A stretch of 64,000 nt of DNA, from the IMG/VR virus record IMGVR_UViG_3300037882_001770, positions 253,494 through 317,493 of that record; one strand, 5' to 3'. Both the position numbers and the translations under genes were made by a program. Numbering within the stretch: the first letter of the stretch is position 1; each line of letters begins with the position of its first letter. The notes under the pieces were generated by a model. That model saw nothing but the letters and a program-made list of their open reading frames with translations. It was not told where the DNA came from and did not search any database. Shown one piece after another: positions 1-64,000 of the stretch.

Positions 1-607
1 GCAAATACAATGGCTCCTGCAACTGATACCTGATGGCATATTTGTTTGGTTGACTTATCTGCTGTTTGCGGTAGGTGTAATACTATATGTGGCCAGCAAA
101 TTGGTCAGCTGGATCCCACTCATGGGCCAATATCGTTTTCCTGCAGAATTAGCAGGTGTCGTGGCGCTTGTCATTGCCGCTTATTTCTACGGTGGCGCCA
201 GTTACAGAGAACAGATAGCTGAAATAAAACAACAAGTTAAAATCGCAGAAGAAAAATCACAGCAAGTCAACACTGTGATTGAAACCAAAATAATTGAAAA
301 AGTAAAGGTGGTCAAAGAAAATGTATACATTACAAGAGAAATTGTTAAAGAAGTGGCGGGGCGGCAATTGGATGCTCAGTGCAGTCTGCCTCAGTCTACT
401 ATCAGCCTGCACGACAGTGCCAGTCGTAATGAAGTTCCCCAGCGTGCCGCCGCAACTGATGGAACCCCCAGCGGCGTTGAAGCCAGTCGGCTCCTCGACC
501 GAGTCATTGAAAACTACGGTGCCTGTCACGAAAACACAGAAAAACTAAAGGCCTGGCAAGAATGGTATAACAGCCAACGCGAGATCTACGAAGGTATTGG
601 AAAATGA
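1..607 (+). CDS. Inner-membrane spanin (Rz-like), 5' end outside window
   Basis: Frame is open back to the window edge; N-terminal TM segments then coiled-coil, D-x-x-C and NYxxCH region typical of Rz-like proteins; contains an embedded lipoprotein ORF; holin nearby. Confidence 0.7.
   Translation, partial: QIQWLLQLIPDGIFVWLTYLLFAVGVILYVASKLVSWIPLMGQYRFPAELAGVVALVIAAYFYGGASYREQIAEIKQQVKIAEEKSQQVNTVIETKIIEKVKVVKENVYITREIVKEVAGRQLDAQCSLPQSTISLHDSASRNEVPQRAAATDGTPSGVEASRLLDRVIENYGACHENTEKLKAWQEWYNSQREIYEGIGK
372..548 (+). CDS. Embedded outer-membrane spanin (Rz1-like lipoprotein)
   Basis: Different frame inside the spanin gene; MLSAVCLSLLSA-C lipobox followed by a Pro-rich mature part; an upstream start at 321 is possible. 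Confidence 0.65.
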   Translation: MLSAVCLSLLSACTTVPVVMKFPSVPPQLMEPPAALKPVGSSTESLKTTVPVTKTQKN

Positions 608-1005
608 AACGAATACTTGTAGCCTTTTTTGCACTTTCTCTGACCAGTTGTGCTCTTTGGGACGCCTACATGATGGCTCCCTATGATGCCAATGAATACC
701 TGCAGATCACTGAGATCCGGGCCACAGCTGGACAGTACAGGCGACAATGTGATAACCCTATCTTGGCCGTTGCTAACGCACAGGCCATGGCCAACCGCAC
801 AGATCTGTTTGAAAAATATGAGGAACTGATTCCTAGAAATGACAATGGCTTCCGTGCATCACAGGCACTCAACGAAATAGCCCAGGGACTCAACACTGCC
901 TACGCAAAAGGCCCTGTGAGTCCAATGTTTTGCAAATTAAAATACAACAACATCGAGCACAATGCCGAGCTTATACAAAGGGTAACAGCGGGCAGACCGC
1001 GTTAA
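604..1005 (+). CDS. Lipoprotein, unknown function
   Basis: MKRILVAFFALSLTS-C lipobox; ATGA overlap with upstream gene. Confidence 0.65.
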   Translation: MKRILVAFFALSLTSCALWDAYMMAPYDANEYLQITEIRATAGQYRRQCDNPILAVANAQAMANRTDLFEKYEELIPRNDNGFRASQALNEIAQGLNTAYAKGPVSPMFCKLKYNNIEHNAELIQRVTAGRPR

Positions 1006-1021
1006 TAACAAGGAGAAAATA

Positions 1022-1282
1022 ATGAGTTGGTCGCAATGGGAAACCGAAGTATTACACATCTTAGACAATTCTGATGACGAAAACACTAGAATGGTGGCCA
1101 CCGCTACCAACGCTTATGGCGAAGAACTGCGTGCCGGCAATATCAGTCAATCCGAATACGCAGAACTGTTGCGAGATCTACAACGTCAGATCACCATCAC
1201 CGAAAACATGTCACAATTTGAAACCAAACAAAGGTTAAATACAGCTATAACTGCCCTGATCAATGTGGCCTCAGCAGTATAA
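1022..1282 (+). CDS. Hypothetical protein
   Basis: AGGAG RBS, 86-aa ORF. Confidence 0.6.
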   Translation: MSWSQWETEVLHILDNSDDENTRMVATATNAYGEELRAGNISQSEYAELLRDLQRQITITENMSQFETKQRLNTAITALINVASAV

Positions 1283-1321
1283 TAGTAGCACATTATAATA
1301 ATAAAAATAAAAGGAGCCGAT

Positions 1322-1777
1322 ATGCCAGCCGAAGAAGTCAAAAGCGAAAGTGCAAAGAAAAACGAAGATTGGATGAATTCAAAATGGCGTCCAGCCATGG
1401 GTTGGATGTACATGTTGGTGTGTATATCTGATTTTGTATTGTTTCCAGTATTATGGAGCTTGATCCAAGTGGTCGGTGACGGTAAAGTAGAAACACAGTG
1501 GAGTCCGATTACACTCCAGGGTGCAGGACTATTCCATATGGCTATGGGTGCTATATTAGGTATTGCGGCGTATGGTCGTACACAAGAAAAACTAGGCGAC
1601 AAAGCAGGTGCAACCATGTCAGCGCCAACGTTGAGTGCTCCAGCACCGGCATTTGGCAATGTTCCACTGGGCGGTAATGCCATGAGTACTGCTCCTGCAT
1701 TTGGATCTAAACCAGCAACAAACACACCAACACCAACATTTGGTGCGCCAGTACAACCGGCACACCCAGAAATTTAA
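1322..1777 (+). CDS. Holin (3-TM family)
   Basis: WRPAMGW motif, hydrophobic segments, LGIAAYGRT-x-EK motif; lysis context; AGGAG RBS. Confidence 0.7.
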   Translation: MPAEEVKSESAKKNEDWMNSKWRPAMGWMYMLVCISDFVLFPVLWSLIQVVGDGKVETQWSPITLQGAGLFHMAMGAILGIAAYGRTQEKLGDKAGATMSAPTLSAPAPAFGNVPLGGNAMSTAPAFGSKPATNTPTPTFGAPVQPAHPEI

Positions 1778-1789
1778 AGGAGACTTATT

Positions 1790-1909
1790 ATGTTAGATAC
1801 ATTATTTTGGATAGCGATAGGAGCATTTGTAGGTTGGAATTTTCCACAACCGTTTTGGGCTAGAATGATTCAGGAAAAAATCAAAGCAATGGTTAGTAAG
1901 GAAAAATAA
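1790..1909 (+). CDS. Small membrane protein (39 aa, not in ORF track)
   Basis: AGGAG RBS; MLDTLFWIAIGAFVGWNFPQPFWARMIQEKIKAMVSKEK; fills the intergenic gap. Confidence 0.6.
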   Translation: MLDTLFWIAIGAFVGWNFPQPFWARMIQEKIKAMVSKEK

Positions 1910-1910
1910 A

Positions 1911-2162
1911 ATGAAACTACTTAATATTACAGCCTGTACAATTATTGCGGCATTGGTAGCTTTTACAGCAACGCCAGTCTGGGCAGCCGACGCACCAAAA
2001 TCTGAAAAAGTTTGCAAAACAGATCCTAACACTAAAAAAGAAACATGTACCAAAAAGGTTTGCAAAGTTGACCCTAAAACCAAAAAAGAAACATGCAAAA
2101 CAATTAAGATACACGAAAAGTTAGAAGGCACCAAGGTTCCAGAAAAACCAACCAAAAAGTAA
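1911..2162 (+). CDS. Small exported Lys/Cys-rich protein with 16-aa tandem repeat
   Basis: Signal peptide ending VWA; KVCKTDPNTKKETC / KVCKVDPKTKKETC. Confidence 0.65.
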   Translation: MKLLNITACTIIAALVAFTATPVWAADAPKSEKVCKTDPNTKKETCTKKVCKVDPKTKKETCKTIKIHEKLEGTKVPEKPTKK

Positions 2163-2191
2163 TTGCCAGCACCTCGAGCAGACAGTATAAT
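2163..2191 (+). promoter_or_regulatory. Sigma70-like promoter for dnaJ
   Basis: TTGCCA-N17-TATAAT. Confidence 0.55.
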
Positions 2192-2211
2192 TAATATGCT
2201 GTCTGCTTTTT
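2177..2211 (+). terminator. Intrinsic terminator after lysis cluster
   Basis: AGCAGACAGTATA / TATGCTGTCTGCT stem followed by T-tract. Confidence 0.6.
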
Positions 2212-2218
2212 CTTTTAT

Positions 2219-3007
2219 ATGACCAATCATTATCAAACTCTAGGCGTTGACCGCAGCGCTTCCCCAGATGAAATTAAACGAGCTTATCGAAAGTTGGCCA
2301 GCCAGCATCACCCCGACAAAGGTGGTGACACTAAAAAATTTCAAGAAATACAAACAGCATATGATGTACTAAGTGACCCGCAGAAAAAGTCTGCCTATGA
2401 TAATCCTGCAGCCCAGACTTTTTCTGGGTTCGGTAATCAACCATTTGATTTTGATACTATTTTTGACATATTCGGTGCTAGATTTAATCATCCACATCAA
2501 CAACCACGTGGGCGCACACAGGCACGCATGAGTCTATGGATTACTCTATTAGACGCGGTGCAGGGCGGGAGACGTACTATCAGTATCGGCACTCAGCAAG
2601 GAACCCAGGCAGTAGAAATAGAAATTCCAATTGGGATCAATGACAGTGACTCTGTACAATATTCTGGTATTGCGCCAGGTGGTGGCGACTTGATAATAAC
2701 GTATCGCATACATAACAATCCTAAATGGCAACGCCAGGGATCTAATCTCATAACCGAACAAATGATCACTATCTGGGATTGCATACTAGGTGGTCAGACC
2801 ATGTTGCGAGATATCGAAGGCAATCAATTAAACTTAACAGTTCCAGCAAGAACTCAGCCCGGCACAATGCTACGACTTCGTGGTCGCGGAATTCCACAGA
2901 GGCAAGGACCAACTGGAGATCTTTTGGTTAAAATTGTTGCACACATACCTGACCAAATTGACCCTGAATTGCTGACTATGATTGAGCAAACTGGCAATAA
3001 AAACTAA
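2219..3007 (+). CDS. dnaJ: DnaJ/CbpA-type co-chaperone (no zinc finger)
   Basis: J-domain with HPD (HHPDKGG), G/F linker, C-terminal LRLRGRG...GDL domain. Confidence 0.9.
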   Translation: MTNHYQTLGVDRSASPDEIKRAYRKLASQHHPDKGGDTKKFQEIQTAYDVLSDPQKKSAYDNPAAQTFSGFGNQPFDFDTIFDIFGARFNHPHQQPRGRTQARMSLWITLLDAVQGGRRTISIGTQQGTQAVEIEIPIGINDSDSVQYSGIAPGGGDLIITYRIHNNPKWQRQGSNLITEQMITIWDCILGGQTMLRDIEGNQLNLTVPARTQPGTMLRLRGRGIPQRQGPTGDLLVKIVAHIPDQIDPELLTMIEQTGNKN

Positions 3008-3016
3008 CTATATTAC

Positions 3017-3045
3017 TTGCACTTAAAAGTGATATAATATATAAT
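3017..3045 (+). promoter_or_regulatory. Sigma70-like promoter for clpA
   Basis: TTGCAC-N17-TATAAT. Confidence 0.55.
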
Positions 3046-3075
3046 GTAACGTAGCAATCACCATTCAAGGAACTC

Positions 3076-5355
3076 ATGCAAAATAATCCCGAAATTGAAC
3101 AAATTATCGAATCTGCGGTCCGCATTGCAAAAGATAAACAGCACGAATACGTACTGACTGAACATGTGTTGCTGGCCATGTTGAAGTATGCGCCGTTTCG
3201 CAAAGTCTTGGCCAAGTATGGAACCACTGTGGATTTGTTTGAACAGGAATTAGAAAGTTATCTTGACAGCCTAGTTAATCTTGTCAAGGCAAATGCCAAC
3301 TTACAACCTAAAAAAACAAATGCACTCGAGCGTTGTTTCAACCGAGCTCTTACTCAGGTACTGTTCACTGGACGTAGAACAATTACCACAGCAGATTTAT
3401 ATCTGGCCATGATGAGTGAAACAAACAGTCATGCACACTATTTCTTGTTGAAGTATGGCGTAAAGAAAAACGAGTTTGTTGAGTTTTGGCAAAAACACTA
3501 CAATCACAATGATATTAAAATTACCGACCAACAGGCTGATGAAATTTTAACTGAGCACTGTACTGATTTAACCAAGATGGCGCATGAAAATCAACTTGAG
3601 CCAATGATTGGTCGCAGTAGTGAACTAGATGAAATGATCACAGTGCTGGCTCGCAAGTTCAAAGCCAACGTGCTTATGGTTGGAGATCCCGGAGTAGGCA
3701 AGACAGCTATTGTAGAAGGCCTAGCCCAGGAAATCAATGCAGGACGTGTTCCTGAGTTTCTTAAAGGCTACGAAGTGTGGGGGCTCGAAATTGGCAGCTT
3801 GCTTGCTGGTTCAAAATATCGCGGCGAGTTTGAAGAAAAATTCAAACAAGTTATTAGTGCGTTAGAAGCCAAGAAAAATTGCATCTTGTTTATTGATGAG
3901 GCGCACACTATGAAAGGTGCTGGCAGTTCTAGCAACAGCACACTTGATTTTGCAAACATGTTAAAACCGGCCATCACCAAGGGCAATTTAAAGGTGGTAG
4001 CCAGTACTACCTGGGAAGAATTTTACGAATCGTTTGAAAAAGATCGTGCATTGATGCGCCGTTTCCATCGCGTAAGCATCGACGAACCCAACGACGAAAC
4101 TACAGAACAGATTCTAATTGGACTTAGTCCACGTTTGGAATCATATCATAATGTGTTGATTGACACAGATGCTATGACAGCCGCTGTGGAATTAAGTCGA
4201 CGTTATATTCATGATCGTCAAAATCCAGACAAGAGTATCGACTTGTTAGACGGTGCCTGTGCTAAGGAACGTGTTAAAGATATGGGCACAGTGACTATTA
4301 CCAAGGACATGATCATGGCTCAGCTCAGTAGGATCACAAATGTTCCGTTGGATCGTTTACAAAACGAACGTTCGACTAAAATTGTTGATTTAGAAAGCAA
4401 CATCAAACAGAAATTATACGGACAAGATGCCGCAGTCGACGCAGTATTGGATCGTGTGTACATCAACTTCTCTGGTATCGGTAACCAAACACGCCCAATT
4501 GCTAGTTTCTTGTTTTTAGGACCAACAGGTACAGGTAAAACAGAGCTTGCCAAATTGTTAGCCGAAAACTTAGACATGCAGTTGTTGAAATACGATATGA
4601 GTGAATATCAAGAACGGCATACAGTATCAAGTTTGATTGGTGCACCCCCGGGCTATGTAGGATTTGATGATGGCAATCTAGGTGGCGGCAAACTAATCGC
4701 CGACATTAGTAAAAACCCATTTAGTATTGTGTTGTTTGATGAAATTGAAAAGGCGCATCCGGATGTGATCAATATCATGTTGCAGATGCTGGACGAAGCC
4801 AGACTTACCAGTAGTAATGGCAAAACTGTGAATCTCAAGAACTGCATTATCATTATGACCAGTAATTTAGGCGCCAAAGACAACGAAAGTAACAATATTG
4901 GATTTGCTCAAAGTTTAGAAAAATCAGGCGAAGAAAATCGTGCAATGAAAGAATTCTTCAAACCTGAGCTACGTAATCGTATTGATCAAATTTGCAAGTT
5001 TGTTAAATTGGACACATTGGCCATCAAGAAGATTGTGGTCAAGTTTACAGACCAGTTGCAATCCAGTCTTGCTGACAAGAACATCCGTCTCACTCTAAGC
5101 GAACCAGTGATTGATCTGTTGGCTGACAAAGGCTACGATAATAAAATGGGTGCAAGACCACTTAATCGCAAAATTGACGAATTGATACGAGTACCGTTGT
5201 CTAAGAAAATTTTGTTTGATCAATTGACCAACTGCAATATCCATGCAGTGATCAATGGTGATGCAATTGATTTTCAAATTACACCCATGGACGCTCAGCC
5301 CATAGTTGACAGTGAAGGATACATAGTTCTTGATCAATTCAAGCCCACAATCTAA
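3076..5355 (+). CDS. clpA: ClpA-like AAA+ unfoldase
   Basis: Clp N-domain (EHVLLA), two Walker A (GDPGVGKT, GPTGTGKT), Walker B (FIDEAH, FDEIEKAH), GAPPGYVG, IGF ClpP-docking loop; no ClpB middle domain. Confidence 0.9.
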   Translation: MQNNPEIEQIIESAVRIAKDKQHEYVLTEHVLLAMLKYAPFRKVLAKYGTTVDLFEQELESYLDSLVNLVKANANLQPKKTNALERCFNRALTQVLFTGRRTITTADLYLAMMSETNSHAHYFLLKYGVKKNEFVEFWQKHYNHNDIKITDQQADEILTEHCTDLTKMAHENQLEPMIGRSSELDEMITVLARKFKANVLMVGDPGVGKTAIVEGLAQEINAGRVPEFLKGYEVWGLEIGSLLAGSKYRGEFEEKFKQVISALEAKKNCILFIDEAHTMKGAGSSSNSTLDFANMLKPAITKGNLKVVASTTWEEFYESFEKDRALMRRFHRVSIDEPNDETTEQILIGLSPRLESYHNVLIDTDAMTAAVELSRRYIHDRQNPDKSIDLLDGACAKERVKDMGTVTITKDMIMAQLSRITNVPLDRLQNERSTKIVDLESNIKQKLYGQDAAVDAVLDRVYINFSGIGNQTRPIASFLFLGPTGTGKTELAKLLAENLDMQLLKYDMSEYQERHTVSSLIGAPPGYVGFDDGNLGGGKLIADISKNPFSIVLFDEIEKAHPDVINIMLQMLDEARLTSSNGKTVNLKNCIIIMTSNLGAKDNESNNIGFAQSLEKSGEENRAMKEFFKPELRNRIDQICKFVKLDTLAIKKIVVKFTDQLQSSLADKNIRLTLSEPVIDLLADKGYDNKMGARPLNRKIDELIRVPLSKKILFDQLTNCNIHAVINGDAIDFQITPMDAQPIVDSEGYIVLDQFKPTI

Positions 5356-6025
5356 AAAAGTTATCAAGGATCGATTATTTTATAATCGATTTGTGCATTG
5401 TATAAGTTTTAGCTTGCCCGAGATCAGTTGTCTCAAAGAGCTGGATCATCAACATATTGACCGCATGGTGGCCAAACGCAAAAGTTGGAGAGAAATAAGT
5501 CAGCAACACAACAGATTTCTCTCCAACTTGACGCGGACCTGGCGAGAAATAACTGATGACGATCTAGCAAATCTTCACAATTTGTGCGATGTGTTGTTGC
5601 AGGAGGCCATATCAGAATTTAAACTAGTGACCAGTATGAATCGAGGCTGGGTATATACCAACAATACAGATTTTTTAAACAAGATTGCTGAATTTCCTGC
5701 AATTCAAATTTTAGGAATGTCGGAAGCAGTTATCACTAGACCCAAAAATACCATCAGTTTAAAAACGTCAAAGTATCAATATAGAAGTTATTTTAAACTG
5801 ATTAAAGTCAGCCAACAACAAAAAAATCAACTGTTGAATTTTTTAGTCAATCAACAAGATCACATACGTATTAGCCCGGCGTTGCAACTATGGATCAATC
5901 AACCGTTTAATCGAATTCAGGATTACTTTTTTATTGATCACGATTCAGAATCCTGGTTAACCATGCTGAGTTTAGTACACCCAGGATTAATAAGAAAAAC
6001 AATGGAAATAATCCCGGCTAAATAA
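5330..6025 (+). CDS. Hypothetical protein
   Basis: 231-aa ORF, start uncertain. Confidence 0.55.
   Translation: MINSSPQSKKVIKDRLFYNRFVHCISFSLPEISCLKELDHQHIDRMVAKRKSWREISQQHNRFLSNLTRTWREITDDDLANLHNLCDVLLQEAISEFKLVTSMNRGWVYTNNTDFLNKIAEFPAIQILGMSEAVITRPKNTISLKTSKYQYRSYFKLIKVSQQQKNQLLNFLVNQQDHIRISPALQLWINQPFNRIQDYFFIDHDSESWLTMLSLVHPGLIRKTMEIIPAK
6020..6025 (+). promoter_or_regulatory. T4-like late promoter core TAAATA
   Basis: Recurrent TAAATA directly before start codons (also 7021, 8711, 16917, 51206, 60493). Confidence 0.55.
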
Positions 6026-6031
6026 TACACT

Positions 6032-6199
6032 ATGGCAAAATTAATTGAACAAACCCTTATTATTACCGTCAGCAGGATGGTTCCAAATTCCAATGAGAAT
6101 CCTGTATTACCATTGAGTCCAGATAACCTGTCAGAAATTGCCAGCGTTGTAGAAGCATTGGCTGGTGACAACACCTTGGTAGAAATTACTCAGGCATGA
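6032..6199 (+). CDS. Small hypothetical protein (55 aa, not in ORF track)
   Basis: ATG 6 nt after TAAATA; ATGA overlap with next gene. Confidence 0.6.
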   Translation: MAKLIEQTLIITVSRMVPNSNENPVLPLSPDNLSEIASVVEALAGDNTLVEITQA

Positions 6200-6561
6200 G
6201 TTTGACCACGCTTACTTTGCTGGATACCACAGTTTATGGAACTGCTTCAGGAAACTATGATGGCAGCAGTGAAGGCTTTTTTGGAAATTCTGTTGTTGCA
6301 GCCAATTACTATGCCGGTCAAGGCAGTATACAAACCATGACTATTCGAGTCACTGGATTCAATGGTCTGATAACTGCTCAAGCCACTCTCAACGATGATC
6401 CGGCTTCGGCTGAATGGTTTGACGTTTATACGTACGGTGGCGACAGTGTACCACGTACAGATACTCATCCGGCCACCATCACTGGAAATTTTAGCTATAT
6501 GCGAGTTGAAATTTCAGAATTCTCAGACGGCACTATCAATTCTATTACATTGGCTTACTAA
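6196..6561 (+). CDS. Hypothetical beta-rich protein (possible virion protein)
   Basis: T/G/S-rich 121-aa ORF in late operon. Confidence 0.55.
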   Translation: MSLTTLTLLDTTVYGTASGNYDGSSEGFFGNSVVAANYYAGQGSIQTMTIRVTGFNGLITAQATLNDDPASAEWFDVYTYGGDSVPRTDTHPATITGNFSYMRVEISEFSDGTINSITLAY

Positions 6562-6575
6562 GTTTTAAAACACAA

Positions 6576-7019
6576 ATGAATAACAATTTGATTATTACCT
6601 GTAGCATCGGCACCACCAATAAAACAGTGCCATTGGGCATTGAAGTTTGGTTGGATAATCGGCTTTTACTCAACATGGACCATGTGACCAATGTGAATGA
6701 TTGTGCATGGGAAATCGGCGACGCCGAATGTGATCACGAGCTTAAATTTGTGATGAAGAACAAAAGTCCCGAGCATACAAAAATTAATGAGCAAGGACAA
6801 ATTGTTCAAGATGCCACGTTAACTATAGGCAATCTGACATTTCAAGAAATTGAGATGGAAAAGATATTCTTGGAAAAAGCAGTTTACACACATAATTTCA
6901 ATGGCACACAAAATACCATCGACACCAAGTTCTACGGCGAAATGGGCTGCAATGGTACATTGATTTTTAAATTTGCTACCCCTGTATACAGTTGGTTGCT
7001 TGAGAATATGAATCCCTAA
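6576..7019 (+). CDS. Hypothetical protein
   Basis: 147-aa ORF. Confidence 0.55.
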   Translation: MNNNLIITCSIGTTNKTVPLGIEVWLDNRLLLNMDHVTNVNDCAWEIGDAECDHELKFVMKNKSPEHTKINEQGQIVQDATLTIGNLTFQEIEMEKIFLEKAVYTHNFNGTQNTIDTKFYGEMGCNGTLIFKFATPVYSWLLENMNP

Positions 7020-7031
7020 CTAAATATTACA

Positions 7032-7781
7032 ATGCGCACTATTGTAATATATCCAGGAAGATTTCACCCATTTCACCGAGGCCACAAGGCCAGCTACGAT
7101 TATCTTGTTCAGCAATTTGGTGCGGGCAATGTGTTTATTGCAACTAGCGATGTGCAGGCTCCTGTTACCAGTCCGTTCAGCTACAGCGACAAGGTAACTA
7201 TGATGTCTAAGTTAGGCGTACCCTCGGGCAGAATAGCGCGAGTCAAAAGCCCGTACCAGGCCACAGAAATTACCGGGCAAATTGATGACAAAGAGCACAC
7301 TGCCTTAATATTTGCTGTCAGTGAAAAGGACATGCAAGGCGACACAGCTAGATTTAAATTTGGCACAAAAAAGAATGGCGAGCCCAGTTACATGCAACCC
7401 ATGCCAGTGGCTGGTAAATTGCAACCAATGTCAAAACATGCGTATGTGATGATCACACCCACAGTCAATTTCAAAGTCAAAGGTGCCGACGCCAACAGTG
7501 CCAGTCAAATAAGAAAATTATATCTAGACGGAAACGACGCGGACCGCGATCAAATCATTGCAGATTTGTACGGAGAAGTTGAGCCACACATTCGAGATAT
7601 ATTTGATCAGCGGTTGGCAGTGACACAAAATACACAAAATTTAGTTGCAGAAGCAAGAATTAAAAATCCTGGTCGTGCTGTAGCATTGTTAGAAGCCATA
7701 TCAAGGTTGGAAAAAACAGCCAATTATATCGAATTTGAAGACCTTAGTTTAGACTACATCAACGAAAAACTCAGCCGCTAA
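7032..7781 (+). CDS. HIGH-motif cytidyltransferase-like protein
   Basis: YPGRFHPFHRGH (HxGH) and SASQIR motifs. Confidence 0.7.
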   Translation: MRTIVIYPGRFHPFHRGHKASYDYLVQQFGAGNVFIATSDVQAPVTSPFSYSDKVTMMSKLGVPSGRIARVKSPYQATEITGQIDDKEHTALIFAVSEKDMQGDTARFKFGTKKNGEPSYMQPMPVAGKLQPMSKHAYVMITPTVNFKVKGADANSASQIRKLYLDGNDADRDQIIADLYGEVEPHIRDIFDQRLAVTQNTQNLVAEARIKNPGRAVALLEAISRLEKTANYIEFEDLSLDYINEKLSR

Positions 7782-7783
7782 GG

Positions 7784-7822
7784 TTGCAAAAAATAACCAT
7801 CACTGCTATACTCTATTAAATA
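7784..7822 (+). promoter_or_regulatory. Sigma70-like promoter followed by TAAATA
   Basis: TTGCAA-N17-TATACT with TG extension, then TAAATA. Confidence 0.45.
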
Positions 7823-7846
7823 TCAGACACTTTAATAGAGGAACCA

Positions 7847-8707
7847 ATGTCAGACCAAACAACTCCACAAACAGCACCAGCTGGACAACAACAAATTCAA
7901 GTAAATATTGACTTTTTGCGCACCACTCGCGTACATATTTGTATGCCATGTTATGGTGGCATGCTGACAGAATCAACATTTATGAGTTATATCAAGTGGT
8001 CAAACACTGCCCGCCAATTGGGCATTGATTGGACCATGGAAACCATGACCAATGAGTCATTGATTAGCCGCGCTAGAAATACTCTTACATCCAAGTTCCT
8101 GCACAATAAAGAATCAACACACTTGATGTTTATCGATGCTGACATTGGCTGGGAGCCATGGCACCTGTTGGTCATGTTGAATCGTGACGTGGACGTTATC
8201 GGCGGTTTATATCCAATGAAGAGCCTGCCAGTTAAGTGGTGTGTTAATGGATTTGACGGCGCCGAAGAAGGTCCAGACGGACTACAAGAAGTCAGCAAAA
8301 CTGGCACAGGATTTATGTTGATCAAGCGTCATGTGTTTGAAAAATTAGACCAACATCCGGCCACAAAGCCTTTCATTAACGACATTGGTTTGCCAGCAGA
8401 ATTAAACCCTTACATGAAAACCTACTTTGATACCGCAGTTCGCGAAAATCGTTACTACAGCGAAGACTGGACATTCTGTGAAAACTTCCGCGATTTGGGT
8501 GGTAAGATTTGGGTGGACAAGCGTGTGTTGCTCAAGCATACAGGTACCTATGTGTTTGACTTTGCTACCCAAGACCAACTGTACAAGGACCTACATAGCC
8601 TGGCATTGACTAACAACGTAGCACTGCCCAGCACTGCTGAACCTGCACCTGCATCACCAGCCAAAGTGTTGGCACAGAGTAACAAGAAGAAAGCCAAAAG
8701 CAAGTAA
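7847..8707 (+). CDS. GT-A fold glycosyltransferase-like protein
   Basis: PCYGG, SLISRARN, FIDADI (DxD), GTGFMLIKR, SEDWTFC motifs. Confidence 0.7.
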   Translation: MSDQTTPQTAPAGQQQIQVNIDFLRTTRVHICMPCYGGMLTESTFMSYIKWSNTARQLGIDWTMETMTNESLISRARNTLTSKFLHNKESTHLMFIDADIGWEPWHLLVMLNRDVDVIGGLYPMKSLPVKWCVNGFDGAEEGPDGLQEVSKTGTGFMLIKRHVFEKLDQHPATKPFINDIGLPAELNPYMKTYFDTAVRENRYYSEDWTFCENFRDLGGKIWVDKRVLLKHTGTYVFDFATQDQLYKDLHSLALTNNVALPSTAEPAPASPAKVLAQSNKKKAKSK

Positions 8708-8724
8708 CGGTAAATACAGTTCAT

Positions 8725-11700
8725 ATGAATATTAATGAACTGGATTCTTTTCGTCTTTCTGATGCTGTAAAGTTTAATGATACATTAAACCCACGTCTGT
8801 GGGACAAGCAAGAAAAATTAAAGCCCGAAATCCGAAATCGTCTGTTGGAAATAGCCGACGATTTTCGTGAGTTTTTAGGCGTTACTAATTTACAACTCAA
8901 AGACATTACAATATCAGGCTCTAATGCAGCCTATACCTACACCCCACACAGCGACATTGACCTGCACTTAGTGGTGGACCTGCCCGAAGCAGATCAAAAC
9001 GAAGTGTACCGTGAATTGTTTGACGCTAAAAAATATCAATACAATGATATGCACAATATCAAACTTGGTGGGCACGATGTAGAATTGTATGTTGAAAATG
9101 CCAACAAAAAACCAGTTAGTCAAGGCATATACAGTGTCTTGAACAACGAGTGGGTTGATATTCCGCAACGTAAAAAAGCCAATGTTGACGACATTAGCAC
9201 TCGCAACAAATACAATGATTTGAGTCAGCGCATTGATTCTGCTATTCGCAGTGGCGATCAAGAACAGATAGAAACACTCAGCAGCAAAATCAAAGAAATG
9301 CGTCAGACTGGACTAGATCAGCACGGTGAATTTGGTCCAGAGAATTTGGCATTTAAAATGTTGCGTACTCAAGGCAAAATCAAAGAGCTATACGATGCTC
9401 GCAATGCGGCCAAAGACGAATTGTTGAGCTTGGATGAACGCAAAAAGAAACGCAAAAAGAAAGTTCGTTACGGATACGGCGGTTACTGGTATCCAGGCAC
9501 AGCCTATGCCGGTCAAGATCATTCAGCCGGAACCGAAGGTGGTGGTGGAGACGGTGGTGGTGGTGGTGAAAGCATCAGAGAATCTGCGGAAACCACCGAC
9601 GAAGAAATTCTTAAAGACTTTGTTGACTTTTGTGTCAAAGAATTAAAAATAGAAAATTTACCAATTATTAAATTACGACGTGATCCGCAATGGCCGGTGG
9701 TGCACAAAACCTTTGGGCGTTATAACGATGACAAAGAAATGCTGGAAGTGGCATTCGGTCAACGACACATTATGGATGTGCTTCGCACAGTGGCGCATGA
9801 GCTTACCCATCGGCATCAACACGAGCGTGAAGACGTTCCGGGTGATGCCGGTGAAACCGGCAGTCCTTACGAAAACGAAGCCAATGCCAGGGCCGGAGTA
9901 CTCATGCGTGACTATGCCGGACTGCACCCAGAATATTTCAAAGTAGGACAAGCAGAAGAATCACACTGTGACGAAGTTGATGAAGGGCTCAAAGGTAAAT
10001 TAGGTGCCATGGCTGCTGCGGCGTGTATCGCTGGCACCCCTGGATGTTCAACTACTGCTGGTGCTCTTAAAACTGCACAAGATGTTGGGCGCACTGCTCA
10101 GACTGTTAAGAACATGAGCCGTGCTGGTGTTCAAGATGAGCTTGGCCAAGAACTGCGTAATTTTCTTCGGGCCCAGGGCGGCGAACCTGGCAGTCAAAAT
10201 CAAAGTAGATTGTACCAATTACAAAAGCGAGCCACACAAAAAGAATCAGCTAGTGGCTATATTCCCACAAAGAAACAAGCCAAAGATCCACGTTTCAGCA
10301 TGGCACTTACACAGGATATCAAGCCTGGCCAACTGGGTAAAGAGGCAAACAAATTAAAATTAAAGACCGATCGTCAAGGCCATCCGCAAGTAGCTAGCCC
10401 CAATGGCTTGTTTGAAAAATTAAGTTTAGAATTAAACAAATTTAAAAAAGGTGAAACAGACGAAGACTATAGTCCAGACAATCCGCCCGGACCCGAGTTT
10501 AAGCCCACTATGCCAGCAGGAACTCTGCGTGTAGATGTAAGCGATGTATATGATTGGTACAAATTAGGCCAACATATCAGCAACATGCAAGGCCTAGGCA
10601 AACATGATTTTGGTCAAGGTCCTCCTGGTGCTATTGTTAGTTTTGGTGACGAAGATACCGAACATAAATTTATCCAAGATCTTGAAGCCACTGGGTTGGA
10701 TATCACAGACATTGATCCTGCAGATCCAAAACAACCTGCTGGGATGCGCACCATCAAAACAGATCCTACATACAAGGTAGATGAAGTAATACAAGCTCCT
10801 GTAAACAAATATAAAGATGATAAACAGTATTATAATTTCATTATGGCCAAACATAAACTAGGCCGCCCATTAACACGTCAAGAACAAGAATATGTAAGAA
10901 GCTACAAAATGTTTAATCAACAAGTTGCAGAATCTGTTGACCAACTAGACGAAGTGGCCATGAGCCCCAGTGCCTTGGCCAAGTGGGCTCAAAGTCCAGA
11001 AGCCGAAGGCATACGTGCTGGTTTTGAAGCCGAACTGATCTTTCGCGATACTACCAATGACGACGATGATGATACCGAAATGGAGCCCGACTATGATTAT
11101 GACGAACGGCCTCGCAGTATATCGGATGTCATAGACTTTTTTAATGGTGGCGACTACGGTGGCCTGAGTGATAGACAAGAAGGTCGATTACAAGACGGTC
11201 TAGATCAACAGTACATGGAGTGGCAAGACGAACGCATGTATGACGCCTGGCGTGACGAACGTGAAGACTTGATCCGTGAAGCCTGGTTGCGTGAAAAGCC
11301 CATGGTTGAACGTGTTCACGACTATCTAGTAGAAGGCATGGACATGGACGATCGAGAAGCTGATCGCATTCAAGCAGCCGGCGACGCGGCCCCACGCTTT
11401 ACCAAATTGAGTGACCAAGAGGCTTACAAACAAGCCAACCCAGATTACGCAACTTATTTGGAAGCCGATGAAGGCGCCGAAGAAATCCTACAAGAAGAAG
11501 TTGAGCAGACCATTGAGAAAGAAGATGGCTTCTACGACGAAGTCCTGGATGAATTCCGCGAGAATTTTTATACTGACGATGACTCTAGCTTCTTTCAGGA
11601 TGTTGGGCTGGGTTACATGAGTGACATAGCGTCAGAATACAGCTTAGACTGGCCTTATCTGACTGGATCCGGCGGTGGCAACAACGGTGGACGTCGTGAG

Positions 11701-13362
11701 TGGGATGATGTTGGCAACAGTTTACAAGATGCTATAGACATGCCGGTTCGAGTCAGCCAGGGCTATCACAGCATGCCACGCAAGGAAGGTCAATGGATTG
11801 TGGAACCTGACTCCAGTTTGAGTCCGGACGACAGAGAAGACTTTGGCTTGGAAATAGTAAGCCCACCCTTGCCCCTATTGACTGCACTGGAAAAACTGCA
11901 AGAAGTCACCGACTGGGCCAACAATCCCTCAGAAGGCAATGCCTATACCAACAGCAGTACAGGCCTACACATGGGTGTCAGCGTGCCTTATAAAGGTGGC
12001 GATGTGGACTACTTAAAACTGATCCTGTTCCTAGGTGACGAATATGTGTTGCAGAGTTTTGGACGTGAAGCTAATACATATACCAAATCAGCTATGAAAG
12101 CCTTCCGTGAAAACATTAGGTCAGGACGTGCTGATCCTGCAGGTGCCATGGCCCTGATGCGGAGCAACCTAATAGAGTTTGCCTATAGGGAAATACAAAA
12201 AGGTGTGGGTGGCGGCAAGTACACCAGTGCGCACATACAGGACGGCTATATTGAATTCCGTAGTGCTGGTGGTGACTGGTTGGCCGAGGAGTCAGCAGAT
12301 CCCCAAAAGTTATCCAGTACCATGTTGCGCTATGCTAGAGCCATGCAGATAGCGGCCGACCCTAGTGCCGAACGTAGAGAGTTTGCCAAAAAGTTATACA
12401 AGATGGTGTCTCCCGAAGGTGATAGTCAACTAGCCCTGTTCAGTCAGTTTTCTGCAGGTGAGCTCACAGCAGAACAACTCAAGAAAAAGTGGGCTGAAAA
12501 GACCATTGGCACAGAAAAGAAAGCAAATCAACGCTGGAAGCTGTATCAAATGGCCGACGGCGGATGGCAACCGGTGTCAGGTGCTGAATGGAACGGCTAC
12601 ACTGAAGAGCAGGTCAAGAATGCTGTATGGAGCAAGTACGGGCGTGAAGCACTAGATTCCGGTGAATACAAGTTGGTCAACATGGGCGAGCAGGAGTGGG
12701 AAGTATACCGTGTTGACACAGGTGAAACTCTCGAAGTGGTCAAAGGCAAGAGTCGAGGCGAAGTGGCTGATTCAGTGTATGACAAGTACGCAACCCAAAA
12801 GATTGGATTCAATGTGCGTCCATATCAAGATCCTGCCACCATGACTCCAAGAGCCAAGTTGGCCAAGCGTATTGCAACCAAGAAACCAGAACCAAAACAA
12901 GTAGCCAACCAAGCAACCAACGAGCGTGGCGTTCCTTATTGGGAAGTATATGACATTAGCAACGACCAGATTGTGATCCATACATTCCTAAGTGATACCG
13001 CAGCCGACGCCAAAGTAGATGGAGCAAATTGGCTGAAAAGTTTTGGTGCTACACACCCCGAGTTGTTTGCAGTAAGACCCAAGATAAAAACCGCACAGGT
13101 CAAAGATGTAGAACCTAATGTGGCACAGAACTTTGACAGTGCTCGAGACAGTGCCACCCTGCAGACCAACTTGCAAGGCAGGTCATCGCCGGATGCAACT
13201 GAAGTCCCTCGCAACTGGGAATTCGTAAATCGTATAAACGGTCAAGTTATTCATAATATGACAAATGCCAGCTATAACCAGGCCAATGTAGTGCAAGATA
13301 ATCTTGAACTTAGATATCCAGATGCAGACATATATTTGCGTAGTGTAGAGAGATCAAATTAA
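8725..13362 (+). CDS. Large multidomain (polyvalent) protein: nucleotidyltransferase + zincin metallopeptidase + amidoligase-like domain
   Basis: GSNA...SDIDLH (Pol-beta NTase), AHELTH (HExxH), GFEAE...EIVSPPL...STGLH...IEFRSAGG (COOH-NH2 ligase type); TAAATA at 8711. Confidence 0.75.
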   Translation: MNINELDSFRLSDAVKFNDTLNPRLWDKQEKLKPEIRNRLLEIADDFREFLGVTNLQLKDITISGSNAAYTYTPHSDIDLHLVVDLPEADQNEVYRELFDAKKYQYNDMHNIKLGGHDVELYVENANKKPVSQGIYSVLNNEWVDIPQRKKANVDDISTRNKYNDLSQRIDSAIRSGDQEQIETLSSKIKEMRQTGLDQHGEFGPENLAFKMLRTQGKIKELYDARNAAKDELLSLDERKKKRKKKVRYGYGGYWYPGTAYAGQDHSAGTEGGGGDGGGGGESIRESAETTDEEILKDFVDFCVKELKIENLPIIKLRRDPQWPVVHKTFGRYNDDKEMLEVAFGQRHIMDVLRTVAHELTHRHQHEREDVPGDAGETGSPYENEANARAGVLMRDYAGLHPEYFKVGQAEESHCDEVDEGLKGKLGAMAAAACIAGTPGCSTTAGALKTAQDVGRTAQTVKNMSRAGVQDELGQELRNFLRAQGGEPGSQNQSRLYQLQKRATQKESASGYIPTKKQAKDPRFSMALTQDIKPGQLGKEANKLKLKTDRQGHPQVASPNGLFEKLSLELNKFKKGETDEDYSPDNPPGPEFKPTMPAGTLRVDVSDVYDWYKLGQHISNMQGLGKHDFGQGPPGAIVSFGDEDTEHKFIQDLEATGLDITDIDPADPKQPAGMRTIKTDPTYKVDEVIQAPVNKYKDDKQYYNFIMAKHKLGRPLTRQEQEYVRSYKMFNQQVAESVDQLDEVAMSPSALAKWAQSPEAEGIRAGFEAELIFRDTTNDDDDDTEMEPDYDYDERPRSISDVIDFFNGGDYGGLSDRQEGRLQDGLDQQYMEWQDERMYDAWRDEREDLIREAWLREKPMVERVHDYLVEGMDMDDREADRIQAAGDAAPRFTKLSDQEAYKQANPDYATYLEADEGAEEILQEEVEQTIEKEDGFYDEVLDEFRENFYTDDDSSFFQDVGLGYMSDIASEYSLDWPYLTGSGGGNNGGRREWDDVGNSLQDAIDMPVRVSQGYHSMPRKEGQWIVEPDSSLSPDDREDFGLEIVSPPLPLLTALEKLQEVTDWANNPSEGNAYTNSSTGLHMGVSVPYKGGDVDYLKLILFLGDEYVLQSFGREANTYTKSAMKAFRENIRSGRADPAGAMALMRSNLIEFAYREIQKGVGGGKYTSAHIQDGYIEFRSAGGDWLAEESADPQKLSSTMLRYARAMQIAADPSAERREFAKKLYKMVSPEGDSQLALFSQFSAGELTAEQLKKKWAEKTIGTEKKANQRWKLYQMADGGWQPVSGAEWNGYTEEQVKNAVWSKYGREALDSGEYKLVNMGEQEWEVYRVDTGETLEVVKGKSRGEVADSVYDKYATQKIGFNVRPYQDPATMTPRAKLAKRIATKKPEPKQVANQATNERGVPYWEVYDISNDQIVIHTFLSDTAADAKVDGANWLKSFGATHPELFAVRPKIKTAQVKDVEPNVAQNFDSARDSATLQTNLQGRSSPDATEVPRNWEFVNRINGQVIHNMTNASYNQANVVQDNLELRYPDADIYLRSVERSN

Positions 13363-13943
13363 TGAGAGCACAAGAATTCCTTGCTGAAAACAAGCAAGCC
13401 ACTGCAAAACAAGTGTTGGCCTATATCAACCAAACACACCACGAGCCCATGACCGCAAAGTTGACCACGGCTGTGCGGGCACACCCACAGTGGGAACTGC
13501 GTCAGGTTTCATTACAGAATCTCAACATACCTGATCAGGACTACGAAGATCCAGAACAAGAGCCCGAGAGTGACCCTTACGGTCGTGTTATGGCAGTTGA
13601 TCCAGATCATGCCAACGAATACAGCACTCGGGTAGTAGATCGACACCCTATAGTGATTGATGATCAAGGCTATATTATAGATGGTAATCACCGAGCTTGG
13701 GCCGCCGCAGAACTGTTAAATCGTGATTCTATATCAGCATGGGTGCCGGTTAAACAAGATATGACGGAAAACTTTGCTGATGGCAAGGTCAAAGGCAAAA
13801 GTCGTCCAGGGCGTGTAAAACGTAGTGGAGCTAGTTGCAACGGAAGCGTAACAGATCTACGAGCTCGTGCTAAACGTGCAAGTGGCGAAAAGGCCAAAAT
13901 GTATCATTGGTGTGCCAACATGAAATCAGGAAAGAAAAAATGA
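13362..13943 (+). CDS. ParB/Srx-like domain plus basic C-terminal module
   Basis: PIVID...IIDGNHR; starts MRAQEF. Confidence 0.65.
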   Translation: MRAQEFLAENKQATAKQVLAYINQTHHEPMTAKLTTAVRAHPQWELRQVSLQNLNIPDQDYEDPEQEPESDPYGRVMAVDPDHANEYSTRVVDRHPIVIDDQGYIIDGNHRAWAAAELLNRDSISAWVPVKQDMTENFADGKVKGKSRPGRVKRSGASCNGSVTDLRARAKRASGEKAKMYHWCANMKSGKKK

Positions 13944-15370
13944 GATCAGATGAATTTATTTCAGAAAATTTAAAGAAGTGGTTCAAAGAAAAATGGGTGC
14001 GATTTGGCCCCGACGGCAAGATCCGTGGTGACTGTGCTAGAGGAAGCAGCGGCGAAGGAAAACCTAAATGTTTGCCACAATCAAAAGCACAGGCCTTGGG
14101 TAAAAAGGGTCGTGCTTCGGCCGCGGCCAAGAAGCGTAGGGAAGATCCTAACCCAGAGCGTCGTGGGCCAGCCAAGAATGTGGCCACCAAGGTTCGTGAG
14201 GATGCAGACCAATGGGAATTACGCATTGTGGATCAGTGGGAAGACGACGATCCTGAAAGCTATGGCAAAATGGATGAGTATGAATTTGATGTGTTACACA
14301 ATGGTCAAAGCGTAGGACGTGCTCGTGCTAACAATTATTTCGCCAATTTGTATGTGGACCTAGACAACGGCAAACACATTGAACTTACTCATCAAAAACA
14401 TGAAAATCATCCATTGATGAAGGAATACGAGCGTCTTGTCTGGGGCCTAGACGAAGGGCAAGACCTGGATGAAGCCTGCTGGAAAGGTTATCACAAAGAA
14501 GGTATGAAAACCATGTTTGGCAAACGCTACCCTAACTGTGTTAAAAACAAAAATGAAAGTTTAGAAGTGTACGTCAATCGTGGAGAATGCCCAGGTTGTG
14601 GCGGAAGCATGGTTGCCGAAGATCAAATTACAGAAAAACAAGATGCTTGTTATCACAAAGTAAAATCAAGATACAAAGTATGGCCCAGTGCTTATGCATC
14701 TGGTGCACTGGTTCAATGTCGTAAAAAAGGTGCTAGTAACTGGGGCAACAGTAGCAAAAACGAAAGTGATGAACAAGAGCTAGATGAAAAATGGAGTCAA
14801 AAATACAAGAGTAGCATTAACTGTGCTGACCCCAAAGGTTTCAGCCAGAAAGCTCATTGTGCAGGTAAAAACGAAAGTGTGGAGAATATGATGGATGAAC
14901 TAGATAGAATTTTAGAATTAAGTACAGGAATAAGTGCCGGCGAACGAGCCGAATTAAATGAAGAGTTTGATTTGATTGAATCAATTATTGACACCCTGGC
15001 CGATCGCAATGGTGTAGATGCAGAAGCAATTTGGGAAGACCTAGAAAGTCTTGATGATGATGAACTGTATGTATTTGCAGTTACCCAGGACCCTATCATG
15101 GAAGATTGGCAAAAAGCCAACAAGAAAGACAAGACAGCCGGAATGAGTCGTAAAGCGGTCAAGGCTTATCGTCGTGAAAATCCAGGTAGCAAACTACAAA
15201 CCGCTGTTACCACTAAACCTAGCAAGTTAAAAAAGGGCAGTAAGGCCAGCAAGCGTCGCAAAAGCTACTGTTCTCGATCAAAAGGTCAAATGAACATGCA
15301 CAATATCAGCTGTGCCAAGACTCCAGACAAAGCTATCTGCAAGGCGCGCCGTCGCTGGAACTGTGAATGA
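13940..15370 (+). CDS. Modular protein of short basic Cys/Trp-rich domains
   Basis: Start re-assigned to MRSDEF (ATGA overlap); basic modules (LKKWFKEKW, CWKGY, WPSAYASG, KWSQKYK) separated by acidic linkers. Confidence 0.65.
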   Translation: MRSDEFISENLKKWFKEKWVRFGPDGKIRGDCARGSSGEGKPKCLPQSKAQALGKKGRASAAAKKRREDPNPERRGPAKNVATKVREDADQWELRIVDQWEDDDPESYGKMDEYEFDVLHNGQSVGRARANNYFANLYVDLDNGKHIELTHQKHENHPLMKEYERLVWGLDEGQDLDEACWKGYHKEGMKTMFGKRYPNCVKNKNESLEVYVNRGECPGCGGSMVAEDQITEKQDACYHKVKSRYKVWPSAYASGALVQCRKKGASNWGNSSKNESDEQELDEKWSQKYKSSINCADPKGFSQKAHCAGKNESVENMMDELDRILELSTGISAGERAELNEEFDLIESIIDTLADRNGVDAEAIWEDLESLDDDELYVFAVTQDPIMEDWQKANKKDKTAGMSRKAVKAYRRENPGSKLQTAVTTKPSKLKKGSKASKRRKSYCSRSKGQMNMHNISCAKTPDKAICKARRRWNCE

Positions 15371-15714
15371 GATTTAGCGAATTTGTTGCTGAACAATATC
15401 AGTCTCGTCCGGCTACATTTGCGGACGGAACACTGAGAATGAGCAAACACTTACAAGATCGTAGTGTGCAACGAGATATTCCTATGGCAAGTATAATGAA
15501 AGTTTTGCAGAAACTTGAAGCAGTACGTGGCAAAGATCTAGCAGCATTGCCGCCAACATCATTTATTGTTAAAACTCCTGAAAATTTTGAATTAGCTATT
15601 ATCAAAACTCAAAGCCTAACTACTAACAAAGTAGAATATATAGTAGCTACAGTTCGTCAACAACTAAGACCCGGAGCCGGACAACGAATTATATACCTGG
15701 AACAGCAACAATGA
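15367..15714 (+). CDS. Hypothetical protein (possible RelE/BrnT-like RNase fold)
   Basis: Starts MRFSEF; SKHLQDRSVQR resembles the S-x-H-x-x-x-R motif; fold call is weak. Confidence 0.45.
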   Translation: MRFSEFVAEQYQSRPATFADGTLRMSKHLQDRSVQRDIPMASIMKVLQKLEAVRGKDLAALPPTSFIVKTPENFELAIIKTQSLTTNKVEYIVATVRQQLRPGAGQRIIYLEQQQ

Positions 15715-16655
15715 GAGCTCAAGAATTTTTATTAGAATATAGAGAGCCTAAAAGTAAACGTGCTCATCGTGGTGGAATAGATCTAGAAGCCTGGCAGGAT
15801 GGCCTGCACTTTCAAATCAATGCCACCAGCCACGGTCGTGAGCTGGGTCGTGTGGCGTTTGATGTTCAATTCCAAGGCAAAGATACAATTCTAGTAGCAC
15901 AAGATTTAATGATACACCCAGAATATCGTGGACAAGGTATTGCCGCCGTCATGTATGATTATGCCAAAGAACTGGGCCATGTGGTTGAACGTAGTCCTGA
16001 GCAAACGGATGCCGGCAAACAATTCTGGGACAAGAATCGCGGCGAGGAAGGTCGTGTATGGGAGTCTGAGTTAGATGAAATAGCCCGCATACCGCAAGGT
16101 GACTTTGGCACACCTGGCACCATAGTTCCTCCTGGACCCGAAGTTGAGCGTAAGGAATTGCCCGGCGGGTCTGGACTAACCTACGGCGTAAACAAAGAAA
16201 ACGATCTAATAGAAATTATGGTGTTTGATGGTGAGGATCTTGCAGGCGAACTTGACATAGTGTACACTCGCGGTCCAATGAAGACCTGGGCGGTGGATTC
16301 GGTTGCTGTGGAACCCAAGTATCGCGGTCGTGGTATTGCCAAGGCCCTGTACGGCATTGCACTCAGCATACTTAAACTACCGATCGAAGCTGGTCAAATA
16401 CAAACTAGCTACGGTCAAAAAATGTGGCTCATGTTAAATAGTATACCCGGAGTTGAAATAGTAGGCGTAGCACAAGATCCAACCAAAGACTATCAACCCA
16501 GACCAGGAGATAACATTGTGCGGCAAAATGCAACATATACAACCTATACATTTCCAGTATCAGCCGGTCAATCCAGCATGCGCAGCCGTAGACCTGGTAC
16601 AGGCATGTATACCAGACCCGATACCACAATGGTAGCAAGGTGGACAGGATCATGA
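15711..16655 (+). CDS. Tandem GNAT acetyltransferase domains
   Basis: Two acetyl-CoA motifs: HPEYRGQGIA and EPKYRGRGIA; starts MRAQEF. Confidence 0.8.
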   Translation: MRAQEFLLEYREPKSKRAHRGGIDLEAWQDGLHFQINATSHGRELGRVAFDVQFQGKDTILVAQDLMIHPEYRGQGIAAVMYDYAKELGHVVERSPEQTDAGKQFWDKNRGEEGRVWESELDEIARIPQGDFGTPGTIVPPGPEVERKELPGGSGLTYGVNKENDLIEIMVFDGEDLAGELDIVYTRGPMKTWAVDSVAVEPKYRGRGIAKALYGIALSILKLPIEAGQIQTSYGQKMWLMLNSIPGVEIVGVAQDPTKDYQPRPGDNIVRQNATYTTYTFPVSAGQSSMRSRRPGTGMYTRPDTTMVARWTGS

Positions 16656-16861
16656 AAGCAAAAGAAATCTACGCAACATCAAAAAAACAAGCTACACAGT
16701 ACAAACTTTGGGGAGCCAGTGTGTCTATCAAGCAGCCCAATTATGTTGGACGAATTGATGTTACAGTAACAGCCCCCAATGCTCAACAGGCTCGAGTACT
16801 AATGAAAGCTCAGTACGGTGTACAGGACTGGCAAGTAGGCAGTGTTCGAGAGATAAAATAA
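16652..16861 (+). CDS. Small hypothetical protein
   Basis: ATGA overlap; starts MKAKEI. Confidence 0.55.
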   Translation: MKAKEIYATSKKQATQYKLWGASVSIKQPNYVGRIDVTVTAPNAQQARVLMKAQYGVQDWQVGSVREIK

Positions 16862-16926
16862 GGGCTAGTGAGTTAACCGCAACTCCTACCTACATTCCCA
16901 TGAAATAATACACAGCTAAATACAGC

Positions 16927-17223
16927 ATGAATCGTAAATTTGTGCGTGTGTTAGCAGATGTATATTGTGACTGGGAAGGCCTGGCGCCCAACTATCGCGT
17001 TTACGTCAACGATGAATTATTTGCTGAACGCACATGGGTATGGACCAACGAATATTTAGAGGAAATGTTGCAGATTGAAGCACCAGTCGGTGAGTACAAT
17101 ATACGTTACGAACTAGTTCCTCCACATTTGGCACATATCGAGGTAAAAAAGATATTTGTTGATTTTGGTCCTGGAACCATGATTGATAACCATACATTAA
17201 AGGTACATGATGAGAGCCAGTGA
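16927..17223 (+). CDS. Hypothetical protein
   Basis: ATG 4 nt after TAAATA. Confidence 0.6.
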   Translation: MNRKFVRVLADVYCDWEGLAPNYRVYVNDELFAERTWVWTNEYLEEMLQIEAPVGEYNIRYELVPPHLAHIEVKKIFVDFGPGTMIDNHTLKVHDESQ

Positions 17224-17413
17224 GTTTATAGCAGAAAATGCCAGCGCAGGCGGCACTAGTAGTGGTAGTATAGCCACAGTGGCTGCACCACTAGGCGGCA
17301 CCATTAGTAGAAATGGCGGGAGTTTCTTTACAGGCGCTAAATACTCTAACGACGCCTGTCCTAATACCCCGGACTGGATGAAGAAACAAAAAGGAAAACG
17401 ACGTGTTAAGTGA
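17207..17413 (+). CDS. Small hypothetical protein
   Basis: MRASEFIAE N-terminus, ASAGGTSSGSIA low-complexity segment, basic tail. Confidence 0.6.
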   Translation: MMRASEFIAENASAGGTSSGSIATVAAPLGGTISRNGGSFFTGAKYSNDACPNTPDWMKKQKGKRRVK

Positions 17414-17843
17414 TTTACTAAAAACTTATTTGGCAAGCACATTTGCCTATTACTTAAAAGCCCATATGTTTCACTGGAACGTTGAAGGCCCAGATTTTGG
17501 CGAATTACACAAGTTTTTATCTAAAATTTATGAAGATGCATTTGATGCCATTGATCCCATTGCTGAATATATCCGTACCACAGAAGAATACGCACCTGGA
17601 AGTTTTGAACGTTTCCAAGAACTAAGCCAAATATCAGGACAAACTAAAGTTCCCCGGGCCCGACTAATGCTAGAAGAATTACTCGCAGATACACAAACCA
17701 TGATTGACATGAGTCGACAAGTGTTTGAGGCCAGCGCAGCAGAAGGTCGCGAGGACATTGCAAATTTTGCAGCAGAACGACAAAGTCAGCATGGCAAATA
17801 CATGTGGCAGATGAAGAGTTATTTGAAAGATGCTAGGGCATAA
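17403..17843 (+). CDS. dps: Dps/ferritin-like DNA protection protein
   Basis: KAHMFHWNVEGPDF...LH...D-x-IAE ferroxidase signature. Confidence 0.85.
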   Translation: MLSDLLKTYLASTFAYYLKAHMFHWNVEGPDFGELHKFLSKIYEDAFDAIDPIAEYIRTTEEYAPGSFERFQELSQISGQTKVPRARLMLEELLADTQTMIDMSRQVFEASAAEGREDIANFAAERQSQHGKYMWQMKSYLKDARA

Positions 17844-17846
17844 GGT

Positions 17847-18539
17847 ATGAGCAATCACAACGATATCTACAGCATAGTTGAACGTCTTAGAATTCTTGAA
17901 GAAGGCCTTGATGCTGATCAAAAAAGTGTAAATCAGTTGAGCGCAACATTCAAACCCAAAACAGTAGCAGTGCTTACAGCCAAGACTGATCCTAAAAATC
18001 CACTTGGTGGTAAATTGGTTGGGTCAGAAGGGGTAGAAGATCACGAAGAAGTGGTCGAAGCTGTTGCCACCGAAGACATTTTAGACAAGGTAAAAAACAG
18101 TTTTCATGACTATTTAAAAAGTATCGAAAATGAAATCAAAAGCGATCCAGATCTCAAAGACAAGATAACCGCAGACTCAGATCTCAAAGACAAAGAAAAA
18201 AACAACCGAGATCTAGTTGCCAAGAAATCTAAAAAAGAAATTGACGAAGATCCCACCGAAGAAGAGCCAGTTACTGCTGAGCCACCAGTGGTTACCTCTC
18301 AAGAACCTGTAAAGAATCCAACCTATGCTGAATCAGCGTGTGTTAAGAGTATTACCATGGAAGATGGCCGTATTTGCGAAATTCACGGAAACGAAAGTAC
18401 AGGATTTGAGATCCGTCACGGCAATCGTATTATGCCAAGTCGGTTTAAACATATCGATGATGCTACTATGGCTTTAGAAATGTTTAAAAACCGTCGTCGT
18501 ACACAGGACGAATCACAAGATTACATAGACGAAGCTTAA
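17847..18539 (+). CDS. Acidic hypothetical protein
   Basis: 230-aa ORF in late block. Confidence 0.55.
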   Translation: MSNHNDIYSIVERLRILEEGLDADQKSVNQLSATFKPKTVAVLTAKTDPKNPLGGKLVGSEGVEDHEEVVEAVATEDILDKVKNSFHDYLKSIENEIKSDPDLKDKITADSDLKDKEKNNRDLVAKKSKKEIDEDPTEEEPVTAEPPVVTSQEPVKNPTYAESACVKSITMEDGRICEIHGNESTGFEIRHGNRIMPSRFKHIDDATMALEMFKNRRRTQDESQDYIDEA

Positions 18540-18554
18540 AGAGAGAAAATAAAA

Positions 18555-20942
18555 ATGTTTGCCTTAGACTTATTTAACACGGACCACGAACGTCGCTTAA
18601 CTGAAGGTGCAGTAGATACTTTAGAACAACGTAGAATCGACGACCTAGCTATGAAAATGGACGACCTTGTAGCTCGTGCAAAAGAACCAGCATACAAAAA
18701 AAATCCTGCTGCATTGGCCGCATTAATGAAAGAATTTCAAAAGTGCAAAGATGAGCGTGACAGCTATTACAAGATACGCGAAGCCGTTTGCAGTGAATGT
18801 GGTATGAGCGAAGGACAATGTGGGCACACCAACGAAGCCGGAATTCCGGGCAATATTCCAGTAGAAAAGATTCCAGGCAAGGAAGATCTACTCAAAGGCA
18901 AAGGCCGTAGTTATTACGAAGGCGCCGAAGACTATGCTGAGATCTACAGTCCAGAAGCTATTGCACTAGGAAAAAAATTCTGCGAACACTACAATATCAC
19001 CGACGATACTGATGTGCAATTGGCAGTAGAAATAATTGACAGCTATATTGACGAATTTAAAGCAACCAACACACCAATTGATTTAAAGAAGATACGCAGC
19101 GGAGTAGCTGATGCATTTCGTCAGGTATATCGTGGTATGGGGCCAGGCCCATCATTTCGTAAAAAGTTCCAAGAAGCTCAAAAAAAAAGTCCCGAAACTA
19201 ACCCGTTAGACCAGAAACTACAACGACTCAAGACACAAGCACGTAGACAGTTTCCACGTGCTCACAGTGACGAAGAAGCATTGCTACTCAAACTTCTGGA
19301 CAAAGAGACACAAAACGATCTAGCTAATCGTCGTACAGATGCACGTCAGGATACTGACCTCAAACAAAACTTTGCGTTTGATCAAGAACAAGAAGATGAA
19401 ATTCAGGATCTCCAGGCACAGACCGGTATCAAAGAACACGGTGGCGGCATTGGTCCACGACAGCACTGGCAAGACCTCATGCAAGAGCGTAAATTGTCAC
19501 CAGGCGATCCTGTTGTAGTTACCGGTCCCAACAAGTTTGAAGGCAAGACTGGTGAAATTAGTGAATTCAGTCCAAGTGGTAAGTTTGTAGTAGTTAACTT
19601 GTACAATCACGGTGAACACAGCATGCACCTAAGCGATGTTACTTATAATGAATATGCTGACCAAGATGAAGATGATTGGTACGACGAAGATCAAGTTGAA
19701 GAAGATCAGGGTGCAGGACAAGTGGCTGTAAAGGCCGCAGATGATGCTGTAGTCAATACCATGGGCGAAGGCTGGAGTGATGCTATGCTTGCTCGAAGAA
19801 CAGGCCAACCGCGTACACCTTATTCAGTTTATATCAAGGGCAAGAAGTGGAAAGACTTTGCTAACGATGATCATGCTCGAGCAGTCATGGATAAACTAAA
19901 AGCCAAATTCAAAGCTGAAGGACGTGATCCAAGTGTCATTACTATTGCTCCTACCGATATGTCAGAAGAAGAACAAAAACCAGAATTTGGCCAGTTCCCT
20001 CCAAAGCAGGAAATTACAATTGTTCCTCCAAAGAAATTAAAGTCTGGTGAAACATATCAGGATCGAAACAAATATTGGCAGTCACAGGGTCAAGCACCTA
20101 TCTACAAAACAAACGAAGACACCGATCAAGCTAAACGAGTATTCAAAGACAAAGCCGGACGACCTGTAGGTGAGATTGGTATCGACCCAGAATCAAGCCC
20201 GGGCAATGGCGAGTGGTATGTACATCACTATGCCACAGGTTATAGCGTTGTCGGATTTGACTCGGCCGCTGAAGCCAAACGCGAACTAATGTATGTTCAC
20301 AAGCATCCAGACTCAGTCGAAGGACATCCATCGACAACAGAGCAAGGTGTGGCGGAAGCTGGCACAGATTATTCTAAGCGTCGGCAACGTGAACGTGATG
20401 TTGATTCAGGCAAGCCTGTAGCTCGTCAGCGCCAACCTCGAATGACTGACTATCAACGGCGTCGTGCTCAAGACAAGAAGGACATGGAGTTAGGCGAGGC
20501 ATCTGGCGGAAACTATGAACAAATGAATTATAGAAACAGCCCGACAGATCCTTATGTTGTTTACGACCGAACCATGAAGGCTGTTATCTTAACAACTGAT
20601 TCACTAGAGCAGGCTAAACAAGAAGCTATCGAGTGGGCCGAATATGACGACATTGATGTGTCGGTGATCAGCCGTGCTACTAAAAAATCTATTTTCCGTG
20701 TAAACGGGTATGCCGGTGCAGAAAAATATCTCAACGAAGAGCAAGACACTTCGGGTGTAGAACGTGCTATTTTAAATCGTATCATGGTAGCGCACACAGA
20801 CTTGTTGATGAAGTTTGGTCCTGAAAAAGTCATGCAGGCCGCTGAAGAAGTTGCTTACAACGTAGGCGATGTTGACGAAATTGGCACTAGCGATGTCAGT
20901 GCTTATGTCAATCAAGTCAAACAAATTCTAGGAGTAGTGTAA
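18555..20942 (+). CDS. Large modular protein (includes KOW/SH3-like module)
   Basis: PGDPVVVTGPNKFEGKTGEI KOW motif; CSECG motif; many short modules with Glu-ending linkers. Confidence 0.6.
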   Translation: MFALDLFNTDHERRLTEGAVDTLEQRRIDDLAMKMDDLVARAKEPAYKKNPAALAALMKEFQKCKDERDSYYKIREAVCSECGMSEGQCGHTNEAGIPGNIPVEKIPGKEDLLKGKGRSYYEGAEDYAEIYSPEAIALGKKFCEHYNITDDTDVQLAVEIIDSYIDEFKATNTPIDLKKIRSGVADAFRQVYRGMGPGPSFRKKFQEAQKKSPETNPLDQKLQRLKTQARRQFPRAHSDEEALLLKLLDKETQNDLANRRTDARQDTDLKQNFAFDQEQEDEIQDLQAQTGIKEHGGGIGPRQHWQDLMQERKLSPGDPVVVTGPNKFEGKTGEISEFSPSGKFVVVNLYNHGEHSMHLSDVTYNEYADQDEDDWYDEDQVEEDQGAGQVAVKAADDAVVNTMGEGWSDAMLARRTGQPRTPYSVYIKGKKWKDFANDDHARAVMDKLKAKFKAEGRDPSVITIAPTDMSEEEQKPEFGQFPPKQEITIVPPKKLKSGETYQDRNKYWQSQGQAPIYKTNEDTDQAKRVFKDKAGRPVGEIGIDPESSPGNGEWYVHHYATGYSVVGFDSAAEAKRELMYVHKHPDSVEGHPSTTEQGVAEAGTDYSKRRQRERDVDSGKPVARQRQPRMTDYQRRRAQDKKDMELGEASGGNYEQMNYRNSPTDPYVVYDRTMKAVILTTDSLEQAKQEAIEWAEYDDIDVSVISRATKKSIFRVNGYAGAEKYLNEEQDTSGVERAILNRIMVAHTDLLMKFGPEKVMQAAEEVAYNVGDVDEIGTSDVSAYVNQVKQILGVV

Positions 20943-20943
20943 C

Positions 20944-21048
20944 ATGCCATTATATCGATTCAAACATCCTTCTGATAAGACCTGGATTGAAATTGTAGCC
21001 GAAACTTTTGCCGAGGCATTAACAAAGTTAAAAGAATTGGCTAGATGA
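20944..21048 (+). CDS. Small hypothetical protein (34 aa, not in ORF track)
   Basis: Fills gap exactly; ATGA overlap with next gene. Confidence 0.45.
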   Translation: MPLYRFKHPSDKTWIEIVAETFAEALTKLKELAR

Positions 21049-21680
21049 AGATTAGTGATTTTCAAATTACTGACCACAACAAGTTAGACACCATTCTGGT
21101 ACGTCTTTGCGAAATGGTTGTAGAAGGACAATACAAAAAGAAACTAAATCTTGGTGTGGTAGCAGCTGCGGTTTTGGATCCCAACAACAACTGTGTGGTG
21201 GGCATCAACTATCCCACACAGGACGGACGTCGTGTGCATGGCGAACGTGCGGCTATTGACAGTTATGTAGCTCGGTTTGGAGAGATACCGCCAGGCAGCA
21301 TTATCATCACAACCTGTAGCCCTTGCACCCAATCCATGGACGAACGGTTTGGCATCAATTGTAGTGATCTAGTAGATCAAGTGGGTGTGCATAAAGTGTA
21401 TGCCGGCTACAAAGATCCCACACAGGATTTTGATAATAAACGATATCACATTGAAATTACCCGTAATAAAAAGATACAGGCCTTATGTAAGGCATTTGCC
21501 GACACCTTTTTGGAAGAATCATTAAATGAATTGAGTTTTTTAGGCAGTCCTTGCACTAAAGACTGCTCAGGACATCGTGCTGGTTATGCTTGGAGCCAAA
21601 GCAAAGGCGGTGTAGCAGGAAACAGTCCATTTAGTCCCAGCTTCAATAATGGTGCCAACCTGTTTGTAGCTGGTAAGTAG
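21045..21680 (+). CDS. Zn-dependent cytidine/nucleotide deaminase-like protein with small C-terminal Cys module
   Basis: VHGERAAI (HxE) and SPC...C motifs; C-terminal PCTKDCSGHRAGY module after LNE. Confidence 0.7.
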   Translation: MKISDFQITDHNKLDTILVRLCEMVVEGQYKKKLNLGVVAAAVLDPNNNCVVGINYPTQDGRRVHGERAAIDSYVARFGEIPPGSIIITTCSPCTQSMDERFGINCSDLVDQVGVHKVYAGYKDPTQDFDNKRYHIEITRNKKIQALCKAFADTFLEESLNELSFLGSPCTKDCSGHRAGYAWSQSKGGVAGNSPFSPSFNNGANLFVAGK

Positions 21681-21684
21681 TTGC

Positions 21685-22329
21685 ATGAGTTTCCTGATAG
21701 CCAATATACCACCTGTAAAATGTTTTGTTCGCAGAGAGTTTCTATACAATCACGAACGTGGACACGGTGAGCTTGAGCCCTGCTACTGGGTCACAGCTAA
21801 GGCCATCAAGGGCCAGGCTTTTAGAATAGAGTGCATGCTGACCGAATACGGTGCCTTGTACGATAAATTGCCTATCAGTGCCTATGTATGGAAACCAGTC
21901 GAGCCCGACGCTGTACTGGATCTAGACCACTTGCAGATTTGGGACTGTCTAGGTTATGACATTGCTGTGTTGGAAAAATCAAATCTACGCGGACTCAAGG
22001 TCAAATACTTTGGCAAGGATAAACTGTTTCATTTTGGACAGTATCTGTTTACTATAGATTTTGCTGCACCCGACCATAACAGACTAGACGTTTCATTTAG
22101 TGAAGGCGTACAAGAACACAAGAGTTATAATTTTATTCGCCTGGATAATGGACAATTTGCCTGCCAGCCCAATAATCGTTGCTTGTGGTATGATGTGAGC
22201 CTAGTTCCGGCTGTGTTAAAGACACCCGACTTTAAGATACCCACAGACGTGTACTGCGTGGAGAATCAAGCCAAATGGTCTGCTGGTGGCGACGACTCTT
22301 GGTTTTACCGTGGAACCGAAACATCATGA
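21685..22329 (+). CDS. Hypothetical phage protein
   Basis: 214-aa ORF. Confidence 0.6.
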   Translation: MSFLIANIPPVKCFVRREFLYNHERGHGELEPCYWVTAKAIKGQAFRIECMLTEYGALYDKLPISAYVWKPVEPDAVLDLDHLQIWDCLGYDIAVLEKSNLRGLKVKYFGKDKLFHFGQYLFTIDFAAPDHNRLDVSFSEGVQEHKSYNFIRLDNGQFACQPNNRCLWYDVSLVPAVLKTPDFKIPTDVYCVENQAKWSAGGDDSWFYRGTETS

Positions 22330-22400
22330 ACCAATACCCTGTGTACCCGGAACAACAAGGTGAGGAGGATCGCCCAATCCTTCCATACTCACCTGTTTAA
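22326..22400 (+). CDS. Possible 24-aa peptide
   Basis: ATGA overlap; MNQYPVYPEQQGEEDRPILPYSPV. Confidence 0.3.
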   Translation: MNQYPVYPEQQGEEDRPILPYSPV

Positions 22401-22405
22401 AGAAT

Positions 22406-22492
22406 CACCTTAGGACCGGTACTAGTTACCGTAGGTGTGCCGGCTGCTGGCATGGTCAAAACGATTCGCTACCGTTTAGCCAAAAGTGAGCA
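22406..22492 (+). ncRNA. Candidate structured RNA (three stems plus pseudoknot)
   Basis: CACCT/AGGTG enclosing CGGTA/TACCG; TGCCG/TGGCA; TGGT..AAACG/CGTTT..GCCA; loop TTCGCT can pair with 3' AGTGAG. Confidence 0.5.
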
Positions 22493-22499
22493 ATTTTGT

Positions 22500-22527
22500 T
22501 TGACTTTCTTATTTTATACTGTATAAT
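22500..22527 (+). promoter_or_regulatory. Sigma70-like promoter
   Basis: TTGACT-N16-TATAAT. Confidence 0.55.
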
Positions 22528-22552
22528 AGTAACACTTACTCAGGAGAAATAG

Positions 22553-22816
22553 ATGTCTAACAATCGCGTATTTTCAGCAGATCAAACAACCAAACTTACT
22601 CAAATCATCAATGAAGGCATGCAGGTCATGCATGAAATCGAAACTCTCACTGGCGGACTTAACGACACTATCAAAGCCATTGCAGAAGAAATGGAAATCA
22701 AACCCAATATTCTTAAAAAAGCAATCAAACTTGCACACAAAGCAGAATTTGGACGTGAGCAACAAGACCACGAATTGCTGGAACAAATTTTAGTCACGGT
22801 AGGCAAAACATTATAA
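22553..22816 (+). CDS. Small helical DNA-binding protein (T4 DsbA/GapR-like)
   Basis: 87 aa; IKAIAEEMEIKPNILKKAIKL pattern; AGGAG RBS; directly upstream of polymerase. Confidence 0.5.
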   Translation: MSNNRVFSADQTTKLTQIINEGMQVMHEIETLTGGLNDTIKAIAEEMEIKPNILKKAIKLAHKAEFGREQQDHELLEQILVTVGKTL

Positions 22817-22894
22817 GTACTGTTTTACAACAGTCGAGTCGTTCCCGTAAGGAACATGAATCAAGGTTAGTGGACCATAAGCCACAGGAGAACG

Positions 22895-25552
22895 ATGAGT
22901 TATATTGACGCACTTTTTGATCGTGAACACGATCGCATACATGTAGTTGAACGGCGAGATGGCAAGAGATGCTATCAGGAATATCCGGCCAACTACATTT
23001 TTTATTACGAAGATCCCCGTGGCAAATTTCAAAGCATTTTTGGAACATCAGTCAGCAGATTCAGCACACGCAACAACAAAGAGTTTCGTAAAGAAATTCG
23101 CATACAGTCGGGCAAGAAATTATTTGAATCCGACATTAATCCTGTATTCCGCTGTCTTGAGGACAACTACAAAGGACAAGACGGTCCCAAGTTAAATGTA
23201 GCGTTCTTTGACATTGAGGTCGACTTTGACCCCGAACGTGGCTTTAGTCCAACAACAGATCCATTCAATGCTATCACTGCTATTTCAGTTTATCTGCAGT
23301 GGCTAGAGCAGATGGTCACTCTTGTTGTACCTCCAAAGCATATGAGTCGAGCTACTGCGGATGAAATTGCTCGAGAGTTTGAAAACTGCATTGTGTTTGA
23401 GCGAGAAGAAGAAATGTTAAAAACTTTCTTGGATCTTATCGAAGACGCCGATGCACTTTCAGGCTGGAATAGTGAAGGGTATGATATACCCTACACAATT
23501 AATCGTGTTACCCGTGTTCTGAGCAAAGATGACACCCGTAGATTTTGTTTATGGAACCAATATCCTAAAAAACGCATGTTTGAACGCTTTGGCGCAGAGA
23601 ATGAAACCTATGACTTAATTGGCCGCGTGCATATGGACTATATGCAACTGTATCGCAAATACACCTACGAAGAGCGTCATAGTTATAGTTTGGATGCTAT
23701 TGCTGAATACGAACTCCAAGAAACCAAGACTGTGTTTGAAGGCACCCTGGATCAACTGTACAACCAAAACTTCAAAAAGTTTATTGAATACAACAGGCAA
23801 GATACAATGATTCTGGCCAAGCTAGATAAGAAATTAAAATTCTTAGACCTAGCGAACACACTGGCGCATGAAAACACTGTATTGCTACAAACTACCATGG
23901 GTGCTGTGGCTGTAACTGAGCAGGCCATTATCAATGAGGCACACGAACGTGGTATGGTTGTGCCCAATCGCAAGGAACGCTACAGTGATGAGGACACCCA
24001 GGCCGCCGGAGCTTATGTTGCCTTTCCAAAGAAAGGCATCCACGAATATGTAGGCTCGATAGACATCAATTCATTGTATCCCAGTGCCATTCGTGCGCTT
24101 AACATGGGACCCGAGACTATTGTGGGACAACTAAGACCCATAATGACCGAACGTTACATCAGCGACAAGATGCGTGGTGGGGCCAGCTTTGCAGCGGCGT
24201 GGGAAGGCTTGTTTGGCAGTTTAGAATATGAAGCGGTCATGGCCGCCGAGCCCGGTACAGAGATCACCATAGACTGGCAAGATGGTGAGGAGTCGGTCCA
24301 TAGTGCGGCCGAAGTATGGAAGATAATTTTTGATAGTAACCACCCCTGGATGATCACTGCCAATGGCACTATCTTTACCTATGAAAAAGAAGCAGTTATT
24401 CCTGGCTTGCTAAAACGTTGGTATGCCGAACGTAAAGAGATGCAGGCCAAACTTAAAGAGTGTAAAAATGCGGAAGATGAAGAATATTGGGACAAGCGTC
24501 AACTTGTTAAAAAGATTAACCTCAACAGTCTCTATGGTGCTATTCTTAATCCTGGTTGCCGTTTCTTTGATAAGCGTATTGGTCAGTCCACAACTCTTAC
24601 TGGTCGTGCCATTGCCCGGCACATGGATGCTTATGTAAACGAGTGTATCACAGGCAAATATGATCATGTAGGTGAGTCAATCATCTATGGTGACACTGAT
24701 TCCTGCTATTTTACAGCCTATCCGATTTTACAAAAAGAGATAGAAGCCGGTAACATGACATGGAATCGAGAAATTGCCGTACAACTGTATAATAGCATTT
24801 CTGATCAAGTTAACGATAGCTTTCCGGGCTTTATGGAGCAGGCATTCCATGTTCCACGCGAGATGGGCAATGTGATCAAAGGCGGTCGAGAGATTGTGGC
24901 CAGCAAAGGCTTGTTCATTACCAAAAAACGTTACGCTGTCATGTATTATGACAAAGAAAACAAGCGTGTGGACACACACGGTAGCCCGGGCAAGGTCAAA
25001 GCCATGGGTCTTGATCTCAAACGCAGTGATACTCCTAAGGTCATTCAAGAATTTCTAAGCGAAATCTTAAACGAGGTACTAGTGGGTGCCACACGTGAAA
25101 GTATTATTGAAAAGATTCGCGAGTTCAAATACAAGTTCAAAGAGCGTCCAGGTTGGGAAAAAGGCAGCCCCAAGCGTGTAAATAATTTAACCAAGTATGG
25201 CAAGGAAGAAGAACGTCTAGGCAAAGCCAACATGCCGGGCCATGTCCGTGCAGCACTCAACTGGAACAATCTACGTAGAATGAATAGCGACAAGTACAGC
25301 ATGCAGATTGTCGACGGCATGAAAACTATTGTGTGTAAGTTAAAAGCTAATCCACTAGGTTGGACCAGCATAGGTTACCCCACTGATGAACAACATTTAC
25401 CTCAATGGTTCAAAGAACTGCCGTTTGATGACAGTGAAATGGAAGCCACAGTAGTGGATCAAAAGATCAATAATCTGTTGGGAGTGCTGGAGTGGGATCT
25501 AGCAAGTGCCACCAACACAGAAAACACATTCCAAACCTTGTTTGAGTGGTAA
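22895..25552 (+). CDS. Family B DNA polymerase (T4 gp43-like)
   Basis: Exo motifs FDIEV, GWNSEGYD, YNRQD; polymerase motifs DINSLYPS, KINLNSLYG, YGDTDS. Confidence 0.95.
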   Translation: MSYIDALFDREHDRIHVVERRDGKRCYQEYPANYIFYYEDPRGKFQSIFGTSVSRFSTRNNKEFRKEIRIQSGKKLFESDINPVFRCLEDNYKGQDGPKLNVAFFDIEVDFDPERGFSPTTDPFNAITAISVYLQWLEQMVTLVVPPKHMSRATADEIAREFENCIVFEREEEMLKTFLDLIEDADALSGWNSEGYDIPYTINRVTRVLSKDDTRRFCLWNQYPKKRMFERFGAENETYDLIGRVHMDYMQLYRKYTYEERHSYSLDAIAEYELQETKTVFEGTLDQLYNQNFKKFIEYNRQDTMILAKLDKKLKFLDLANTLAHENTVLLQTTMGAVAVTEQAIINEAHERGMVVPNRKERYSDEDTQAAGAYVAFPKKGIHEYVGSIDINSLYPSAIRALNMGPETIVGQLRPIMTERYISDKMRGGASFAAAWEGLFGSLEYEAVMAAEPGTEITIDWQDGEESVHSAAEVWKIIFDSNHPWMITANGTIFTYEKEAVIPGLLKRWYAERKEMQAKLKECKNAEDEEYWDKRQLVKKINLNSLYGAILNPGCRFFDKRIGQSTTLTGRAIARHMDAYVNECITGKYDHVGESIIYGDTDSCYFTAYPILQKEIEAGNMTWNREIAVQLYNSISDQVNDSFPGFMEQAFHVPREMGNVIKGGREIVASKGLFITKKRYAVMYYDKENKRVDTHGSPGKVKAMGLDLKRSDTPKVIQEFLSEILNEVLVGATRESIIEKIREFKYKFKERPGWEKGSPKRVNNLTKYGKEEERLGKANMPGHVRAALNWNNLRRMNSDKYSMQIVDGMKTIVCKLKANPLGWTSIGYPTDEQHLPQWFKELPFDDSEMEATVVDQKINNLLGVLEWDLASATNTENTFQTLFEW

Positions 25553-25553
25553 C

Positions 25554-26618
25554 ATGAAGCTTAGTGAACTTGTTGCTCTTAAAACTTCGTTAGACCAAAT
25601 GTCGAGTCTTGCCTCTAAAACCGAGGCCGGCCTGGAACTTGGAAAAATTTTACACCTGGTGGAAAATCAAACATTTAGAGTCAGCACATCACTGGAGGAT
25701 CTGCAACGCAAACAAAGTCAGGTCATGCAGTCATTTGATCAGTTTGAACAATCGCTAAATCTACTAACAGTACAGGTTAAACAGCTGATTGAAATTGAGG
25801 AGAAAGAATGGTTTCAAGAAAGTTATCGCTTGTATGAGGAGGAAATGCGCAACGAGCACCATGATTATATTCTTAACCGTCGGCCACAAATTAAACCTGA
25901 GACCACACTTAGAACTAGATTAACAAACTATGCCGATTGGCGCTACCCAGCAATGGTAATCCGACCAGGTCTTGAGGACTTTATCACTGGAATGGTCGGA
26001 TACGATCCATTGTACATTGTTGATTTAAATAGGCACTTGCTAGGCAAAGTTCCTTTTCGATTTCCGCCCGAGTTTCAAAATAGATTACGGCCATATGTAA
26101 TTGACGAAAGTCTCGACCACGAGATTCTCAAACAGGTTCCCGACAATCAGTTTGGCATGTGCCTTGCTTATAACTTTTTTAACTTTAGACCATTGGAATA
26201 CATTAAAAAGTATCTAACAGAGATATATGTTAAGCTACGACCCGGTGGCGTGTTGATCATGACCTATAACGATTGCGATCGTGTGCCAGGAGTTATCTTG
26301 GCCGAACAACGATATGCTTGCTATACTCCTGGGACATTGGTTGCTCAATTGGCTGAAAACATTGGATACGATCGTGCGTTTACCTGGAACGACAGCGGAC
26401 CAATGACTTTTTTAGAGATACGCAAACCCGGTGAACTGTCATCAATGCGCGGAGGTCAAACTTTGGCCAAACCGTTGACACGACCGCCTATGACACCAGC
26501 CGAAGAGTTGGCTAATCTACGAAAACGAGCAATCGAGTTACAACTGGACACTCCAGACAAGATTAGGTATGGATATTCGTTGGAAAAATTAAGAGCATTA
26601 ATCAAACATAAAAAATAA
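25554..26618 (+). CDS. Coiled-coil plus class I SAM methyltransferase-like domain
   Basis: EIYVKLRPGGVLIM motif; SAM-binding motif I degenerate; start re-assigned to MKLSEL. Confidence 0.5.
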   Translation: MKLSELVALKTSLDQMSSLASKTEAGLELGKILHLVENQTFRVSTSLEDLQRKQSQVMQSFDQFEQSLNLLTVQVKQLIEIEEKEWFQESYRLYEEEMRNEHHDYILNRRPQIKPETTLRTRLTNYADWRYPAMVIRPGLEDFITGMVGYDPLYIVDLNRHLLGKVPFRFPPEFQNRLRPYVIDESLDHEILKQVPDNQFGMCLAYNFFNFRPLEYIKKYLTEIYVKLRPGGVLIMTYNDCDRVPGVILAEQRYACYTPGTLVAQLAENIGYDRAFTWNDSGPMTFLEIRKPGELSSMRGGQTLAKPLTRPPMTPAEELANLRKRAIELQLDTPDKIRYGYSLEKLRALIKHKK

Positions 26619-26627
26619 CCAAAACAG

Positions 26628-26656
26628 TTGCAAAATCTAAATAAACCCAGTATAAT
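26628..26656 (+). promoter_or_regulatory. Sigma70-like promoter with TAAATA in spacer
   Basis: TTGCAA-N17-TATAAT. Confidence 0.55.
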
Positions 26657-26675
26657 CAAACACAAGGAGAATTAC

Positions 26676-27398
26676 ATGAGAGATCATCTTTTAGACTTAG
26701 TAGAACACACGTTAAAATTAGGCTGTATTGACCTGGTTAAAATTACAGGCGACGACAAGTCAACTGTTATTAGCGGACTTGCTGAAGACCGCAGCGTAGT
26801 AGTAGAAGGTCAATACGCTGGACCGGTAGCAGAGTTTATTGGCACGTTTGGTATGCCAAACTTGACCAAACTTAATATTTTATTAAACTTGCAAGAGTAC
26901 AAGGATAATGCCAAACTCACAGTTACACGCAAAGACACTGGTGCTCCGGACGGTATCAATTTTGAAAACGCATCCGGCGACTTCAAAAACAACTATCGTT
27001 TTATGGCGGCCGAAATTGTCAACGAAAAACTTAAAACAGTCAAGTTTAAAGGTGTAAACTGGAATATCGAATTTGAACCTAGTGTTGCAAGTATTCAGCG
27101 TTTAAAAATGCAAGCACAAGCAAACATCGAAGAACTCAACTTTCAAGCCAAAACAGAAAATGGTGACTTGAAGTTTGTGTTTGGTGACCACAGTACCCAC
27201 TCGGGTAATTTTGTATTCCAGACCGGTGTACAAGGACAACTCAAACGTGCATGGTCATGGCCTATCAAGACTGTAATCAGTATTCTTGATTTAACTGGCG
27301 ACAAAACATTTAAAATCAGTGATGACGGTGCCGCAATGATTACTGTTAACTCAGGTCTAGCAACTTATAACTATATTCTCCCAGCACAGTCTAAATAA
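26676..27398 (+). CDS. Sliding clamp (gp45/PCNA-like)
   Basis: ~240 aa two-domain pattern, FKISDDGAAMITV...YNYILPA C-terminus; near polymerase; AAGGAG RBS. Confidence 0.65.
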   Translation: MRDHLLDLVEHTLKLGCIDLVKITGDDKSTVISGLAEDRSVVVEGQYAGPVAEFIGTFGMPNLTKLNILLNLQEYKDNAKLTVTRKDTGAPDGINFENASGDFKNNYRFMAAEIVNEKLKTVKFKGVNWNIEFEPSVASIQRLKMQAQANIEELNFQAKTENGDLKFVFGDHSTHSGNFVFQTGVQGQLKRAWSWPIKTVISILDLTGDKTFKISDDGAAMITVNSGLATYNYILPAQSK

Positions 27399-27402
27399 GT
27401 TA

Positions 27403-29028
27403 ATGACACAAGACAATTTAACAGCCAAACAACTTGATTACGCTGTATTCTTGCCGGCCATCAGTGGTTTTTATGCTACCTTTGTAGGCAAACAACGTGA
27501 TCCTGTAAACGGCCCATACGTGGATCCGGCTCGCTTACCAGCCGGCATTCCAGACATGGAAATGATGAACTGGCTCAATGATCAAAAGGGTATGTTTCCA
27601 TACAAGTGGAGTCTGTATTCGGGTGGGCATGCCAACTTAGATCTCAACAAGCAAGACTGGTCCGAGGACATGGTCCGTAACAGAGATCCAAACACCTTGT
27701 TGCTAGGCGATTCGGGTGGATTCCAGATTGCCAAAGGCCTATGGGAAGGCGACTGGAAAGCCAACTCGGGTTGTCCCAAAGCACAGAAGAAGCGTGAAGC
27801 TGTGCTCAAATGGTTAGACAACATCAGCGACTACTGCATGACCTTAGATATACCGACCTGGGTCATTCACGATAAAAAAGCGTCTGCGGCCTGCCAAATT
27901 ACTAATTTACAACAGGCAGTAGACGCCACCAAGTACAACAATGAATACTTTATGAAACACCGACGGGGCAAGGCCAATGGCGGTACTAAGATACTAAATG
28001 TACTGCAAGGCGCCGGACACGATGATGCTGATCGTTGGTATGATTTAATGAAAGACTACTGTGATCCTATCAAATATCCCGACACACACTTTGATGGGTG
28101 GGCCATGGGTGGTCAAAACATGTGTGATGTACATCTAGTACTAAAACGTTTGGTAGCGCTGCGTCATGACAATCTGTTACAAGAAGGCATACACGATTGG
28201 ATGCACTTCTTGGGCACAAGCAAATTAGAGTGGGCGGTGTTGTTAACTGACATTCAACGTGCCATTCGCAAGTATGTTAATCCAAGTTTCACCATTAGCT
28301 TTGACTGTGCCAGCCCGTTTTTGGCTACAGCCAATGGGCAGGTGTATCATCACATTGACCTTCCACACAACGATAAATGGTGCTACAGGATGAGTCCCAT
28401 TGCTGATGATAAAAAATATAGTACCGACACTCGTCCATACGGCCAGGCAGTTGTAGCAGATGGATTGGTCGATCACTTTGATGAAAGCCCAATCAGTCAA
28501 CAGTTACAAATGAAGGACATTTGTATCTATAAGCCCGGGGTTAGAAAAACTGAGGCCGAACTCAACGGCGAAACATTTGATCCCAACAACATGAGTCACT
28601 TTCATATTGCACCGGACTTGAACAAGATTGGCAAGAATGGTAAAACAAGTTGGGACAGTTTCAGTTATGCCCTACTTATGGGTCATAATGTTTGGACACA
28701 TATCGAGGCTGTGCAACGTGCCAATCGTGCGTATGATTCGGGTACATGGCCAGCTATGATGTGGAATCAAAACGGCGATCATGCCCGATTCAAGGATATT
28801 GTGGATGCCATATTTGCCACACCCGATCGGGCAGAGGCCGAAGCCATAATCGAACACTATGACCGTTATTGGATGGACATTGTGGGCACACGTGGATTCA
28901 AAGGCAAGAAAGCCAAAAATGCCCGTGCTCAATTCAATGTGTTGTTTGAAGTAGAAGAAACCAACGATGGTGTTGACGGAGACGAAATCGAGTTTGATGA
29001 ATCTAAATTGGAGAATTTAAGTGTATGA
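27403..29028 (+). CDS. tRNA-guanine-transglycosylase-fold protein (candidate DNA 7-deazaguanine transglycosylase, DpdA-like)
   Basis: GDSGGFQ, TLDIP, VLQG, GWAMGG, HFLG, SFDCAS motifs in TGT order; no CxCxxC zinc site. Confidence 0.75.
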   Translation: MTQDNLTAKQLDYAVFLPAISGFYATFVGKQRDPVNGPYVDPARLPAGIPDMEMMNWLNDQKGMFPYKWSLYSGGHANLDLNKQDWSEDMVRNRDPNTLLLGDSGGFQIAKGLWEGDWKANSGCPKAQKKREAVLKWLDNISDYCMTLDIPTWVIHDKKASAACQITNLQQAVDATKYNNEYFMKHRRGKANGGTKILNVLQGAGHDDADRWYDLMKDYCDPIKYPDTHFDGWAMGGQNMCDVHLVLKRLVALRHDNLLQEGIHDWMHFLGTSKLEWAVLLTDIQRAIRKYVNPSFTISFDCASPFLATANGQVYHHIDLPHNDKWCYRMSPIADDKKYSTDTRPYGQAVVADGLVDHFDESPISQQLQMKDICIYKPGVRKTEAELNGETFDPNNMSHFHIAPDLNKIGKNGKTSWDSFSYALLMGHNVWTHIEAVQRANRAYDSGTWPAMMWNQNGDHARFKDIVDAIFATPDRAEAEAIIEHYDRYWMDIVGTRGFKGKKAKNARAQFNVLFEVEETNDGVDGDEIEFDESKLENLSV

Positions 29029-29383
29029 TCTAATTTTTATCATGTTAGGTCTGTTGTTTATCAAGCACTGGTATGTTGATTTTGTTAATCAAAGCCAAGA
29101 GGAAATCAATAGCAAGAGCAAGTATGGTAGTCTTGATGGCATATCACACAGTGCCAAACACGGACTAGGAACCATATTTGTATTCTTGTTAGTAGGATTA
29201 GATCCTGCCTTGTCGGTGGCACTCGGTACTATCGATATGATTGTTCATTACCATATTGACTGGATAAAAATGAAATTTGGCACCAATGACATCACTACTA
29301 AAGAATTTTGGAGTCAATTGGGATTCGATCAACTTGTACACGCATTTACTTACATTGGACTGGTTTGGATATTATATGTTTGA
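29021..29383 (+). CDS. DUF3307-like membrane protein
   Basis: KHWYVDF..Q, H..KH, HYHIDWIK, GFDQLVH motifs. Confidence 0.7.
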   Translation: MYDLIFIMLGLLFIKHWYVDFVNQSQEEINSKSKYGSLDGISHSAKHGLGTIFVFLLVGLDPALSVALGTIDMIVHYHIDWIKMKFGTNDITTKEFWSQLGFDQLVHAFTYIGLVWILYV

Positions 29384-29552
29384 AAATCGTTTGACACATT
29401 TAGAAGAATTACACCAGCAACTTAACAAACGGATTGACGGTATGGAAAGCACTGGAGTGTTCGAGGATGCAACCTTAGAGGTTTTGAAGAAACAAAGGTT
29501 GCATTTAAAGGACGAAATTGCTAAAATCAAACATCAACATAATTTAAAATAA
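29376..29552 (+). CDS. YdcH/DUF465-like coiled-coil protein
   Basis: LEELHQQL...LKKQRLHLKDEI. Confidence 0.65.
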   Translation: MFENRLTHLEELHQQLNKRIDGMESTGVFEDATLEVLKKQRLHLKDEIAKIKHQHNLK

Positions 29553-29560
29553 GGCAGCAC

Positions 29561-30100
29561 ATGGACCGAATTGGACATGAGGAAGTAAATTTCTTTGTAG
29601 GAACTGAAGTAGAGCACACTCCGGCATTTGAACAACTCACACTGTTTGTGGTAGGACTGCAATCTATGACGGATGTCAATCGTCAACTAGAGAATTTAAC
29701 TTCTTACGCTGATCAGAGTCGCAATATCACTCATGTGTATTTTGGTGCCAATCAAAGTTTTCCTAATCCAGCATTTGACGATGCCGCAACATGGAATGCT
29801 TGGGAAGCCATGATTAACAATGTGTTGGCTCAGGGATTCTTTGCCACACTAGATTTAGATGTTACAGCAGTAGAAGGATTACTCGAAAGCAGTTTGGTCG
29901 AGCAAATGAAATTTATACCAATGATTAGTGTTAAATTACCTTATATCAAACAACTAGGATACAATGCTACTCTTAAAATTGACGACAAAGATTTTAACGC
30001 AACAAACCCAGGGGTCTGGTGCCACTCGTTACACGACTTACAAAAGCGTGAGGTGTTTACTGACTGGTCTAAATACACAAAGGACGAAGTTATCAAATGA
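29561..30100 (+). CDS. Hypothetical protein in deazaguanine cluster
   Basis: 179-aa ORF. Confidence 0.6.
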   Translation: MDRIGHEEVNFFVGTEVEHTPAFEQLTLFVVGLQSMTDVNRQLENLTSYADQSRNITHVYFGANQSFPNPAFDDAATWNAWEAMINNVLAQGFFATLDLDVTAVEGLLESSLVEQMKFIPMISVKLPYIKQLGYNATLKIDDKDFNATNPGVWCHSLHDLQKREVFTDWSKYTKDEVIK

Positions 30101-30423
30101 AAAATTGGCTAAGACAACGATTAATTAACATATTAGTTGATACTGATGATGGCGTTAAACAACCAAGACCTAGCAGAATCAGTCGTGGAAATATTAGTGT
30201 TACATTAGATGACGGATTGTGTGATGATAGCCCTAGCGGCATTGATCTTCCGGACCCTATTACCTTTAAAGTGCAAGCAGTATCAGGTGGAACAGTAGTT
30301 GAATCTCGTTGGTATGACTATAAGAAAGATGAGCATCGTGTCAAACTGCACATTATCACCCAGGATGAAAACTTATCTGAATCTATTGGCAAAATTGTAA
30401 CCATGGAACTACTACAAAAATGA
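30097..30423 (+). CDS. Hypothetical protein
   Basis: ATGA overlaps both sides. Confidence 0.55.
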   Translation: MKNWLRQRLINILVDTDDGVKQPRPSRISRGNISVTLDDGLCDDSPSGIDLPDPITFKVQAVSGGTVVESRWYDYKKDEHRVKLHIITQDENLSESIGKIVTMELLQK

Positions 30424-30884
30424 TACAACAAGAACGCGAACAAATTGAACGAATTAAATCAAAGGCAGAACGTAAAATCTGGGTTACATTCCGTCGAGAA
30501 GGAATCCACTGTTATCCAGCAGCAGCCACTGATCCGCAATTAAATACCAACGATGAATACAATGTTGCGTTTCTCGCTAGCCCTCATCGTCATATGTTTC
30601 ACTTCCGGGTGTGGATCGATGTCTTCCACAATGACCGAGATATCGAATTCATCCAGTTCAAACGCTGGCTCGAAAATCTTTACAGTGGAACCGGTCCCTA
30701 TAATGAAGGTCGAGTTTTAGAATTGAACCATAAATCTTGTGAGATGATCGCAGATGACCTATATATACAGATAGCAGGTCGATATCCAGACCGTGCTGTG
30801 TGGATTGAAGTAGCCGAAGATGGTGAGAACGGTTGCCTCATTAAGTATGAACTTACTCACCCTAACCTCAGTATTAAAATTTAA
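30420..30884 (+). CDS. QueD-like T-fold protein (second paralog)
   Basis: F..EGIH, HRH-x-F-H, DIEF, SCE-x-IA, IEVAED match the T-fold metal-binding layout. Confidence 0.55.
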   Translation: MIQQEREQIERIKSKAERKIWVTFRREGIHCYPAAATDPQLNTNDEYNVAFLASPHRHMFHFRVWIDVFHNDRDIEFIQFKRWLENLYSGTGPYNEGRVLELNHKSCEMIADDLYIQIAGRYPDRAVWIEVAEDGENGCLIKYELTHPNLSIKI

Positions 30885-30895
30885 AAGGAAACATC

Positions 30896-31126
30896 ATGGG
30901 CAAGCCTGTACATCGCCTTAATCCCCGAGCAGTTGCTATTATGGACGATTTGGATAGCTTTTTAGCATTCTGTGTCGACTATGGCTACAGATATAACGAA
31001 AGTGATCTGTACAACTTTAAGAGCTATGCTTGGCAACAATACAACAAATTTAATCAAGGTAAAAATGCCAAGAACATGTGGGATGAAGATACTCGCAGAT
31101 TCTCAGGATATCGTCGCCATGCGTAA
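30896..31126 (+). CDS. Hypothetical protein
   Basis: AAGGA RBS, 76 aa. Confidence 0.55.
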   Translation: MGKPVHRLNPRAVAIMDDLDSFLAFCVDYGYRYNESDLYNFKSYAWQQYNKFNQGKNAKNMWDEDTRRFSGYRRHA

Positions 31127-32321
31127 ACTATTCTACATGGGCTTAGAGTCGTACGAGGCTCGGTATACACTACAACTGACTGAATGGAATCGCCGTGTGT
31201 TTGAACGGCGCGGCCTGGATGTGGTTTATGTTCCTGGCACTACTATCGATGACTCCCAAGCTATCTGCGTGGGTCAAGTGCTGGATGCACATGGTCGCAG
31301 TTACTTTGGCATGAGTCAGATGATGAACCTGGTTCAACTAATGCGAAATGGAGAAGTCACTAGTGAAGATGTTATCTACTTTGAAGACATGTTTCAACCC
31401 GGTATCGAGAGCTTGCCTTATATTATGGATCAAGTGCCTGTTACTCACCGTCCTCGTGTTTATGTACGTTGCCTTGCTCAGGCCATTGATCCAGATGACT
31501 TTGTTCATGTATGGGGTATGGCTAAATGGATGGACCTGTACGAAAAAATGGTTAACGAATTTGTCACAGGTGTATTAGCAACTAATGAAGAGATGGTGGC
31601 TCACATGCGTATTGCAGGGTGGACTGCTCCTATCTACAATATTTCAGGATTGGCGTTTGGCAAAGCAGAAGTTCTAGAGCGTATAGGTGGCTCGCAAAAT
31701 ATCAAACCCTTTGCAGAACGTAAACGTCGTGTCGGTTTTGCGGCACGTTGGGATCAAGAGAAGCAACCGGGTTTCTTCATGGACTTGATTGACATGTACG
31801 GTGAGTTAACTACGGAGCCGTGCGAGTTTGCTATATTCCAAGGCGGACCATTACGCAGTAACAATCCTGAATATGTAGAACGTGCCCGACGCATGGAGCG
31901 TGAAGGTAAACTTAAAATTTACGATAACTTAACTAAGAACGAATACTATGCTCTTGTCAACGACACTCGCGTATTGTTTAATTGTGCTTTACAGGACTGG
32001 GTGTCAAACACAGTCTCAGAAGCAGATACACTTGGAGCAAATGTTTTATATCCTGCTTATCGTAGCTTCCCTGAAACTTTTGCAGATGACCCAAACCGGC
32101 TTTATGTTCCTTGGTCAATAGATGATGCCTATCACAAAATGCAAAACTTGTTACGTGAACCACATCATAACATGGGCTTGATCAGTGATTGGACTGATGG
32201 AACTGTTGATCGCATTGTAGACATTTTAGAAGGCAAGGGCGAGCAATGGAATCGTGCAGGCAATCGCTATCGAGATCATGTAAGCCAGGCCAAATACCAT
32301 GTAAGGAAGATCGAATCATGA
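31119..32321 (+). CDS. GT-B glycosyltransferase
   Basis: FAARWDQEKQP and EA...GA...YP...SFPE C-terminal domain; start re-assigned to MRKLFY. Confidence 0.7.
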   Translation: MRKLFYMGLESYEARYTLQLTEWNRRVFERRGLDVVYVPGTTIDDSQAICVGQVLDAHGRSYFGMSQMMNLVQLMRNGEVTSEDVIYFEDMFQPGIESLPYIMDQVPVTHRPRVYVRCLAQAIDPDDFVHVWGMAKWMDLYEKMVNEFVTGVLATNEEMVAHMRIAGWTAPIYNISGLAFGKAEVLERIGGSQNIKPFAERKRRVGFAARWDQEKQPGFFMDLIDMYGELTTEPCEFAIFQGGPLRSNNPEYVERARRMEREGKLKIYDNLTKNEYYALVNDTRVLFNCALQDWVSNTVSEADTLGANVLYPAYRSFPETFADDPNRLYVPWSIDDAYHKMQNLLREPHHNMGLISDWTDGTVDRIVDILEGKGEQWNRAGNRYRDHVSQAKYHVRKIES

Positions 32322-33268
32322 AAGTTGTAGTTACTGGTGCGGCCGGGTACATTGGCGGAGAAACACTAATCAAGTTAGTCGATGCCGGACATGATGTACT
32401 GGCTATAGATCGTGTGATGCCACCAGGTAGTTTAATTTCGGTTCCTTGCCAATGGCACACTGGTGATTTTGCCAGTGAACTAGGAATAGACGCTATCAAG
32501 TTGTTTTGCCCTGATGCTATTATTCATTGTGCCGGTACTAGTTTGGTCGGACCAAGCCTAGAGCATCCAGAAGAATACTACAATAATAACTTTATTAAAA
32601 CTAAAATTCTATTAGACTATTTGGTCAAGAATCATGACAAACAAGTTAGATTTATTTTTAGTTCAAGTGCCGCAACCTACGGTAATCCCATCATGACTCC
32701 GGTTCAAGAAATTGATCCAACTGAGCCAATTAGTCCATACGGCCAAAGTAAGTTAATGATTGACTGGATGTTACAAAGTTATCAGCAAGCCTACGGATTA
32801 GACTTTGTGTCATTTCGTTACTTTAATGCTTGCGGTGCTGATAGTCAAGCCCGACACGGTCAGCCACCAGGAGCTACTCATATCATTGCTCGTGTGTTAG
32901 AATCAGTTAAAAATAACACTGACTTTACTTTGTATGGCACCGATTATCCCACTGATGATGGTACTTGTATTCGCGACTATATCCACGTGGAAGATCTAGC
33001 AGAAGCACACATTATTGCTATAGACCAAACCATCCCCAGCGGTGTTTATAATCTCGGTACTAATGCCGGTAACAGTAATCTTGCAGTTGTACAATTAGCT
33101 TCGCAGATAGTCAGCCGAGATATTCCGGTACTACACGGACCTCAACGAAAAGGTGATCCTGCTATCCTTACTGCTGATGCTAGCAAGTTTATGAGCGTGA
33201 GCTCTTGGGCTCCAAGATTTACGTTACATGATATTATTACCCACGCATGGGCCTGGTATAATAAATGA
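32318..33268 (+). CDS. galE: UDP-glucose 4-epimerase
   Basis: TGAAGYIG, FSSSAATYG, YGQSK, RYFNACG, DGTCIRDYIHVEDLA. Confidence 0.88.
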   Translation: MKVVVTGAAGYIGGETLIKLVDAGHDVLAIDRVMPPGSLISVPCQWHTGDFASELGIDAIKLFCPDAIIHCAGTSLVGPSLEHPEEYYNNNFIKTKILLDYLVKNHDKQVRFIFSSSAATYGNPIMTPVQEIDPTEPISPYGQSKLMIDWMLQSYQQAYGLDFVSFRYFNACGADSQARHGQPPGATHIIARVLESVKNNTDFTLYGTDYPTDDGTCIRDYIHVEDLAEAHIIAIDQTIPSGVYNLGTNAGNSNLAVVQLASQIVSRDIPVLHGPQRKGDPAILTADASKFMSVSSWAPRFTLHDIITHAWAWYNK

Positions 33269-33855
33269 GTTTCCAAGCATTATTTGATTTTGAATCTGCG
33301 CTAGCTGAATATACCGGCGCACCTTACGTAGTACTAACTGACGGTTGTACTCATGCTCTAGAACTTTGTTTTCGTTACGACAAAATCAAAGAAACTGCAT
33401 TTACACCATATACCTACTTGAGTGTCCCTATGCTTATGCATCACTTGGGGATCAAGTATGAATATCATAACCAAGAGCATAGACAAAAGTGGACAGGTGA
33501 ATACAAGTTCGAATGTACACGTATCTGGGACTCGGCTCGTAGACTAGAACGCAACATGTACCACCCAGGACAAATGCAGTGCCTGAGTTTTGGATGGACC
33601 AAACCTCTACAACTGGGCAAGGTAGGCGCCATCCTTCTTGACGACGCAGAAGCACATCGCGTCATGAGTCGGCAACGGTCAGATGGTAGAGATCTACATG
33701 TGCCATGGGAAACCGAAACCGAATTGATCTTGGGTTATCACTATTGCCCCACTTTGGAACTATGCGTAAAGGGATTAGAATTATTACCCGTTATAGAACC
33801 CCGGTCACAACCTGGCATTTATCCAGACTGTAGAAATATTTTGTTTACTACTTGA
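33265..33855 (+). CDS. Short DegT/DnrJ-family PLP aminotransferase-like protein
   Basis: FESALAEYTG, CTHALEL, DSA, LSFGWTKPL (PLP Lys); about half normal length. Confidence 0.65.
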   Translation: MSFQALFDFESALAEYTGAPYVVLTDGCTHALELCFRYDKIKETAFTPYTYLSVPMLMHHLGIKYEYHNQEHRQKWTGEYKFECTRIWDSARRLERNMYHPGQMQCLSFGWTKPLQLGKVGAILLDDAEAHRVMSRQRSDGRDLHVPWETETELILGYHYCPTLELCVKGLELLPVIEPRSQPGIYPDCRNILFTT

Positions 33856-33880
33856 TAAAGATCTAAATAACTGTTATAAT
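33852..33880 (+). promoter_or_regulatory. Sigma70-like promoter with TAAATA in spacer
   Basis: TTGATA-N17-TATAAT. Confidence 0.55.
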
Positions 33881-33932
33881 AGCAACAAGACTGGTCATCC
33901 TCGACCACAACAAATAACTCGGAGAAAATGCA

Positions 33933-34763
33933 ATGCCTAAATATGTTTCACCTGAAGAACAAAAGATAGAAGATTTAAAATCACGAAAATATGCAGACGA
34001 AGCGCCGTATCATCCTGGCTACGAAGATGCGGCCTTGGGACCAATCGCATTCGACGAAGACAAAGACTACAAGGAAGCTAATCTAGCCGATGCCATTAGA
34101 TTTAACATGCGGCGCGATAAGAAACGTTTTTGGGCCGGTGATAACATTAGTGATTATCTGCACGAAGGCGATAAAGAACGCCTTATCAATGAAGCTACGG
34201 TGGCTTTTGAAAAAGTGTTAGATACCTTGTTGATTGATCGTGAAACAGACCCTAACAGCCGAGGCACAGCACGTAGACTGGCCAAGATGTATTTTAACGA
34301 AATTATGGAGGGTAGATATGCGCCAGCCCCAGATGCAACAGCTTTTCCGAATGATTCAGAAGACCGCTATGAAGGTATGTTGGTTGTTCGTAGTGAGTTA
34401 CGAAGTATATGCAGTCATCACCATCAGCCTGTCAGTGGTGTTGCTTATATTGGCATCATCGCCGCCAACAAACTTATCGGTCTTTCTAAGTATACTCGGA
34501 TCGCTCAGTGGTGCGCTCGCCGTGGTACTCTACAAGAAGAATTATGTAACGACATTGCAAGAGAAATAATGCGAGCCACAGACTCAGAAAACGTGGGTGT
34601 GTATGTACAGGCCACGCATGGGTGTTGTGAAAATCGTGGTATTATGGCACATTCCAGTCTAACACAGACTACCGTGCTTCGAGGTTCGTTCCAAACAGAT
34701 CCCGGCACTAAAAAAGAGTTCATGGACAATATCAAACTACAACAGGACTTTGCGCCAAGATGA
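33933..34763 (+). CDS. folE: GTP cyclohydrolase I
   Basis: SICSHHHQP, GLSK, LQEEL, HGCCENRG motifs. Confidence 0.92.
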   Translation: MPKYVSPEEQKIEDLKSRKYADEAPYHPGYEDAALGPIAFDEDKDYKEANLADAIRFNMRRDKKRFWAGDNISDYLHEGDKERLINEATVAFEKVLDTLLIDRETDPNSRGTARRLAKMYFNEIMEGRYAPAPDATAFPNDSEDRYEGMLVVRSELRSICSHHHQPVSGVAYIGIIAANKLIGLSKYTRIAQWCARRGTLQEELCNDIAREIMRATDSENVGVYVQATHGCCENRGIMAHSSLTQTTVLRGSFQTDPGTKKEFMDNIKLQQDFAPR

Positions 34764-34984
34764 ATACAGCAAAACAACTAGCAGACCAACTTATCACACG
34801 TGCCAAAAACATGCAGGAGTTTACGGTACTACGTGACTTTGACGACATTGTGTTTGATGGTGGGGTGATTCCATTTACCATCAATCACTGCATGGGTGAA
34901 CAGGCTCGTATTATTGTGCCGGCGGTTACCCAAAAAGAAGCCGAGCAACAGGTCGATCGTTGGTTACGAGAACAACGTGCATGA
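34760..34984 (+). CDS. Hypothetical protein
   Basis: ATGA overlaps both sides. Confidence 0.5.
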   Translation: MNTAKQLADQLITRAKNMQEFTVLRDFDDIVFDGGVIPFTINHCMGEQARIIVPAVTQKEAEQQVDRWLREQRA

Positions 34985-35337
34985 CTATCAACGCTTCATC
35001 ACCGTTTTTGTTTGTAGGCCCTAGTAATAATTCATATGTTGGCACTAATGGTCCTGGGGCCGGAATGGTTAGATACAATACCAACACACAGTCGTTAGAA
35101 GCGTTTGACGGCAGTGTATGGATTCGAATTGCCAATGATCAAAGCGTTGGGTTGGTTAGTGATGCGGTAGATGCTATTCATTGGGCCAGAGACAAAATCA
35201 TCAAAGAACAACAGCTAAAAGAATTGGCTAAACAACATCCTGGCGTTTCCGACGCCATGCAACAGCTTCAACGAGCAAGTGAACAGCTAGAAATAATGGT
35301 TCATCTGGTCAACCAAGACAAAAACTCTGTTGTATAA
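34981..35337 (+). CDS. Hypothetical protein
   Basis: GMVRYN...EAFDGSVW motif then helical tail. Confidence 0.55.
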   Translation: MTINASSPFLFVGPSNNSYVGTNGPGAGMVRYNTNTQSLEAFDGSVWIRIANDQSVGLVSDAVDAIHWARDKIIKEQQLKELAKQHPGVSDAMQQLQRASEQLEIMVHLVNQDKNSVV

Positions 35338-35354
35338 AGGCAACATCTAGCAGT

Positions 35355-35383
35355 TTGACTTAAAATTCCGTTTCTCTTATAAT
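35355..35383 (+). promoter_or_regulatory. Sigma70-like promoter
   Basis: TTGACT-N17-TATAAT. Confidence 0.65.
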
Positions 35384-35414
35384 ACTAGTATCGTAATAAA
35401 TTCTAGGGTATAGG

Positions 35415-37925
35415 ATGAAGCGGAAATTGCTTTATACACTAATGTTCGGCTCAGTTATTGTGCTCACTGCCTGTGGGGGTGGAGGAGGGGGTGGAAGAGA
35501 GAGTGGAGGAGGAGGTGCTCCTGGTTCTCCACCGATCTATAATACTCCTAATCCATATCTCAGAGCCGAAGTCCCGTATTCTACCCCAGTGTTACAAGCA
35601 GTAGTAGATCCATTGGTCAACGTGGCAGGTAATGGCTATAAATGGGCAGTAGCCGACACATTCTCGGCAGACATTGTCGGCACCGGTGGTCAAGATTTAA
35701 TTGTTGCTGGTCGTATGACCCAACCGACTCCTATCGCAGAATGGGGCGACAATCGCATCAGCATGCTGAGCTGGCAAAACAATCAGCTGGTAGATAAAAC
35801 AACGCAATGGTTTCCAAATGATACCAATATTATATTAGGTACTGAGCCTAGTGTTAAATTTGCTGACTTTTTTAAAACAGGTCGCAATGACATGTTTGTA
35901 TCAACCGGTACTGATATGCAACACTACGGTCCAACATATTTTTATCGCAATACCGGCACACAGTTCGAACGTCAACTATTAACCACAGCAAATATTTGGT
36001 CGCATGATTCTGCAATCGGCGACCTTGACGGGGACGGGTACAAAGATATTGCTATTATTGACTACGGCACTAATACTACACTGGCCTTTAACAACCGAGT
36101 AAATGGATTTAATGTATATACTCAAGCTCAAAACATAGTTAACGGTTACACCAACGTAGCCATCCATACCGGCAGTAGTATTGCTATTGGTAATTTTTTA
36201 GGCAACAGCCAAGGACAACTGATAGTAACTGATACTCCCGGTGCCAACAACAGTAGTCCTACAAAAATGTATTCTTGGGCGATCAATGCTCAAAATCAAC
36301 TTAACTTTACAGAATTATCTACACTACCAACTCCTAGATTTGAACTGCCTAAATGGGCCGGGTATGGGTTTGCACCCGGAAGCCATAACGTTAGAGCAGT
36401 AACGTACGATTTCAATGATGACGCCAAGCCCGATGTATTGATTTTCAGTCGACCTGGGCTTGGTACTGTAGATAACAAATGGAGCGAAATACAGTTCTTA
36501 AAAAATAGCGGAACTGGTGCATTTACTGATGTAACCGATGATACTCTAGTAGGTTATAATCATAGAACCTACACTACATATAATCCTAAATTTCTTGACT
36601 TAAACGGTGACGGGCGCGAAGACATCTTAGTATCCGGTGCAGATTTTACAGGGACTAACAATAGCACACAATTTTTATTAAAAAGTTCAGACGGCAAGTA
36701 TGTGGCAGCATATCAAAACATTCTAACTGACTTTGCGACTCAGGCCAATTCAGTGCAAGGTGCCGACAACATGGGCAATACTGTAAATGTACTCAAAGCG
36801 CCCAATGGCAAACTATTTTTAGTTTCGGCAGTTAGTTTTATGAACAACGGCGATCGCCAACTTGCGGTGTACATGAGCGAACTTGGTAGTCAAAGTACTA
36901 CAACTGCTCAAACAGCAATTAACTTAATTTTACAAAAATGGCCGTACATGACTGTGCCGGAGGCCAACGAAGTGTTGGCGCGAACTAGTGCTACATATTT
37001 TGGCGGACGTGTAATTGATATAGATACTATGATGAATCCTGTTGGGTCATTAAGTATTCCTAACGCTAGAGGTTTGGCACCGATCAACGGATTTATTGCA
37101 GGAGTTAATTTAGATTCTGGACAAGCGGTTGTACTTGATGAGCTTAAACGATCATACAGTATGAATATTCAGCCCATGAACATCATGCGTTTAAATGCGT
37201 TTCAAATGAATATGGGACATAACGATCAACATAATCTTACTAGTCATGCTGAGTATCTGGTAAACGGACCTGTAATGACTTATGGTAACATTAGAGTCGG
37301 TAGCGAAAATCGAAACAACTTCACACACGGCGGTGCAAGCGACGGTCCAATGCTGGTTAATCAACAACTTACAAATTACACTCTTGGCCTTCCAAACATC
37401 TGGAGCAAAGGTAATTTTTCAGTTGGTACACAATATACTGTTCTTAATCAAAATCCGTGGCTTGCAATAGGCGGTGCTTGGGGCCAAATTACCAATTCAA
37501 ACGTGCTTGATAATGTAGTAACCTATCGTAATAAAGGATTTAGTACGCAGGCTAGTTTGATGCACGTGACCACAAATATCACTCCCGGACTAGTAACCAA
37601 TGTGAGCAACATGACTGGGGGATGGGCCGAAACCGGATATAGATATACTGACTGGAAAGGGCTTGGCGACATTGGCGTATATGCTGGTGTCAAACCGGTT
37701 GTGTTTTCGGGCAATGTTACAGCAAGAATTCCAACCAGTATTGACAACGCAGGCAACATAGTGTACACTAATAAAAACATGGCCATACAAAATCAAACCA
37801 CTACATATATCCGTGCTATGTACAGCAACATGCTAGACAAAAATACACAGTATCGAGTTAGTGGCATGGTGTTGTCAAGTGGTCAATATCGACTCATGTA
37901 TGAACTTAGATGGTGGTTAGACTAA
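35415..37925 (+). CDS. FG-GAP/VCBS-repeat lipoprotein with C-terminal beta-strand-rich domain
   Basis: LTA-C-GGGG lipobox; GDLDGDGYKD, DFNDDAKPD, DLNGDGRED repeats; aromatic amphipathic C-terminus. Confidence 0.75.
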   Translation: MKRKLLYTLMFGSVIVLTACGGGGGGGRESGGGGAPGSPPIYNTPNPYLRAEVPYSTPVLQAVVDPLVNVAGNGYKWAVADTFSADIVGTGGQDLIVAGRMTQPTPIAEWGDNRISMLSWQNNQLVDKTTQWFPNDTNIILGTEPSVKFADFFKTGRNDMFVSTGTDMQHYGPTYFYRNTGTQFERQLLTTANIWSHDSAIGDLDGDGYKDIAIIDYGTNTTLAFNNRVNGFNVYTQAQNIVNGYTNVAIHTGSSIAIGNFLGNSQGQLIVTDTPGANNSSPTKMYSWAINAQNQLNFTELSTLPTPRFELPKWAGYGFAPGSHNVRAVTYDFNDDAKPDVLIFSRPGLGTVDNKWSEIQFLKNSGTGAFTDVTDDTLVGYNHRTYTTYNPKFLDLNGDGREDILVSGADFTGTNNSTQFLLKSSDGKYVAAYQNILTDFATQANSVQGADNMGNTVNVLKAPNGKLFLVSAVSFMNNGDRQLAVYMSELGSQSTTTAQTAINLILQKWPYMTVPEANEVLARTSATYFGGRVIDIDTMMNPVGSLSIPNARGLAPINGFIAGVNLDSGQAVVLDELKRSYSMNIQPMNIMRLNAFQMNMGHNDQHNLTSHAEYLVNGPVMTYGNIRVGSENRNNFTHGGASDGPMLVNQQLTNYTLGLPNIWSKGNFSVGTQYTVLNQNPWLAIGGAWGQITNSNVLDNVVTYRNKGFSTQASLMHVTTNITPGLVTNVSNMTGGWAETGYRYTDWKGLGDIGVYAGVKPVVFSGNVTARIPTSIDNAGNIVYTNKNMAIQNQTTTYIRAMYSNMLDKNTQYRVSGMVLSSGQYRLMYELRWWLD

Positions 37926-38296
37926 TGGACTTAGAAGAAGCTCAACGATACGGAATAGCACCTTGGGACAACATACTCAAAGAAGACTTTCACGTGGTAG
38001 TGTATCTAGATCGATATCCTTGTACTGAAGGACATAGACTATATGTTCCTAGATACGACTCGGATATGTTGATGAATCAGTGCCTCACTGACGCTCTAAG
38101 AGATGGCCAGGCTATGGTTGCCGCAGGTGAGTGTGACGGATTCAACATTGGTATGAATTGGGGTACAGCCGCGGGGCAAACTGTGATGTGGCCACACATT
38201 CATCTTATACCAAGAAGAAATGGTGATGTTGAAGATCCAGTGGGCGGAGTTAGAAATACCATACCCGGTAAAGGTAATTATAAAAAATGGAAGTAG
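37925..38296 (+). CDS. HIT family hydrolase
   Basis: AGQTVMWPHIHLIPR histidine-triad region (first His replaced by Trp). Confidence 0.8.
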   Translation: MDLEEAQRYGIAPWDNILKEDFHVVVYLDRYPCTEGHRLYVPRYDSDMLMNQCLTDALRDGQAMVAAGECDGFNIGMNWGTAAGQTVMWPHIHLIPRRNGDVEDPVGGVRNTIPGKGNYKKWK

Positions 38297-38490
38297 CACT
38301 TACCGCGTTAATGGTAGGATTGTTGGGATACCAAGTAACCATGCCGTCAAATGAAAATGCCAAATACATGTTTAGTGTGCATCAGGATACCATTATAAAA
38401 ATGAACACCCAAGACGGCAGTATGGTAAAATGCAAATCAGATTTGACTTGTGAAGAATTTAAAACTGTATCCACTGAAACAAATAAATAG
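38287..38490 (+). CDS. Small membrane-anchored hypothetical protein
   Basis: 67-aa ORF with hydrophobic N-terminus. Confidence 0.45.
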   Translation: MEVALTALMVGLLGYQVTMPSNENAKYMFSVHQDTIIKMNTQDGSMVKCKSDLTCEEFKTVSTETNK

Positions 38491-38496
38491 ATTTAC

Positions 38497-38562
38497 AGCG
38501 GCCTTTTGGTGTCACCCCGCTTTACAAATTCTGCCACCTATGCTATAATCTAACATAGGAGA
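38497..38562 (+). promoter_or_regulatory. Candidate cis-regulatory RNA in queD leader
   Basis: AGCGG/CCGCT stem, loop TGGTG pairing with TGCCA, then CCTATG/CATAGG stem covering the SD. Confidence 0.5.
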
Positions 38563-38568
38563 AATACA

Positions 38569-39093
38569 ATGGCAAAATATCTTTCAACAAAAACTTATGG
38601 TAACGATCGCGGCTTGTCCTGCTGTTTCAGACAATGGCGCAGTACACACAGCCATTGCAGTTTGCTACATGGTTACTCAATTGGTATTAAACTGATCTTT
38701 GAAAGTGAAACTCTAGATGATCGTAACTGGGTCATGGACTTTGGCGGACTCAAAGCGTTCAAAGAATGGGCTGATTGGCAATTTGATCATACCATGTGTG
38801 TGGGGTCTGATGATCCCCATTTAGAAAAATTCAAAGCCCTAGCCGCACTAGGCAAACAGGCCGAAGGCGGCATAGTAGATCTGCGTATTGTAGAAGCGGT
38901 GGGCTGTGAAAAATTTGCAGAACTTGCTTATCGCACAATGCAACAAATATTAGCGGCATATCAAGAAGGTAGCAAGTGGCATCATCCTGACGGACGTGTA
39001 TTTGAAGCACGTTACCCAGTTGAGATCGGTGTTAGACTGCGCTCAGCAGAAGTATTCGAACATGCCGGTAATAGTGCTATCTATGAAGGCTAA
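38569..39093 (+). CDS. queD: 6-carboxytetrahydropterin synthase
   Basis: HCSLLHGYS, WVMDFGGLK, FDH, GCEKFAE, VFEH motifs. Confidence 0.85.
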   Translation: MAKYLSTKTYGNDRGLSCCFRQWRSTHSHCSLLHGYSIGIKLIFESETLDDRNWVMDFGGLKAFKEWADWQFDHTMCVGSDDPHLEKFKALAALGKQAEGGIVDLRIVEAVGCEKFAELAYRTMQQILAAYQEGSKWHHPDGRVFEARYPVEIGVRLRSAEVFEHAGNSAIYEG

Positions 39094-39122
39094 AAATTAA
39101 GATTTATTTGCTTAAGGACTAA

Positions 39123-40016
39123 ATGACAAGACCGTTTAAAATTGCAGTATTGTTACCCACTCGTGGAAGGACTGATGCCTTGGCTCGTAGTATCATTAGC
39201 CTGTTTAATCGAGCTGTGGACAAAAGCAGCATTCAGTTGATGATGATTTTTGATCACGACGACGATATAGGGTATGGATACTTTGAAAGAAAAATTCGGC
39301 CTTGGCTGGACGATCACGAAATCGACTATACTGCACTCGGAGTCGACAGCATGGGGTATGAGGGTCTTAATCGTTATTACAACACTATGGCAGAATCATG
39401 TGATGCTGATTGGTTTTTTATCTGGAACGATGATGCTATCATGGAAACTACTGGCTGGGATCAAATAATTACCAAAAACACAGGCGAATTTAAGCTGTTG
39501 GCTGTACGCACACACAACGATCATCCTTACAGTATTTTTCCTATTATTCCTCGTGAGTGGTACGATCTATTTGGCTTGTTGAGCCGTCATCAGATGATCG
39601 ACGCAGAGTTTAGTCAGCTTGCATACATGCTCAATATATTTGAACGAGTAGATATTTTTGTTACCCACGACCGTGCAGACCTCACCGGCAACAATGCCGA
39701 CGAAACTGACAAAAAACGTGTGAGATTCGAGGGCAATCCAGAAAATCCGCATGACTTTCATCACACTCTCTACTCTAAGCAACGTCTTGTTGACGCAGAA
39801 ACCATAGCACAATATATGAAGTCAATTGGCATGGACGTAGAATTTTGGACCAATGTCAAGGCTGGCAAACAGTATCCATGGGAACAACTGATCAAAAATG
39901 ACACTAACAAACAGATGAGACAATTTGGCGTAACAGTAGATCCTGTCACAAACAAAGTGGTTGCTATCAAACCAGACGATCATGCAAACATAGTAAGGCA
40001 ACAAAATGAATCTTGA
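39123..40016 (+). CDS. GT-A glycosyltransferase
   Basis: LLPTRGR, DHDD, WNDDA motifs. Confidence 0.7.
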   Translation: MTRPFKIAVLLPTRGRTDALARSIISLFNRAVDKSSIQLMMIFDHDDDIGYGYFERKIRPWLDDHEIDYTALGVDSMGYEGLNRYYNTMAESCDADWFFIWNDDAIMETTGWDQIITKNTGEFKLLAVRTHNDHPYSIFPIIPREWYDLFGLLSRHQMIDAEFSQLAYMLNIFERVDIFVTHDRADLTGNNADETDKKRVRFEGNPENPHDFHHTLYSKQRLVDAETIAQYMKSIGMDVEFWTNVKAGKQYPWEQLIKNDTNKQMRQFGVTVDPVTNKVVAIKPDDHANIVRQQNES

Positions 40017-41241
40017 TATCATTACCAGTAAAAAAATTGATCAGTGCTTGATTACCAGTTTGCCAGTTACTAAAGTTTTAGATTTTGGTCAGCATTCTTA
40101 TGCTGATACTTTTATTAGCCAAGATCAATATCATCTCAGCGAGCCAGTGTTTCCTTTACAGGTCATGCTGTGTCCAGATTCAGGCATGATACAGTTAGGA
40201 TATGTCAGCAACGCCGAAGCAAGATATAATTTATACAGCTACAGTTACACTTCCAGTAATAGCAAAACTGCAAGAGATCATTGGGATCGTTATGCCGCCA
40301 CTATTAAAAATACCTACGGGGTCAACGGACTAGTTGTTGAGATTGGCAGCAATGACGGATATCTAATTGGACAGTTTAATGGCGAAGCTACCACAGCACT
40401 TGGAGTTGACAGTAGCAAAGAAATGTGTCGTCTTGCCAAGAACAAAGGAGTCGAAACAGTACACGGATTATTTGATTTCGGTACTGCCCAGTCTCTAAAA
40501 AACACACATGGCACAGCAAAAATTATTATGGCCAATAATGTGTTTAATCATGCCAACGACCCGCTGGCATTTGCCAAAGCAGTTGGCGAATTGTTAGACC
40601 CAGAGTCAGGTGTATTTGTATTCGAAGTGCCATACTGGCTCAGTATGGTCCAAAGTGGCCGCTTTACAGATATGGTCTATCACGAACATCCTAGCTATTT
40701 TACAGTAAAGAGTCTTTGGAATTTGCTTAAAATTGCAGGGCTAGAAATTACAGATTATCAAATAGTAGACTACCATGGCGGAAGTCTGAGAGTACATGCT
40801 CGTTGTGATACTGGTGCAGACATGCCAGACTTGATTACCCATGCAATACTTCAAGAACACGTAGCTGGAATATTCCTGCCAGAGTTTTATCAAAATCTTC
40901 AAAGAAAATTTGAATTGCAACGAGCTGAATGGTTGTATAATTTTAATCAGATTTACATGACCGATCCCGATGCTGTGTTTATTGGCATTGGTGCAGCCGC
41001 AAAAGCAAACACCTGGCTAACCTGGCACGGCCTCAATGCTACCCACTTGCATTGTATTACCGACGCTAGCGAATACAAGCAAGGCAAATACACCCCGCTG
41101 AGTAGAATTCCTATTTTAGGCGACAACGAGTTTGCCAATCATCCGGCTCCGTATGCGTTGATTTTAAGTTGGAATATTAGCGAAGGCCTCAAGAAATCCA
41201 TACTAAATATCAACCCCAACACAAGGTTTATTTCACAATGA
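40006..41241 (+). CDS. NDP-sugar C-methyltransferase
   Basis: EIGSNDG, NVFNH, YHEH, HGGSLR, GAAAKANT, KQGKYTP motifs. Confidence 0.85.
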   Translation: MNLDIITSKKIDQCLITSLPVTKVLDFGQHSYADTFISQDQYHLSEPVFPLQVMLCPDSGMIQLGYVSNAEARYNLYSYSYTSSNSKTARDHWDRYAATIKNTYGVNGLVVEIGSNDGYLIGQFNGEATTALGVDSSKEMCRLAKNKGVETVHGLFDFGTAQSLKNTHGTAKIIMANNVFNHANDPLAFAKAVGELLDPESGVFVFEVPYWLSMVQSGRFTDMVYHEHPSYFTVKSLWNLLKIAGLEITDYQIVDYHGGSLRVHARCDTGADMPDLITHAILQEHVAGIFLPEFYQNLQRKFELQRAEWLYNFNQIYMTDPDAVFIGIGAAAKANTWLTWHGLNATHLHCITDASEYKQGKYTPLSRIPILGDNEFANHPAPYALILSWNISEGLKKSILNINPNTRFISQ

Positions 41242-41645
41242 AACACTACAATATTCACAGCAACCAAGAGCCTGGTCTAGGTGTACATCAAGACGATCGC
41301 GGTACCATTGCAGATATTTTTTATAAATTAAATGTAAATCACGGTTGTTTAATCAGCAATGCTCCCGGAGCAGTGCGTGGCAATCATTATCACAAATTAA
41401 CAACACAGTACACCTTTATTGTAGCCGGCAGTTTGGAATACTATAGCAAATCTGTCGACAGTGACAAGCCAGCTCAAGTGCTATCAGCAAAGGGCGGGGA
41501 TTTTATTATTAGCGAACCAAACGAGATCCATGCACTCCGCGCTGGCGCACAAGGGTGTGTGTTTATAGCATTTGCTGAAGGCCCTCGTGGTGGTGAAGAC
41601 TACGAAAATGACACATTTCGAGTAGACTCAATTATTCCACAATGA
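41238..41645 (+). CDS. Cupin (NDP-sugar isomerase/epimerase-like)
   Basis: DDRG, VRGNHYH, PNEIH. Confidence 0.7.
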   Translation: MKHYNIHSNQEPGLGVHQDDRGTIADIFYKLNVNHGCLISNAPGAVRGNHYHKLTTQYTFIVAGSLEYYSKSVDSDKPAQVLSAKGGDFIISEPNEIHALRAGAQGCVFIAFAEGPRGGEDYENDTFRVDSIIPQ

Positions 41646-42235
41646 AAAAAACTGTAGCGATTTTTGGAGCAAGTGGCGGCATTGGACGAGCTGTTAGGCA
41701 AGCCTTCCTGGATGCCGAATACACAGTTATTCCGGTCAGTCGTACCTTGATTGATTTTGCCGGTACTGATGCTGAACGTCAAATACAAGAATTTTTAAGT
41801 TTATCCACACCGGATGTAGTGGTCAACTGCGTTGGAAAGTTTAGCAACAATGACGAGCCAGCCGGCCCACTCATGAACATAAACTTCAACAGCAATTGGG
41901 CAATAGTTCAACACTATTTAAAAAATCCACAGCCGGTTAGGGTTATTATTGTTGGGTCAAGTGCATACAAATCTGGCAGAAAAGATTACATGGTGTACAG
42001 CGCCAGCAAGGCTGCCCTATACAACCTATGGCAAGGTGCAAGAGATACGTTTGCTGAAACCGAAGTACGAGTCGACTTAGTTAATCCTGTAAGAACTCGT
42101 ACCAAAATGGTTGAACCATTTAACACAGAACTAGATTATCTGGAGCCACAAGAAGTTGCAAAATGTATTTTACAATTGGATCAATGGAACGATCCCAGCA
42201 GATGCGTAGACATAACTTTTAAGGATGCAAAATGA
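41642..42235 (+). CDS. SDR oxidoreductase
   Basis: GASGGIG and YSASK. Confidence 0.8.
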   Translation: MKKTVAIFGASGGIGRAVRQAFLDAEYTVIPVSRTLIDFAGTDAERQIQEFLSLSTPDVVVNCVGKFSNNDEPAGPLMNINFNSNWAIVQHYLKNPQPVRVIIVGSSAYKSGRKDYMVYSASKAALYNLWQGARDTFAETEVRVDLVNPVRTRTKMVEPFNTELDYLEPQEVAKCILQLDQWNDPSRCVDITFKDAK

Positions 42236-43005
42236 AAATAGGATTATTAGGACGCGGTACTGTAGGCAAAGCTGTCTATGAAGGGCTGGAATATCTAGGC
42301 CACGAAATGAGTTTCTTTGACCCAGCCTACGAAGGCTCACACATTGAGGACGTGCTGTCAACTGACTGTGTGTTTATTTGTGTACCGACTGATCAGGCAG
42401 CCAACGGCGACTGTGATACCAGTATTGTAGACCGTGTGGTCAAAGATCTTGCTGAACGCAATTATACTGGATTGGTATCTATTAAAAGCACAGTAGTTCC
42501 TGGGACCACCGAGCGTCTACAAAAAACCTACCCTGAGTTAAGATTAAGCATGGTTCCAGAATTTTTACGTGCTAAAAGTGCATTGGCTGATTTTGTATAC
42601 AATCATGACCTATTAGTTGTGGGCTGTAACAACAAAGAGGATGCGGAACTTCTAGTAGAAATCCACGGAAGTTTTCCTGAAAACATTGCTCGTGTAAGTC
42701 CTACTGAAGCCGAAGTGATCAAATATTTTAACAACGTACATCATGCTATGAGTGTGACCTTTGCCAACATCACATATGATGTATGCGACAAGCTAGGCGC
42801 CAACTATATGAATGTGTACAAGGCCATTACCAAACGTGAATGCATCAATCCTCATTACCTAATGGCCAATCCGAACATGCGAGGATACGGCGGGCATTGT
42901 TTGCCAAAAGATACCAGCGCATGGAACAACTTGATTCAAAATTTAGGATTAGACTTTGGATTAATTCAAGCAGTAATCAACGACAACGAGAAATTTAACA
43001 AATGA
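42232..43005 (+). CDS. UDP-glucose/GDP-mannose dehydrogenase family (short form)
   Basis: GRGTVG, CVPT, IKSTVVPGT, PEFL, GYGGHCLPKD; lacks C-terminal domain. Confidence 0.85.
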   Translation: MKIGLLGRGTVGKAVYEGLEYLGHEMSFFDPAYEGSHIEDVLSTDCVFICVPTDQAANGDCDTSIVDRVVKDLAERNYTGLVSIKSTVVPGTTERLQKTYPELRLSMVPEFLRAKSALADFVYNHDLLVVGCNNKEDAELLVEIHGSFPENIARVSPTEAEVIKYFNNVHHAMSVTFANITYDVCDKLGANYMNVYKAITKRECINPHYLMANPNMRGYGGHCLPKDTSAWNNLIQNLGLDFGLIQAVINDNEKFNK

Positions 43006-43913
43006 AAATACTAGTAACCGGTGCCAGCGGCTTGTTGGGCACAGAAATCTGCCGCCAACTCAAACAAAACAAAAAAAATGTAGTATGGGCCATGGACAAT
43101 CATTCCAGAAGCGAAAGCATTCCGCCCTGTGATAAGTTTATCGAAGTAGACCTAACCGCTGGCGATGTCGCGTATGCAGAGTTACCTATAGACTTTGATT
43201 ATATCTATCACTATGGTGCAATCAACGGTACTAAAAACTTTTACGAACGCCCAAATCAAGTATTATGGAACAACATGATTGGCGACTTCAATGTTTTTGA
43301 GTTTGCAGGCATGAATAAAAAACTAAAGAAACTAGTGTATGCTTCTAGTAGTGAAGTAGTCAGCGATGATCCAAAAAGCCCTGTACCAGAAAATACAAAT
43401 ATCACAATCAACAATATTCACAACGCTAGATGGAGTTATAGACTGCCAAAGATATGTGCCGAGAATTACCTGGCCAACAGCAATTTGCCATATGTCATGA
43501 TTCGATATTTTAATGTGTACGGTGACAACAGCAAAGCAGGGCATTTTTTAGCAGACCAAATTGAGAAAATTCAAAACGGTGTATTCGAAATTATCGGGCC
43601 CAAAGAAACTCGTAGTTTTTGTCACGTGGAAGACGCAGTAAGGGCTACAATTTTCTGCGCAGAGAACGCAAATCGCGAACTGTTTAACATTGGCAATGAT
43701 CGAGAAATCACTATCAAAGATGCTGCCCAAATTATTGCAGCTGAACTTGGACATGCTTCGCCTAAATGGAAAACCACTCCAGGTAAAGCCGGTAGTACAC
43801 CAAACCGCAGACCAAACATCAACAAGCTCAAAAAGCTCATGAAGGATTACAAGCCCATGACATTTGAACAAGGCATCAAACAAATCATTGCCAATCGCGT
43901 TGACAAAAAGTAA
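43002..43913 (+). CDS. NAD-dependent sugar epimerase/dehydratase
   Basis: TGASGLLG, ASSSEV, YRLPK, RYFNVYG, TRSFCHVED. Confidence 0.85.
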   Translation: MKILVTGASGLLGTEICRQLKQNKKNVVWAMDNHSRSESIPPCDKFIEVDLTAGDVAYAELPIDFDYIYHYGAINGTKNFYERPNQVLWNNMIGDFNVFEFAGMNKKLKKLVYASSSEVVSDDPKSPVPENTNITINNIHNARWSYRLPKICAENYLANSNLPYVMIRYFNVYGDNSKAGHFLADQIEKIQNGVFEIIGPKETRSFCHVEDAVRATIFCAENANRELFNIGNDREITIKDAAQIIAAELGHASPKWKTTPGKAGSTPNRRPNINKLKKLMKDYKPMTFEQGIKQIIANRVDKK

Positions 43914-43929
43914 GTGCGTAGTGTATAAT
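43900..43929 (+). promoter_or_regulatory. Sigma70-like promoter (near-leaderless mRNA)
   Basis: TTGACA-N18-TATAAT, ATG 5 nt later. Confidence 0.55.
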
Positions 43930-43934
43930 AGTAT

Positions 43935-44468
43935 ATGAAAAAAATATATTATACCTGGCAAGATGTTGAGAAACAAACCCAAGAAATTCTACGCCAACTT
44001 CAGCGCGATGCATGGATGCCCGACTATGTAGTAGGACTCACTCGTGGTGGACTAGTACCAGCTAATTTGATTAGTCAATACCTCGAGGTTCCAATGGAAA
44101 CACTTAAGGTTAGTTTGCGTGATGATAACTCGCAACCAGAAAGTAATTTATGGATGGCCGAAGATGCTTACGGGTATACCATCCATGATCCTATGTGTAA
44201 CGGTGATGGCCGTAAGAATATTCTTATTGTAGACGATATCAATGATTCGGGTGCTACACTTAACTGGATCAAACAAGACTGGATGAGCAGTTGCATGCCA
44301 GTTGACAGCCGTTGGGATCATGTATGGAGCAATAATGTTCGTGTAGCTGTGCTAGTGGATAACGAAGCAAGCACCAGTGAATTAAATGTTAGTTATTCAG
44401 CTGTCGACCTAAATAAGGCTGAAGAAGATTCGTGGATTGTTTTTCCTTGGGAAGATTGGTGGAAATAA
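43935..44468 (+). CDS. Purine phosphoribosyltransferase (Gpt-like)
   Basis: GLTRGGLVPA, LIVDDINDSGATL PRPP motif, WIVFPWE. Confidence 0.85.
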   Translation: MKKIYYTWQDVEKQTQEILRQLQRDAWMPDYVVGLTRGGLVPANLISQYLEVPMETLKVSLRDDNSQPESNLWMAEDAYGYTIHDPMCNGDGRKNILIVDDINDSGATLNWIKQDWMSSCMPVDSRWDHVWSNNVRVAVLVDNEASTSELNVSYSAVDLNKAEEDSWIVFPWEDWWK

Positions 44469-44472
44469 ATTT

Positions 44473-45057
44473 ATGTTTTGCATGACCAAAGGTCCGCTGG
44501 CCTGGATCAAGATAGCTAAAAATGCTTGTAGCAGTTGGCAGTATGCCTTGACTCAAGACGGGTGGTCACTTGAAAATCTATCTGACTATCAAGGGCGATG
44601 GCATGAAAAAACATGGTTCGCATTTTTACGGGAGCCATATGCTAGACATACCATGGGACTGGCAGAATTTTTAGACAGGAACAATTTGTTTTCTATTCTA
44701 GATCATCCAGCGTATTCCAAGGTGGTCTGTTCTGTACTGTGTGACGAGCATACCTACAGTGTGCACCATATGGTTCCACATGAACTAATACAACAAACCA
44801 ACTGGTTTGTAATTGATCATGCGCATTTTGATTACGAAGAGTTAACTCGTCGTTTTTGTAAGTCTTATAATATTCAGATTCCGCCAATCCCCACCCTTAA
44901 TCAATCCAGAGACGAGATTAAACAAATACGTAGTAGAATTGATCTTATTAAACAACAAAACCCTTCTGTGTTTGGATCGGTTGCAAAAAATTATCTTGAA
45001 AGAGATGTTTTTCTGTATGCAAAAGCCGACGGCAGTCAGTCAAAATTTGACGTGTAG
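44473..45057 (+). CDS. Sulfotransferase-like protein
   Basis: IAKNACSS (PAPS-loop-like), FLREPYAR, Y..D..LY tail. Confidence 0.5.
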   Translation: MFCMTKGPLAWIKIAKNACSSWQYALTQDGWSLENLSDYQGRWHEKTWFAFLREPYARHTMGLAEFLDRNNLFSILDHPAYSKVVCSVLCDEHTYSVHHMVPHELIQQTNWFVIDHAHFDYEELTRRFCKSYNIQIPPIPTLNQSRDEIKQIRSRIDLIKQQNPSVFGSVAKNYLERDVFLYAKADGSQSKFDV

Positions 45058-45076
45058 TACACAGTTATGTTATACT
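45047..45076 (+). promoter_or_regulatory. Sigma70-like promoter for queE
   Basis: TTGACG-N18-TATACT with TG extension. Confidence 0.45.
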
Positions 45077-45104
45077 GTTATATCAACTTATACCTATTAA
45101 TATT

Positions 45105-45962
45105 ATGAAAATTAAAGTCAGCGAAATATTTTACAGTCTACAAGGCGAAGGTCGTTTTGTAGGAGTGCCCAGCGTATTCTTACGCACTTATGGTTGTAAC
45201 TTTACCTGTTCAGGGTTTGGTTGCAAACCAGGAGAAAAGAGTGCAGGTGCAGACGAAGTTGCTAAAACAGTAGAGCTGTACAAAACATTTAACGACTTGC
45301 CTTTGGTAGAAACAGGGTGTGACAGCTATGCATCATGGCATCCTGCCTACAAGCACCTAAGTCCTACACAGACCACAGAAGAATTGGTAGAACGCATGCT
45401 GGCCCTAACCCCTAACAATGCATGGCAACAAAACAACGGCAATGACGTACACTTGGTCATCACCGGCGGCGAACCCTTGTTAGGGTGGCAACGTGCTTAC
45501 AAAGAGTTGTTAGAGCATCCACGCATGGCAGACTTAAAAAACATCACGTTTGAAACCAACGGAACTCAGGAACTACATGAAGATTTTAAATTGTACTTGG
45601 ATTACTGGGCCTGCGACGGTGGAAGAGAAGTTACGTTCAGTGTAAGTGCCAAGCTGAGTGCCAGTGGCGAGAAGTGGGAGGAAGCTATTCGTCCAGAAAT
45701 TGTCAACAGTTATGAAGCTTACGGACATACATATCTTAAGTTTGTAGTAGAAACCGATGATCATATTCGTGATGCTATTCGTGCCACTGATGAATTTCGT
45801 GCCGGTGGATTTCAAGGAGTAATTTACTTGATGCCGCAGGGCGGCGTGGTCGAACCATACGATCGGAACAAGTTGCGCATTGCCAATATCTGCTGTGAAC
45901 AAGGGTGGAACTACAGCCCTAGATTACACGTGGATCTCTGGGGCAACGGCTGGGGAAAGTAA
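45105..45962 (+). CDS. queE: 7-carboxy-7-deazaguanine synthase (radical SAM)
   Basis: EIFYSLQGEG, GCNFTC...CDS (insert between 2nd and 3rd Cys), ITGGEP, ETNG, SPRLH. Confidence 0.88.
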   Translation: MKIKVSEIFYSLQGEGRFVGVPSVFLRTYGCNFTCSGFGCKPGEKSAGADEVAKTVELYKTFNDLPLVETGCDSYASWHPAYKHLSPTQTTEELVERMLALTPNNAWQQNNGNDVHLVITGGEPLLGWQRAYKELLEHPRMADLKNITFETNGTQELHEDFKLYLDYWACDGGREVTFSVSAKLSASGEKWEEAIRPEIVNSYEAYGHTYLKFVVETDDHIRDAIRATDEFRAGGFQGVIYLMPQGGVVEPYDRNKLRIANICCEQGWNYSPRLHVDLWGNGWGK

Positions 45963-46219
45963 TGTGGCCAGGATGGATAATGCCAATACCAGATCTTAGT
46001 ATGCCAGATCATTATAGCGACGAAAGATTTCTTGGTCGGGCAAACGTCGGACTTGAATGGTCATTGTGGCCACGACGATGTCATGTTAGCGGTAAGTGGT
46101 TGTGGCTTACACAAGCATATTGTGCCACGTATGTTGTTACTGGCCCCGGGGATCCTTGTTTTTGGTTCCGCTGGTACAGCCGTAAAGAAATGTTAGTATT
46201 AAAATTAAAAGGATATTGA
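45962..46219 (+). CDS. Trp-rich hypothetical protein
   Basis: WPRRCHVSGKWLWL. Confidence 0.5.
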   Translation: MWPGWIMPIPDLSMPDHYSDERFLGRANVGLEWSLWPRRCHVSGKWLWLTQAYCATYVVTGPGDPCFWFRWYSRKEMLVLKLKGY

Positions 46220-46220
46220 A

Positions 46221-46601
46221 ATGAAATTTTTAGACAAACTTTTTAAAAAAAAATCAGAACCAAAATCAGAACCAAAATCAAAAAAGAAGTCTGAGAAAGA
46301 GCTTGCTACAGAACGTGGTGAAGCATATTTTGAAGTTGTTAACATGGAGATCGATCCAAAGAACATCAATGCTGGTGCATTTGAATTTGATTGGAACGAC
46401 AAGATGATTGCCGATCTTGTCAGACACGGCTATCAGATGAATCCCAAAGACACCGATGCCGATATTGTGGATCGCTGGTTTACCGCAGTGTGTAGGAATG
46501 TGGTGCTAGAAACCTACGAGCAAGAGCAAGCTATGAATCCCGAACGTGATCGCGTGGTTAAAACACGCAACATCGGCGACGGGCGTAGCGAAGTTTCATG
46601 A
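46221..46601 (+). CDS. Hypothetical phage protein
   Basis: AAGGA RBS; FEFDWND motif. Confidence 0.6.
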   Translation: MKFLDKLFKKKSEPKSEPKSKKKSEKELATERGEAYFEVVNMEIDPKNINAGAFEFDWNDKMIADLVRHGYQMNPKDTDADIVDRWFTAVCRNVVLETYEQEQAMNPERDRVVKTRNIGDGRSEVS

Positions 46602-47233
46602 TTTTTTCAGAAGACAGCATGATATTTGTGGGGTGTAGTTATACCAGCGGAGTGGGGCTGGAGAATCGTCGAGACTGCTATAGCACTGTCATGTGCGATC
46701 GATTAAACAAAAAAGAATTTAATTTTGCATATGGTGGTGCCAACAACTACAGTAGTTTTGACAAAATTTCAAAATTAAACTTGGCGGAAAACACCTCATT
46801 GGTTTTACAAATAACACAGTTGGGTAGAATAAAATATTATGATTACGATCATCAAGCTATAAAAGATAGAGTTTTTTCTAGCCAGCCAGATCGCACATTG
46901 ATGAGTGTATACCCTGACGAGTTTTTGATTTATGAATTAAATCGTTACCTTGAACTGGTCACACGATACACAAGAGCTGCCAAAATAAAGTTAATTATTT
47001 GGAGCATAGCTGATTCATTTGACAACCGGATACATCATATGGTTTCTGACTGTGTGTCTCAATTTCAAGAATACGTCTATTTAGAAAGCAAGTTAGATTC
47101 ACCTGGTTGTTATCGGGTTGACAACGGTACTGACGGCGTTGGAAAATCAATTGGATCAGGGCATCCTGGTCCCAAATCACATCAGTTAATCGCAGACAAG
47201 TTGATCTCTCATTATAAGGATTTATATTCATGA
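46598..47233 (+). CDS. SGNH-hydrolase-like protein
   Basis: GCSYTSG block I, N-x-A-x-GG, C-terminal HPG. Confidence 0.6.
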   Translation: MIFSEDSMIFVGCSYTSGVGLENRRDCYSTVMCDRLNKKEFNFAYGGANNYSSFDKISKLNLAENTSLVLQITQLGRIKYYDYDHQAIKDRVFSSQPDRTLMSVYPDEFLIYELNRYLELVTRYTRAAKIKLIIWSIADSFDNRIHHMVSDCVSQFQEYVYLESKLDSPGCYRVDNGTDGVGKSIGSGHPGPKSHQLIADKLISHYKDLYS

Positions 47234-47706
47234 TATTCAATCACATTAAAAAACTCAAACATGACGGTAAAAAAATTGGTATTACTTTCAGCACCTTTGA
47301 CATGTTGCATGCCGGTCATATTGCCATGCTGAGCGAAGCAAAGAATCATTGCGATTACTTGATTTGTGGATTACAAACAGATCCAACACTAGATCGGCCT
47401 GATACCAAAAATCAGCCCGTGCAAAGCATTGTAGAACGACAGATACAACTGGCCGCATGTAGGTATGTGGACGAAGTAGTTGTTTATCAAACAGAACGAG
47501 ATCTGCGTGACCTACTGCTGATCCTGCCCGTGGATGTGCGTATCTTAGGTGTGGAGTATGAAGACAAGGATTATAGCGGAAGACAAGAATGCTACTCACG
47601 CGATATAGAAATTATATTCAATAGTAGAGATCATTCATTCAGCTCCAGCAGTTTGCGGAAACGTGTTGCCGAATTAGAAACGATCAAGGCGCTTAAACAG
47701 CAATGA
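47230..47706 (+). CDS. Glycerol-3-phosphate cytidylyltransferase-like (TagD family)
   Basis: TFDMLHAGH, GLQTD, RYVDEV, SSSSLR. Confidence 0.8.
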   Translation: MIFNHIKKLKHDGKKIGITFSTFDMLHAGHIAMLSEAKNHCDYLICGLQTDPTLDRPDTKNQPVQSIVERQIQLAACRYVDEVVVYQTERDLRDLLLILPVDVRILGVEYEDKDYSGRQECYSRDIEIIFNSRDHSFSSSSLRKRVAELETIKALKQQ

Positions 47707-48332
47707 ACCTGTATGTAAACGGCGATAGCCACAGCTATGGAATCAATCTTGAACACACAGACAAGTTTGCCACTCTAGTGGCCAAGCAGTTTGATTTATC
47801 CGTTGAAAATCATGCACACATAGGCGCCAGCAACACTAGAATAATAAGAACAACCAGAGAATATCTGGCACAAGGCAATACTCCGTCTCTAATCATAATT
47901 GGCTGGACCACGTGGGAACGCGAGGAGTGGTTGCATAACGGCACCTACTATAATGTAAACAGTTCTGGGCATGACGCTTTACCCGATGCCCTAGCTGACC
48001 AATACAAAGAATGGGTAGTCGAACAAACACAAACTGTGCTGGAAACAAAAAGTCAGCATTGGCACAACGAAATTTATCAATTGCACAGCGAGCTGGTGCA
48101 ACAACATATTCCGCATGTGTTTTTTAATTGTATGTACAACTTTTTTAACTGTGACTCACGCAAAGAGTGGAACAATAACTATGTTGGACCCTATGACAAC
48201 GAGTTGAGTTTTTATTGGTATTTGCATCGCCAAGGGTTCAAGACCGATGCTTGGTATCACTATTCTGCAGATGGCAATCGCGCCTGGGCCGAGTTCTTGA
48301 TTAATTTTATTAGAAAAAATCAACTATTATGA
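47703..48332 (+). CDS. SGNH-hydrolase-like protein
   Basis: NGDSHSYG, GASN, C-terminal His. Confidence 0.6.
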   Translation: MNLYVNGDSHSYGINLEHTDKFATLVAKQFDLSVENHAHIGASNTRIIRTTREYLAQGNTPSLIIIGWTTWEREEWLHNGTYYNVNSSGHDALPDALADQYKEWVVEQTQTVLETKSQHWHNEIYQLHSELVQQHIPHVFFNCMYNFFNCDSRKEWNNNYVGPYDNELSFYWYLHRQGFKTDAWYHYSADGNRAWAEFLINFIRKNQLL

Positions 48333-49030
48333 TATTATATGTTAACGGCGATAGTCACACAGCTGCGGCAGAAGCAGTTAACCAACATGCATTTGCCGAA
48401 GATGACGGACAGTTGTTTTATCTAGGCCGTGCTCCTCATCCTGCTAATATCGAAGTCAGTTGGGGCAAGTTATTGTCGTTAACTCTCAAAGCCAGTTTTC
48501 ATTGTGCTGCCGAAAGTGCTAGTAGTAATGCTAGAATACTAAGAACCACTAGAGATTTTGTCAACAGTTCAAACGGGTATGATGACCTACTGATAATTAT
48601 TCAGTGGAGCACTTGGGAACGTGAAGAGTGGCTGCACAATGGTACCTACTACCAAGTAGGATCCAGTGGTATAGATGATATTCCACAAGAACTACAAGAA
48701 AAATATCGAAACTTTGTAATTGGCACTGATTGGGAATTTAAAACCAAACAAGCACACAAGGATATTTGGGAGTTCCATAACGAGCTGGAGAGAAAAGGTA
48801 TCCGTCATATTTTCTTTAATGGCAATAACCATTTTGGTGCTATTGCTGATCGTAAGGATTGGGGGAACAGCTACATTGGCCCGTATGACGCTGATAAAAC
48901 CTATAATGCTATAATCCGAGCAAAAGGTATCGACACAGTAGCACCCAATTCATGGCATTTTGGTAAGGATGGCCATAGCTTTTTTCACCGTTTTATGTTA
49001 CAATACATTAACAACAACAAGTTTATCTAA
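48329..49030 (+). CDS. SGNH-hydrolase-like protein (tandem paralog)
   Basis: NGDSHTA, ASSN, shares TWEREEWLHNGTYY with upstream gene. Confidence 0.6.
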   Translation: MILYVNGDSHTAAAEAVNQHAFAEDDGQLFYLGRAPHPANIEVSWGKLLSLTLKASFHCAAESASSNARILRTTRDFVNSSNGYDDLLIIIQWSTWEREEWLHNGTYYQVGSSGIDDIPQELQEKYRNFVIGTDWEFKTKQAHKDIWEFHNELERKGIRHIFFNGNNHFGAIADRKDWGNSYIGPYDADKTYNAIIRAKGIDTVAPNSWHFGKDGHSFFHRFMLQYINNNKFI

Positions 49031-49039
49031 GGCGGTTCT

Positions 49040-50065
49040 ATGAAGTATGTTTTGATTGACACAGCAAATCTGTTCTTCCGTGCTAGACACGGAGCATTCC
49101 GTGCTAGCGATTCTTGGGAAAAGGTAGGATTTGCCCTGCATGTTACCTTAATGGCTGCCAACAAAATGGCCCGTAGATTTGAAGCAGATCATGTGGTATT
49201 TGCCTTAGAAGGACGTAGCTGGCGCAAAGATCATTACAAGCCCTACAAAGCCAATCGTGCTGTGGCCCGAGCTGCTCTGACAGAAGCCGAACAAGAAGAA
49301 GATAAAATGTTCTGGGAATCATATGATAGTTTGACTAAATACTTGAGTGAGAGGACCAACTGTAGTGTTATACGTTGTCCAACCGCTGAAGGCGACGATA
49401 TCATAGCTCGCTGGATTGCTTTACACCCCCAAGACGAACATGTAGTAATTTCAAGCGACACAGACTTTGTACAACTGCTTGCTGAAAATGTCAAACAATA
49501 CAACGGCATTACCGACGAATTGCACACCATAGAAGGAATCTTTGATGCTAAAGGAAAAGCAGTCATTGATAAGAAAACAAAAGAACCCAAACGTATTCCA
49601 GATCCAAAGTGGTTACTTTTTGAAAAGTGCATGCGCGGCGATAGTAGTGATAATGTATTTTCTGCGTTTCCTGGTGTCAGAACCAAGGGCACTAAGAATA
49701 AAGTTGGACTCCAAGAAGCGTTTGAGGACAGAGAAAAACAAGGCTACAACTGGAACAATATGATGTTGCAACGCTGGACTGATCCAGACGGTGCTGAGCA
49801 TCGTGTACTAGATGATTACGAACGCAATCGCACTCTAATCGATTTAACAGCACAGCCAGAAGAAATTAAACAGATAGTTGATTCTTGTATTCGTGAGCAA
49901 GTCAGTCACAAAGACATTGGACAGGTGGGTGTGAGATTTATGCAGTTCTGTGGCAAATATGAATTGAATAAATGTAGTGAAAGCGCAGATAGTTTTGGAC
50001 GCTGGCTGAATGAAACATACAAGGGAGTATTAAATGACACTAGTAGCACTACCAGTAGTAGATAA
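49040..50065 (+). CDS. T4 RNase H-like 5'-3' exonuclease / flap endonuclease
   Basis: LIDTAN, YKANR, EGDDII, SSDTDF, GDSSDN acidic motifs. Confidence 0.88.
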   Translation: MKYVLIDTANLFFRARHGAFRASDSWEKVGFALHVTLMAANKMARRFEADHVVFALEGRSWRKDHYKPYKANRAVARAALTEAEQEEDKMFWESYDSLTKYLSERTNCSVIRCPTAEGDDIIARWIALHPQDEHVVISSDTDFVQLLAENVKQYNGITDELHTIEGIFDAKGKAVIDKKTKEPKRIPDPKWLLFEKCMRGDSSDNVFSAFPGVRTKGTKNKVGLQEAFEDREKQGYNWNNMMLQRWTDPDGAEHRVLDDYERNRTLIDLTAQPEEIKQIVDSCIREQVSHKDIGQVGVRFMQFCGKYELNKCSESADSFGRWLNETYKGVLNDTSSTTSSR

Positions 50066-50483
50066 GCAGTATTGGATTTTAAAAGAAAACGATCGCAAGG
50101 TCGGAAACGTGGAGGCCTGCGATGGCGGGTATCAAGTCAGGATCAACAATCAAGTAGCGCAATTCAAAACTATACGCATGGCAGCTCAGCGTGTAAACAT
50201 TGAATTTGCTCCTGTGGTTAAAACAACCAAGACTCGACAAACCACAAACCTGGTGCATGGCTATCCTGCAGCAGGACGTGTGTACAATCCCATTTGGGAC
50301 GTGCAACAAAAATTACCATTGTTTACCAAGACCAACAAATCCAAATCTTGGTATGCAGCCGGTTGGTATCAGGTCAAGAAAGGTCGCAACTGGGCCACAG
50401 TTCAAGATCCCAAATTGATTGTACTACAACGATATCCATACCACGGCCCATTTCACTCACAAGAAGAATTCACCAACACATGA
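50034..50483 (+). CDS. Hypothetical phage protein
   Basis: 149 aa; KSKSWYAAGWY, RYPYHGPF. Confidence 0.6.
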   Translation: MTLVALPVVDKQYWILKENDRKVGNVEACDGGYQVRINNQVAQFKTIRMAAQRVNIEFAPVVKTTKTRQTTNLVHGYPAAGRVYNPIWDVQQKLPLFTKTNKSKSWYAAGWYQVKKGRNWATVQDPKLIVLQRYPYHGPFHSQEEFTNT

Positions 50484-50848
50484 GCAATCCATTTTTAGAT
50501 CAAGCTCGATTTATGCAGGCCTGCGACCAGTCAGTAGGTACTCAGGATTTGTCACAGTACCAACTGTATTGCAACCTAATCAAAGAAGAATTTGACGAAC
50601 TGTGTGCCAGCGATAACATTGTTGATGATCTTGACGCATTGATTGACATTCTGGTTGTCACCATTGGTGCCATACACAGTCTTGGTGCCAATGCCGAAGG
50701 TGCTTGGAACGAAGTCATGCGCACTAACTTTGCCAAAATTGACCCGGTGACCGGGCGTGTACGCAAGCGTGAAGATGGCAAGGTACTCAAACCCGACGGA
50801 TGGACTCCACCGGATCTGGCCCCATTTACTAAAATGCCCAATGTATAA
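50480..50848 (+). CDS. MazG-like / PRA-PH-like NTP pyrophosphohydrolase
   Basis: LIKEEFDEL, DALIDIL, EV..TN..K, REDGKVLKP; start re-assigned. Confidence 0.8.
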   Translation: MSNPFLDQARFMQACDQSVGTQDLSQYQLYCNLIKEEFDELCASDNIVDDLDALIDILVVTIGAIHSLGANAEGAWNEVMRTNFAKIDPVTGRVRKREDGKVLKPDGWTPPDLAPFTKMPNV

Positions 50849-50975
50849 AGTATATTACTACCTGAGTGCCGGAACACACTCTGTCAAAACATTTGGAACA
50901 TTCAGCGAAGCCAGTCGTTTTACCTGTTTGCTGCCTACAGGCAGCGTAAGCGATTTCTTCTTGGTCATGTCATGA
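50841..50975 (+). CDS. Small hypothetical protein
   Basis: Overlaps both neighbours; 44 aa. Confidence 0.35.
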   Translation: MYKVYYYLSAGTHSVKTFGTFSEASRFTCLLPTGSVSDFFLVMS

Positions 50976-51187
50976 GCATACACCTACAACGATTTGTTGA
51001 TCGAGTACGAGGATTTGAAGCCAGAGGCGCCAAAGACTTTACCATGAGCCTCAACGACGCCAAGGATCTGCATGCCGATATCACCAGACTGTTGATTGAT
51101 TTACAAGCACTTAGAGAAAAAACCGCAGAAAAAGCCGCAGAACCGCAGGTGGTCGAGGTGCGTATGAATGGTGGCACATTCAAATAA
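50972..51187 (+). CDS. Hypothetical phage protein
   Basis: 71 aa; ATGA overlap. Confidence 0.55.
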   Translation: MSIHLQRFVDRVRGFEARGAKDFTMSLNDAKDLHADITRLLIDLQALREKTAEKAAEPQVVEVRMNGGTFK

Positions 51188-51216
51188 TATAGGTATATTT
51201 TGGCATAAATAATTGC

Positions 51217-51504
51217 ATGTCGAGACCCAAGCCAAACGTATTGGTTGAACTTACAAACAAGAGCACTTACAAAACTGAGCAGGTACTAGCGTCAGAAGGT
51301 GTATGGGCAGTGTTTTATGAGTCAAAACCAATCAACCTCAAAACATCCAATTTCCTGGTACAGTATCCTGGCCCGAAGTACAAAAAGGTCAGTTTCAGTA
51401 ATCCTGGGCATGCTATCAATCTGGCTCGGAAACTCAACACACAGTTCAAGACTGACCGGTTCACTGTGGTGTTGTTAAAGTCCGGCGACCAGATATACCC
51501 TTGA
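51217..51504 (+). CDS. Hypothetical phage protein
   Basis: ATG just after TAAATA; PGPKYKKVSFSNPGHA. Confidence 0.6.
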   Translation: MSRPKPNVLVELTNKSTYKTEQVLASEGVWAVFYESKPINLKTSNFLVQYPGPKYKKVSFSNPGHAINLARKLNTQFKTDRFTVVLLKSGDQIYP

Positions 51505-51505
51505 T

Positions 51506-51874
51506 GTGCGAGACAAAAAGAAATTAACTGCTGCTCTAGTTGAACAACTGGATCCGGAGTTGGGTCTTAACTGTGAGCATGCTTACAACACTTGGTGGCA
51601 CAATCTTCGTAACAACGGCGGCATGCGCTTGACCGCTGCAGGATATCGGGCATTTCAAGATCTGTTAAAAATTGAATACTATGTGTTTAATTTAAAACCA
51701 TTTGATATCAATTCAAAATTGATAGTGTCTATGGATCGTAAATTACAACAACCCTACTACATTGTCACTAAAAAAATGATACCCGTACAGTTGATGTTTT
51801 TTGGCAGTCGCGAAGCAATGATGGTAAATTTATATGGCGATTTAAAAAAGTTCATTGACAATTACACTCCATAG
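51506..51874 (+). CDS. Hypothetical phage protein
   Basis: GTG start; GGMRLT motif. Confidence 0.55.
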   Translation: MRDKKKLTAALVEQLDPELGLNCEHAYNTWWHNLRNNGGMRLTAAGYRAFQDLLKIEYYVFNLKPFDINSKLIVSMDRKLQQPYYIVTKKMIPVQLMFFGSREAMMVNLYGDLKKFIDNYTP

Positions 51875-51883
51875 TGTTACACT
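51855..51883 (+). promoter_or_regulatory. Sigma70-like promoter for transporter island
   Basis: TTGACA-N17-TACACT with TG extension. Confidence 0.5.
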
Positions 51884-51931
51884 ATCAACTGCGGTATTGT
51901 TATCATGCGCCGCCACCATTTTAGGAAAAAT

Positions 51932-53116
51932 ATGTACACCGTCGAACAAAATGACAAGCTGGGTTTTTATCAATTTGGAGATAAGAAATTCCACAACAAA
52001 GTAACTGCGTTAATTGAAGGAACCAAAGCCAACCAATTTCCAGAATGGAATTTCAACAAACAAGTATTTGATCAAACCAATTGGACTGTAGAACCCCCAG
52101 CAGGACTGCAAGAGTTGTATAGACTGCGGGCACTACAGTTGCGCGAACAGTACGACTATATTAGACTAGAGTGCAGTGGTGGCGGGGATTCGGCCACTGT
52201 GGCCTACAGTTTTATCAACAACGGAATACACCTGGACGAAGTGATCTTTAGATATCCCAAAACTGGTGAAAAGAATGCCACTGATGATCCGTTCAATACC
52301 AAACCCGAAAATACCCTCAGTGAATTTCGCTTTGCAGCCAAGCCCCTGTTGCAGTGGATTGCAGACCATAGTCCTGCTACCAAAATTGTCATACACGACT
52401 ACAGTGAGGACATGCTCAAAAGCCAACACGATGAATCCTGGGTGTTTAAAACTAGAGATTATTTTCAGCCCGGGCACCCATTCAAACACACAGTAGATGC
52501 CTTGGATGATCACAAGCGTACCTTGGATCAAGGGCGCAGGGTCTGCATGCTGTGGGGTGTTGACAAGCCCAAGATCTGCATCAAAGACAAAAAATGGTAT
52601 GTGTATTTTATGGACGTGCAGGCCAATGCAGCCAATCCCGACACGGCGGGCTACAGCAACATCACCAATGAATATTTCTTCTGGACTCCGGATCTGCCCG
52701 AGCTGTTGGTCAAACAAGCACACATGATCAAGAACTGGTTTGACCTCGAAAGCAACAAGCATCTACAACACTTGGTACGCTGGCCCAACTACAGCTTTAC
52801 ACAACGCACAGCCTTTGAACACATTATCAAACCGTTGATTTATCCTGACTATGATCAGACCACATTTCAAACTGCCAAACCCACCAACAGCTTTTACAAC
52901 GAAATGGATCATTGGTTTTATACCAATTTTCAAGAAACACATGCGTACCGCACATGGAAAGCTGGACTCAATTTCTTGACCAGCAATATAGATCCCAAGT
53001 ATTTCAACAATGAAATGGGACGTCCTGTGGGCTTTGTGGGCTTTATCAGTCCGTTTTATTATCTGGGTGATGCACATTTTGAAGATCCCGGTACCAATTT
53101 ACACTTTAAATTTTAA
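51932..53116 (+). CDS. PP-loop (adenine nucleotide alpha hydrolase-like) protein
   Basis: SGGGDS motif; paralog of 59358-60476; AGGA RBS. Confidence 0.65.
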   Translation: MYTVEQNDKLGFYQFGDKKFHNKVTALIEGTKANQFPEWNFNKQVFDQTNWTVEPPAGLQELYRLRALQLREQYDYIRLECSGGGDSATVAYSFINNGIHLDEVIFRYPKTGEKNATDDPFNTKPENTLSEFRFAAKPLLQWIADHSPATKIVIHDYSEDMLKSQHDESWVFKTRDYFQPGHPFKHTVDALDDHKRTLDQGRRVCMLWGVDKPKICIKDKKWYVYFMDVQANAANPDTAGYSNITNEYFFWTPDLPELLVKQAHMIKNWFDLESNKHLQHLVRWPNYSFTQRTAFEHIIKPLIYPDYDQTTFQTAKPTNSFYNEMDHWFYTNFQETHAYRTWKAGLNFLTSNIDPKYFNNEMGRPVGFVGFISPFYYLGDAHFEDPGTNLHFKF

Positions 53117-53118
53117 CA

Positions 53119-54417
53119 ATGGAGTTGTTGATCTTATTAACAGCTGGGTTAGTGACCGGCATACTGATTGGTTTGTTCCCGGTATTTCCTGTGTACGCTG
53201 GTGCATTTATTCTTTACTTGACCAGCGGCCTGTGGACTCCAGAACAGATGCTGTTGTTTTGGATTGTGGCCAGCATCGGCAGCCAATTTTTTGCCAGTGT
53301 TAGTGCTATTACACTGGGCATACCAGGCGATGCCAGCAGTTTGGTCTATATAAAAGATGTTAAAAAATTATCACTGTTGGAACGCAATCAACTGCTGTGG
53401 TTGACCAGTCGTGGTAGTTTAATCAGCGGCATAATAAGTTTGGTCTTGGTCTGGGTGTTGTACTATGTGTACACCGCAACCGGTCAAACATTTTTGTTTT
53501 CCATTGAAGCCAAATTGCTATTACTGTATTCAGTTATATTTTTCTTTATTGTCACTAGCCAGCAAAAAATACTCACACTACTGTTAAGTATATTTGGTGT
53601 GTTGATTTCTCCGCAAAACAATTACAGTTTGCCCAGCGAATGGTTTCATTTTTCAACCTTGTTTCAAAATACCACATTCTTTATGCTGATATTGGCATTA
53701 ATGATGATTCCCGACATGCTGAATTATCGCACACTACAAATAGATAATAAAAATCAATATTCTACAATTCCGTCGCAGATGCCCTGGTGGTTGATATTAA
53801 AAAATTCCATACTGGGCTGTTTGGTAGGCTTGATCCCAGGCCCGGCTGCAGAGGTGGCTGCATCAGCTGCTTATTCGTCTACTAGAACAAAAAATACCAG
53901 TTTAAAAATTGTAGCTGCCGAAACTGCCAATAATCCCGGGGTGGTCATGATGATCTTGCCGTTGTTGTTGTTGGGTCTGCCTTTTACTTCCAGCAGTTTG
54001 ATAGTGAGCAATATCATGGACAGCAAAATGGTCGCGTTGCCCGAGCTGGCCAGATCAGCCAGCACAATTGTCACAGGATTTACTGTGTTTGATGTCATGA
54101 TCATTATGGCTGTCATGACCACAGTCATTTATTATGCACTGAGTATACAGTTTATTAATGTTTATACCCGACTGGTCAGTTCTGCATATGACAAATTTAA
54201 ATGGGCAATGATTGTGCTGGTGTTGGGTATGGTCGGCGCCGACATATACATACAAGAAATATCCTGGCTGGCCTATGCAACTCTGCTAATTTTTTATATT
54301 GCTGTAGGTCAGGTACTAAGGCACTTTCGCGTCAGCCCAGTGCCCATGATATTTGTGTATTTGTTAGGAGATCAGTTGATCTGGGCCACCGGCCAATTTT
54401 TAGCCATACACTTTTGA
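53119..54417 (+). CDS. Tripartite tricarboxylate transporter TctA-like permease
   Basis: ~12 TMs; repeated G..P, LGIPG, GLIPGP, AAETANN motifs. Confidence 0.75.
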   Translation: MELLILLTAGLVTGILIGLFPVFPVYAGAFILYLTSGLWTPEQMLLFWIVASIGSQFFASVSAITLGIPGDASSLVYIKDVKKLSLLERNQLLWLTSRGSLISGIISLVLVWVLYYVYTATGQTFLFSIEAKLLLLYSVIFFFIVTSQQKILTLLLSIFGVLISPQNNYSLPSEWFHFSTLFQNTTFFMLILALMMIPDMLNYRTLQIDNKNQYSTIPSQMPWWLILKNSILGCLVGLIPGPAAEVAASAAYSSTRTKNTSLKIVAAETANNPGVVMMILPLLLLGLPFTSSSLIVSNIMDSKMVALPELARSASTIVTGFTVFDVMIIMAVMTTVIYYALSIQFINVYTRLVSSAYDKFKWAMIVLVLGMVGADIYIQEISWLAYATLLIFYIAVGQVLRHFRVSPVPMIFVYLLGDQLIWATGQFLAIHF

Positions 54418-54433
54418 CCGTATAAATATTCCT

Positions 54434-54545
54434 GCAACGCCGGGTTCTTCCGACGTGGGATTTCAACAAGACGCTTGACATACGGATGTCTTTACTGTAT
54501 TATTAATACAGAACGCCTGCCCTGAGTAGAGCTCTTCTACTAGCA
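54434..54545 (+). ncRNA. Structured leader motif, copy 1 (candidate riboswitch)
   Basis: After TATAAATA; conserved linkers and four hairpins shared with 55427-55532. Confidence 0.65.
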
Positions 54546-54574
54546 TTAAAATTCATTAACTTAAAGGAAATTAA

Positions 54575-55405
54575 ATGAAACTTCGATTCATCGTGGCCTC
54601 TATATTGGCCGTAGCTGTATCCACCGCATCCGCTGATGTGATTGTCAACAACAGCAACAAAGCCAGTCCTGGCACAGTGGTAGCAAAAACATTTGAAACA
54701 GCAGTGGGCACCAACAAGATTGACTTCTTTCAAGCCAATACGTGTGAAGAGGCACAAGCAAAATTTCAGTCTAGTAAAAATGCAGTAATGATTTACAATG
54801 CCGACGTTGGAATTGCAGCCCTGGGCAAAGGATTAAAATGCCCACTGACAGCCAAACCAGAACAAACTGTGTTCATTGGAAAAAGCTATTTAAAAGTGTG
54901 TACCAGTGCCAAAGCGCCCAAAACACTAGAACAGGCCAAAACCATTGGCGCTGCCAGCGTTATTCTGAGCAAAGGACTTGTTGAGGACTACAACAGCAAT
55001 GGATTAAATCTCAAAGGTGTTCCCTACGGTGGCAGCGTAGGTGTATTGGGCGGACTGATCGCCGGTGACATCGATGTGGGCTTTGTGGCCAGCAGCATTG
55101 CCGATCCTGCAATCGAATCCGGACAAATCACTTGTGCATTGAGTACCGATCCGCGTCGTGCAGATTATGTGGCCAACAAGTACAAGTTAAAAGTACCGTC
55201 CATGCCCATTGTCAAGGTATTCTACACCAACACCGACAATCCTGCATTTATTTCTGAGTTGCAAGCTGCCGTAAAGAAAGAAGAGTTTCAGGCATTTTTA
55301 GCAAAAGCCAAATACGATGATGTCAAAACTGGTAAAATTACACAAAAAGACCTTGATGCAGTGCAAAACTACATTACAGATTCGTATAACTACTACTGGA
55401 AATGA
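54575..55405 (+). CDS. Periplasmic solute-binding protein (TctC/Bug-like)
   Basis: Signal peptide ending ASA; VPYGGS...LIAGDID motif; follows TctA. Confidence 0.65.
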   Translation: MKLRFIVASILAVAVSTASADVIVNNSNKASPGTVVAKTFETAVGTNKIDFFQANTCEEAQAKFQSSKNAVMIYNADVGIAALGKGLKCPLTAKPEQTVFIGKSYLKVCTSAKAPKTLEQAKTIGAASVILSKGLVEDYNSNGLNLKGVPYGGSVGVLGGLIAGDIDVGFVASSIADPAIESGQITCALSTDPRRADYVANKYKLKVPSMPIVKVFYTNTDNPAFISELQAAVKKEEFQAFLAKAKYDDVKTGKITQKDLDAVQNYITDSYNYYWK

Positions 55406-55426
55406 TCTAGGAGATAAATAAAACTA

Positions 55427-55532
55427 GCAACGCCGGGTCCCGACGTCGGAATTAACTGACGCTTACAGTAGATACTGTTTTACTAGTGTGATACACTAGA
55501 ACGCCAGCCGTAGCAGAATTGTTCTGCAAGCA
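55427..55532 (+). ncRNA. Structured leader motif, copy 2 (candidate riboswitch)
   Basis: After ATAAATA; same linkers as copy 1 with different but still pairing stems. Confidence 0.65.
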
Positions 55533-55561
55533 ACAAATTAAATTAAACAGGAGTTCATTAA

Positions 55562-56518
55562 ATGAGCAAAACTACTAAAATCCGTTGGGTAATCGCACAC
55601 GAGCCATTGAGCCTTTTTGTACGTGCGGCGCATGATTTTGAAAAAGAAATCAACGCTCAACAAACAGCAGAAAAAATTGAAATTGAAGTAATGACACTGA
55701 GCGAATACAGTGCCAAATATAACAACGGTGTTATGGTCACCAAACACGATTTGTTAGATTTGATGGAACAGGGCAAAATTGAAATGAGCCAAATGTACAC
55801 CACTTGGTTGGCTGAACATTATGAAAATGATTTCTTGGCTTTTGAAATGCCTTACATTTTCAGCGATCACGAGCATGCTAGCCGTGTGTTGGAAGGCGAA
55901 GTTGGTGAAACACTATTGGCCAAACTCACAGACAACAGCAATGTACGTGGACTTGCTTACACATACTCAGGCGGTTTCCGTTGTTTGGGTGTAAACAAGC
56001 CAGTGAGCACCCTAGCTGATTTAACTGGTGAAAAACTACGTTCAAACCGTAACCCGGTGGGCCGTGCAGTGATCCGCACTATGAGTGGTGTTGAGCCATT
56101 TATTTGCGAAACTGAAGAAGCACGGGAACACGTTGCTCGTGGTGATTGCAACGGCAATGACACAGTTTACAGCCGTATCTATCCATTGAGCCAAAATGAC
56201 GTAATTCAGTCAGTGGTAGACAGCAAGCACAGCTTGTTCCTGACCACAATGATCATTGGTGATCGCTTCTGGGACAGCCTCAGCTCAGAAGTACGTGCTG
56301 TGATCAAGACGGCTGCTATCCAAGCTGGTCGCAACGAAAGAACCACTACCATTGAAGATGGTCAGCAAGCTCGCGCTCGTTTATTAAGCGAAGGCAAGAC
56401 AGTGTATGAGCCTACCGCAGAAGAAACAGCGGCAATGAAAGCTCGCATGCAGGTAGTATATGATGAATTTGAAAATTCATTTAGCGACAATCTAATCAAT
56501 CGTATTAAAACAGCCTAA
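55562..56518 (+). CDS. TRAP transporter solute-binding protein DctP-like (no signal peptide)
   Basis: FEMPYIF, GFR, DLTGEKLR, FWDSLS motifs; AGGAG RBS. Confidence 0.8.
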   Translation: MSKTTKIRWVIAHEPLSLFVRAAHDFEKEINAQQTAEKIEIEVMTLSEYSAKYNNGVMVTKHDLLDLMEQGKIEMSQMYTTWLAEHYENDFLAFEMPYIFSDHEHASRVLEGEVGETLLAKLTDNSNVRGLAYTYSGGFRCLGVNKPVSTLADLTGEKLRSNRNPVGRAVIRTMSGVEPFICETEEAREHVARGDCNGNDTVYSRIYPLSQNDVIQSVVDSKHSLFLTTMIIGDRFWDSLSSEVRAVIKTAAIQAGRNERTTTIEDGQQARARLLSEGKTVYEPTAEETAAMKARMQVVYDEFENSFSDNLINRIKTA

Positions 56519-56536
56519 TTGGCATGAAGTATCAAT

Positions 56537-56569
56537 AAAACAAGCACTGCTGGTCAGTGCTTGTTTTTT
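56537..56569 (+). terminator. Intrinsic terminator
   Basis: AAAACAAGCACTG / CAGTGCTTGTTTT stem with T-tract. Confidence 0.8.
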
Positions 56570-56635
56570 GTCATAAATTATGGCACTGCTGGTTGCGCCA
56601 TTAAATAGTAATATCATCTTTATTCTTTTTCCATT

Positions 56636-57919
56636 ATGAATTCATCTAAATCTTCTACTACACGTACAGTAGCGGCCAGCACCGTCGGCACCATTTTTGA
56701 ATGGTACGACTTTGTTATTTTTGGCTTGGCCACTGTGTTGGTTTTTAATAAACTATTTTTTCCCAATATAGATCCAGCATTGGCCTTGGTAGTTTCAATG
56801 TTGGCCTATGCTGTGGGCATTGTGGCCAGACCCTTGGGTGGCCTAATTTACGGTGCCATCGGCGATCGCTACGGGCGCCGACGCATGTTGGTGGCCACCA
56901 TGCTGATCATGGGTGCCAGTACCTTTGCTATAGGTCTGTTGCCTACCTATAGCACCATTGGCGTATGGGCTCCTATCATGCTAATTGTGCTGCGTATTGT
57001 ACAGGGCATTGGCATCGGCGGTGAATGGGGCGGAGCCAGTGTGATGATTCAAGAATCTGCACCAGATCATCAGCGTGGCTTTTATGCCAGTTTTATACAG
57101 ACCGGACTACCTGCGGGCATGCTGATGGCATCGGGTGTGTTTGCTGCGTTGACCACTGTGTTGACCGAAGCTGAATTCCTAAGCTGGGGATGGCGTATTC
57201 CATTCTTATTGAGTGCAGTGTTGGTGCTGATAGGCACAGCAATTCGTTATCAAATTCCAGAAACTCCGGTCTTTTTAGCCATGAAAAATGTTTCTAAGTC
57301 GCCCATACGCGATCTTTTTGTCAAGCATCCCAAGACCTTGTTAAAAGGCATCGGTCTTAAAATAACAGAAAGTGTGTGGTTCTTTATAGTCACAGGATTT
57401 ATAGTAGGCTATGCTGTTACCAATTTTGCTATACCTCGTGGAGATCTTTTAAAGATAATCATGGTCAGCAATGCCATCAGTATAGTGTGGGCCCTGGCCA
57501 TGGGCTATCTGTCAGACCAGATAGGTCGCAGAGCCATTTTCTTTTTTGGTGCGGCATTTACTGTCGTAATGCCATTTCCTATCTTTTACTTGGTCAGCAC
57601 CGGAGATTTTTATCTAATTGCAGTGGCCATGATTGCGGGGCAATGCATTGGCAGTACCACTATGTTTGCTGTGTTGAGCTCGTATCTACCTGAAATATTC
57701 CCAGCTGAAGTTCGTAGCACAGGAGCCAGCTTGAGTTTTCAAATAGGAGCAGCCATAACCGGAGGCCTGGTACCGGTATTAGCGGCCTGGGCGGTGGGTG
57801 TTTGGGGCACCAATTATGCAGTGTCCTTATTGATGATGCTGTTTGGCTTGATCACATTTGTCACTGTGCTCAATACCAAAGAAACTTATCAAACATCAAT
57901 GACGCAATTAAATGATTAA
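56636..57919 (+). CDS. MFS transporter, metabolite:H+ symporter (MHS) family
   Basis: EWYDF, RPLGG, GDRYGRR, GGEWGG, WGWRIPF, PETP motifs. Confidence 0.9.
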   Translation: MNSSKSSTTRTVAASTVGTIFEWYDFVIFGLATVLVFNKLFFPNIDPALALVVSMLAYAVGIVARPLGGLIYGAIGDRYGRRRMLVATMLIMGASTFAIGLLPTYSTIGVWAPIMLIVLRIVQGIGIGGEWGGASVMIQESAPDHQRGFYASFIQTGLPAGMLMASGVFAALTTVLTEAEFLSWGWRIPFLLSAVLVLIGTAIRYQIPETPVFLAMKNVSKSPIRDLFVKHPKTLLKGIGLKITESVWFFIVTGFIVGYAVTNFAIPRGDLLKIIMVSNAISIVWALAMGYLSDQIGRRAIFFFGAAFTVVMPFPIFYLVSTGDFYLIAVAMIAGQCIGSTTMFAVLSSYLPEIFPAEVRSTGASLSFQIGAAITGGLVPVLAAWAVGVWGTNYAVSLLMMLFGLITFVTVLNTKETYQTSMTQLND

Positions 57920-58742
57920 TACCTTTGCAGATAAACCTGAATTCATTGGTACAGATCCTAGACAGCGTAGACCTGCCCATTGGCAATACACTGTGACCGC
58001 TGAATTAATGACTCAGCGTCATGATGTGTTTTTTAAAAAGGCCCAGTTGGCAGGCGCCAGAGTATTGGACCTGGGATCGTGTTGTGCAGCCACTGGCGCA
58101 TGGGTGTTAGATCGTGGTGCAGATCACTATACCGGAGTTGAATTACAAGAAAAATTCGTTGCCAGTGCTAGAAACAATTTACAACAGTATTATCCAGCCG
58201 ATCGCTGGAGCATAGTACAAAGTGATCTAGAACAGTACATAGACCGTTGTGAACAGGAGTTTGACGTAGTGTTACTGGCCGGTGTGTTACACTGTTTGTT
58301 TGATTATCATAAAATACTGCGCAAATTGACCAGTATTTCACAACAGATCATCATTGAATGTTTCCACCCGTATAATGGTCTTCGAGATCTTTATCCAGAA
58401 CTTGACAATGATCAGCGTTATGCATTGTGTCAGCAGTTGAGTCTGGCCCAGATAGCGGCTGAAACCGGCACCGCAGGTGAAAATGGTGGCAGTTGGGTAT
58501 TTGACGGAGTCAGACTCAGCATGGCTGCCACGCAAAATGTGTTTGGATATTTGGGTTGGCAAACCGATTTAGAATTGAATGATTATGCCATAGCTCAATT
58601 GCCCGAAGTATACAGCATGGCCACTCCCAGCTACTGCCCTAGATATGTGGTACAGGCGGTCCCGGGCCAACGCACTGTGTTTGAATTTGCCGACGGCTAT
58701 GCCGATCCTAAACAAAGCAATTATGAATACAAAAACTGGTAG
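57912..58742 (+). CDS. Class I SAM-dependent methyltransferase
   Basis: VLDLGS, GVE, FDVV..AGVLH. Confidence 0.75.
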   Translation: MINTFADKPEFIGTDPRQRRPAHWQYTVTAELMTQRHDVFFKKAQLAGARVLDLGSCCAATGAWVLDRGADHYTGVELQEKFVASARNNLQQYYPADRWSIVQSDLEQYIDRCEQEFDVVLLAGVLHCLFDYHKILRKLTSISQQIIIECFHPYNGLRDLYPELDNDQRYALCQQLSLAQIAAETGTAGENGGSWVFDGVRLSMAATQNVFGYLGWQTDLELNDYAIAQLPEVYSMATPSYCPRYVVQAVPGQRTVFEFADGYADPKQSNYEYKNW

Positions 58743-59361
58743 TTGGCAATTTGACGCAGGGGTGGCCAGCACGTTTGTTGCACATGCTCGCCAACACATA
58801 CCCAACTATGATCTGGTCATCAACAAATGTGTGGACTTGGTCAACAATAAGTTAGGACAGTTTGATCGCATAATTGATGTGGGATGTGCCACTGGTGAAA
58901 CCATTCGTAGATTGCATACAGCTGGCTTTTTGAATTTGACCGGTGTAGAAGCCAGTGCAGCCATGCTGAGTCACTGTGATCGTAACATTGCTAGACTTAT
59001 CCACAGCGATCGTTTTCCGCAGGAAACCTTTGATGCTGTGCTTTGCAATTGGACCTTGCATTTTGTTCCGGACAAAATGAAATATCTTGCGGATATCTAT
59101 GCCAATTTGTCCAAATCGGGCTTTATGGTTCTAAGCGACAAAACCAGTTTGGATCCTGTCTGCATCGATCATTATCATAAATGGAAACACAGTCAAGGTG
59201 TTGCTTGGCCCGACATCTTGGCCAAAGAAGCCGCAGTAAAAGGAATTATGTATATAGACTCGCCTGAGTGGTATATAAATGCACTGACACAAGTGGGATT
59301 CAGCAACGTTCGAATAATTGATGCCAGCTGGTGTTTTACAACCTTTTTATGCACAAAATGA
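58723..59361 (+). CDS. CmoA-like SAM-dependent methyltransferase
   Basis: WQFD..VA..F..H..QHIPNY, DVGCATG, NWTLHF, LSDK. Confidence 0.7.
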   Translation: MNTKTGSWQFDAGVASTFVAHARQHIPNYDLVINKCVDLVNNKLGQFDRIIDVGCATGETIRRLHTAGFLNLTGVEASAAMLSHCDRNIARLIHSDRFPQETFDAVLCNWTLHFVPDKMKYLADIYANLSKSGFMVLSDKTSLDPVCIDHYHKWKHSQGVAWPDILAKEAAVKGIMYIDSPEWYINALTQVGFSNVRIIDASWCFTTFLCTK

Positions 59362-60476
59362 TCAAACCCTTTTATGCCTACGGTTATTATCAAGTGGGCC
59401 ATAATGATTATGTCAAAAAGACCGACGCACTAGTTGCGGCTACAAAAAGTCGGTTGCCAGTACACTGGAACTTTCACGACGATGTTTATTCAGCAGCTGA
59501 TTGGACTCGGCGGCCAGCAGGCACTCTTAAAGACCTGTACCGCATCAGAGCACAACAACTGCGTGATCGTTACGACTATATTGTGATTCATTTCAGCGGT
59601 GGCGCAGACTCCTGGACTGTGCTCAACAGTTTTTTAAGCAACAACATACCGGTAGACGAAGTGTACACACGCTGGGCCAGAGCTGAACGCAAATACACAA
59701 AGGCCAATGCAGCAGATCGTAGAGAATGCAATTTAAGCAGTGAATACGAGTATGCCACCGAGCCAGTATTAAAAGAAATACAAAAGAAATTCCCCAATAC
59801 TCGCATACATGTGGATGATTATTCAGATGCTTACACAAAAGAAGTAAATGAAAAGACCTTAGAGACCAGCAGTCATTATATCACCATGGGCACCTTTCAT
59901 AGATTTACTAGAAAATCACCAGGTGAATTGGCTGCAGTGGCTGCCGGCAAACGTGTGGGAGTGATCTACGGTTTTGACAAGATACAGTGTAATCTAACAC
60001 AGGGCCGATTCAGTGCGTATTTTGTAGATCGTTTTGGCAGTACCGACATTGATCCTGAGCGCACACAGGAAGGATTTTATTGGACACCAGACCTGTCAGA
60101 AATTCCCATCATGCAGGCACATGATTTACGCTTGTATTATCAGACCATTGTGGATCGCGTACAGAGTCGACAACTGAACCCACGCGAATGCTTTATACGT
60201 ACCTGCTATGCCGATTACAATTTAAACACATTTCAAGTGGAAAAACCTCTGGGCAGCAAGGTCTGGGCCAGTGAACAGTGGATTCAAAAGTACAATCCAC
60301 GCTATGCAGAATCCTGGGAATGGGCCCTGGGTCAATATACCCACAACATTGACAATGCATATTATGAGTTTTTTGGCAACAAGATCAAACTGGGCTACAA
60401 GACCATGCGTAGTCCGCTGTACTATGTGGGGCCCATTGCAGGTGCAGAACAGTTGAATTTTGAGTTTTCACACTGA
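59358..60476 (+). CDS. PP-loop (adenine nucleotide alpha hydrolase-like) protein
   Basis: FSGGADS; LY..RA.QLR..YDYI shared with 51932-53116. Confidence 0.65.
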   Translation: MIKPFYAYGYYQVGHNDYVKKTDALVAATKSRLPVHWNFHDDVYSAADWTRRPAGTLKDLYRIRAQQLRDRYDYIVIHFSGGADSWTVLNSFLSNNIPVDEVYTRWARAERKYTKANAADRRECNLSSEYEYATEPVLKEIQKKFPNTRIHVDDYSDAYTKEVNEKTLETSSHYITMGTFHRFTRKSPGELAAVAAGKRVGVIYGFDKIQCNLTQGRFSAYFVDRFGSTDIDPERTQEGFYWTPDLSEIPIMQAHDLRLYYQTIVDRVQSRQLNPRECFIRTCYADYNLNTFQVEKPLGSKVWASEQWIQKYNPRYAESWEWALGQYTHNIDNAYYEFFGNKIKLGYKTMRSPLYYVGPIAGAEQLNFEFSH

Positions 60477-60502
60477 GTTTTTGTTATTGTATTAAATACA
60501 GT

Positions 60503-60673
60503 ATGGAACAGAACAAAAAACCCGTAGACAAGTTTTTTTACTCTGCCAAAGAGTGGGACCGTTTGGGCTGTGGCCCGTTGCCGACAGAACGTGATCGCGG
60601 TCAAATACATCAAGACGCTCATGCAAAAGGTAATCCTAAGATTGACGGCAAAGCTGTAAAAGGGTATAATTAA
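60503..60673 (+). CDS. Small hypothetical protein (56 aa, not in ORF track)
   Basis: ATG 4 nt after TAAATA; MEQNKKPVDKFFYSAKEWDRLGCGPLP... Confidence 0.5.
   Translation: MEQNKKPVDKFFYSAKEWDRLGCGPLPTERDRGQIHQDAHAKGNPKIDGKAVKGYN
60642..60670 (+). promoter_or_regulatory. Sigma70-like promoter for tmRNA
   Basis: TTGACG-N17-TATAAT. Confidence 0.65.
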
Positions 60674-60748
60674 CTTAGTTTTGCATTTTGATCAAAATGC
60701 ATGGTGGGTCGGACTGTTAGAATGTAGTAGTAAAGAATTGTTGTAATT

Positions 60749-61095
60749 CCTTCGTAGTGAAGGCGTTGTGGACCCGGGTTCGATTCCCGGCAGGTCCACC
60801 ATAAGGAGATTGACATGGATCAAGAAGCTGTATTAGTAGTCGCATTTCTACTGATAGGACTATTGTTTGTCTTTTTATGATGGGCCTGACATGGTCTCGA
60901 CATGGCGAGATAGCGAAAGAGGCAACACAGTAGGCGATGACTGTAAATCAAGCAAATTATGTAAATGCAAAAACATCTACAGGCGAAACTACTGTATCAG
61001 GTAAGAACATCAAGTTCTCTGCTCGTACAGCACAACGCCAATCATTAGCAGTTTAATCACTGCTTAGGGTAATTATACCTCGTAACAGAAAATAG
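60749..61095 (+). ncRNA. ssrA: Permuted (two-piece) tmRNA; outer ends approximate
   Basis: T-arm CCGGG-TTCGATT-CCCGG and CAGGTCC-A-CCA (ends 60801) precede 5' strand GGGCCTG (60882); 7-bp acceptor stem with G3:U70; CATGGCG/CGTTGTG helix; tag frame 60967-61056 starts GCA and ends LAV-stop. Confidence 0.88.
60815..60880 (+). CDS. 21-aa hydrophobic peptide ORF in tmRNA intervening segment
   Basis: TAAGGAG SD; MDQEAVLVVAFLLIGLLFVFL. Confidence 0.45.
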   Translation: MDQEAVLVVAFLLIGLLFVFL

Positions 61096-61096
61096 T

Positions 61097-61123
61097 AGAA
61101 CCCGCTTCGGCGGGTTTCTTTTT
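61097..61123 (+). terminator. Intrinsic terminator after tmRNA
   Basis: AACCCGC-TTCG-GCGGGTT plus T-tract. Confidence 0.85.
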
Positions 61124-61154
61124 GGCAAATTAAAATATCATGGTAAGTAAACGC

Positions 61155-61961
61155 ATGATCGATATTATTACTGTTGTGTTTCGAGAAGAATTGGATGTAT
61201 TACGATTGCAGGCCCGCAGCATCGAACTGTATTGTCACAGTGCCGATTTGGGTCGTATATATGTTGTGGTCAATGATGCCACCGTAGACACCAGTGAAAT
61301 TGATTTGGCCTGGTGGGGCACTTTACGTGATCGGGTCACAGTGGTGCATAGGGCTGCTTGGCCCGTGGCGTATGCAGAAAATGGCTGGCTAACACAACAG
61401 CTATTAAAGTTAATGGCCACTGAATTATGCACCAGTACTTGGAGCATGGTATTGGATGCCAAAACTATATTTGTTAAACCTGTTGCACCTGTAGCCGATT
61501 GCCCCGTGGTGGGCATATTGGATATCTATCCGGTGTTTGATGTAAGTCGCCAACGTGTAAATGAGTTGTTTGGCGTAGAATTAACTCAGCAATTAGGACC
61601 CGGCGGTGTGCCTTTTATTTTGAATAATGCGTTGACTCTCGAATTAATGAGTGAAGTTGCTGTGAGAACCAACCAATCATTTGATCAATGGTTTCAAGCG
61701 CAAGGAATGGTGACAGAATTTATTCTTTATTCTGGATATGTGCTTTACAAGTTTGGGTCATTTGATGTCATTTACAACACCGACGATATTGCTGTTAAAC
61801 CTTGTAATCTGTGTCACAGCGAAGTGGCCAGTTTTGGACGCAAGTTTGCAGAGATGCAGCACAGTACCACAGTCAGTGTACATCGACGTGCTTGGGAACA
61901 ACTGACGTCACAACAACAACACACCTATACACAATTTCTCGCGGCCAGAGGCATCGAATGA
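61155..61961 (+). CDS. Glycosyltransferase-like protein (DUF6492-like)
   Basis: GWLTQQLLKL, VLDAK, TEFILY motifs. Confidence 0.55.
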   Translation: MIDIITVVFREELDVLRLQARSIELYCHSADLGRIYVVVNDATVDTSEIDLAWWGTLRDRVTVVHRAAWPVAYAENGWLTQQLLKLMATELCTSTWSMVLDAKTIFVKPVAPVADCPVVGILDIYPVFDVSRQRVNELFGVELTQQLGPGGVPFILNNALTLELMSEVAVRTNQSFDQWFQAQGMVTEFILYSGYVLYKFGSFDVIYNTDDIAVKPCNLCHSEVASFGRKFAEMQHSTTVSVHRRAWEQLTSQQQHTYTQFLAARGIE

Positions 61962-62464
61962 AAGCAATGGCCATGGTAGCACATCCAGACGATTGTGTGA
62001 TCTTTGCCTACAGCTACATACACAATCATCCTGAATATTCCTGGACTGTGTGCTACTTGACCTACACAGCTGAATCTGATCGCGGCAAAGAATTTGTTGA
62101 ATTCTGGCAGAAAAGAAATGTAGCTACCAAATTTTTAGGCTATGCTGATCAATGGAATCATGAACAGAATTGTCCGGGCACAATTGATGACGTTTCGGCC
62201 ACACGACACATACAGCAGGCCATTCTAGATCAAGATCTAGTGCTGACTCACAATGCACAAGGCGAGTACGGACATCCGCATCATGTCATGATCAACCGTG
62301 CCACAGCACAGCATCCACACCGAATTACCTTTGCTAACTTTGGGCAGGGCAATGCTCGATATTCTGTAGAATCTGGAGCATATGATTTAAATGAATTTCC
62401 ACTGCATCGAGACATAGTCGAGCAGTTTCATAAACACACACATGTTAACGAGTACACAGTATGA
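61958..62464 (+). CDS. PIG-L/LmbE-family deacetylase-like protein
   Basis: AHPDD and THNAQGEYGHPHH. Confidence 0.75.
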   Translation: MKAMAMVAHPDDCVIFAYSYIHNHPEYSWTVCYLTYTAESDRGKEFVEFWQKRNVATKFLGYADQWNHEQNCPGTIDDVSATRHIQQAILDQDLVLTHNAQGEYGHPHHVMINRATAQHPHRITFANFGQGNARYSVESGAYDLNEFPLHRDIVEQFHKHTHVNEYTV

Positions 62465-63276
62465 AGAAAAAATTAATGGTAGCTGGTTGCAGTTATTCAG
62501 CAAAGAGCTTGACACATCCGGGTACCAGTTGGAGCGAACAGCTGGCCGAACGTCTAGGGTGGGATTTGATTAATTTGGCGCGGCAGGGTTGCAGCAACGG
62601 TGGCGTTAGAATACAAATGGAAGAAATACGACGCCAACGCCCCGACTTTGCGATCATTGTTCCCACCAGTTGGGATCGCATAGAGATACCTGCCACTGCC
62701 GCACCATTTGATTGGGCCCAACCAGCAGGGCACTGGGCACCACCATTGGAAACACATCTGCGTAACAAGGACATAAAAAATGGCTATGATCGGGCAGACG
62801 GCATAGACAATGTCAACTACGGCAACAACAACTACAACATGATCTGTGAAACCATTTTTAGCCTGGCACACAACTACCCAAATCGCTGGCGCAGCGGACG
62901 CATCAGTCGGGATACACAGACCGCAGTCAAACACTGGATTGACAGCATGTATGACGCCAACTGGAAGCAACAACAGGATGAATGGATCATAATGGAAGGC
63001 GTTGTACAGATGTTTTCAGATGACCTAAACTTTTTGATCACAGCCGGCATGTTGTGGTTACCTGCCAACTCAGTGCGCTGGCGCGAGCTGTTTCCTAAAA
63101 TGATACCAGATGAATATATCTGGTTGGATCGCATGCGCAGTCATCAAACAGCCTGTGCCGCACATCCTATTGTGGGTGATGACGATCCTGGATATCACGG
63201 TAGTCCGGCCAGCCAAACACTGATAGCTGACTGGTACTACGAGCATATTATAAAGGTGTTAGGCCAGGAGGGCTAG
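62461..63276 (+). CDS. SGNH-hydrolase-like protein
   Basis: AGCSYS, NLARQGCSN, DPGYH. Confidence 0.6.
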   Translation: MKKKLMVAGCSYSAKSLTHPGTSWSEQLAERLGWDLINLARQGCSNGGVRIQMEEIRRQRPDFAIIVPTSWDRIEIPATAAPFDWAQPAGHWAPPLETHLRNKDIKNGYDRADGIDNVNYGNNNYNMICETIFSLAHNYPNRWRSGRISRDTQTAVKHWIDSMYDANWKQQQDEWIIMEGVVQMFSDDLNFLITAGMLWLPANSVRWRELFPKMIPDEYIWLDRMRSHQTACAAHPIVGDDDPGYHGSPASQTLIADWYYEHIIKVLGQEG

Positions 63277-64000
63277 GGCGACTGGCACAGCTATTCACGC
63301 AGGCGTACAATCTGCCGTCGCGTATGCTGTCCCGTTTCCAAGTAGCTTCTACTGCATCGAACCATTCAATACAGTGTTCCAAACTGTATTCTAACGCATT
63401 GTTTTCCCGAACTAGCGGCAACAGTTGTTCGTTGCCCGGATGTTTCATTTGTCCCGGGTAAAAACCCAAAAAGCAACAAGGATACACTGTACCGTCGGCT
63501 GCTAGATATATTTCCTGTAGTCGCTTGTGCTGACACATCATGTTCAACACTGGGGTGTCTTTTTCTGACTGTACCGTGCGATGATCAAACCATGTCACAT
63601 GGCTTTCCAACAAGGGCTTGATATCAGGACGTTCCGACGTGCTGGACCAAGGCTGTCCTAACCAGTGACTAAAGTCTCCAGTGCGTGAGTATACCGGACC
63701 TTGATTGCGCCCTTCGTCTATGTTTTCAAACGCAGCAAAGCCTATCTGTTTGGCCAACTCTGTACAGGCCAAAATCTGATGCCGATTGTGGTCAAACGGA
63801 ATAAACCGCCAAATGGCACGGCCACCTGCTTGAATGTATGCTCGGGCATTGTCAATGATCTTGTGCCAGTCAGTGTCTTGTCGATATAGACTGTGTGTAT
63901 CGGCTAGCCCATCCAGAGCAAAGCCAATTGTAACTCCGGGTCTGGCCAAGCCTGCCCACCAGTCTGGAGTACGCATACTGCCGTTGCTGTTGATGTAGAC
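63248..64000 (-). CDS. Radical SAM/SPASM-domain protein, 5' part outside window
   Basis: ALDGLADTHSLYR, C..IYLAADGTVYPCC, CVNSC. Confidence 0.75.
   Translation of the reverse strand, partial: VYINSNGSMRTPDWWAGLARPGVTIGFALDGLADTHSLYRQDTDWHKIIDNARAYIQAGGRAIWRFIPFDHNRHQILACTELAKQIGFAAFENIDEGRNQGPVYSRTGDFSHWLGQPWSSTSERPDIKPLLESHVTWFDHRTVQSEKDTPVLNMMCQHKRLQEIYLAADGTVYPCCFLGFYPGQMKHPGNEQLLPLVRENNALEYSLEHCIEWFDAVEATWKRDSIRDGRLYACVNSCASRPSPPGLTPL

What the first reader, a model, noticed from the sequence alone, without database searches (positions are those of the whole stretch)
38484..38571. Pseudoknot plus SD-sequestering hairpin in the queD leader
Seen: after TAAATA, stem AGCGG/CCGCT; its loop (TGGTG) can pair with downstream TGCCA after an A-rich linker (H-type pseudoknot); directly adjacent CCTATG/CATAGG hairpin covers part of AGGAG. 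Established: que genes are often under small pseudoknot preQ1 riboswitches, but this sequence does not match the consensus I recall. Inference: a variant riboswitch for a pathway metabolite.
Basis: partly seen in the sequence, partly recalled or inferred. Interest (0 to 1): 0.6.

Follow-up and report, generated by a model that had tools for sequence, protein, structure and literature searches.

The report
Phage queD leader pseudoknot riboswitch candidate
The leader of a jumbo phage's queD-like gene holds a small, strongly conserved RNA pseudoknot, found in front of the same gene in hundreds of uncultured aquatic phages and matching no catalogued RNA family; it looks like a new metabolite-sensing switch that turns translation on.

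Summary
Window 38497-38538 folds as an H-type pseudoknot. P1 is AGCGG/CCGCT.

Three alignments (44, 72 and 84 distinct sequences) show strong covariation: 85-90% of cells paired, score about 0.45 against 0.13-0.14 when shuffled, 0 of 500 shuffles as high.

The element lies in front of QueD/PTPS-family genes that share as little as 33% identity, once per phage record, and nowhere else. The only convincing copies in the bacterial collection lie on short MAG contigs next to the same phage gene.

No Rfam 15 family matches, including preQ1-I, -II and -III. It shares topology and several pocket-like features with preQ1-I but fails other defining ones.

Four different expression platforms follow one rule: the 3' strand of P2 can instead pair with the Shine-Dalgarno or start-codon region. 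I therefore read it as a ligand-activated (ON) translational switch. The ligand is unknown; I guess a guanine-faced pterin or 7-deazapurine.

These phages carry FolE and QueD but no QueC or DpdA. The window's version also embeds a near-consensus sigma-70 promoter and follows a T4-late-like TAAATA motif.

The parts
38484..38489 (+). TAAATA, a T4-late-like phage promoter motif 7 nt upstream of P1. It overlaps the TAG stop (38488-38490) of the upstream 67-aa ORF.
   Evidence: ATAAATA is the most enriched 7-mer within 80 nt upstream of genes in the 317-kb genome: 26 seen against 1.7 expected. 30 of 43 window-type leaders have TAAATA or TAAGTA 2-14 nt before P1. PMC9004378 cites TATAAAT as the T4-like late promoter. 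That it works as a promoter is inferred.
38497..38501 (+). P1 5' strand, AGCGG
   Evidence: Pairs with 38517-38521. 98.6-100% of cells are paired. The middle pair is C-G, A-U or U-A (30/29/25 in A3). Compensatory changes also occur at pairs 1 and 2.
38502..38507 (+). L1: variable first base, then conserved C-U, then a spacer of variable length
   Evidence: Column frequencies and alignments A1-A3.
38508..38514 (+). P2 5' strand: GGTG (P2b), invariant U38512 (mismatch), CA (P2a)
   Evidence: All P2b pairs change on both sides across the alignments. P2a pairs are 99% conserved, each with one compensatory variant (U-A in L037; G-C in L286 and L306) and never unpaired.
38515..38516 (+). L2, two bases. 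C38516 is the 99%-conserved cytosine directly 5' of the P1 3' strand and is the candidate ligand-pairing base.
   Evidence: The position is analogous to the preQ1-I specificity cytosine described in PMC11625349. The ligand-pairing role is inferred.
38517..38521 (+). P1 3' strand, CCGCT
38522..38531 (+). L3, 10 nt: three invariant A at alternate positions, ending in invariant U-C
   Evidence: It is shorter in the variants with a 4-bp P1 (L302 and L297).
38532..38538 (+). P2 3' strand: TG (P2a), invariant C38534, CACC (P2b)
   Evidence: These same bases take part in the alternative sequestering structure.
38537..38559 (+). Shine-Dalgarno-sequestering hairpin, CCTATG / loop / CATAGG. Its first two C are also the last two bases of P2.
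   Evidence: A compensatory variant CCTATA/TATAGG occurs in L168.
38570..38574 (+). TGGCA of the start-codon region, which can pair with TGCCA 38532-38536 and closes the sequestering structure
   Evidence: It appears in the MFE fold. P1 plus sequestor scores -15.0 kcal/mol, against -4.6 for P1 alone.
38521..38549 (+). Embedded sigma-70-like promoter: -35 TTTACA inside P1 3'/L3, 17-nt spacer, TG-extended -10 TATAAT in the hairpin loop
   Evidence: 11 of 12 matches. 39 of 43 window-type leaders carry such a promoter, 38 with the TG, and at most one has an upstream sigma-70 promoter. Function is inferred.
38557..38561 (+). Shine-Dalgarno sequence AGGAG
38569..39093 (+). QueD-like (PTPS-family) gene, 174 aa, the regulated gene
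   Evidence: Pfam PTPS 1.6e-12. PHROG 2389 'QueD-like' 6.5e-32. 46% identical to the QueD of Pseudomonas phage Iggy, which sits in a QueE-QueC-QueD-FolE-DpdA cluster.
33933..34763 (+). GTP cyclohydrolase I (FolE), which supplies the QueD substrate. It is not under the motif.
   Evidence: FolE was found in 19 of 26 related records, in several of them lying just upstream of the aptamer on the same strand.

Best explanation
Window 38497-38538 encodes the aptamer of a previously uncatalogued, phage-borne riboswitch candidate. It is a 43-50 nt H-type pseudoknot: a 5-bp P1, a P2 of 2 pairs + U.C mismatch + 4-7 pairs, a 2-nt L2 ending in an invariant C, and a 10-nt L3 with alternating invariant A.

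It sits in the 5' leader of a QueD-like gene. QueD makes 6-carboxytetrahydropterin from the FolE product dihydroneopterin triphosphate.

Proposed mechanism:
- Without ligand, the P2 3' strand pairs with the translation initiation region. In the window, TGCCA pairs with the TGGCA of the start region, and CCTATG pairs with CATAGG, which covers the Shine-Dalgarno sequence. Translation is off.
- With ligand, the pseudoknot is locked. The P2 3' strand is withdrawn, the Shine-Dalgarno and AUG are freed, and translation is on.

The ligand is unknown. My best guess is a bicyclic heterocycle with a guanine-like face from the GTP / pterin / 7-deazaguanine / folate network. That would gate the dihydroneopterin-triphosphate branch point.

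In the window-type version, an embedded sigma-70 promoter would also give an aptamer-less, unregulated mRNA. The regulated mRNA would start at the TAAATA phage promoter just upstream.

Shown: the structure, its conservation, its gene association and the complementarity that allows strand exchange. Inferred: ligand binding, the ON logic, the ligand class and the use of both promoters.
For: Structure:
- P1 and P2 covary in three alignments. A1 has 44 sequences found through the protein. A2 has 72 found through a DNA pattern that did not include the P1 5' strand or either P2 strand. A3 has 84, including distant protein subfamilies.
- 85-90% of cells are paired. Covariation scores are 0.43-0.47 against 0.13-0.14 when shuffled (0 of 500 as high) and at most 0.13 in slid registers.

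Conservation:
- About 24 positions are at least 97% conserved, including unpaired ones. The downstream proteins diverge to 33% identity.

Gene association:
- 75 of the 80 pattern hits kept in viral contigs had a QueD/PTPS gene called downstream; the other 5 were truncated contigs or mis-called ORFs.
- There is exactly one model hit per record in 27 phage records, about 4.7 Mb in all, and one per locus in 85 loci.
- In L017 the element precedes a canonical HGH-type QueD. In L071 it precedes a methyltransferase-QueD pair.

5'-leader position:
- Sigma-70-like promoters end 6-9 nt before P1 in classes b and c. TAAATA or TAAGTA lies 2-14 nt before P1 in class a.

Switching:
- Four different platforms all place the P2 3' strand in an alternative helix with the Shine-Dalgarno or AUG region. 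This holds in 145 of 162 leaders, against 56% and 39% in two shuffle controls.
- Complementarity to 'G of AUG plus 4 nt' is register-specific: mean 3.5 of 5 pairs, against at most 2.6 in other registers. It tracks changes in the second codon (GCA, ACU or ACA).

Energies in the window: sequestered state -15.0 kcal/mol, P1 alone -4.6, P2 duplex about -4.6.

No Rfam family matches.
Against: - No binding or expression data exist. No RNA sequencing run holds the locus.
- The shuffle controls for the alternative pairing are themselves high (39-56%), and many leaders are related, so the ON logic rests mainly on its recurrence across four platform types.
- An ON switch on a biosynthetic gene is less common than feedback repression.
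- One outlier (L304) shows a different local hairpin.
- In the window type, the internal promoter could bypass the switch.
- Pseudoknots in phage leaders can bind proteins, as in T4 gene 32 (my own knowledge).
Confidence: 0.58

Rival explanations
1. It is a diverged preQ1-I riboswitch that binds preQ1 or preQ0 and represses queD, the classical feedback OFF switch.
For: It shares the H-type topology, the 5-bp P1 with an invariant G-C top pair, and an invariant C directly before the P1 3' strand, preceded by U, C or A. It has an A-containing L3 and is linked to a que gene. The preQ1-I features come from PMC11625349.
Against: - The RF00522 model does not find any copy, even at E <= 10. Permissive Rfam scans of 54-76 nt give nothing.
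- There is no U directly after the P1 5' strand. L3 ends in U-C rather than A.
- P2 is 7-10 layers with an invariant U.C.
- The Shine-Dalgarno sequence is not in P2. The P2 3' strand competes with the sequestering helix instead.
- The phages lack QueC and TGT/DpdA.
- Cultured phages with complete pathways lack the element.
Confidence: 0.15
2. It is a pseudoknot that binds a protein or the ribosome, and no small molecule is sensed. Examples would be autogenous translational control by QueD or another phage factor, or a constitutive enhancer.
For: Phage leaders with regulatory pseudoknots that bind proteins are known, for example T4 gene 32 (my own knowledge). The strict one-gene association would also fit autoregulation.
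Against: The RNA is far more conserved than the protein it precedes, which falls to 33% identity and has two different active-site types, HGY and HGH. That argues for an invariant partner. Invariant unpaired bases cluster at the helix junction, and the platforms vary. Both are typical of aptamers.
Confidence: 0.2
3. There are only DNA signals here: a weak terminator-like hairpin of the upstream ORF followed by a strong sigma-70 promoter. The RNA pseudoknot is fortuitous.
For: The promoter matches 11 of 12 positions with an extended -10. P1 is followed by TTT. The single-sequence fold is not significant.
Against: A promoter cannot explain covariation in both helices. The same aptamer occurs in about 120 leaders that have no internal promoter.
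Confidence: 0.01

Closest known systems
preQ1-I riboswitch (Rfam RF00522, types I-III)
   Same: A small H-type pseudoknot in the leader of queuosine-pathway genes. Shared features are the 5-bp P1 with a conserved G-C top pair, a conserved cytosine immediately 5' of the P1 3' strand, a short L2, and an adenine-bearing L3 long enough to run along P1.
   Different: - It is not detected by the family model.
- L1 lacks the U next to P1 and has N-C-U instead.
- L3 has alternating A and ends in U-C.
- P2 is much longer and holds an invariant U.C mismatch.
- The Shine-Dalgarno sequence lies outside P2.
- The platform logic appears inverted (ON).
- It is found only in uncultured phages that lack QueC and DpdA.
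THF-I and THF-II (folE motif) riboswitches
   Same: They are cis-regulators at the GTP-cyclohydrolase/pterin node and bind a pterin ring with a guanine-like face (my own knowledge). That is a plausible ligand class here.
   Different: The folds are different (THF-II is a hairpin with an internal loop; THF-I is a three-way junction with a pseudoknot), and there is no model match. Here the regulated gene is QueD. FolE is not regulated by the motif.
Translational ON riboswitches, such as the Vibrio vulnificus add adenine riboswitch
   Same: An aptamer strand pairs alternately with the ribosome-binding region, and ligand binding frees the Shine-Dalgarno and AUG (my own knowledge).
   Different: The aptamer fold is unrelated. 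Here one strand of a pseudoknot is exchanged, not a three-way-junction helix.
SAM-II and SAM-V pseudoknot riboswitches
   Same: H-type pseudoknots with a loop-helix triplex that control translation.
   Different: No sequence or model match. In those families the Shine-Dalgarno sequence lies inside the pseudoknot, and they are OFF switches.
T4 gene 32 leader pseudoknot
   Same: A pseudoknot at the 5' end of a phage mRNA that controls its translation.
   Different: That one binds a protein, gp32 (my own knowledge). The element here is conserved independently of the divergence of its protein.

Membership tests
preQ1-I riboswitch (RF00522) | Scores at or above the family covariance model's gathering threshold (39 bits) | tested here: not met
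   No hit at the element at E <= 10 in the own genome or in 5 related records. Nothing in Rfam scans of the window, 301 nt and 54 nt, or of a marine copy. The control genomes respond, so the search works.
preQ1-I riboswitch (RF00522) | H-type pseudoknot: P1 hairpin whose loop pairs with the 3' tail (P2) | tested here: met
   Covariation in both helices.
preQ1-I riboswitch (RF00522) | Strictly conserved 'specificity' cytosine directly before the P1 3' strand, preceded by A or U (PMC11625349) | tested here: met
   C in 99%, preceded by U 71%, C 18%, A 11%. Only the sequence feature was tested, not its role.
preQ1-I riboswitch (RF00522) | Conserved G-C closing pair of P1 that forms the pocket floor | tested here: met
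   The top two P1 pairs are G-C in 100% of sequences.
preQ1-I riboswitch (RF00522) | Conserved U (or UU) in L1 directly after the P1 5' strand | tested here: not met
   The first L1 base is A 42%, U 23%, C 22%. The conserved C-U follows one base later.
preQ1-I riboswitch (RF00522) | A-rich L3 whose last adenine reads the ligand | tested here: inconclusive
   L3 has three invariant A at alternate positions but ends in invariant U-C. The 3D role cannot be tested.
preQ1-I riboswitch (RF00522) | Shine-Dalgarno (or terminator) element built into P2, so that ligand turns expression OFF | tested here: not met
   The start codon lies 22-40 nt after the aptamer, so the Shine-Dalgarno sequence lies outside P2. 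The P2 3' strand is complementary to the start region or the Shine-Dalgarno hairpin.
preQ1-I riboswitch (RF00522) | Binds preQ1 | not testable with these tools
   Needs in-line probing or ITC.
Riboswitch (general) | Conserved, covarying aptamer in the 5' leader of a metabolic gene, joined to variable expression platforms | tested here: met
   Four platform types were found. Promoter-like motifs end 2-14 nt before P1.
Riboswitch (general) | Direct, selective binding of a small molecule that changes expression | not testable with these tools
   No RNA data are available.
Sigma-70 promoter (embedded, window type) | -35 and -10 hexamers at 16-18 nt spacing, with an extended -10 TG | tested here: met
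   11 of 12 matches plus TG at 38521-38549. Conserved in 39 of 43 class-a leaders. Activity was not tested.

The most novel reading that the evidence does not exclude
This is a new riboswitch class known only from bacteriophages. It would be an ON-type pseudoknot aptamer that senses a pterin, folate or 7-deazapurine-like metabolite. It would let aquatic jumbo phages and marine phages gate the dihydroneopterin-triphosphate branch point by switching QueD translation on. In one lineage it would be combined with a nested host-type promoter, so that early unregulated and late regulated mRNAs come from the same leader.
Probability: 0.4. Interest if true: 0.85.

Novelty: new variant of a known kind. 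Interest (0 to 1): 0.78.

Why it matters
- Riboswitches are rare in phages (PMC9004378), and those reported there are copies of bacterial classes. This element has so far been found only on phage contigs, there in hundreds of them.
- It would add a new small aptamer of about 45 nt next to preQ1-I. That would be useful for understanding how H-type pseudoknots recognise ligands, and as a compact ON-type genetic part.
- It would give a handle on an open question: why do many phages carry only FolE and QueD, without the rest of the 7-deazaguanine pathway? The ligand would say what the phage is measuring.
- The nested arrangement of promoter and aptamer is an unusual piece of regulatory architecture.

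Tried and rejected
- Rfam scans. Gathering threshold on the whole window, then E-value scans of 301, 54 and 76 nt. Only noise came back: mgtC leader, snoRNAs, DUF805 on the wrong strand.
- RF00522 on the own genome and five related records. Only scattered weak hits elsewhere.
- Single-sequence folding. z = -1.0, uninformative.
- Pattern scan of 596 Gb of bacterial and archaeal genomes. It gave 67 hits, about the number I would expect by chance (rough own estimate). Only 6 are true full-length copies, all on short MAG contigs with the phage QueD gene. The Photobacterium and Calothrix hits are false.
- blastn of two leaders against 50,697 GenBank phages: no match.
- Model search of the QueD regions of Iggy, Motura, BCSR5 and BUCT-ZZ01: nothing.
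- Search for a QueE gene. The genome has 13 radical-SAM hits. The only QueE-sized one (210 aa) was scanned further and gives weak, non-specific matches.
- RNA evidence. No RNA run holds the locus, only small shares in freshwater DNA metagenomes.
- RNAalifold on class-c platforms. It recovered only the four pairs between the P2 3' strand and GGCA, with no compensatory change, because the start region is constrained by coding.
- Eight literature searches found no description of the motif.
- Not used: the large protein searches, protein structure prediction and complex prediction (none was needed); any alternative genetic code.

Full report
**Setting.** The window is the last 64 kb of a 317,493-bp IMG/VR virus record. 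It is a jumbo phage at 89% estimated completeness. The finding lies between a 67-aa ORF (38287-38490) and a 174-aa ORF (38569-39093). The larger ORF belongs to the PTPS/QueD family: Pfam PTPS 1.6e-12 and PHROG 2389 'QueD-like' 6.5e-32. It is 46% identical to the QueD of Pseudomonas phage Iggy, which sits in a QueE-QueC-QueD-FolE-DpdA cluster. The window phage has a FolE gene at 33933-34763. It has no QueC, no TGT/DpdA and no convincing QueE.

**Checking the observation.** Rfam finds no preQ1 or other family there, at the gathering threshold or at E <= 10. Folding the window sequence alone is not significant (z = -1.0). A promoter scan shows a near-consensus sigma-70 promoter at 38521-38549 that overlaps the supposed leader: TTTACA, 17 nt, TG-extended TATAAT, 11 of 12 matches. 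At that point 'promoter only' was a serious rival.

**Comparative evidence.** I retrieved 80 viral loci through the protein and printed their upstream regions. Most carry the same element. In alignment A1 (44 distinct aptamers) I tested a structure of P1 plus a pseudoknot helix P2.
- P1 is 100% paired. Its middle pair is C-G, A-U or U-A, and its first pair is A-U or U-A.
- All seven P2 pairs change on both sides.
- The covariation score is 0.467 against 0.144 when shuffled (0 of 500 as high), and at most 0.134 in slid registers.

A DNA pattern drawn only from the L2 / P1-3' / L3 core found at least 120 further viral stretches. The 85 model hits on those loci and on five MAG contigs from the genome scan (one per locus in 790 kb) reproduce the covariation, although the P1 5' strand and both P2 strands were not part of the pattern (A2). 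A third set adds distant protein subfamilies. It gives the same result (A3) and new compensatory events:
- ACCGG/CCGGT in L017.
- Variants with a 4-bp P1 and a correspondingly shorter L3.
- Two further pairs beyond an invariant U.C mismatch. C-G becomes U-A in L037, and A-U becomes G-C in L286 and L306. Neither pair is ever unpaired.

The resulting architecture is P1 (5 bp), L1 (N-C-U plus spacer), P2b (4-7 bp), U.C, P2a (2 bp), L2 (2 nt ending in a 99% conserved C), and L3 (10 nt with A at alternate positions, ending in U-C). About 24 positions are at least 97% conserved. In the window:
- P1 is 38497-38501 with 38517-38521.
- P2b is 38508-38511 with 38535-38538.
- P2a is 38513-38514 with 38532-38533.

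**Distribution and gene association.**
- 75 of the 80 pattern hits kept had a QueD/PTPS gene called downstream, at 33-88% identity to the window's, with the start codon 22-40 nt after the aptamer. The other 5 were truncated contigs or mis-called ORFs.
- In L017 the first gene is a canonical HGH-type QueD, followed by the HGY type.
- In L071 a CmoB-like methyltransferase lies between the aptamer and QueD.
- The own genome and 26 related records (63-382 kb) each hold exactly one copy.
- In 596 Gb of bacterial and archaeal genomes, the only full-length copies among the pattern's matches are six on short MAG contigs with the same phage gene.
- FolE is present in 19 of the 26 related records, in several of them just upstream of the aptamer on the same strand. 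There is no full-length QueC and no TGT.
- Cultured phages with a complete 7-deazaguanine pathway (Iggy, Motura, BUCT-ZZ01) and Burkholderia phage BCSR5 lack the element.
- Eight literature searches found no description of it.

**Transcription context.** In classes b and c, a sigma-70-like promoter ends 6-9 nt before P1, so the mRNA would begin at the aptamer. The window-type class a has no such promoter. Instead, 30 of 43 class-a leaders have TAAATA or TAAGTA 2-14 nt before P1. In the own genome, ATAAATA is the most enriched 7-mer upstream of genes (26 against 1.7 expected), usually 20-35 nt before a start codon. It resembles the T4-type late promoter TATAAAT cited in PMC9004378. Class a also nearly always carries the embedded sigma-70 promoter (39 of 43, 38 with TG). 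Its -35 uses the class-specific C in L3, and its -10 lies in the hairpin loop. I infer two mRNAs: an aptamer-less one made by host RNA polymerase and a regulated one from the phage-type promoter.

**Mechanism.** The platforms differ, but in each the P2 3' strand overlaps the 5' strand of a helix that buries the Shine-Dalgarno sequence or the AUG.
- Class a: the CCTATG/CATAGG hairpin plus TGCCA/TGGCA.
- Class b: a long linker ending at AGAGATGGCA.
- Class c: CATTG.../...CAATGGCA.
- Marine class d: GTCATC/GATGAC.

The statistics are as follows.
- In 145 of 162 distinct leaders, the pseudoknot-free MFE fold pairs at least 3 bases of that strand with the initiation region. Two shuffle controls give 56% and 39%.
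- The P2b 3' core is complementary to 'G of AUG plus 4 nt' only in that register: mean 3.5 of 5 pairs, against at most 2.6 in other registers.
- The P2 5' strand mimics the start region as the second codon changes.
- In the window, the sequestered state scores -15.0 kcal/mol against -4.6 for P1 alone, and P2 as a duplex is worth about -4.6.

So P2 needs extra stabilisation to win. This is the design of a ligand-activated (ON) translational switch. It is inferred and has not been shown.

**Comparison with preQ1-I.** I used the defining features reviewed in PMC11625349.
- Shared: the H-type fold, the 5-bp P1 with a G-C top pair, the conserved C before the P1 3' strand, and an adenine-bearing L3.
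- Not shared: detection by the family model, a U next to P1 in L1, a terminal A in L3, a short P2 that contains the Shine-Dalgarno sequence, and OFF logic.

I therefore do not file it as a preQ1-I member. It may be a distant structural cousin.

**Ligand.** It is unknown. The invariant C at the junction suggests a guanine-like face. The gene set (FolE and QueD only), the placement between FolE and QueD, and the ON logic fit sensing of a substrate-side or folate-side pterin at least as well as preQ1 or preQ0.

**Rivals.**
- A preQ1-binding OFF switch: 0.15.
- A protein- or ribosome-binding pseudoknot: 0.2. The RNA is far more conserved than its protein, which weakens this one.
- DNA signals only: about 0.01, refuted by the compensatory changes.

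**Housekeeping.** No alternative genetic code was used. The large protein searches were not needed.

Noticed in passing
window 60687-61147 (+): A phage-encoded permuted (two-piece) tmRNA of the betaproteobacterial type: Rfam tmRNA_permuted 118 bits and beta_tmRNA 112 bits. ARAGORN reads a tag peptide ending ...RQSLAV. It hints at a betaproteobacterial host.
   Followed up: no
whole genome G000; examples at window 7817, 26638, 33864, 38484: TAAATA, especially ATAAATA, is about 15-fold enriched within 80 nt upstream of genes, usually 20-35 nt before the start codon. It is probably the phage's own T4-late-like promoter. Achromobacter phage Motura also has TAAATA before its queD.
   Followed up: partly
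window 38521-38549: A near-consensus, TG-extended sigma-70 promoter is nested inside the riboswitch candidate, with the -35 in L3 and the -10 in the hairpin loop. It is conserved in 39 of 43 class-a leaders, which lack an upstream sigma-70 promoter.
   Followed up: yes
window 38569-39093 and relatives: The QueD-like proteins behind the motif have HGY where solved QueD/PTPS structures have HGH (alignments), and an N-terminal C-x-[FY]-R-Q motif. One zinc-binding histidine may therefore be replaced. The enzymatic product is unverified.
   Followed up: partly
L298, L299, L300 (three metagenomes), about 1435-1482: In this variant the otherwise 99% conserved junction C is a U. That U could pair with the A that follows P1 and extend P1 by one pair. 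This may mean altered specificity or a collapsed pocket.
   Followed up: no
L017 2496-3001; L071 2206-3001; L077: Other gene arrangements occur behind the aptamer: a canonical HGH-type QueD followed by the HGY type; a CmoB-like (Methyltransf_9) methyltransferase followed by QueD; and a QueD with an N-terminal extension.
   Followed up: partly
window 37910-38296; L139 1906-2337: A HIT-family gene lies one or a few genes upstream of queD both in the freshwater jumbo phage and in a marine contig. This may be a conserved neighbourhood.
   Followed up: no
genome G000, outside the window (for example C1:18288-30316): The genome has 13 radical-SAM domain hits, 10 of them above the Pfam cut-off, mostly in open frames of 300-480 aa and several clustered at 18-30 kb. 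That is an unusually large set for a phage.
   Followed up: no
window 32246-33855 and 39123-43913: Sugar-nucleotide modification genes flank the locus: epimerases/dehydratases, a DegT-type aminotransferase fragment, a C-methyltransferase, a cupin, an SDR, a UDP-glucose dehydrogenase-like gene and a glycosyltransferase-like gene. A phosphoribosyltransferase lies at 43935-44468.
   Followed up: no
window 35415-37925 (+): An 836-aa protein with FG-GAP repeats, a lipoprotein-like N-terminus and a glycine-rich linker lies between folE and queD.
   Followed up: no
window 33933-34763: FolE carries an N-terminal extension of about 90 aa before the GTP cyclohydrolase I domain, which spans residues 93-267.
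   Followed up: no

What the first reader, a model, noticed from the sequence alone, without database searches (positions are those of the whole stretch)
51932..60476. Transporter island bracketed by two PP-loop paralogs
Seen: PP-loop, TctA, TctC-like, DctP, MFS, two methyltransferases, PP-loop. Three transporter classes, two incomplete (no TctB, no DctQ/M), interspersed with late-promoter cores and the duplicated RNA leader. Inference: a phage module importing or sensing a small organic acid and modifying it (adenylation, methylation); multi-transporter cassettes are unusual in phages.
Basis: partly seen in the sequence, partly recalled or inferred. Interest (0 to 1): 0.6.

Follow-up and report, generated by a model that had tools for sequence, protein, structure and literature searches.

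The report
Phage carboxylate-uptake genes with shared RNA leader
An uncultivated giant phage carries intact transporter parts, binding proteins and ATP-using enzymes for small organic acids, and two of the binding-protein genes sit behind a conserved folded RNA leader, absent from Rfam, that in related phages precedes mostly uptake genes.

Summary
The gene list is correct. Window 51905-60476 encodes, all on the + strand: a PP-loop enzyme, TctA, a secreted TctC-fold protein, a DctP-family protein, an MFS symporter, two SAM methyltransferases and a second PP-loop paralog. All are intact and under purifying selection. The 317-kb record has no TctB, DctQ or DctM.

It is not one syntenic island. 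It is three separately conserved cassettes in a variable region of a T4-core jumbo phage.
- (A) PP-loop gene, then a late-type promoter core plus a ~110-nt structured leader, then binding-protein genes. DctP is present in 37 of 53 related loci.
- (B) A TctA + TctC-like pair, which lies in other contexts elsewhere.
- (C) MFS + two methyltransferases, found elsewhere as the same trio.

Two corrections change the interpretation.
- The DctP protein and all its phage relatives lack a signal peptide. It is a cytoplasmic carboxylate binder, not an orphan periplasmic TRAP subunit.
- The "duplicated leader" is a real RNA family absent from Rfam. It has 87 distinct copies in viral contigs, none confirmed in the cellular genomes tested, and strong covariation. 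About 70% of the genes it precedes are uptake genes: TctC, DctP, TctA, ABC binding proteins, a porin.

Best reading: a phage-encoded, RNA-leader-controlled set of genes for carboxylate uptake, capture and ATP-dependent modification. Substrate, host and the leader's input are unknown.

The parts
51855..51883 (+). sigma-70-like promoter match (TTGACA, 17 nt, TACACT with TG) 22 nt upstream of g1
   Evidence: Consensus scan only, 10 of 12 positions matched. Function not shown.
51905..53116 (+). g1: AsnB-type PP-loop ATP pyrophosphatase (synthetase domain only, 403 aa)
   Evidence: SGGGDS at residues 91-96. No Pfam or NCBIfam hit. AlphaFold pLDDT 86. VIA-align Z 11.5 to E. coli AsnB and 9.3 to beta-lactam synthetase. 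53 related viral loci at 62-84% identity.
53119..54417 (+). g2: TctA-family permease (432 aa); starts 2 nt after g1's stop
   Evidence: PF01970, E 4e-29, profile positions 1-422 of 423. About 10 hydrophobic segments. 51-56% identical TctA genes sit next to g3-like genes in L056-L061.
54421..54428 (+). TATAAATA, a T4-type late-promoter core, 5 nt before leader copy 1
   Evidence: The only exact TATAAATA in the window. An xTAAATA core lies at this distance in 69 of 71 distinct leader copies.
54431..54547 (+). structured RNA leader, copy 1 (upstream of g3)
   Evidence: Covariance-model hit of 86.5 bits. Carries compensatory changes in P1, P2, P3, P4 and the CGG/CCG helix relative to copy 2.
54575..55405 (+). 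g3: secreted TctC/Bug-fold solute-binding protein (276 aa)
   Evidence: N-terminal signal peptide, residues about 1-20. AlphaFold pLDDT 91. Foldseek top hits are MatC, TctC 4x9t, Bug27 and TphC. Four invariant Cys across the family.
55414..55420 (+). ATAAATA late-type promoter core before leader copy 2
55424..55534 (+). structured RNA leader, copy 2 (upstream of g4)
   Evidence: Covariance-model hit of 110.4 bits.
55562..56518 (+). g4: DctP-family binding protein without signal peptide (318 aa), predicted cytoplasmic
   Evidence: PF03480, E 5e-41. No hydrophobic N-terminus, and no upstream extension of the frame is possible. All phage homologs start the same way. The GFR arginine (R140) is nearly invariant.
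56538..56569 (+). intrinsic-terminator-like hairpin plus T run after g4
   Evidence: Read directly from the sequence: an 11-12 bp stem, a 5-nt loop and a run of six T. The consensus scan did not list it.
56636..57919 (+). g5: MFS metabolite/H+ symporter (427 aa)
   Evidence: TIGR00883, E 8e-116. Next best are ShiA, ProP and TcuC models, all below their curated cut-offs. phrog_2034, E 3e-56. 74% identical in L062 and L063.
57912..58742 (+). g6: class I SAM-dependent methyltransferase (276 aa); overlaps g5's end by 8 nt
   Evidence: Methyltransf_12/25/31/11. 65% identical and in the same position in L062 and L063.
58723..59361 (+). g7: CmoA-like SAM enzyme. The ORF opens at 58645; the likely start is the ATG at 58723.
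   Evidence: TIGR00740 CmoA, E 3e-19, 69.7 bits against a cut-off of 193. Best PDB hits are CmoA 1im8 and 4gek. phrog_4752, E 1e-35. Start read.
59358..60476 (+). g8: second PP-loop paralog. The ORF opens at GTG 59331; the likely start is ATG 59358, which overlaps g7's stop as ATGA.
   Evidence: 30% identical to g1, E 3e-51, motif SGGADS. Second hit of the family profile in the genome. Start read.

Best explanation
The stretch is a variable (accessory) region of an uncultivated ~317-kb T4-core jumbo phage. Three independently conserved cassettes have accumulated there between two paralogous AsnB-type PP-loop genes.

- **Cassette A, the lineage-wide core.** A PP-loop enzyme gene is followed by a late-type promoter core and a ~110-nt structured 5' leader. 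The leader drives solute-binding-protein genes: here a secreted TctC-fold protein (g3) and a signal-less, cytoplasmic DctP-family protein (g4).
- **Cassette B.** The TctA permease pairs with the TctC-like protein. It has no TctB.
- **Cassette C.** An MFS metabolite/H+ symporter and two SAM-dependent methyltransferases are tightly packed (overlapping or abutting reading frames). Here the last one is coupled to the second PP-loop gene.

**Likely working (inferred).** During infection the phage adds its own uptake parts for carboxylates to the host envelope: the secreted binding protein, TctA and the MFS. The cytoplasmic DctP-like protein captures a carboxylate through its retained arginine. The PP-loop enzymes adenylate a carboxylate for amide or ligation chemistry. 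The leader RNA places the binding-protein genes under a common control. In related phages the same control covers TctA, ABC binding proteins, a porin and PP-loop paralogs. The input could be a metabolite (riboswitch-like) or a phage or host RNA-binding protein.

**Shown:** gene identities, folds, localisation signals, conservation, cassette structure, RNA structure and its gene associations.

**Inferred:** substrate class, direction of flux, enzyme chemistry, and what the leader senses.
For: **Identities and folds:**

**Phage type:** Gp23 major capsid hit, E 9e-99. The flap endonuclease is 52% identical to that of phage PA5oct.

**Cassette A**
- A g1 homolog occurs in 53 viral loci.
- DctP is present in 37 of the 53, and TctC-family genes lie beside it in most.

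**Cassette B:** TctA + g3-like pairs lie in other neighbourhoods in L056-L061 and L033.

**Cassette C:** the same trio at 74/65/67% identity in L062 and L063.

**Tight packing:** g1/g2 are separated by 2 nt. g5/g6, g6/g7 and g7/g8 overlap.

**Localisation**
- g3 has a signal peptide and four invariant Cys.
- g4 and about 40 homologs have no signal peptide.

**Carboxylate link**
- R140 of g4 aligns with the TRAP binding-protein arginine and is nearly invariant. That arginine is conserved in 96.8% of the family (PMC5812351).
- The closest folds to the PP-loop enzymes are carboxylate-adenylating enzymes.

**RNA**
- The model finds 48 + 54 hits, 87 of them distinct.
- 93.9% of cells are paired. 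17 of 24 pairs carry compensatory changes. 0 of 500 shuffles reach the observed values, and slid controls score 0.11 or less against 0.46.
- The P4 hairpin is present in 33 of 42 distinct copies, with many different stems.
- A promoter core lies 5-6 nt upstream in 69 of 71 copies.
- Downstream genes are DctP, TctC, TctA, SBP_bac_8, a porin and PP-loop paralogs, with a minority of others.
- The genome has only two copies, both before binding-protein genes.

**Selection:** purifying on all eight genes.
Against: - No substrate, host or expression data exist. No RNA run holds the region.
- The three cassettes are not linked outside this genome, so a common pathway across all eight genes is unproven.
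- The leader also precedes unrelated enzymes: a Trp-halogenase-like protein, TauD, a desaturase, an acyltransferase and DUF2061 proteins. This fits a general accessory-gene leader as well as a regulon.
- No expression platform (terminator or anti-RBS pairing) was found in the leader.
- The PP-loop/DctP complex prediction gave no answer.
- TctA without TctB has not been shown to work in bacteria.
- The promoter core suggests late expression, which is an odd time for nutrient import.
Confidence: 0.5

Rival explanations
1. The stretch is a mosaic of unrelated auxiliary genes. It is simply a hyperplastic region where cassettes pile up. The promoter-plus-leader unit is a mobile regulatory cassette, comparable to the PeSL elements of T4-type phages. 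It serves general expression and recombination, so co-location implies no shared pathway.
For: - The cassettes occur separately elsewhere.
- Gene order around g1 varies a great deal between relatives.
- The leader also precedes unrelated enzymes.
- PeSL elements are known to mediate shuffling in variable regions of T4-like phages (PMC2839356, PMC4122927).
Against: - About 70% of leader-associated genes in the survey that was not anchored on the PP-loop gene are uptake components, and nearly all in the anchored one. That is far above what accessory phage genes in general would give.
- The 317-kb genome has only two copies, both before binding-protein genes.
- The junction sequences are invariant and four helices covary. 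This indicates selection on a specific RNA fold, not only on homology for recombination.
- PP-loop + DctP/TctC adjacency holds over 62-84% protein identity.
Confidence: 0.25
2. The cytoplasmic DctP-like protein is a sponge or enzyme rather than a transport partner. It would sequester or convert a host small molecule carrying a carboxylate, for example a signal or a defence-related metabolite. The secreted TctC-like proteins would similarly titrate or sense periplasmic ligands instead of feeding a permease.
For: - There is no signal peptide and no DctQM anywhere in the record.
- Most relatives carry TctC-family genes without TctA.
- The family is very abundant and strongly conserved: 1180 hits in the protein collection.
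- Cytoplasmic proteins with a binding-protein fold acting as enzymes are known (for example MqnA and MqnD; from memory, not tested here).
Against: - No defence or counter-defence genes were identified nearby.
- Orphan TctC proteins that use a chromosomal TctAB are well known in beta-proteobacteria (PMC5812351), so a missing TctA does not argue against transport.
- This window and L033 do carry TctA next to these genes.
Confidence: 0.12
3. The enzymes serve macromolecule modification, not metabolism of an imported acid. The PP-loop paralogs would amidate sugar uronic acids of a phage-made glycan, or modify tRNA or nucleic acid together with the CmoA-like enzyme. The transporters would be unrelated neighbours.
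For: - The fold list includes an N-acetyl-sugar amidotransferase, TilS, MnmA and TtuA.
- The window holds a sugar-nucleotide cluster with a UDP-glucose/GDP-mannose dehydrogenase, and PIG-L and DUF6492 genes just downstream.
- g7's best solved relatives are CmoA.
- g7 and g8 are translationally coupled.
- A tmRNA gene lies 200 nt downstream.
Against: - The PP-loop genes are adjacent to binding-protein genes, not to glycan or tRNA genes, across 53 loci.
- g7 scores far below the CmoA cut-off. The residue aligned to the arginine that I recall as contacting carboxy-SAM is Glu (the role of that arginine is from memory).
- The record has no TGT/DpdA.
Confidence: 0.13

Closest known systems
Tripartite tricarboxylate transporter (TctABC) and orphan Bug/TctC proteins of beta-proteobacteria
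   Same: A TctA permease gene lies next to a secreted binding protein with the TctC/Bug fold. Many relatives carry TctC-family genes without any permease, like the orphan Bug proteins (PMC5812351).
   Different: It is encoded by a phage. There is no TctB anywhere in the record. g3 is too divergent for Pfam TctC. The gene order is tctA-tctC, with a structured leader between the two genes.
TRAP transporter binding protein DctP
   Same: Pfam and NCBIfam DctP family. The full domain is present and the conserved carboxylate-binding arginine is retained.
   Different: There is no signal peptide in any phage homolog, and no DctQ or DctM. It is therefore predicted to be cytoplasmic and not part of a TRAP system.
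Asparagine synthetase B / beta-lactam synthetase / carbapenam synthetase (AsnB-type PP-loop synthetase domains)
   Same: SGGxDS PP-loop motif and the best structural matches: Z 11.5, 9.3 and 8.6.
   Different: There is no N-terminal glutaminase domain and no detectable sequence-family membership. The family appears confined to viruses, with two to three paralogs per locus.
Phage-encoded binding proteins used as auxiliary metabolic genes (for example cyanophage PstS; from memory)
   Same: A phage supplies a periplasmic binding protein that could work with a host membrane transporter.
   Different: The families differ (TTT and TRAP, not ABC phosphate). The set is accompanied by a permease, an MFS, a cytoplasmic binder and adenylating enzymes, and is preceded by a dedicated RNA leader.
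PeSL mobile promoter/stem-loop cassettes of T4-type phages (PMC2839356, PMC4122927)
   Same: A short conserved regulatory unit precedes variable genes in a variable region of a phage with T4-type core genes.
   Different: PeSLs are early-promoter plus terminator stem-loops. This element has a late-type core, about 110 nt, four covarying helices and a long-range helix, and invariant junctions. It shows a strong bias to uptake genes.
Riboswitches that control transporter and binding-protein genes
   Same: 5'-leader position, conserved junction nucleotides flanked by covarying helices, and one element in front of several unrelated uptake gene families.
   Different: No ligand is known. No recognisable expression platform was found. 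No Rfam family matches. It was found only in viral contigs.

Membership tests
PP-loop ATP pyrophosphatase superfamily (adenine nucleotide alpha hydrolases) | SGGxDS/T pyrophosphate-binding loop after the first strand of a Rossmann-like fold | tested here: met
   g1 has SGGGDS and g8 has SGGADS. S91, G92, G93 and D95 are invariant in 29 family members. The fold matches AsnB, TilS, NAD and GMP synthetases and LarE.
Asparagine synthetase B (class II glutamine amidotransferase) | N-terminal Ntn glutaminase domain with catalytic Cys at position 2, fused to the synthetase domain | tested here: not met
   g1 is 403 aa, against about 550 for AsnB. It starts MRRHH, without Cys2. Only 288 residues align to AsnB. 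There is no PF00733 or PF13537 hit.
QueC (7-cyano-7-deazaguanine synthase) | Match to PF06508 above its cut-off, plus a 7-deazaguanine pathway context (QueD, QueE, TGT/DpdA) | tested here: not met
   Only 6 of 29 members give weak QueC hits; the best E is 0.017. No TGT is present. The one PTPS-like gene sits in a sugar-nucleotide cluster 13 kb away.
Tripartite tricarboxylate transporter (TTT) | TctA large membrane subunit | tested here: met
   PF01970, E 4e-29, 101.9 bits against a cut-off of 28.9, full-length match.
Tripartite tricarboxylate transporter (TTT) | TctB small 4-TM subunit | tested here: not met
   No PF07331 match at E <= 0.1 in the 317-kb record. TctB is poorly conserved (PMC5812351), so a divergent analogue cannot be excluded.
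Tripartite tricarboxylate transporter (TTT) | Secreted TctC binding protein | tested here: met
   g3 has a signal peptide. Its predicted fold matches TctC/Bug structures best, E 3e-12, TM 0.57-0.64. A profile search of PDB sequences finds only a TTT binding protein, E 0.004. Pfam TctC itself is not matched.
TRAP transporter | DctP-family binding protein that is exported to the periplasm | tested here: not met
   The domain is present (PF03480, E 5e-41). There is no signal peptide or hydrophobic segment in g4 or in about 40 phage homologs.
TRAP transporter | DctQ and DctM membrane subunits | tested here: not met
   No PF04290 or PF06808 match in the record.
MFS metabolite:H+ symporter family (TIGR00883) | Score above the curated family cut-off | tested here: inconclusive
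   387 bits against a cut-off of 443. The ShiA, ProP and TcuC models are all well below their cut-offs. General MFS membership is clear.
CmoA (carboxy-SAM synthase) | Equivalog-level match and the residues that hold carboxy-SAM | tested here: not met
   TIGR00740 scores 69.7 bits against a cut-off of 193. The closest solved relatives are CmoA, but Glu stands at the position aligned to the arginine I recall as the carboxylate contact (that role is from memory).
Riboswitch | Conserved, covarying structure in a 5' leader | tested here: met
   17 of 24 pairs carry compensatory changes and 93.9% of cells are paired. Shuffled and slid controls score far lower. A promoter core lies 5-6 nt upstream. 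The caveat is that the alignment was fitted to the model.
Riboswitch | Direct ligand binding and a ligand-dependent expression platform | not testable with these tools
   No terminator or anti-RBS pairing was seen after the element. Ligand binding needs in-line probing or ITC.
PeSL mobile regulatory cassette | Early sigma-70 promoter combined with a terminator stem-loop, flanking swapped genes | tested here: not met
   The conserved core is xTAAATA (late type), not a -35/-10 pair. A sigma-70-like match lies inside copy 1 only. The helices are not followed by T runs.

The most novel reading that the evidence does not exclude
The ~110-nt leader is a new riboswitch class confined to a lineage of freshwater jumbo phages. 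It would sense a carboxylate-type metabolite and switch on a phage-encoded uptake and capture regulon: porin, TctC and ABC binding proteins, TctA, a cytoplasmic DctP-like binder and AsnB-type ligases. The signal-less DctP family would be a new kind of cytoplasmic ligand-capture protein working with the PP-loop enzymes.
Probability: 0.25. Interest if true: 0.85.

Novelty: new variant of a known kind. Interest (0 to 1): 0.66.

Why it matters
Phages are known to carry single nutrient-uptake helpers. A set that combines an outer-to-inner uptake chain, a cytoplasmic binder and adenylating enzymes under one dedicated RNA leader has not been described in the papers and libraries searched here.

The leader is a testable new RNA family. 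It has 87 distinct copies, clear covariation and a coherent set of downstream genes.

The signal-less DctP family has more than a thousand metagenomic relatives. It offers a tractable case of a periplasmic binding fold reused inside the cell. Ligand screens on g3 and g4 could name the compound these abundant uncultivated phages compete for.

Tried and rejected
- **Rfam.** Gathering and E-value modes found nothing for the leader.
- **GenBank phage collection.** There was no DNA match for the island and no tblastn match for g1. DctP gave only weak hits of about 23% identity.
- **Close TctA and g7 relatives in viral contigs.** Peptide-pattern scans found none. Relatives turned up through other routes.
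- **Leader in cellular genomes.** None is real by the covariance model; the best score is 18 bits, E 0.16.
- **RNAalifold's CGUC/GACG helix.** Rejected. Seven sequences give C.A mismatches there, whereas the same positions covary perfectly as an extension of P1 (A:U 35, G:C 7).
- **7-deazaguanine (QueC-like) reading of the PP-loop genes.** Rejected. There is no TGT, and the PTPS-like gene lies in a sugar cluster.
- **PP-loop + DctP complex prediction.** Score 0.08, below the mark. This is no support and no evidence against binding.
- **Public sequencing runs.** Only small shares in freshwater and other metagenomes, and none on record as RNA.
- **Literature.** Searches for phage TRAP/TTT binding proteins or a matching RNA motif found nothing relevant.

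Full report
**Setting**

The window is the last 64 kb of a 317,493-bp linear IMG/VR viral record, estimated 89% complete.
- The record encodes a T4-type major capsid protein (Pfam Gp23, E 9e-99).
- Its flap endonuclease is 52% identical to that of Pseudomonas jumbo phage PA5oct.
- Neither the island DNA nor the g1 protein has any match among 50,697 GenBank phage records.
- The phage therefore belongs to an uncultivated jumbo lineage with T4-type core genes.
- The only sequencing runs that hold part of the region are metagenomes. The best is a freshwater one, and all hold small shares.

**Observation check**

Eight + strand ORFs fill 51905-60476.
- Pfam and NCBIfam confirm TctA, DctP, an MFS metabolite/H+ symporter and two class I SAM methyltransferases.
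- The three ORFs without family hits were resolved otherwise.
  - g1 and g8 are paralogs (30% identity, E 3e-51). They carry SGGGDS and SGGADS.
  - A family alignment of 29 members keeps S-G-G-x-D invariant.
  - The g1 model (pLDDT 86) matches AsnB best: Z 11.5 over 288 residues. Next come human ASNS, beta-lactam synthetase, TsnB9 and carbapenam synthetase, and then generic PP-loop enzymes.
  - g3 has a clear signal peptide. Its model (pLDDT 91) matches TctC/Bug structures first.
- The whole record has no TctB, DctQ or DctM, and only these two PP-loop paralogs.
- All eight genes are open. Non-synonymous differences from relatives (pN 0.05-0.33) are far below synonymous ones (pS 0.50-0.86).

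**Operon layout**

- g2 starts 2 nt after g1 ends.
- g5/g6 overlap by 8 nt. g6/g7 overlap. g8's likely ATG overlaps g7's stop as ATGA.
- g3 and g4 each have their own upstream unit.
- A strong hairpin with a T run follows g4.
- The region thus reads as four units: [g1-g2], [leader-g3], [leader-g4-terminator] and [g5-g6-g7-g8].

**Synteny**

A scan of viral contigs with g1 returned 53 loci at 62-84% identity. Mapping all island and flanking genes on them shows a conserved frame: flap endonuclease ... u1, then the PP-loop gene, then a variable stretch, then the small ORF d1 and so on.
- DctP is present in 37 of the 53 loci, usually directly after the PP-loop gene.
- TctC-family genes with signal peptides (Pfam TctC positive) lie beside DctP in most loci, in either order.
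- Extra PP-loop paralogs (up to three in tandem) are common.
- TctA appears in only one of these loci (L033). The MFS and methyltransferases appear in none.
- Homologs of g3 (26 clusters, none annotated) lie directly after a 432-434-aa TctA in quite different neighbourhoods. These include DNA polymerase B, DNA ligase, and saccharopine dehydrogenase plus aldehyde dehydrogenase.
- The MFS + g6 + g7 trio recurs with the same overlaps in a 288-kb contig (L062 and L063).

The island is therefore three cassettes, each conserved on its own. Only cassette A is lineage-wide.

**The DctP protein is cytoplasmic**

- g4 starts MSKTTKIRWVIAHEP. There is no room for an upstream extension of the frame and no hydrophobic segment.
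- All homologs in related loci, down to 36% identity, start in the same way.
- The family is large: 1180 hits in the protein collection, the top 120 all about 318 aa.
- The arginine of the GFR motif (R140) aligns with the arginine of solved TRAP binding proteins and is nearly invariant in the phage family. That residue holds the ligand's carboxylate and is conserved in 96.8% of the family (PMC5812351).
- The missing DctQM is thus explained. This is not a transporter subunit but an intracellular carboxylate binder.
- A structure-based test of binding to g1 gave no answer.

**The leader RNA**

- The two copies (79% identical) share invariant blocks separated by hairpins that differ by compensatory changes.
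- A covariance model built from 12 copies found 48 hits in 0.93 Mb of related loci. All are on the gene strand and directly upstream of an ORF.
54 of the 80 candidates tested were true hits, at 52-112 bits.
- 87 distinct copies are in hand.
- The revised structure has these parts:
  - an extended P1, in which A:U (35 sequences) switches to G:C (7 sequences) at one pair;
  - a long-range CGG/CCG helix that encloses P2 and P3, with two independent compensatory events;
  - a P4 hairpin in the long form (33 of 42 copies, with many different stems).
- Overall, 93.9% of cells pair and 17 of 24 pairs show changes on both sides. No shuffle of 500 reaches the observed values. Slid controls score 0.11 or less against 0.46.
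- The alignment was fitted to the model, which favours the structure. The slid controls and the many pair types argue that the signal is real.
- The junctions GCAACGCC, GACGUCGGA, GACGCYU and GAACGCC..CCGUA are nearly invariant.
- An xTAAATA core lies 5-6 nt upstream in 69 of 71 copies.
- In this genome ATAAATA is strand-biased (34 on + against 7 on -). 27 of the 34 lie 10-200 nt before a + strand ORF. That fits a T4-type late promoter, so the fold would sit at the very 5' end of the transcript.
- No Rfam family matches.

**What the leader precedes**

- In the loci anchored on the PP-loop gene it precedes DctP or TctC-family genes almost without exception.
- In the pattern-based set, which is not anchored on any gene, it precedes:
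  - DctP (9) and TctC-family proteins (about 16);
  - TctA (3), ABC-type SBP_bac_8 proteins (3) and a Gram-negative porin;
  - PP-loop paralogs (5);
  - a minority of other genes: a Trp-halogenase-like protein, TauD, a desaturase, a hexapeptide acyltransferase and DUF2061 membrane proteins.
- The 317-kb genome has just two copies, both before binding-protein genes.
- This bias to uptake components is the strongest evidence that the PP-loop, TctA, TctC and DctP genes belong together functionally.

**Mechanism**

I take the region to be a phage-encoded set for uptake, capture and ATP-dependent modification of one or more small carboxylates, with the binding-protein genes under the leader's control.

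Shown:
- identities and folds;
- export signals, or their absence;
- cassette conservation;
- RNA structure and its gene associations.

Inferred:
- that the secreted proteins feed TctA or a host TctAB, as orphan Bug proteins do (PMC5812351);
- that g4 holds the imported or a host carboxylate;
- that g1 and g8 adenylate it;
- that the leader responds to a metabolite or to a protein.

The methyltransferase link is the weakest. g7's nearest solved relatives are CmoA, but it scores far below the CmoA cut-off. It has Glu at the position aligned to the arginine that I recall as the carboxy-SAM contact.

**Rivals**

- A functionally unlinked mosaic with a PeSL-like mobile promoter cassette (PMC2839356, PMC4122927).
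- A sponge or enzyme role for the cytoplasmic binder.
- A glycan or RNA modification role for the enzymes. The window holds a sugar-nucleotide cluster, and PIG-L/DUF6492 genes and a tmRNA gene lie close by.
- The host is unknown. The permuted tmRNA scores above Rfam's beta-proteobacterial threshold, and orphan TctC proteins abound in beta-proteobacteria (PMC5812351). Both are only hints.

**Novelty and verdict**

- Phage-borne binding proteins are known as a kind.
- New here are the TTT/TRAP/MFS combination, the signal-less DctP family next to virus-only AsnB-type enzymes, and above all the dedicated structured leader.
- I rate this a new variant of a known kind, interest 0.66.
- There is about a one-in-four chance that the leader is a new riboswitch class.

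Noticed in passing
window 60687-61147 (+): Phage-encoded permuted (two-piece) tmRNA gene. It scores 118 bits on tmRNA_permuted and 112 bits on beta_tmRNA, above the gathering score. ARAGORN predicts an unusually long tag peptide ending in LAV. It is a possible clue to a beta-proteobacterial host.
   Followed up: partly
L006, L007, L008, L017, L023, L025, L026, L029, L050, L054 (for example L006:11353-12305): In ten related loci the DctP gene is split into two adjacent ORFs of about 157 and 160 aa in different frames. Both halves are well conserved (about 76% and 57% identity to g4). This could be a fixed frameshift, a programmed frameshift or a two-piece protein.
   Followed up: no
window 37910-43005 (+): A sugar-nucleotide modification cluster: HIT protein, PTPS/QueD-like protein, sugar C-methyltransferase, cupin, short-chain dehydrogenase/epimerase and UDP-glucose/GDP-mannose dehydrogenase. 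An 836-aa FG-GAP repeat protein lies just upstream (35415-37925).
   Followed up: partly
whole record G000; window 54422, 55414, 56601, 60492: ATAAATA is strongly strand-biased (34 on + against 7 on -). 27 of the 34 lie 10-200 nt upstream of a + strand ORF, against about a third for control heptamers. It is probably this phage's late-promoter core. The exact T4 consensus TATAAATA is rare (8 on +, 2 on -).
   Followed up: partly
window 54475-54503 (+): A near-consensus sigma-70 promoter (TTGACA, 17 nt, TATTAT; 11 of 12) lies inside leader copy 1, over P2 and P3. It is not conserved in the other copies. In this copy a second, internal start may exist.
   Followed up: no
L056:5770-6027, L057:1496-1753, L058:5455-5712: A small Phage_DsbA-like gene follows the TctC-like gene in three loci. 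The g3 family has four invariant cysteines. This suggests disulfide-bonded periplasmic proteins that come with their own oxidase.
   Followed up: no
L059:6216-9954 (also L060, L061): In another phage context the TctA + TctC-like pair sits directly after saccharopine-dehydrogenase-like and aldehyde-dehydrogenase genes. This is a possible hint at the kind of compound handled.
   Followed up: no
L242:8801-10000, L254:384-2021, L222:414-1454, L201:6811-7854: In related viral contigs the same leader precedes a Gram-negative porin, a tryptophan-halogenase-like flavoenzyme, a TauD-family dioxygenase and a fatty-acid-desaturase-like protein.
   Followed up: partly
L018, L023, L024, L025, L026, L050 (for example L025:12124-12228): A short form of the leader lacks the CGGA block, the CGG/CCG helix and P4. 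It runs straight into the ribosome-binding site of a DctP gene. This is a natural minimal variant, useful for dissecting function.
   Followed up: partly
window 60503-60673 (+): A small conserved ORF (56 aa; 60-86% identical in 11 related loci) marks the downstream edge of the variable region. No family match was found.
   Followed up: no

Follow-up and report, generated by a model that had tools for sequence, protein, structure and literature searches.

A probable membrane-peptide gene in the intervening segment of a phage two-piece tmRNA gene

Few RNA genes are as well catalogued as those of tmRNA, and in the permuted form the spacer between the two pieces has so far been treated as disposable. 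In the phage tmRNA gene described here this spacer, the intervening segment (IVS), is almost filled by a short open reading frame, which raises the question of whether a peptide is encoded there and, if so, whether it belongs to the tmRNA gene or is a passenger within it. The DNA analysed, referred to as the window, is the final 64 kb of a 317-kb IMG/VR virus record, that of a jumbo phage, with a completeness estimate of 89%.

The sole RNA gene reported by ARAGORN in the window is a permuted tmRNA at 60709-61147 (+) with a 29-residue tag, and it matches the Rfam families RF04321 (118 bits, cut-off 47) and RF01850 (112 bits, cut-off 84). In both analyses the acceptor (3' tRNA-like) piece lies upstream of the coding piece, and the gene is a member of the beta-type two-piece (permuted) tmRNA family, described by Keiler (2000) and Sharkady and Williams (2004) as cited in PMC9004378. 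The acceptor piece occupies 60709-60801 (+; ARAGORN, the RF04321 and RF01850 alignments, and sequence), and within it the T-arm (60774-60790), the 3' acceptor strand CAGGTCC (60791-60797) and an encoded ACCA tail (60798-60801) can be read from the sequence, all on the + strand. The coding piece (60882-61056, +; ARAGORN, Rfam) opens with the 5' acceptor strand GGGCCTG (60882-60888, +; sequence reading), which forms a 7-bp acceptor stem with CAGGTCC; the G3.U70 pair of this stem and the encoded ACCA make up the alanine identity feature. The mature ends of the tmRNA, 60801 and 60882, are predicted positions. The tag frame (60967-61056, +) begins at an alanine resume codon, GCA at 60967, and ARAGORN gives it 29 residues with the hydrophobic end LAV. 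This length is unusual, and the end is LAV in place of LAA; the tag of a relative, L006 (11342-11434), is similarly long, and other relatives have either the classic 10-residue ANDxxYALAA or other long tags of 24-28 residues.

A putative promoter-like site, TTGACG-17-TATAAT, lies upstream of the gene (60642-60670, +; 11/12 matches in a consensus scan), and relatives often have a sigma-70-like site that ends 9-10 nt 5' of the acceptor piece. By our own reading, an extended -10 element, TGTTAGAAT (60715-60723, +), is an alternative putative promoter. The unit is closed by an intrinsic terminator at about 61098-61125 (+), found by scan as an 8-bp GC-rich stem with a T run, and metatranscriptome contigs from relatives end at the position equivalent to 61124 of the window. 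A gene for SmpB was not found in the 317-kb phage record, and the phage tmRNA is therefore presumed to use SmpB of the host. A 56-residue ORF (60503-60673, +) ends just 5' of the tmRNA gene and overlaps the promoter-like site; by eye only, a stretch EWDR..G.G..P is common to it and an open frame of the L004 IVS (3850-3950, −; 99 nt), where AGAGGAG stands directly 3' of the CCA and is followed by no canonical start codon.

The IVS of the window, predicted to be removed in maturation, is the 80 nt between the encoded CCA and the 5' acceptor strand (60802-60881, +), and it can be aligned with the IVSs of 76 unique relatives. It begins, directly 3' of the ACCA, with a Shine-Dalgarno sequence (SD), TAAGGAG (60802-60808, +), and 6 nt further on is the start of a 21-codon ORF (60815-60880, +; ATG 60815-60817) with the translation MDQEAVLVVAFLLIGLLFVFL, a short acidic N-terminus followed by one hydrophobic helix. 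The stop codon TGA (60878-60880) is separated by a single nucleotide, T 60881, from the predicted mature 5' end at 60882. The first-pass annotation of this DNA had described these elements from the letters alone, namely a strong SD right after the CCA, a 21-codon ORF that nearly fills the segment, and a stop 1 nt before the mature end, and all of them were found as it had described them. The same architecture occurs in L113, L014, L024, L032, L094 and L097, and L113 is the only true twin (80-nt IVS, 21 codons, same SD and stop).

In the minimum free energy (MFE) fold of the precursor, 60800-60810 pairs with 60869-60879 and continues the acceptor helix. A single continuous helix is predicted, made up of the acceptor stem, the ACCA tail paired with the leader TGAT (60878-60881, +; with a conserved C74.A-2 mismatch), and a 10-bp terminal stem of the IVS that is conserved in register among the relatives. 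The 5' strand of this stem (60802-60811, +) contains the SD, and the 3' strand (60868-60877, +), which is U-rich and places G.U pairs opposite the SD, also encodes the C-terminal residues of the peptide. MFE folding places the SD in a duplex whether the IVS is folded alone or within the precursor, and in the precursor the start codon sits at the loop edge. The folds agree with the earlier proposal that the two ends of the segment pair and would hide the SD in the folded precursor. The leader TGAT gives both the stop codon of the ORF and the U found at -1 relative to the predicted site of RNase P cleavage.

The end pairing extends across the family. Ten bp link positions i and -(i+4) in the 76 unique complete phage IVSs; each of the ten pairs is formed in 89-99% of these IVSs, and AT, TA, GC, CG and GU pair types are all seen among them. 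The tail also covaries with the last four bases of the leader (ACCA/TGAT, ACCG/CGTT, ACCC/GGGT), which indicates that the tail pairs with the leader in the precursor, and that the CCA must be added or repaired after trimming where the tail is not CCA. Tails other than CCA among these IVSs (loci L008-L130) are ACCG, ACCC, ACCT and, once, AAAA. The conserved and ancestral feature is thus the end pairing, and the TGA that ends the ORF belongs to a leader present with or without an ORF.

Relatives were collected in several scans. The first, an IMG/VR pattern scan with the acceptor piece and with no selection on IVS content, gave 79 loci of the same tmRNA family; a further 44, on viral and metagenome contigs, came from two more scans in which AAGGA was required 3' of the CCA. 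In bacterial genomes the hits were Rhodocyclaceae-type genes from Dechloromonas, Azonexus, Thauera, Accumulibacter and others, and representative loci were confirmed as permuted tmRNA genes with ARAGORN and Rfam. The window gene shares with the betaproteobacterial two-piece tmRNA the acceptor-first order, G3.U70, the T-arm, the tag frame and the continuation of the acceptor helix into a stem of the IVS, and the AAGG...CTT stem of the IVS is common to the phage genes and those of the Rhodocyclaceae. The difference lies in the IVS itself: in the bacteria it is a non-coding hairpin of 23-48 nt that starts with AAGG, ends with CTTxGGT and is too short to code, whereas the window and its ORF-bearing phage relatives have 80-279 nt with an SD-led ORF. 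Phage IVSs as a whole range from 26 to 279 nt, and in these copies the loop has grown relative to the bacterial hairpins.

The first-pass annotation had proposed a dual-function transcript in which translation competes with tmRNA processing, or a small toxin or regulator released from the excised piece, and had held that homologues which keep the pairing and lack the ORF or SD would count against it. Such homologues are the majority: 42 of the 54 unique relatives from the unselected scan have the pairing without SD or ORF. L006 is one of these, the only complete tmRNA locus to which the neighbouring gene led (52% identity at the protein level); the stem is present in its IVS of 98 nt and SD and ORF are absent, despite the neighbour gene and long tag that it has in common with the window. 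Since most relatives keep the stem without the ORF, the window ORF is an accessory cargo and not an integral, conserved component with a part in tmRNA function. The comparison of ORF, SD and dN/dS among homologues that the annotation had suggested gave a divided answer, as sister ORFs in the same place are selected (dN/dS 0.14-0.17, detailed below) and the larger group has retained the pairing only.

An ORF that most relatives lack could be a chance ORF, with the IVS serving as a structured spacer for processing and the peptide never being made in this phage. When the loop was shuffled with both stem strands fixed, an SD-ATG ORF filling the IVS arose in 1007 of 20000 shuffles (5%), and the presence of the ORF, taken alone, is barely beyond chance. 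Comparison with L113 shows no measurable purifying selection, although the dN/dS of ~1.1 is saturated, as the two ORFs are too diverged; the similarity of the two peptides was reached in 0/5000 full shuffles, and is marginal (P=0.046) when the N-terminal, membrane-spanning and stem-coded segments are shuffled separately. Cultured phages are also consistent with a plain spacer: Stenotrophomonas phage Marzo (L251), Xanthomonas phage XacN1 (L252) and Pseudomonas phage UF_RH6 (L253) have beta-type permuted tmRNA genes, and their IVSs are structured, 57-114 nt long and without an ORF. These are all the cultured phages found with such a gene, so no culturable model of an ORF-bearing IVS was found. 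In XacN1 and UF_RH6 the permuted tmRNA genes are unannotated.

It is the content of the ORF that speaks against chance. T occupies 71% of the second codon positions, compared with 29% of the first and 24% of the third, and the maximum hydropathy over 15 residues is 3.34, as against 1.08 +/- 0.58 in the shuffled ORFs that remained open (P=0.0002). This in-frame hydrophobicity is not chance, and it upholds the earlier description of the product as a peptide like a single transmembrane segment. The ribosome-binding site is at canonical spacing (TAAGGAG-N6-ATG), and AAGGAG is a plausible ribosome-binding site in this phage, in whose genome a start codon follows 3-10 nt downstream at 55 of 83 occurrences. 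Across the family, an SD-ATG ORF fills the loop in 12 of the 54 unique IVSs from the unselected scan; among IVSs of at least 75 nt this is 12 of 22, where loop shuffles lead to an expectation of 0.36. Together with the purifying selection on sister families in the same slot, these results make a chance ORF unlikely, and the segment to be excised very probably contains, in the window ORF, a real gene for a small membrane peptide. Membrane insertion is the sole property of the peptide that its sequence supports.

The 12 ORFs fall into about seven unrelated ORF types, the members of each being phylogenetically related, and thus represent about seven independent events. With at least seven unrelated ORF types found in it overall, the slot looks like a cargo site. 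When the selected scans are included, one cargo family has an acidic N-terminus and one helix in 23-24 codons (L014, L024, L032, L094, L097); a Trp-rich family of the MFENWHWQYLWGIA... type includes L017, L082, L092, L108, L075, L055, L095, L110, L111 and L115; and singleton ORFs have 23-84 codons. Most cargo consists of one hydrophobic helix and some is soluble-looking, with 21-84 codons overall. Pfam and PHROG scans of ten longer cargo proteins gave nothing over the curated cut-offs. A protein search with the Trp-rich family returned 8 clusters, all of the same kind, and tblastn of this family against cultured phages gave no match. IVSs with and without an ORF intermingle in a tree built from the mature tmRNA parts, whose sequences are too short and conserved to order gains and losses. 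One contig, L128, has two permuted tmRNA genes (65-513 and 7114-7471) with an array of 11 tRNA genes between them; one of the two has an ORF-bearing IVS and the other is a shorter gene.

The three cargo groups that could be aligned are under purifying selection. Pooled pairwise dN/dS in frame is 0.14 (FamA), 0.17 (FamB1) and 0.15 (FamB2), compared with 0.46-11 in the other frames, and variable columns are distributed 20/6/33 over codon positions 1/2/3 (p=9e-5). Stems of ORF-bearing IVSs have fewer G-C pairs, and more of the G.U type, than those of ORF-less ones and are weaker (-6.1 vs -8.8 kcal/mol, p=1.6e-8), although the requirement for AAGGA in the second scans may account for part of the contrast. 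Three solutions to the ending of the ORF were seen: the leader TGA, as in the window; a stop just 5' of the 3' stem strand; and no stop before the junction. The last is found in the Trp-rich and a few other ORFs, which are read on for 27-75 nt beyond the junction into the coding piece, in either of two frames and to variable stops. Processing would make non-stop messages of the Trp-rich ORFs, as these have no stop before the predicted RNase P site.

This arrangement invites two readings in which translation acts on the tmRNA itself. The IVS ORF could be a leader-like device, in which ribosome traffic tunes precursor folding and RNase P processing and the peptide is irrelevant; the position of the SD inside the processing helix, the window stop 1 nt from the predicted cleavage site, and the FamB ORFs that run past the junction in two frames would all suit such a role. 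A peptide of no consequence is hard to reconcile with dN/dS values of ~0.15, which indicate amino-acid sequences conserved within families, with cargo that extends from 21 to 84 codons and includes soluble-looking proteins, or with the existence of one cargo family also as a free-standing gene, and we consider this reading very unlikely. A further reading, which we also regard as rather improbable, is that the precursor is a true bifunctional messenger with coupled peptide output and maturation. In the window, termination and cleavage would then compete on each molecule, owing to the 1-nt distance between the stop and the RNase P site; in the Trp-rich family (L017, L055 and relatives), cleavage would turn the cargo mRNA into a non-stop message, and the peptide would be tagged by the very tmRNA that is released. 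If so, the locus would hold a built-in sensor or feedback loop for trans-translation capacity in infection.

The cargo family with a free-standing form is the 39-residue IVS ORF of L118 and L128, which shares 62% identity (E 1e-18) with a gene that stands alone elsewhere in the window (1790-1909, +), and a free-standing homologue is also present in the Pelagibacter phage Mosig. The same small genes can therefore live inside or outside the slot, and this homology is the clearest sign that the IVS is a slot into which ordinary small phage genes move. In the window, the gene at 1790-1909 lies directly 3' of a holin-like gene (1322-1777; phrog_3427, E 6e-7), and directly after this 39-residue membrane-type gene is one for an 83-residue protein with a signal-peptide-like N-terminus (1911-2162); the genes at 1322-2162 may be a lysis cassette. 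Further along, a 262-residue ORF (2219-3007, +) has a J-domain-like start with an HPD motif, which hints, from the translation, at a DnaJ-like co-chaperone encoded by the phage.

Type I toxin mRNAs (hok, ldr, ibs, tisB) encode hydrophobic peptides of <60 residues from an SD masked by long-range 5'-3' pairing, and in hok-type mRNAs in particular the window finds a likeness: a 21-residue peptide with a single hydrophobic helix, and an SD that is paired with the other end of the segment in the MFE fold, as a prediction only. The peptide could thus be a type-I-toxin-like or lysis-related killer, silenced by the end pairing until release or trimming of the IVS activates it, and the holin-like neighbour of the L118-type homologue adds to this picture. 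That adjacency is, however, not repeated in phage Mosig, the window ORF itself sits in the tmRNA gene, outside any lysis cassette, and the ten longer IVS cargo proteins scanned had no match to any toxin or lysis family in Pfam or PHROG. The context also differs, being a stable-RNA precursor. A defining feature of type I systems is an antisense RNA antitoxin, and no such partner was found here: in a weak test, minus-strand promoter-like sites were sought within 60300-61300 and occurred only at 60660 and 60388, with none near the IVS. Moreover, trimming of a released IVS from its 3' end would be expected to destroy the stop codon and the end of the reading frame first, and to free the SD only afterwards. 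A killer peptide of this kind seems improbable on these grounds.

RNA evidence for the precursor comes from a relative. In L117 (locus of 3.9 kb) the CCA ends at 2387, the IVS is at 2388-2525 and the ORF at 2397-2510, and a 257-nt contig from a freshwater metatranscriptome corresponds to L117 2359-2615 with no mismatches. It runs from the T-arm through the CCA and the complete IVS, ORF included, and on over 90 nt of the coding piece, and indicates that the unprocessed, ORF-bearing precursor exists as RNA in this relative; the rest of the locus is uncovered, and the absence of the flanks makes DNA carry-over unlikely. The window phage itself was absent from the RNA runs searched, in which the best share of its sampled words was 0.30 and only conserved parts of relatives were recovered.

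The explanation that we favour, with modest confidence, is that the processing hairpin carries small genes for membrane proteins in its loop and that the precursor serves as their mRNA, with the phage IVS as an accessory slot on the tmRNA unit. The IVS would be the loop of a long processing helix consisting of the 7-bp acceptor stem, ACCA:TGAT and the 10-bp IVS stem. In one clade of freshwater phages, all uncultured, this loop, which is tiny in bacteria, would have lengthened and come to receive small accessory genes, chiefly for single-helix membrane peptides, that are transcribed with the tmRNA. The ancestral purine-rich 5' strand of the stem (AAGG...) would have been turned into an SD, and the window cargo, a 21-residue peptide, would have its start codon just inside the loop and use the conserved leader TGA as its stop.

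Ribosomes would load on the nascent or unfolded precursor, before or while the weakened stem forms. The SD is transcribed ~60 nt ahead of its pairing partner, and this interval would let ribosomes bind while the precursor is still being made, or else when the stem breathes. During termination on the leader TGA, a ribosome should sit over both the 5' acceptor strand and the predicted RNase P site, and translation and maturation would consequently exclude one another on each molecule; both co-transcriptional loading and this exclusion of RNase P are suggested by the geometry of the locus. After termination the helix would fold, the SD would be masked and the tmRNA would mature, the peptide most likely acting at the host membrane. 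The 3' trimming of CCA-encoding bacterial tRNAs is exonucleolytic. Were the acceptor 3' end of the tmRNA made in this way, the IVS would be destroyed and not released, which favours translation from the precursor over release from an excised piece.

Several known systems resemble this arrangement in part. Dual-function RNAs such as RNAIII/delta-haemolysin, SgrS/SgrT and SR1/SR1P likewise give, from a single transcript, a functional RNA and a small, sometimes membrane-active peptide. Their ORF is within the mature functional RNA, whereas that of the phage is in the discarded part, so that processing would separate RNA function from coding. The group I introns with homing-endonuclease genes that sit in the tmRNA T-loop (PMC11915505) are also protein genes nested in a tmRNA gene and removed at the RNA level; they differ in being self-splicing and mobile and in encoding a large endonuclease, whereas the phage IVS has neither intron nor endonuclease and is predicted to be removed by tRNA-processing enzymes.

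A further parallel is with the IVSs of 23S rRNA (S23p of Coxiella burnetii, and those of Leptospira; PMC4990558), in which an ORF lies in a helix-bounded segment cut from a stable-RNA precursor. The window IVS can be described in the same terms, its excision being expected from tmRNA biology. It is not homologous to these selfish elements of >400 nt in rRNA, and S23p, according to PMC4990558, is apparently not made in vivo and has no ribosome-binding site of its own. The phage tmRNA IVS ORFs differ in that they have strong SDs, are mostly of 21-60 codons and diverse, and include several under purifying selection. The 2025 tmRNA database paper describes only tRNA-Ala and a repeat element inside IVSs, and no protein ORFs (PMC11915505), and IVS ORFs likewise go unmentioned in the paper on the two-piece tmRNA of phage Melnitz. 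The literature searched, coverage of which was incomplete, contained no account of a protein ORF in a tmRNA IVS.

If phages routinely express small membrane proteins from the tmRNA spacer, annotation pipelines would be missing a class of phage micro-proteins, as tmRNA loci are masked and ORFs of <30 codons are dropped. The window would then represent a compact natural design, with the SD in the processing helix and the stop provided by the RNase P leader, and could be used to study how ribosomes and RNA-processing enzymes compete. It would also add a route by which accessory genes can ride on the strong promoter of a stable RNA, and the spacer peptides may point to unknown interactions between phage and host at the membrane.
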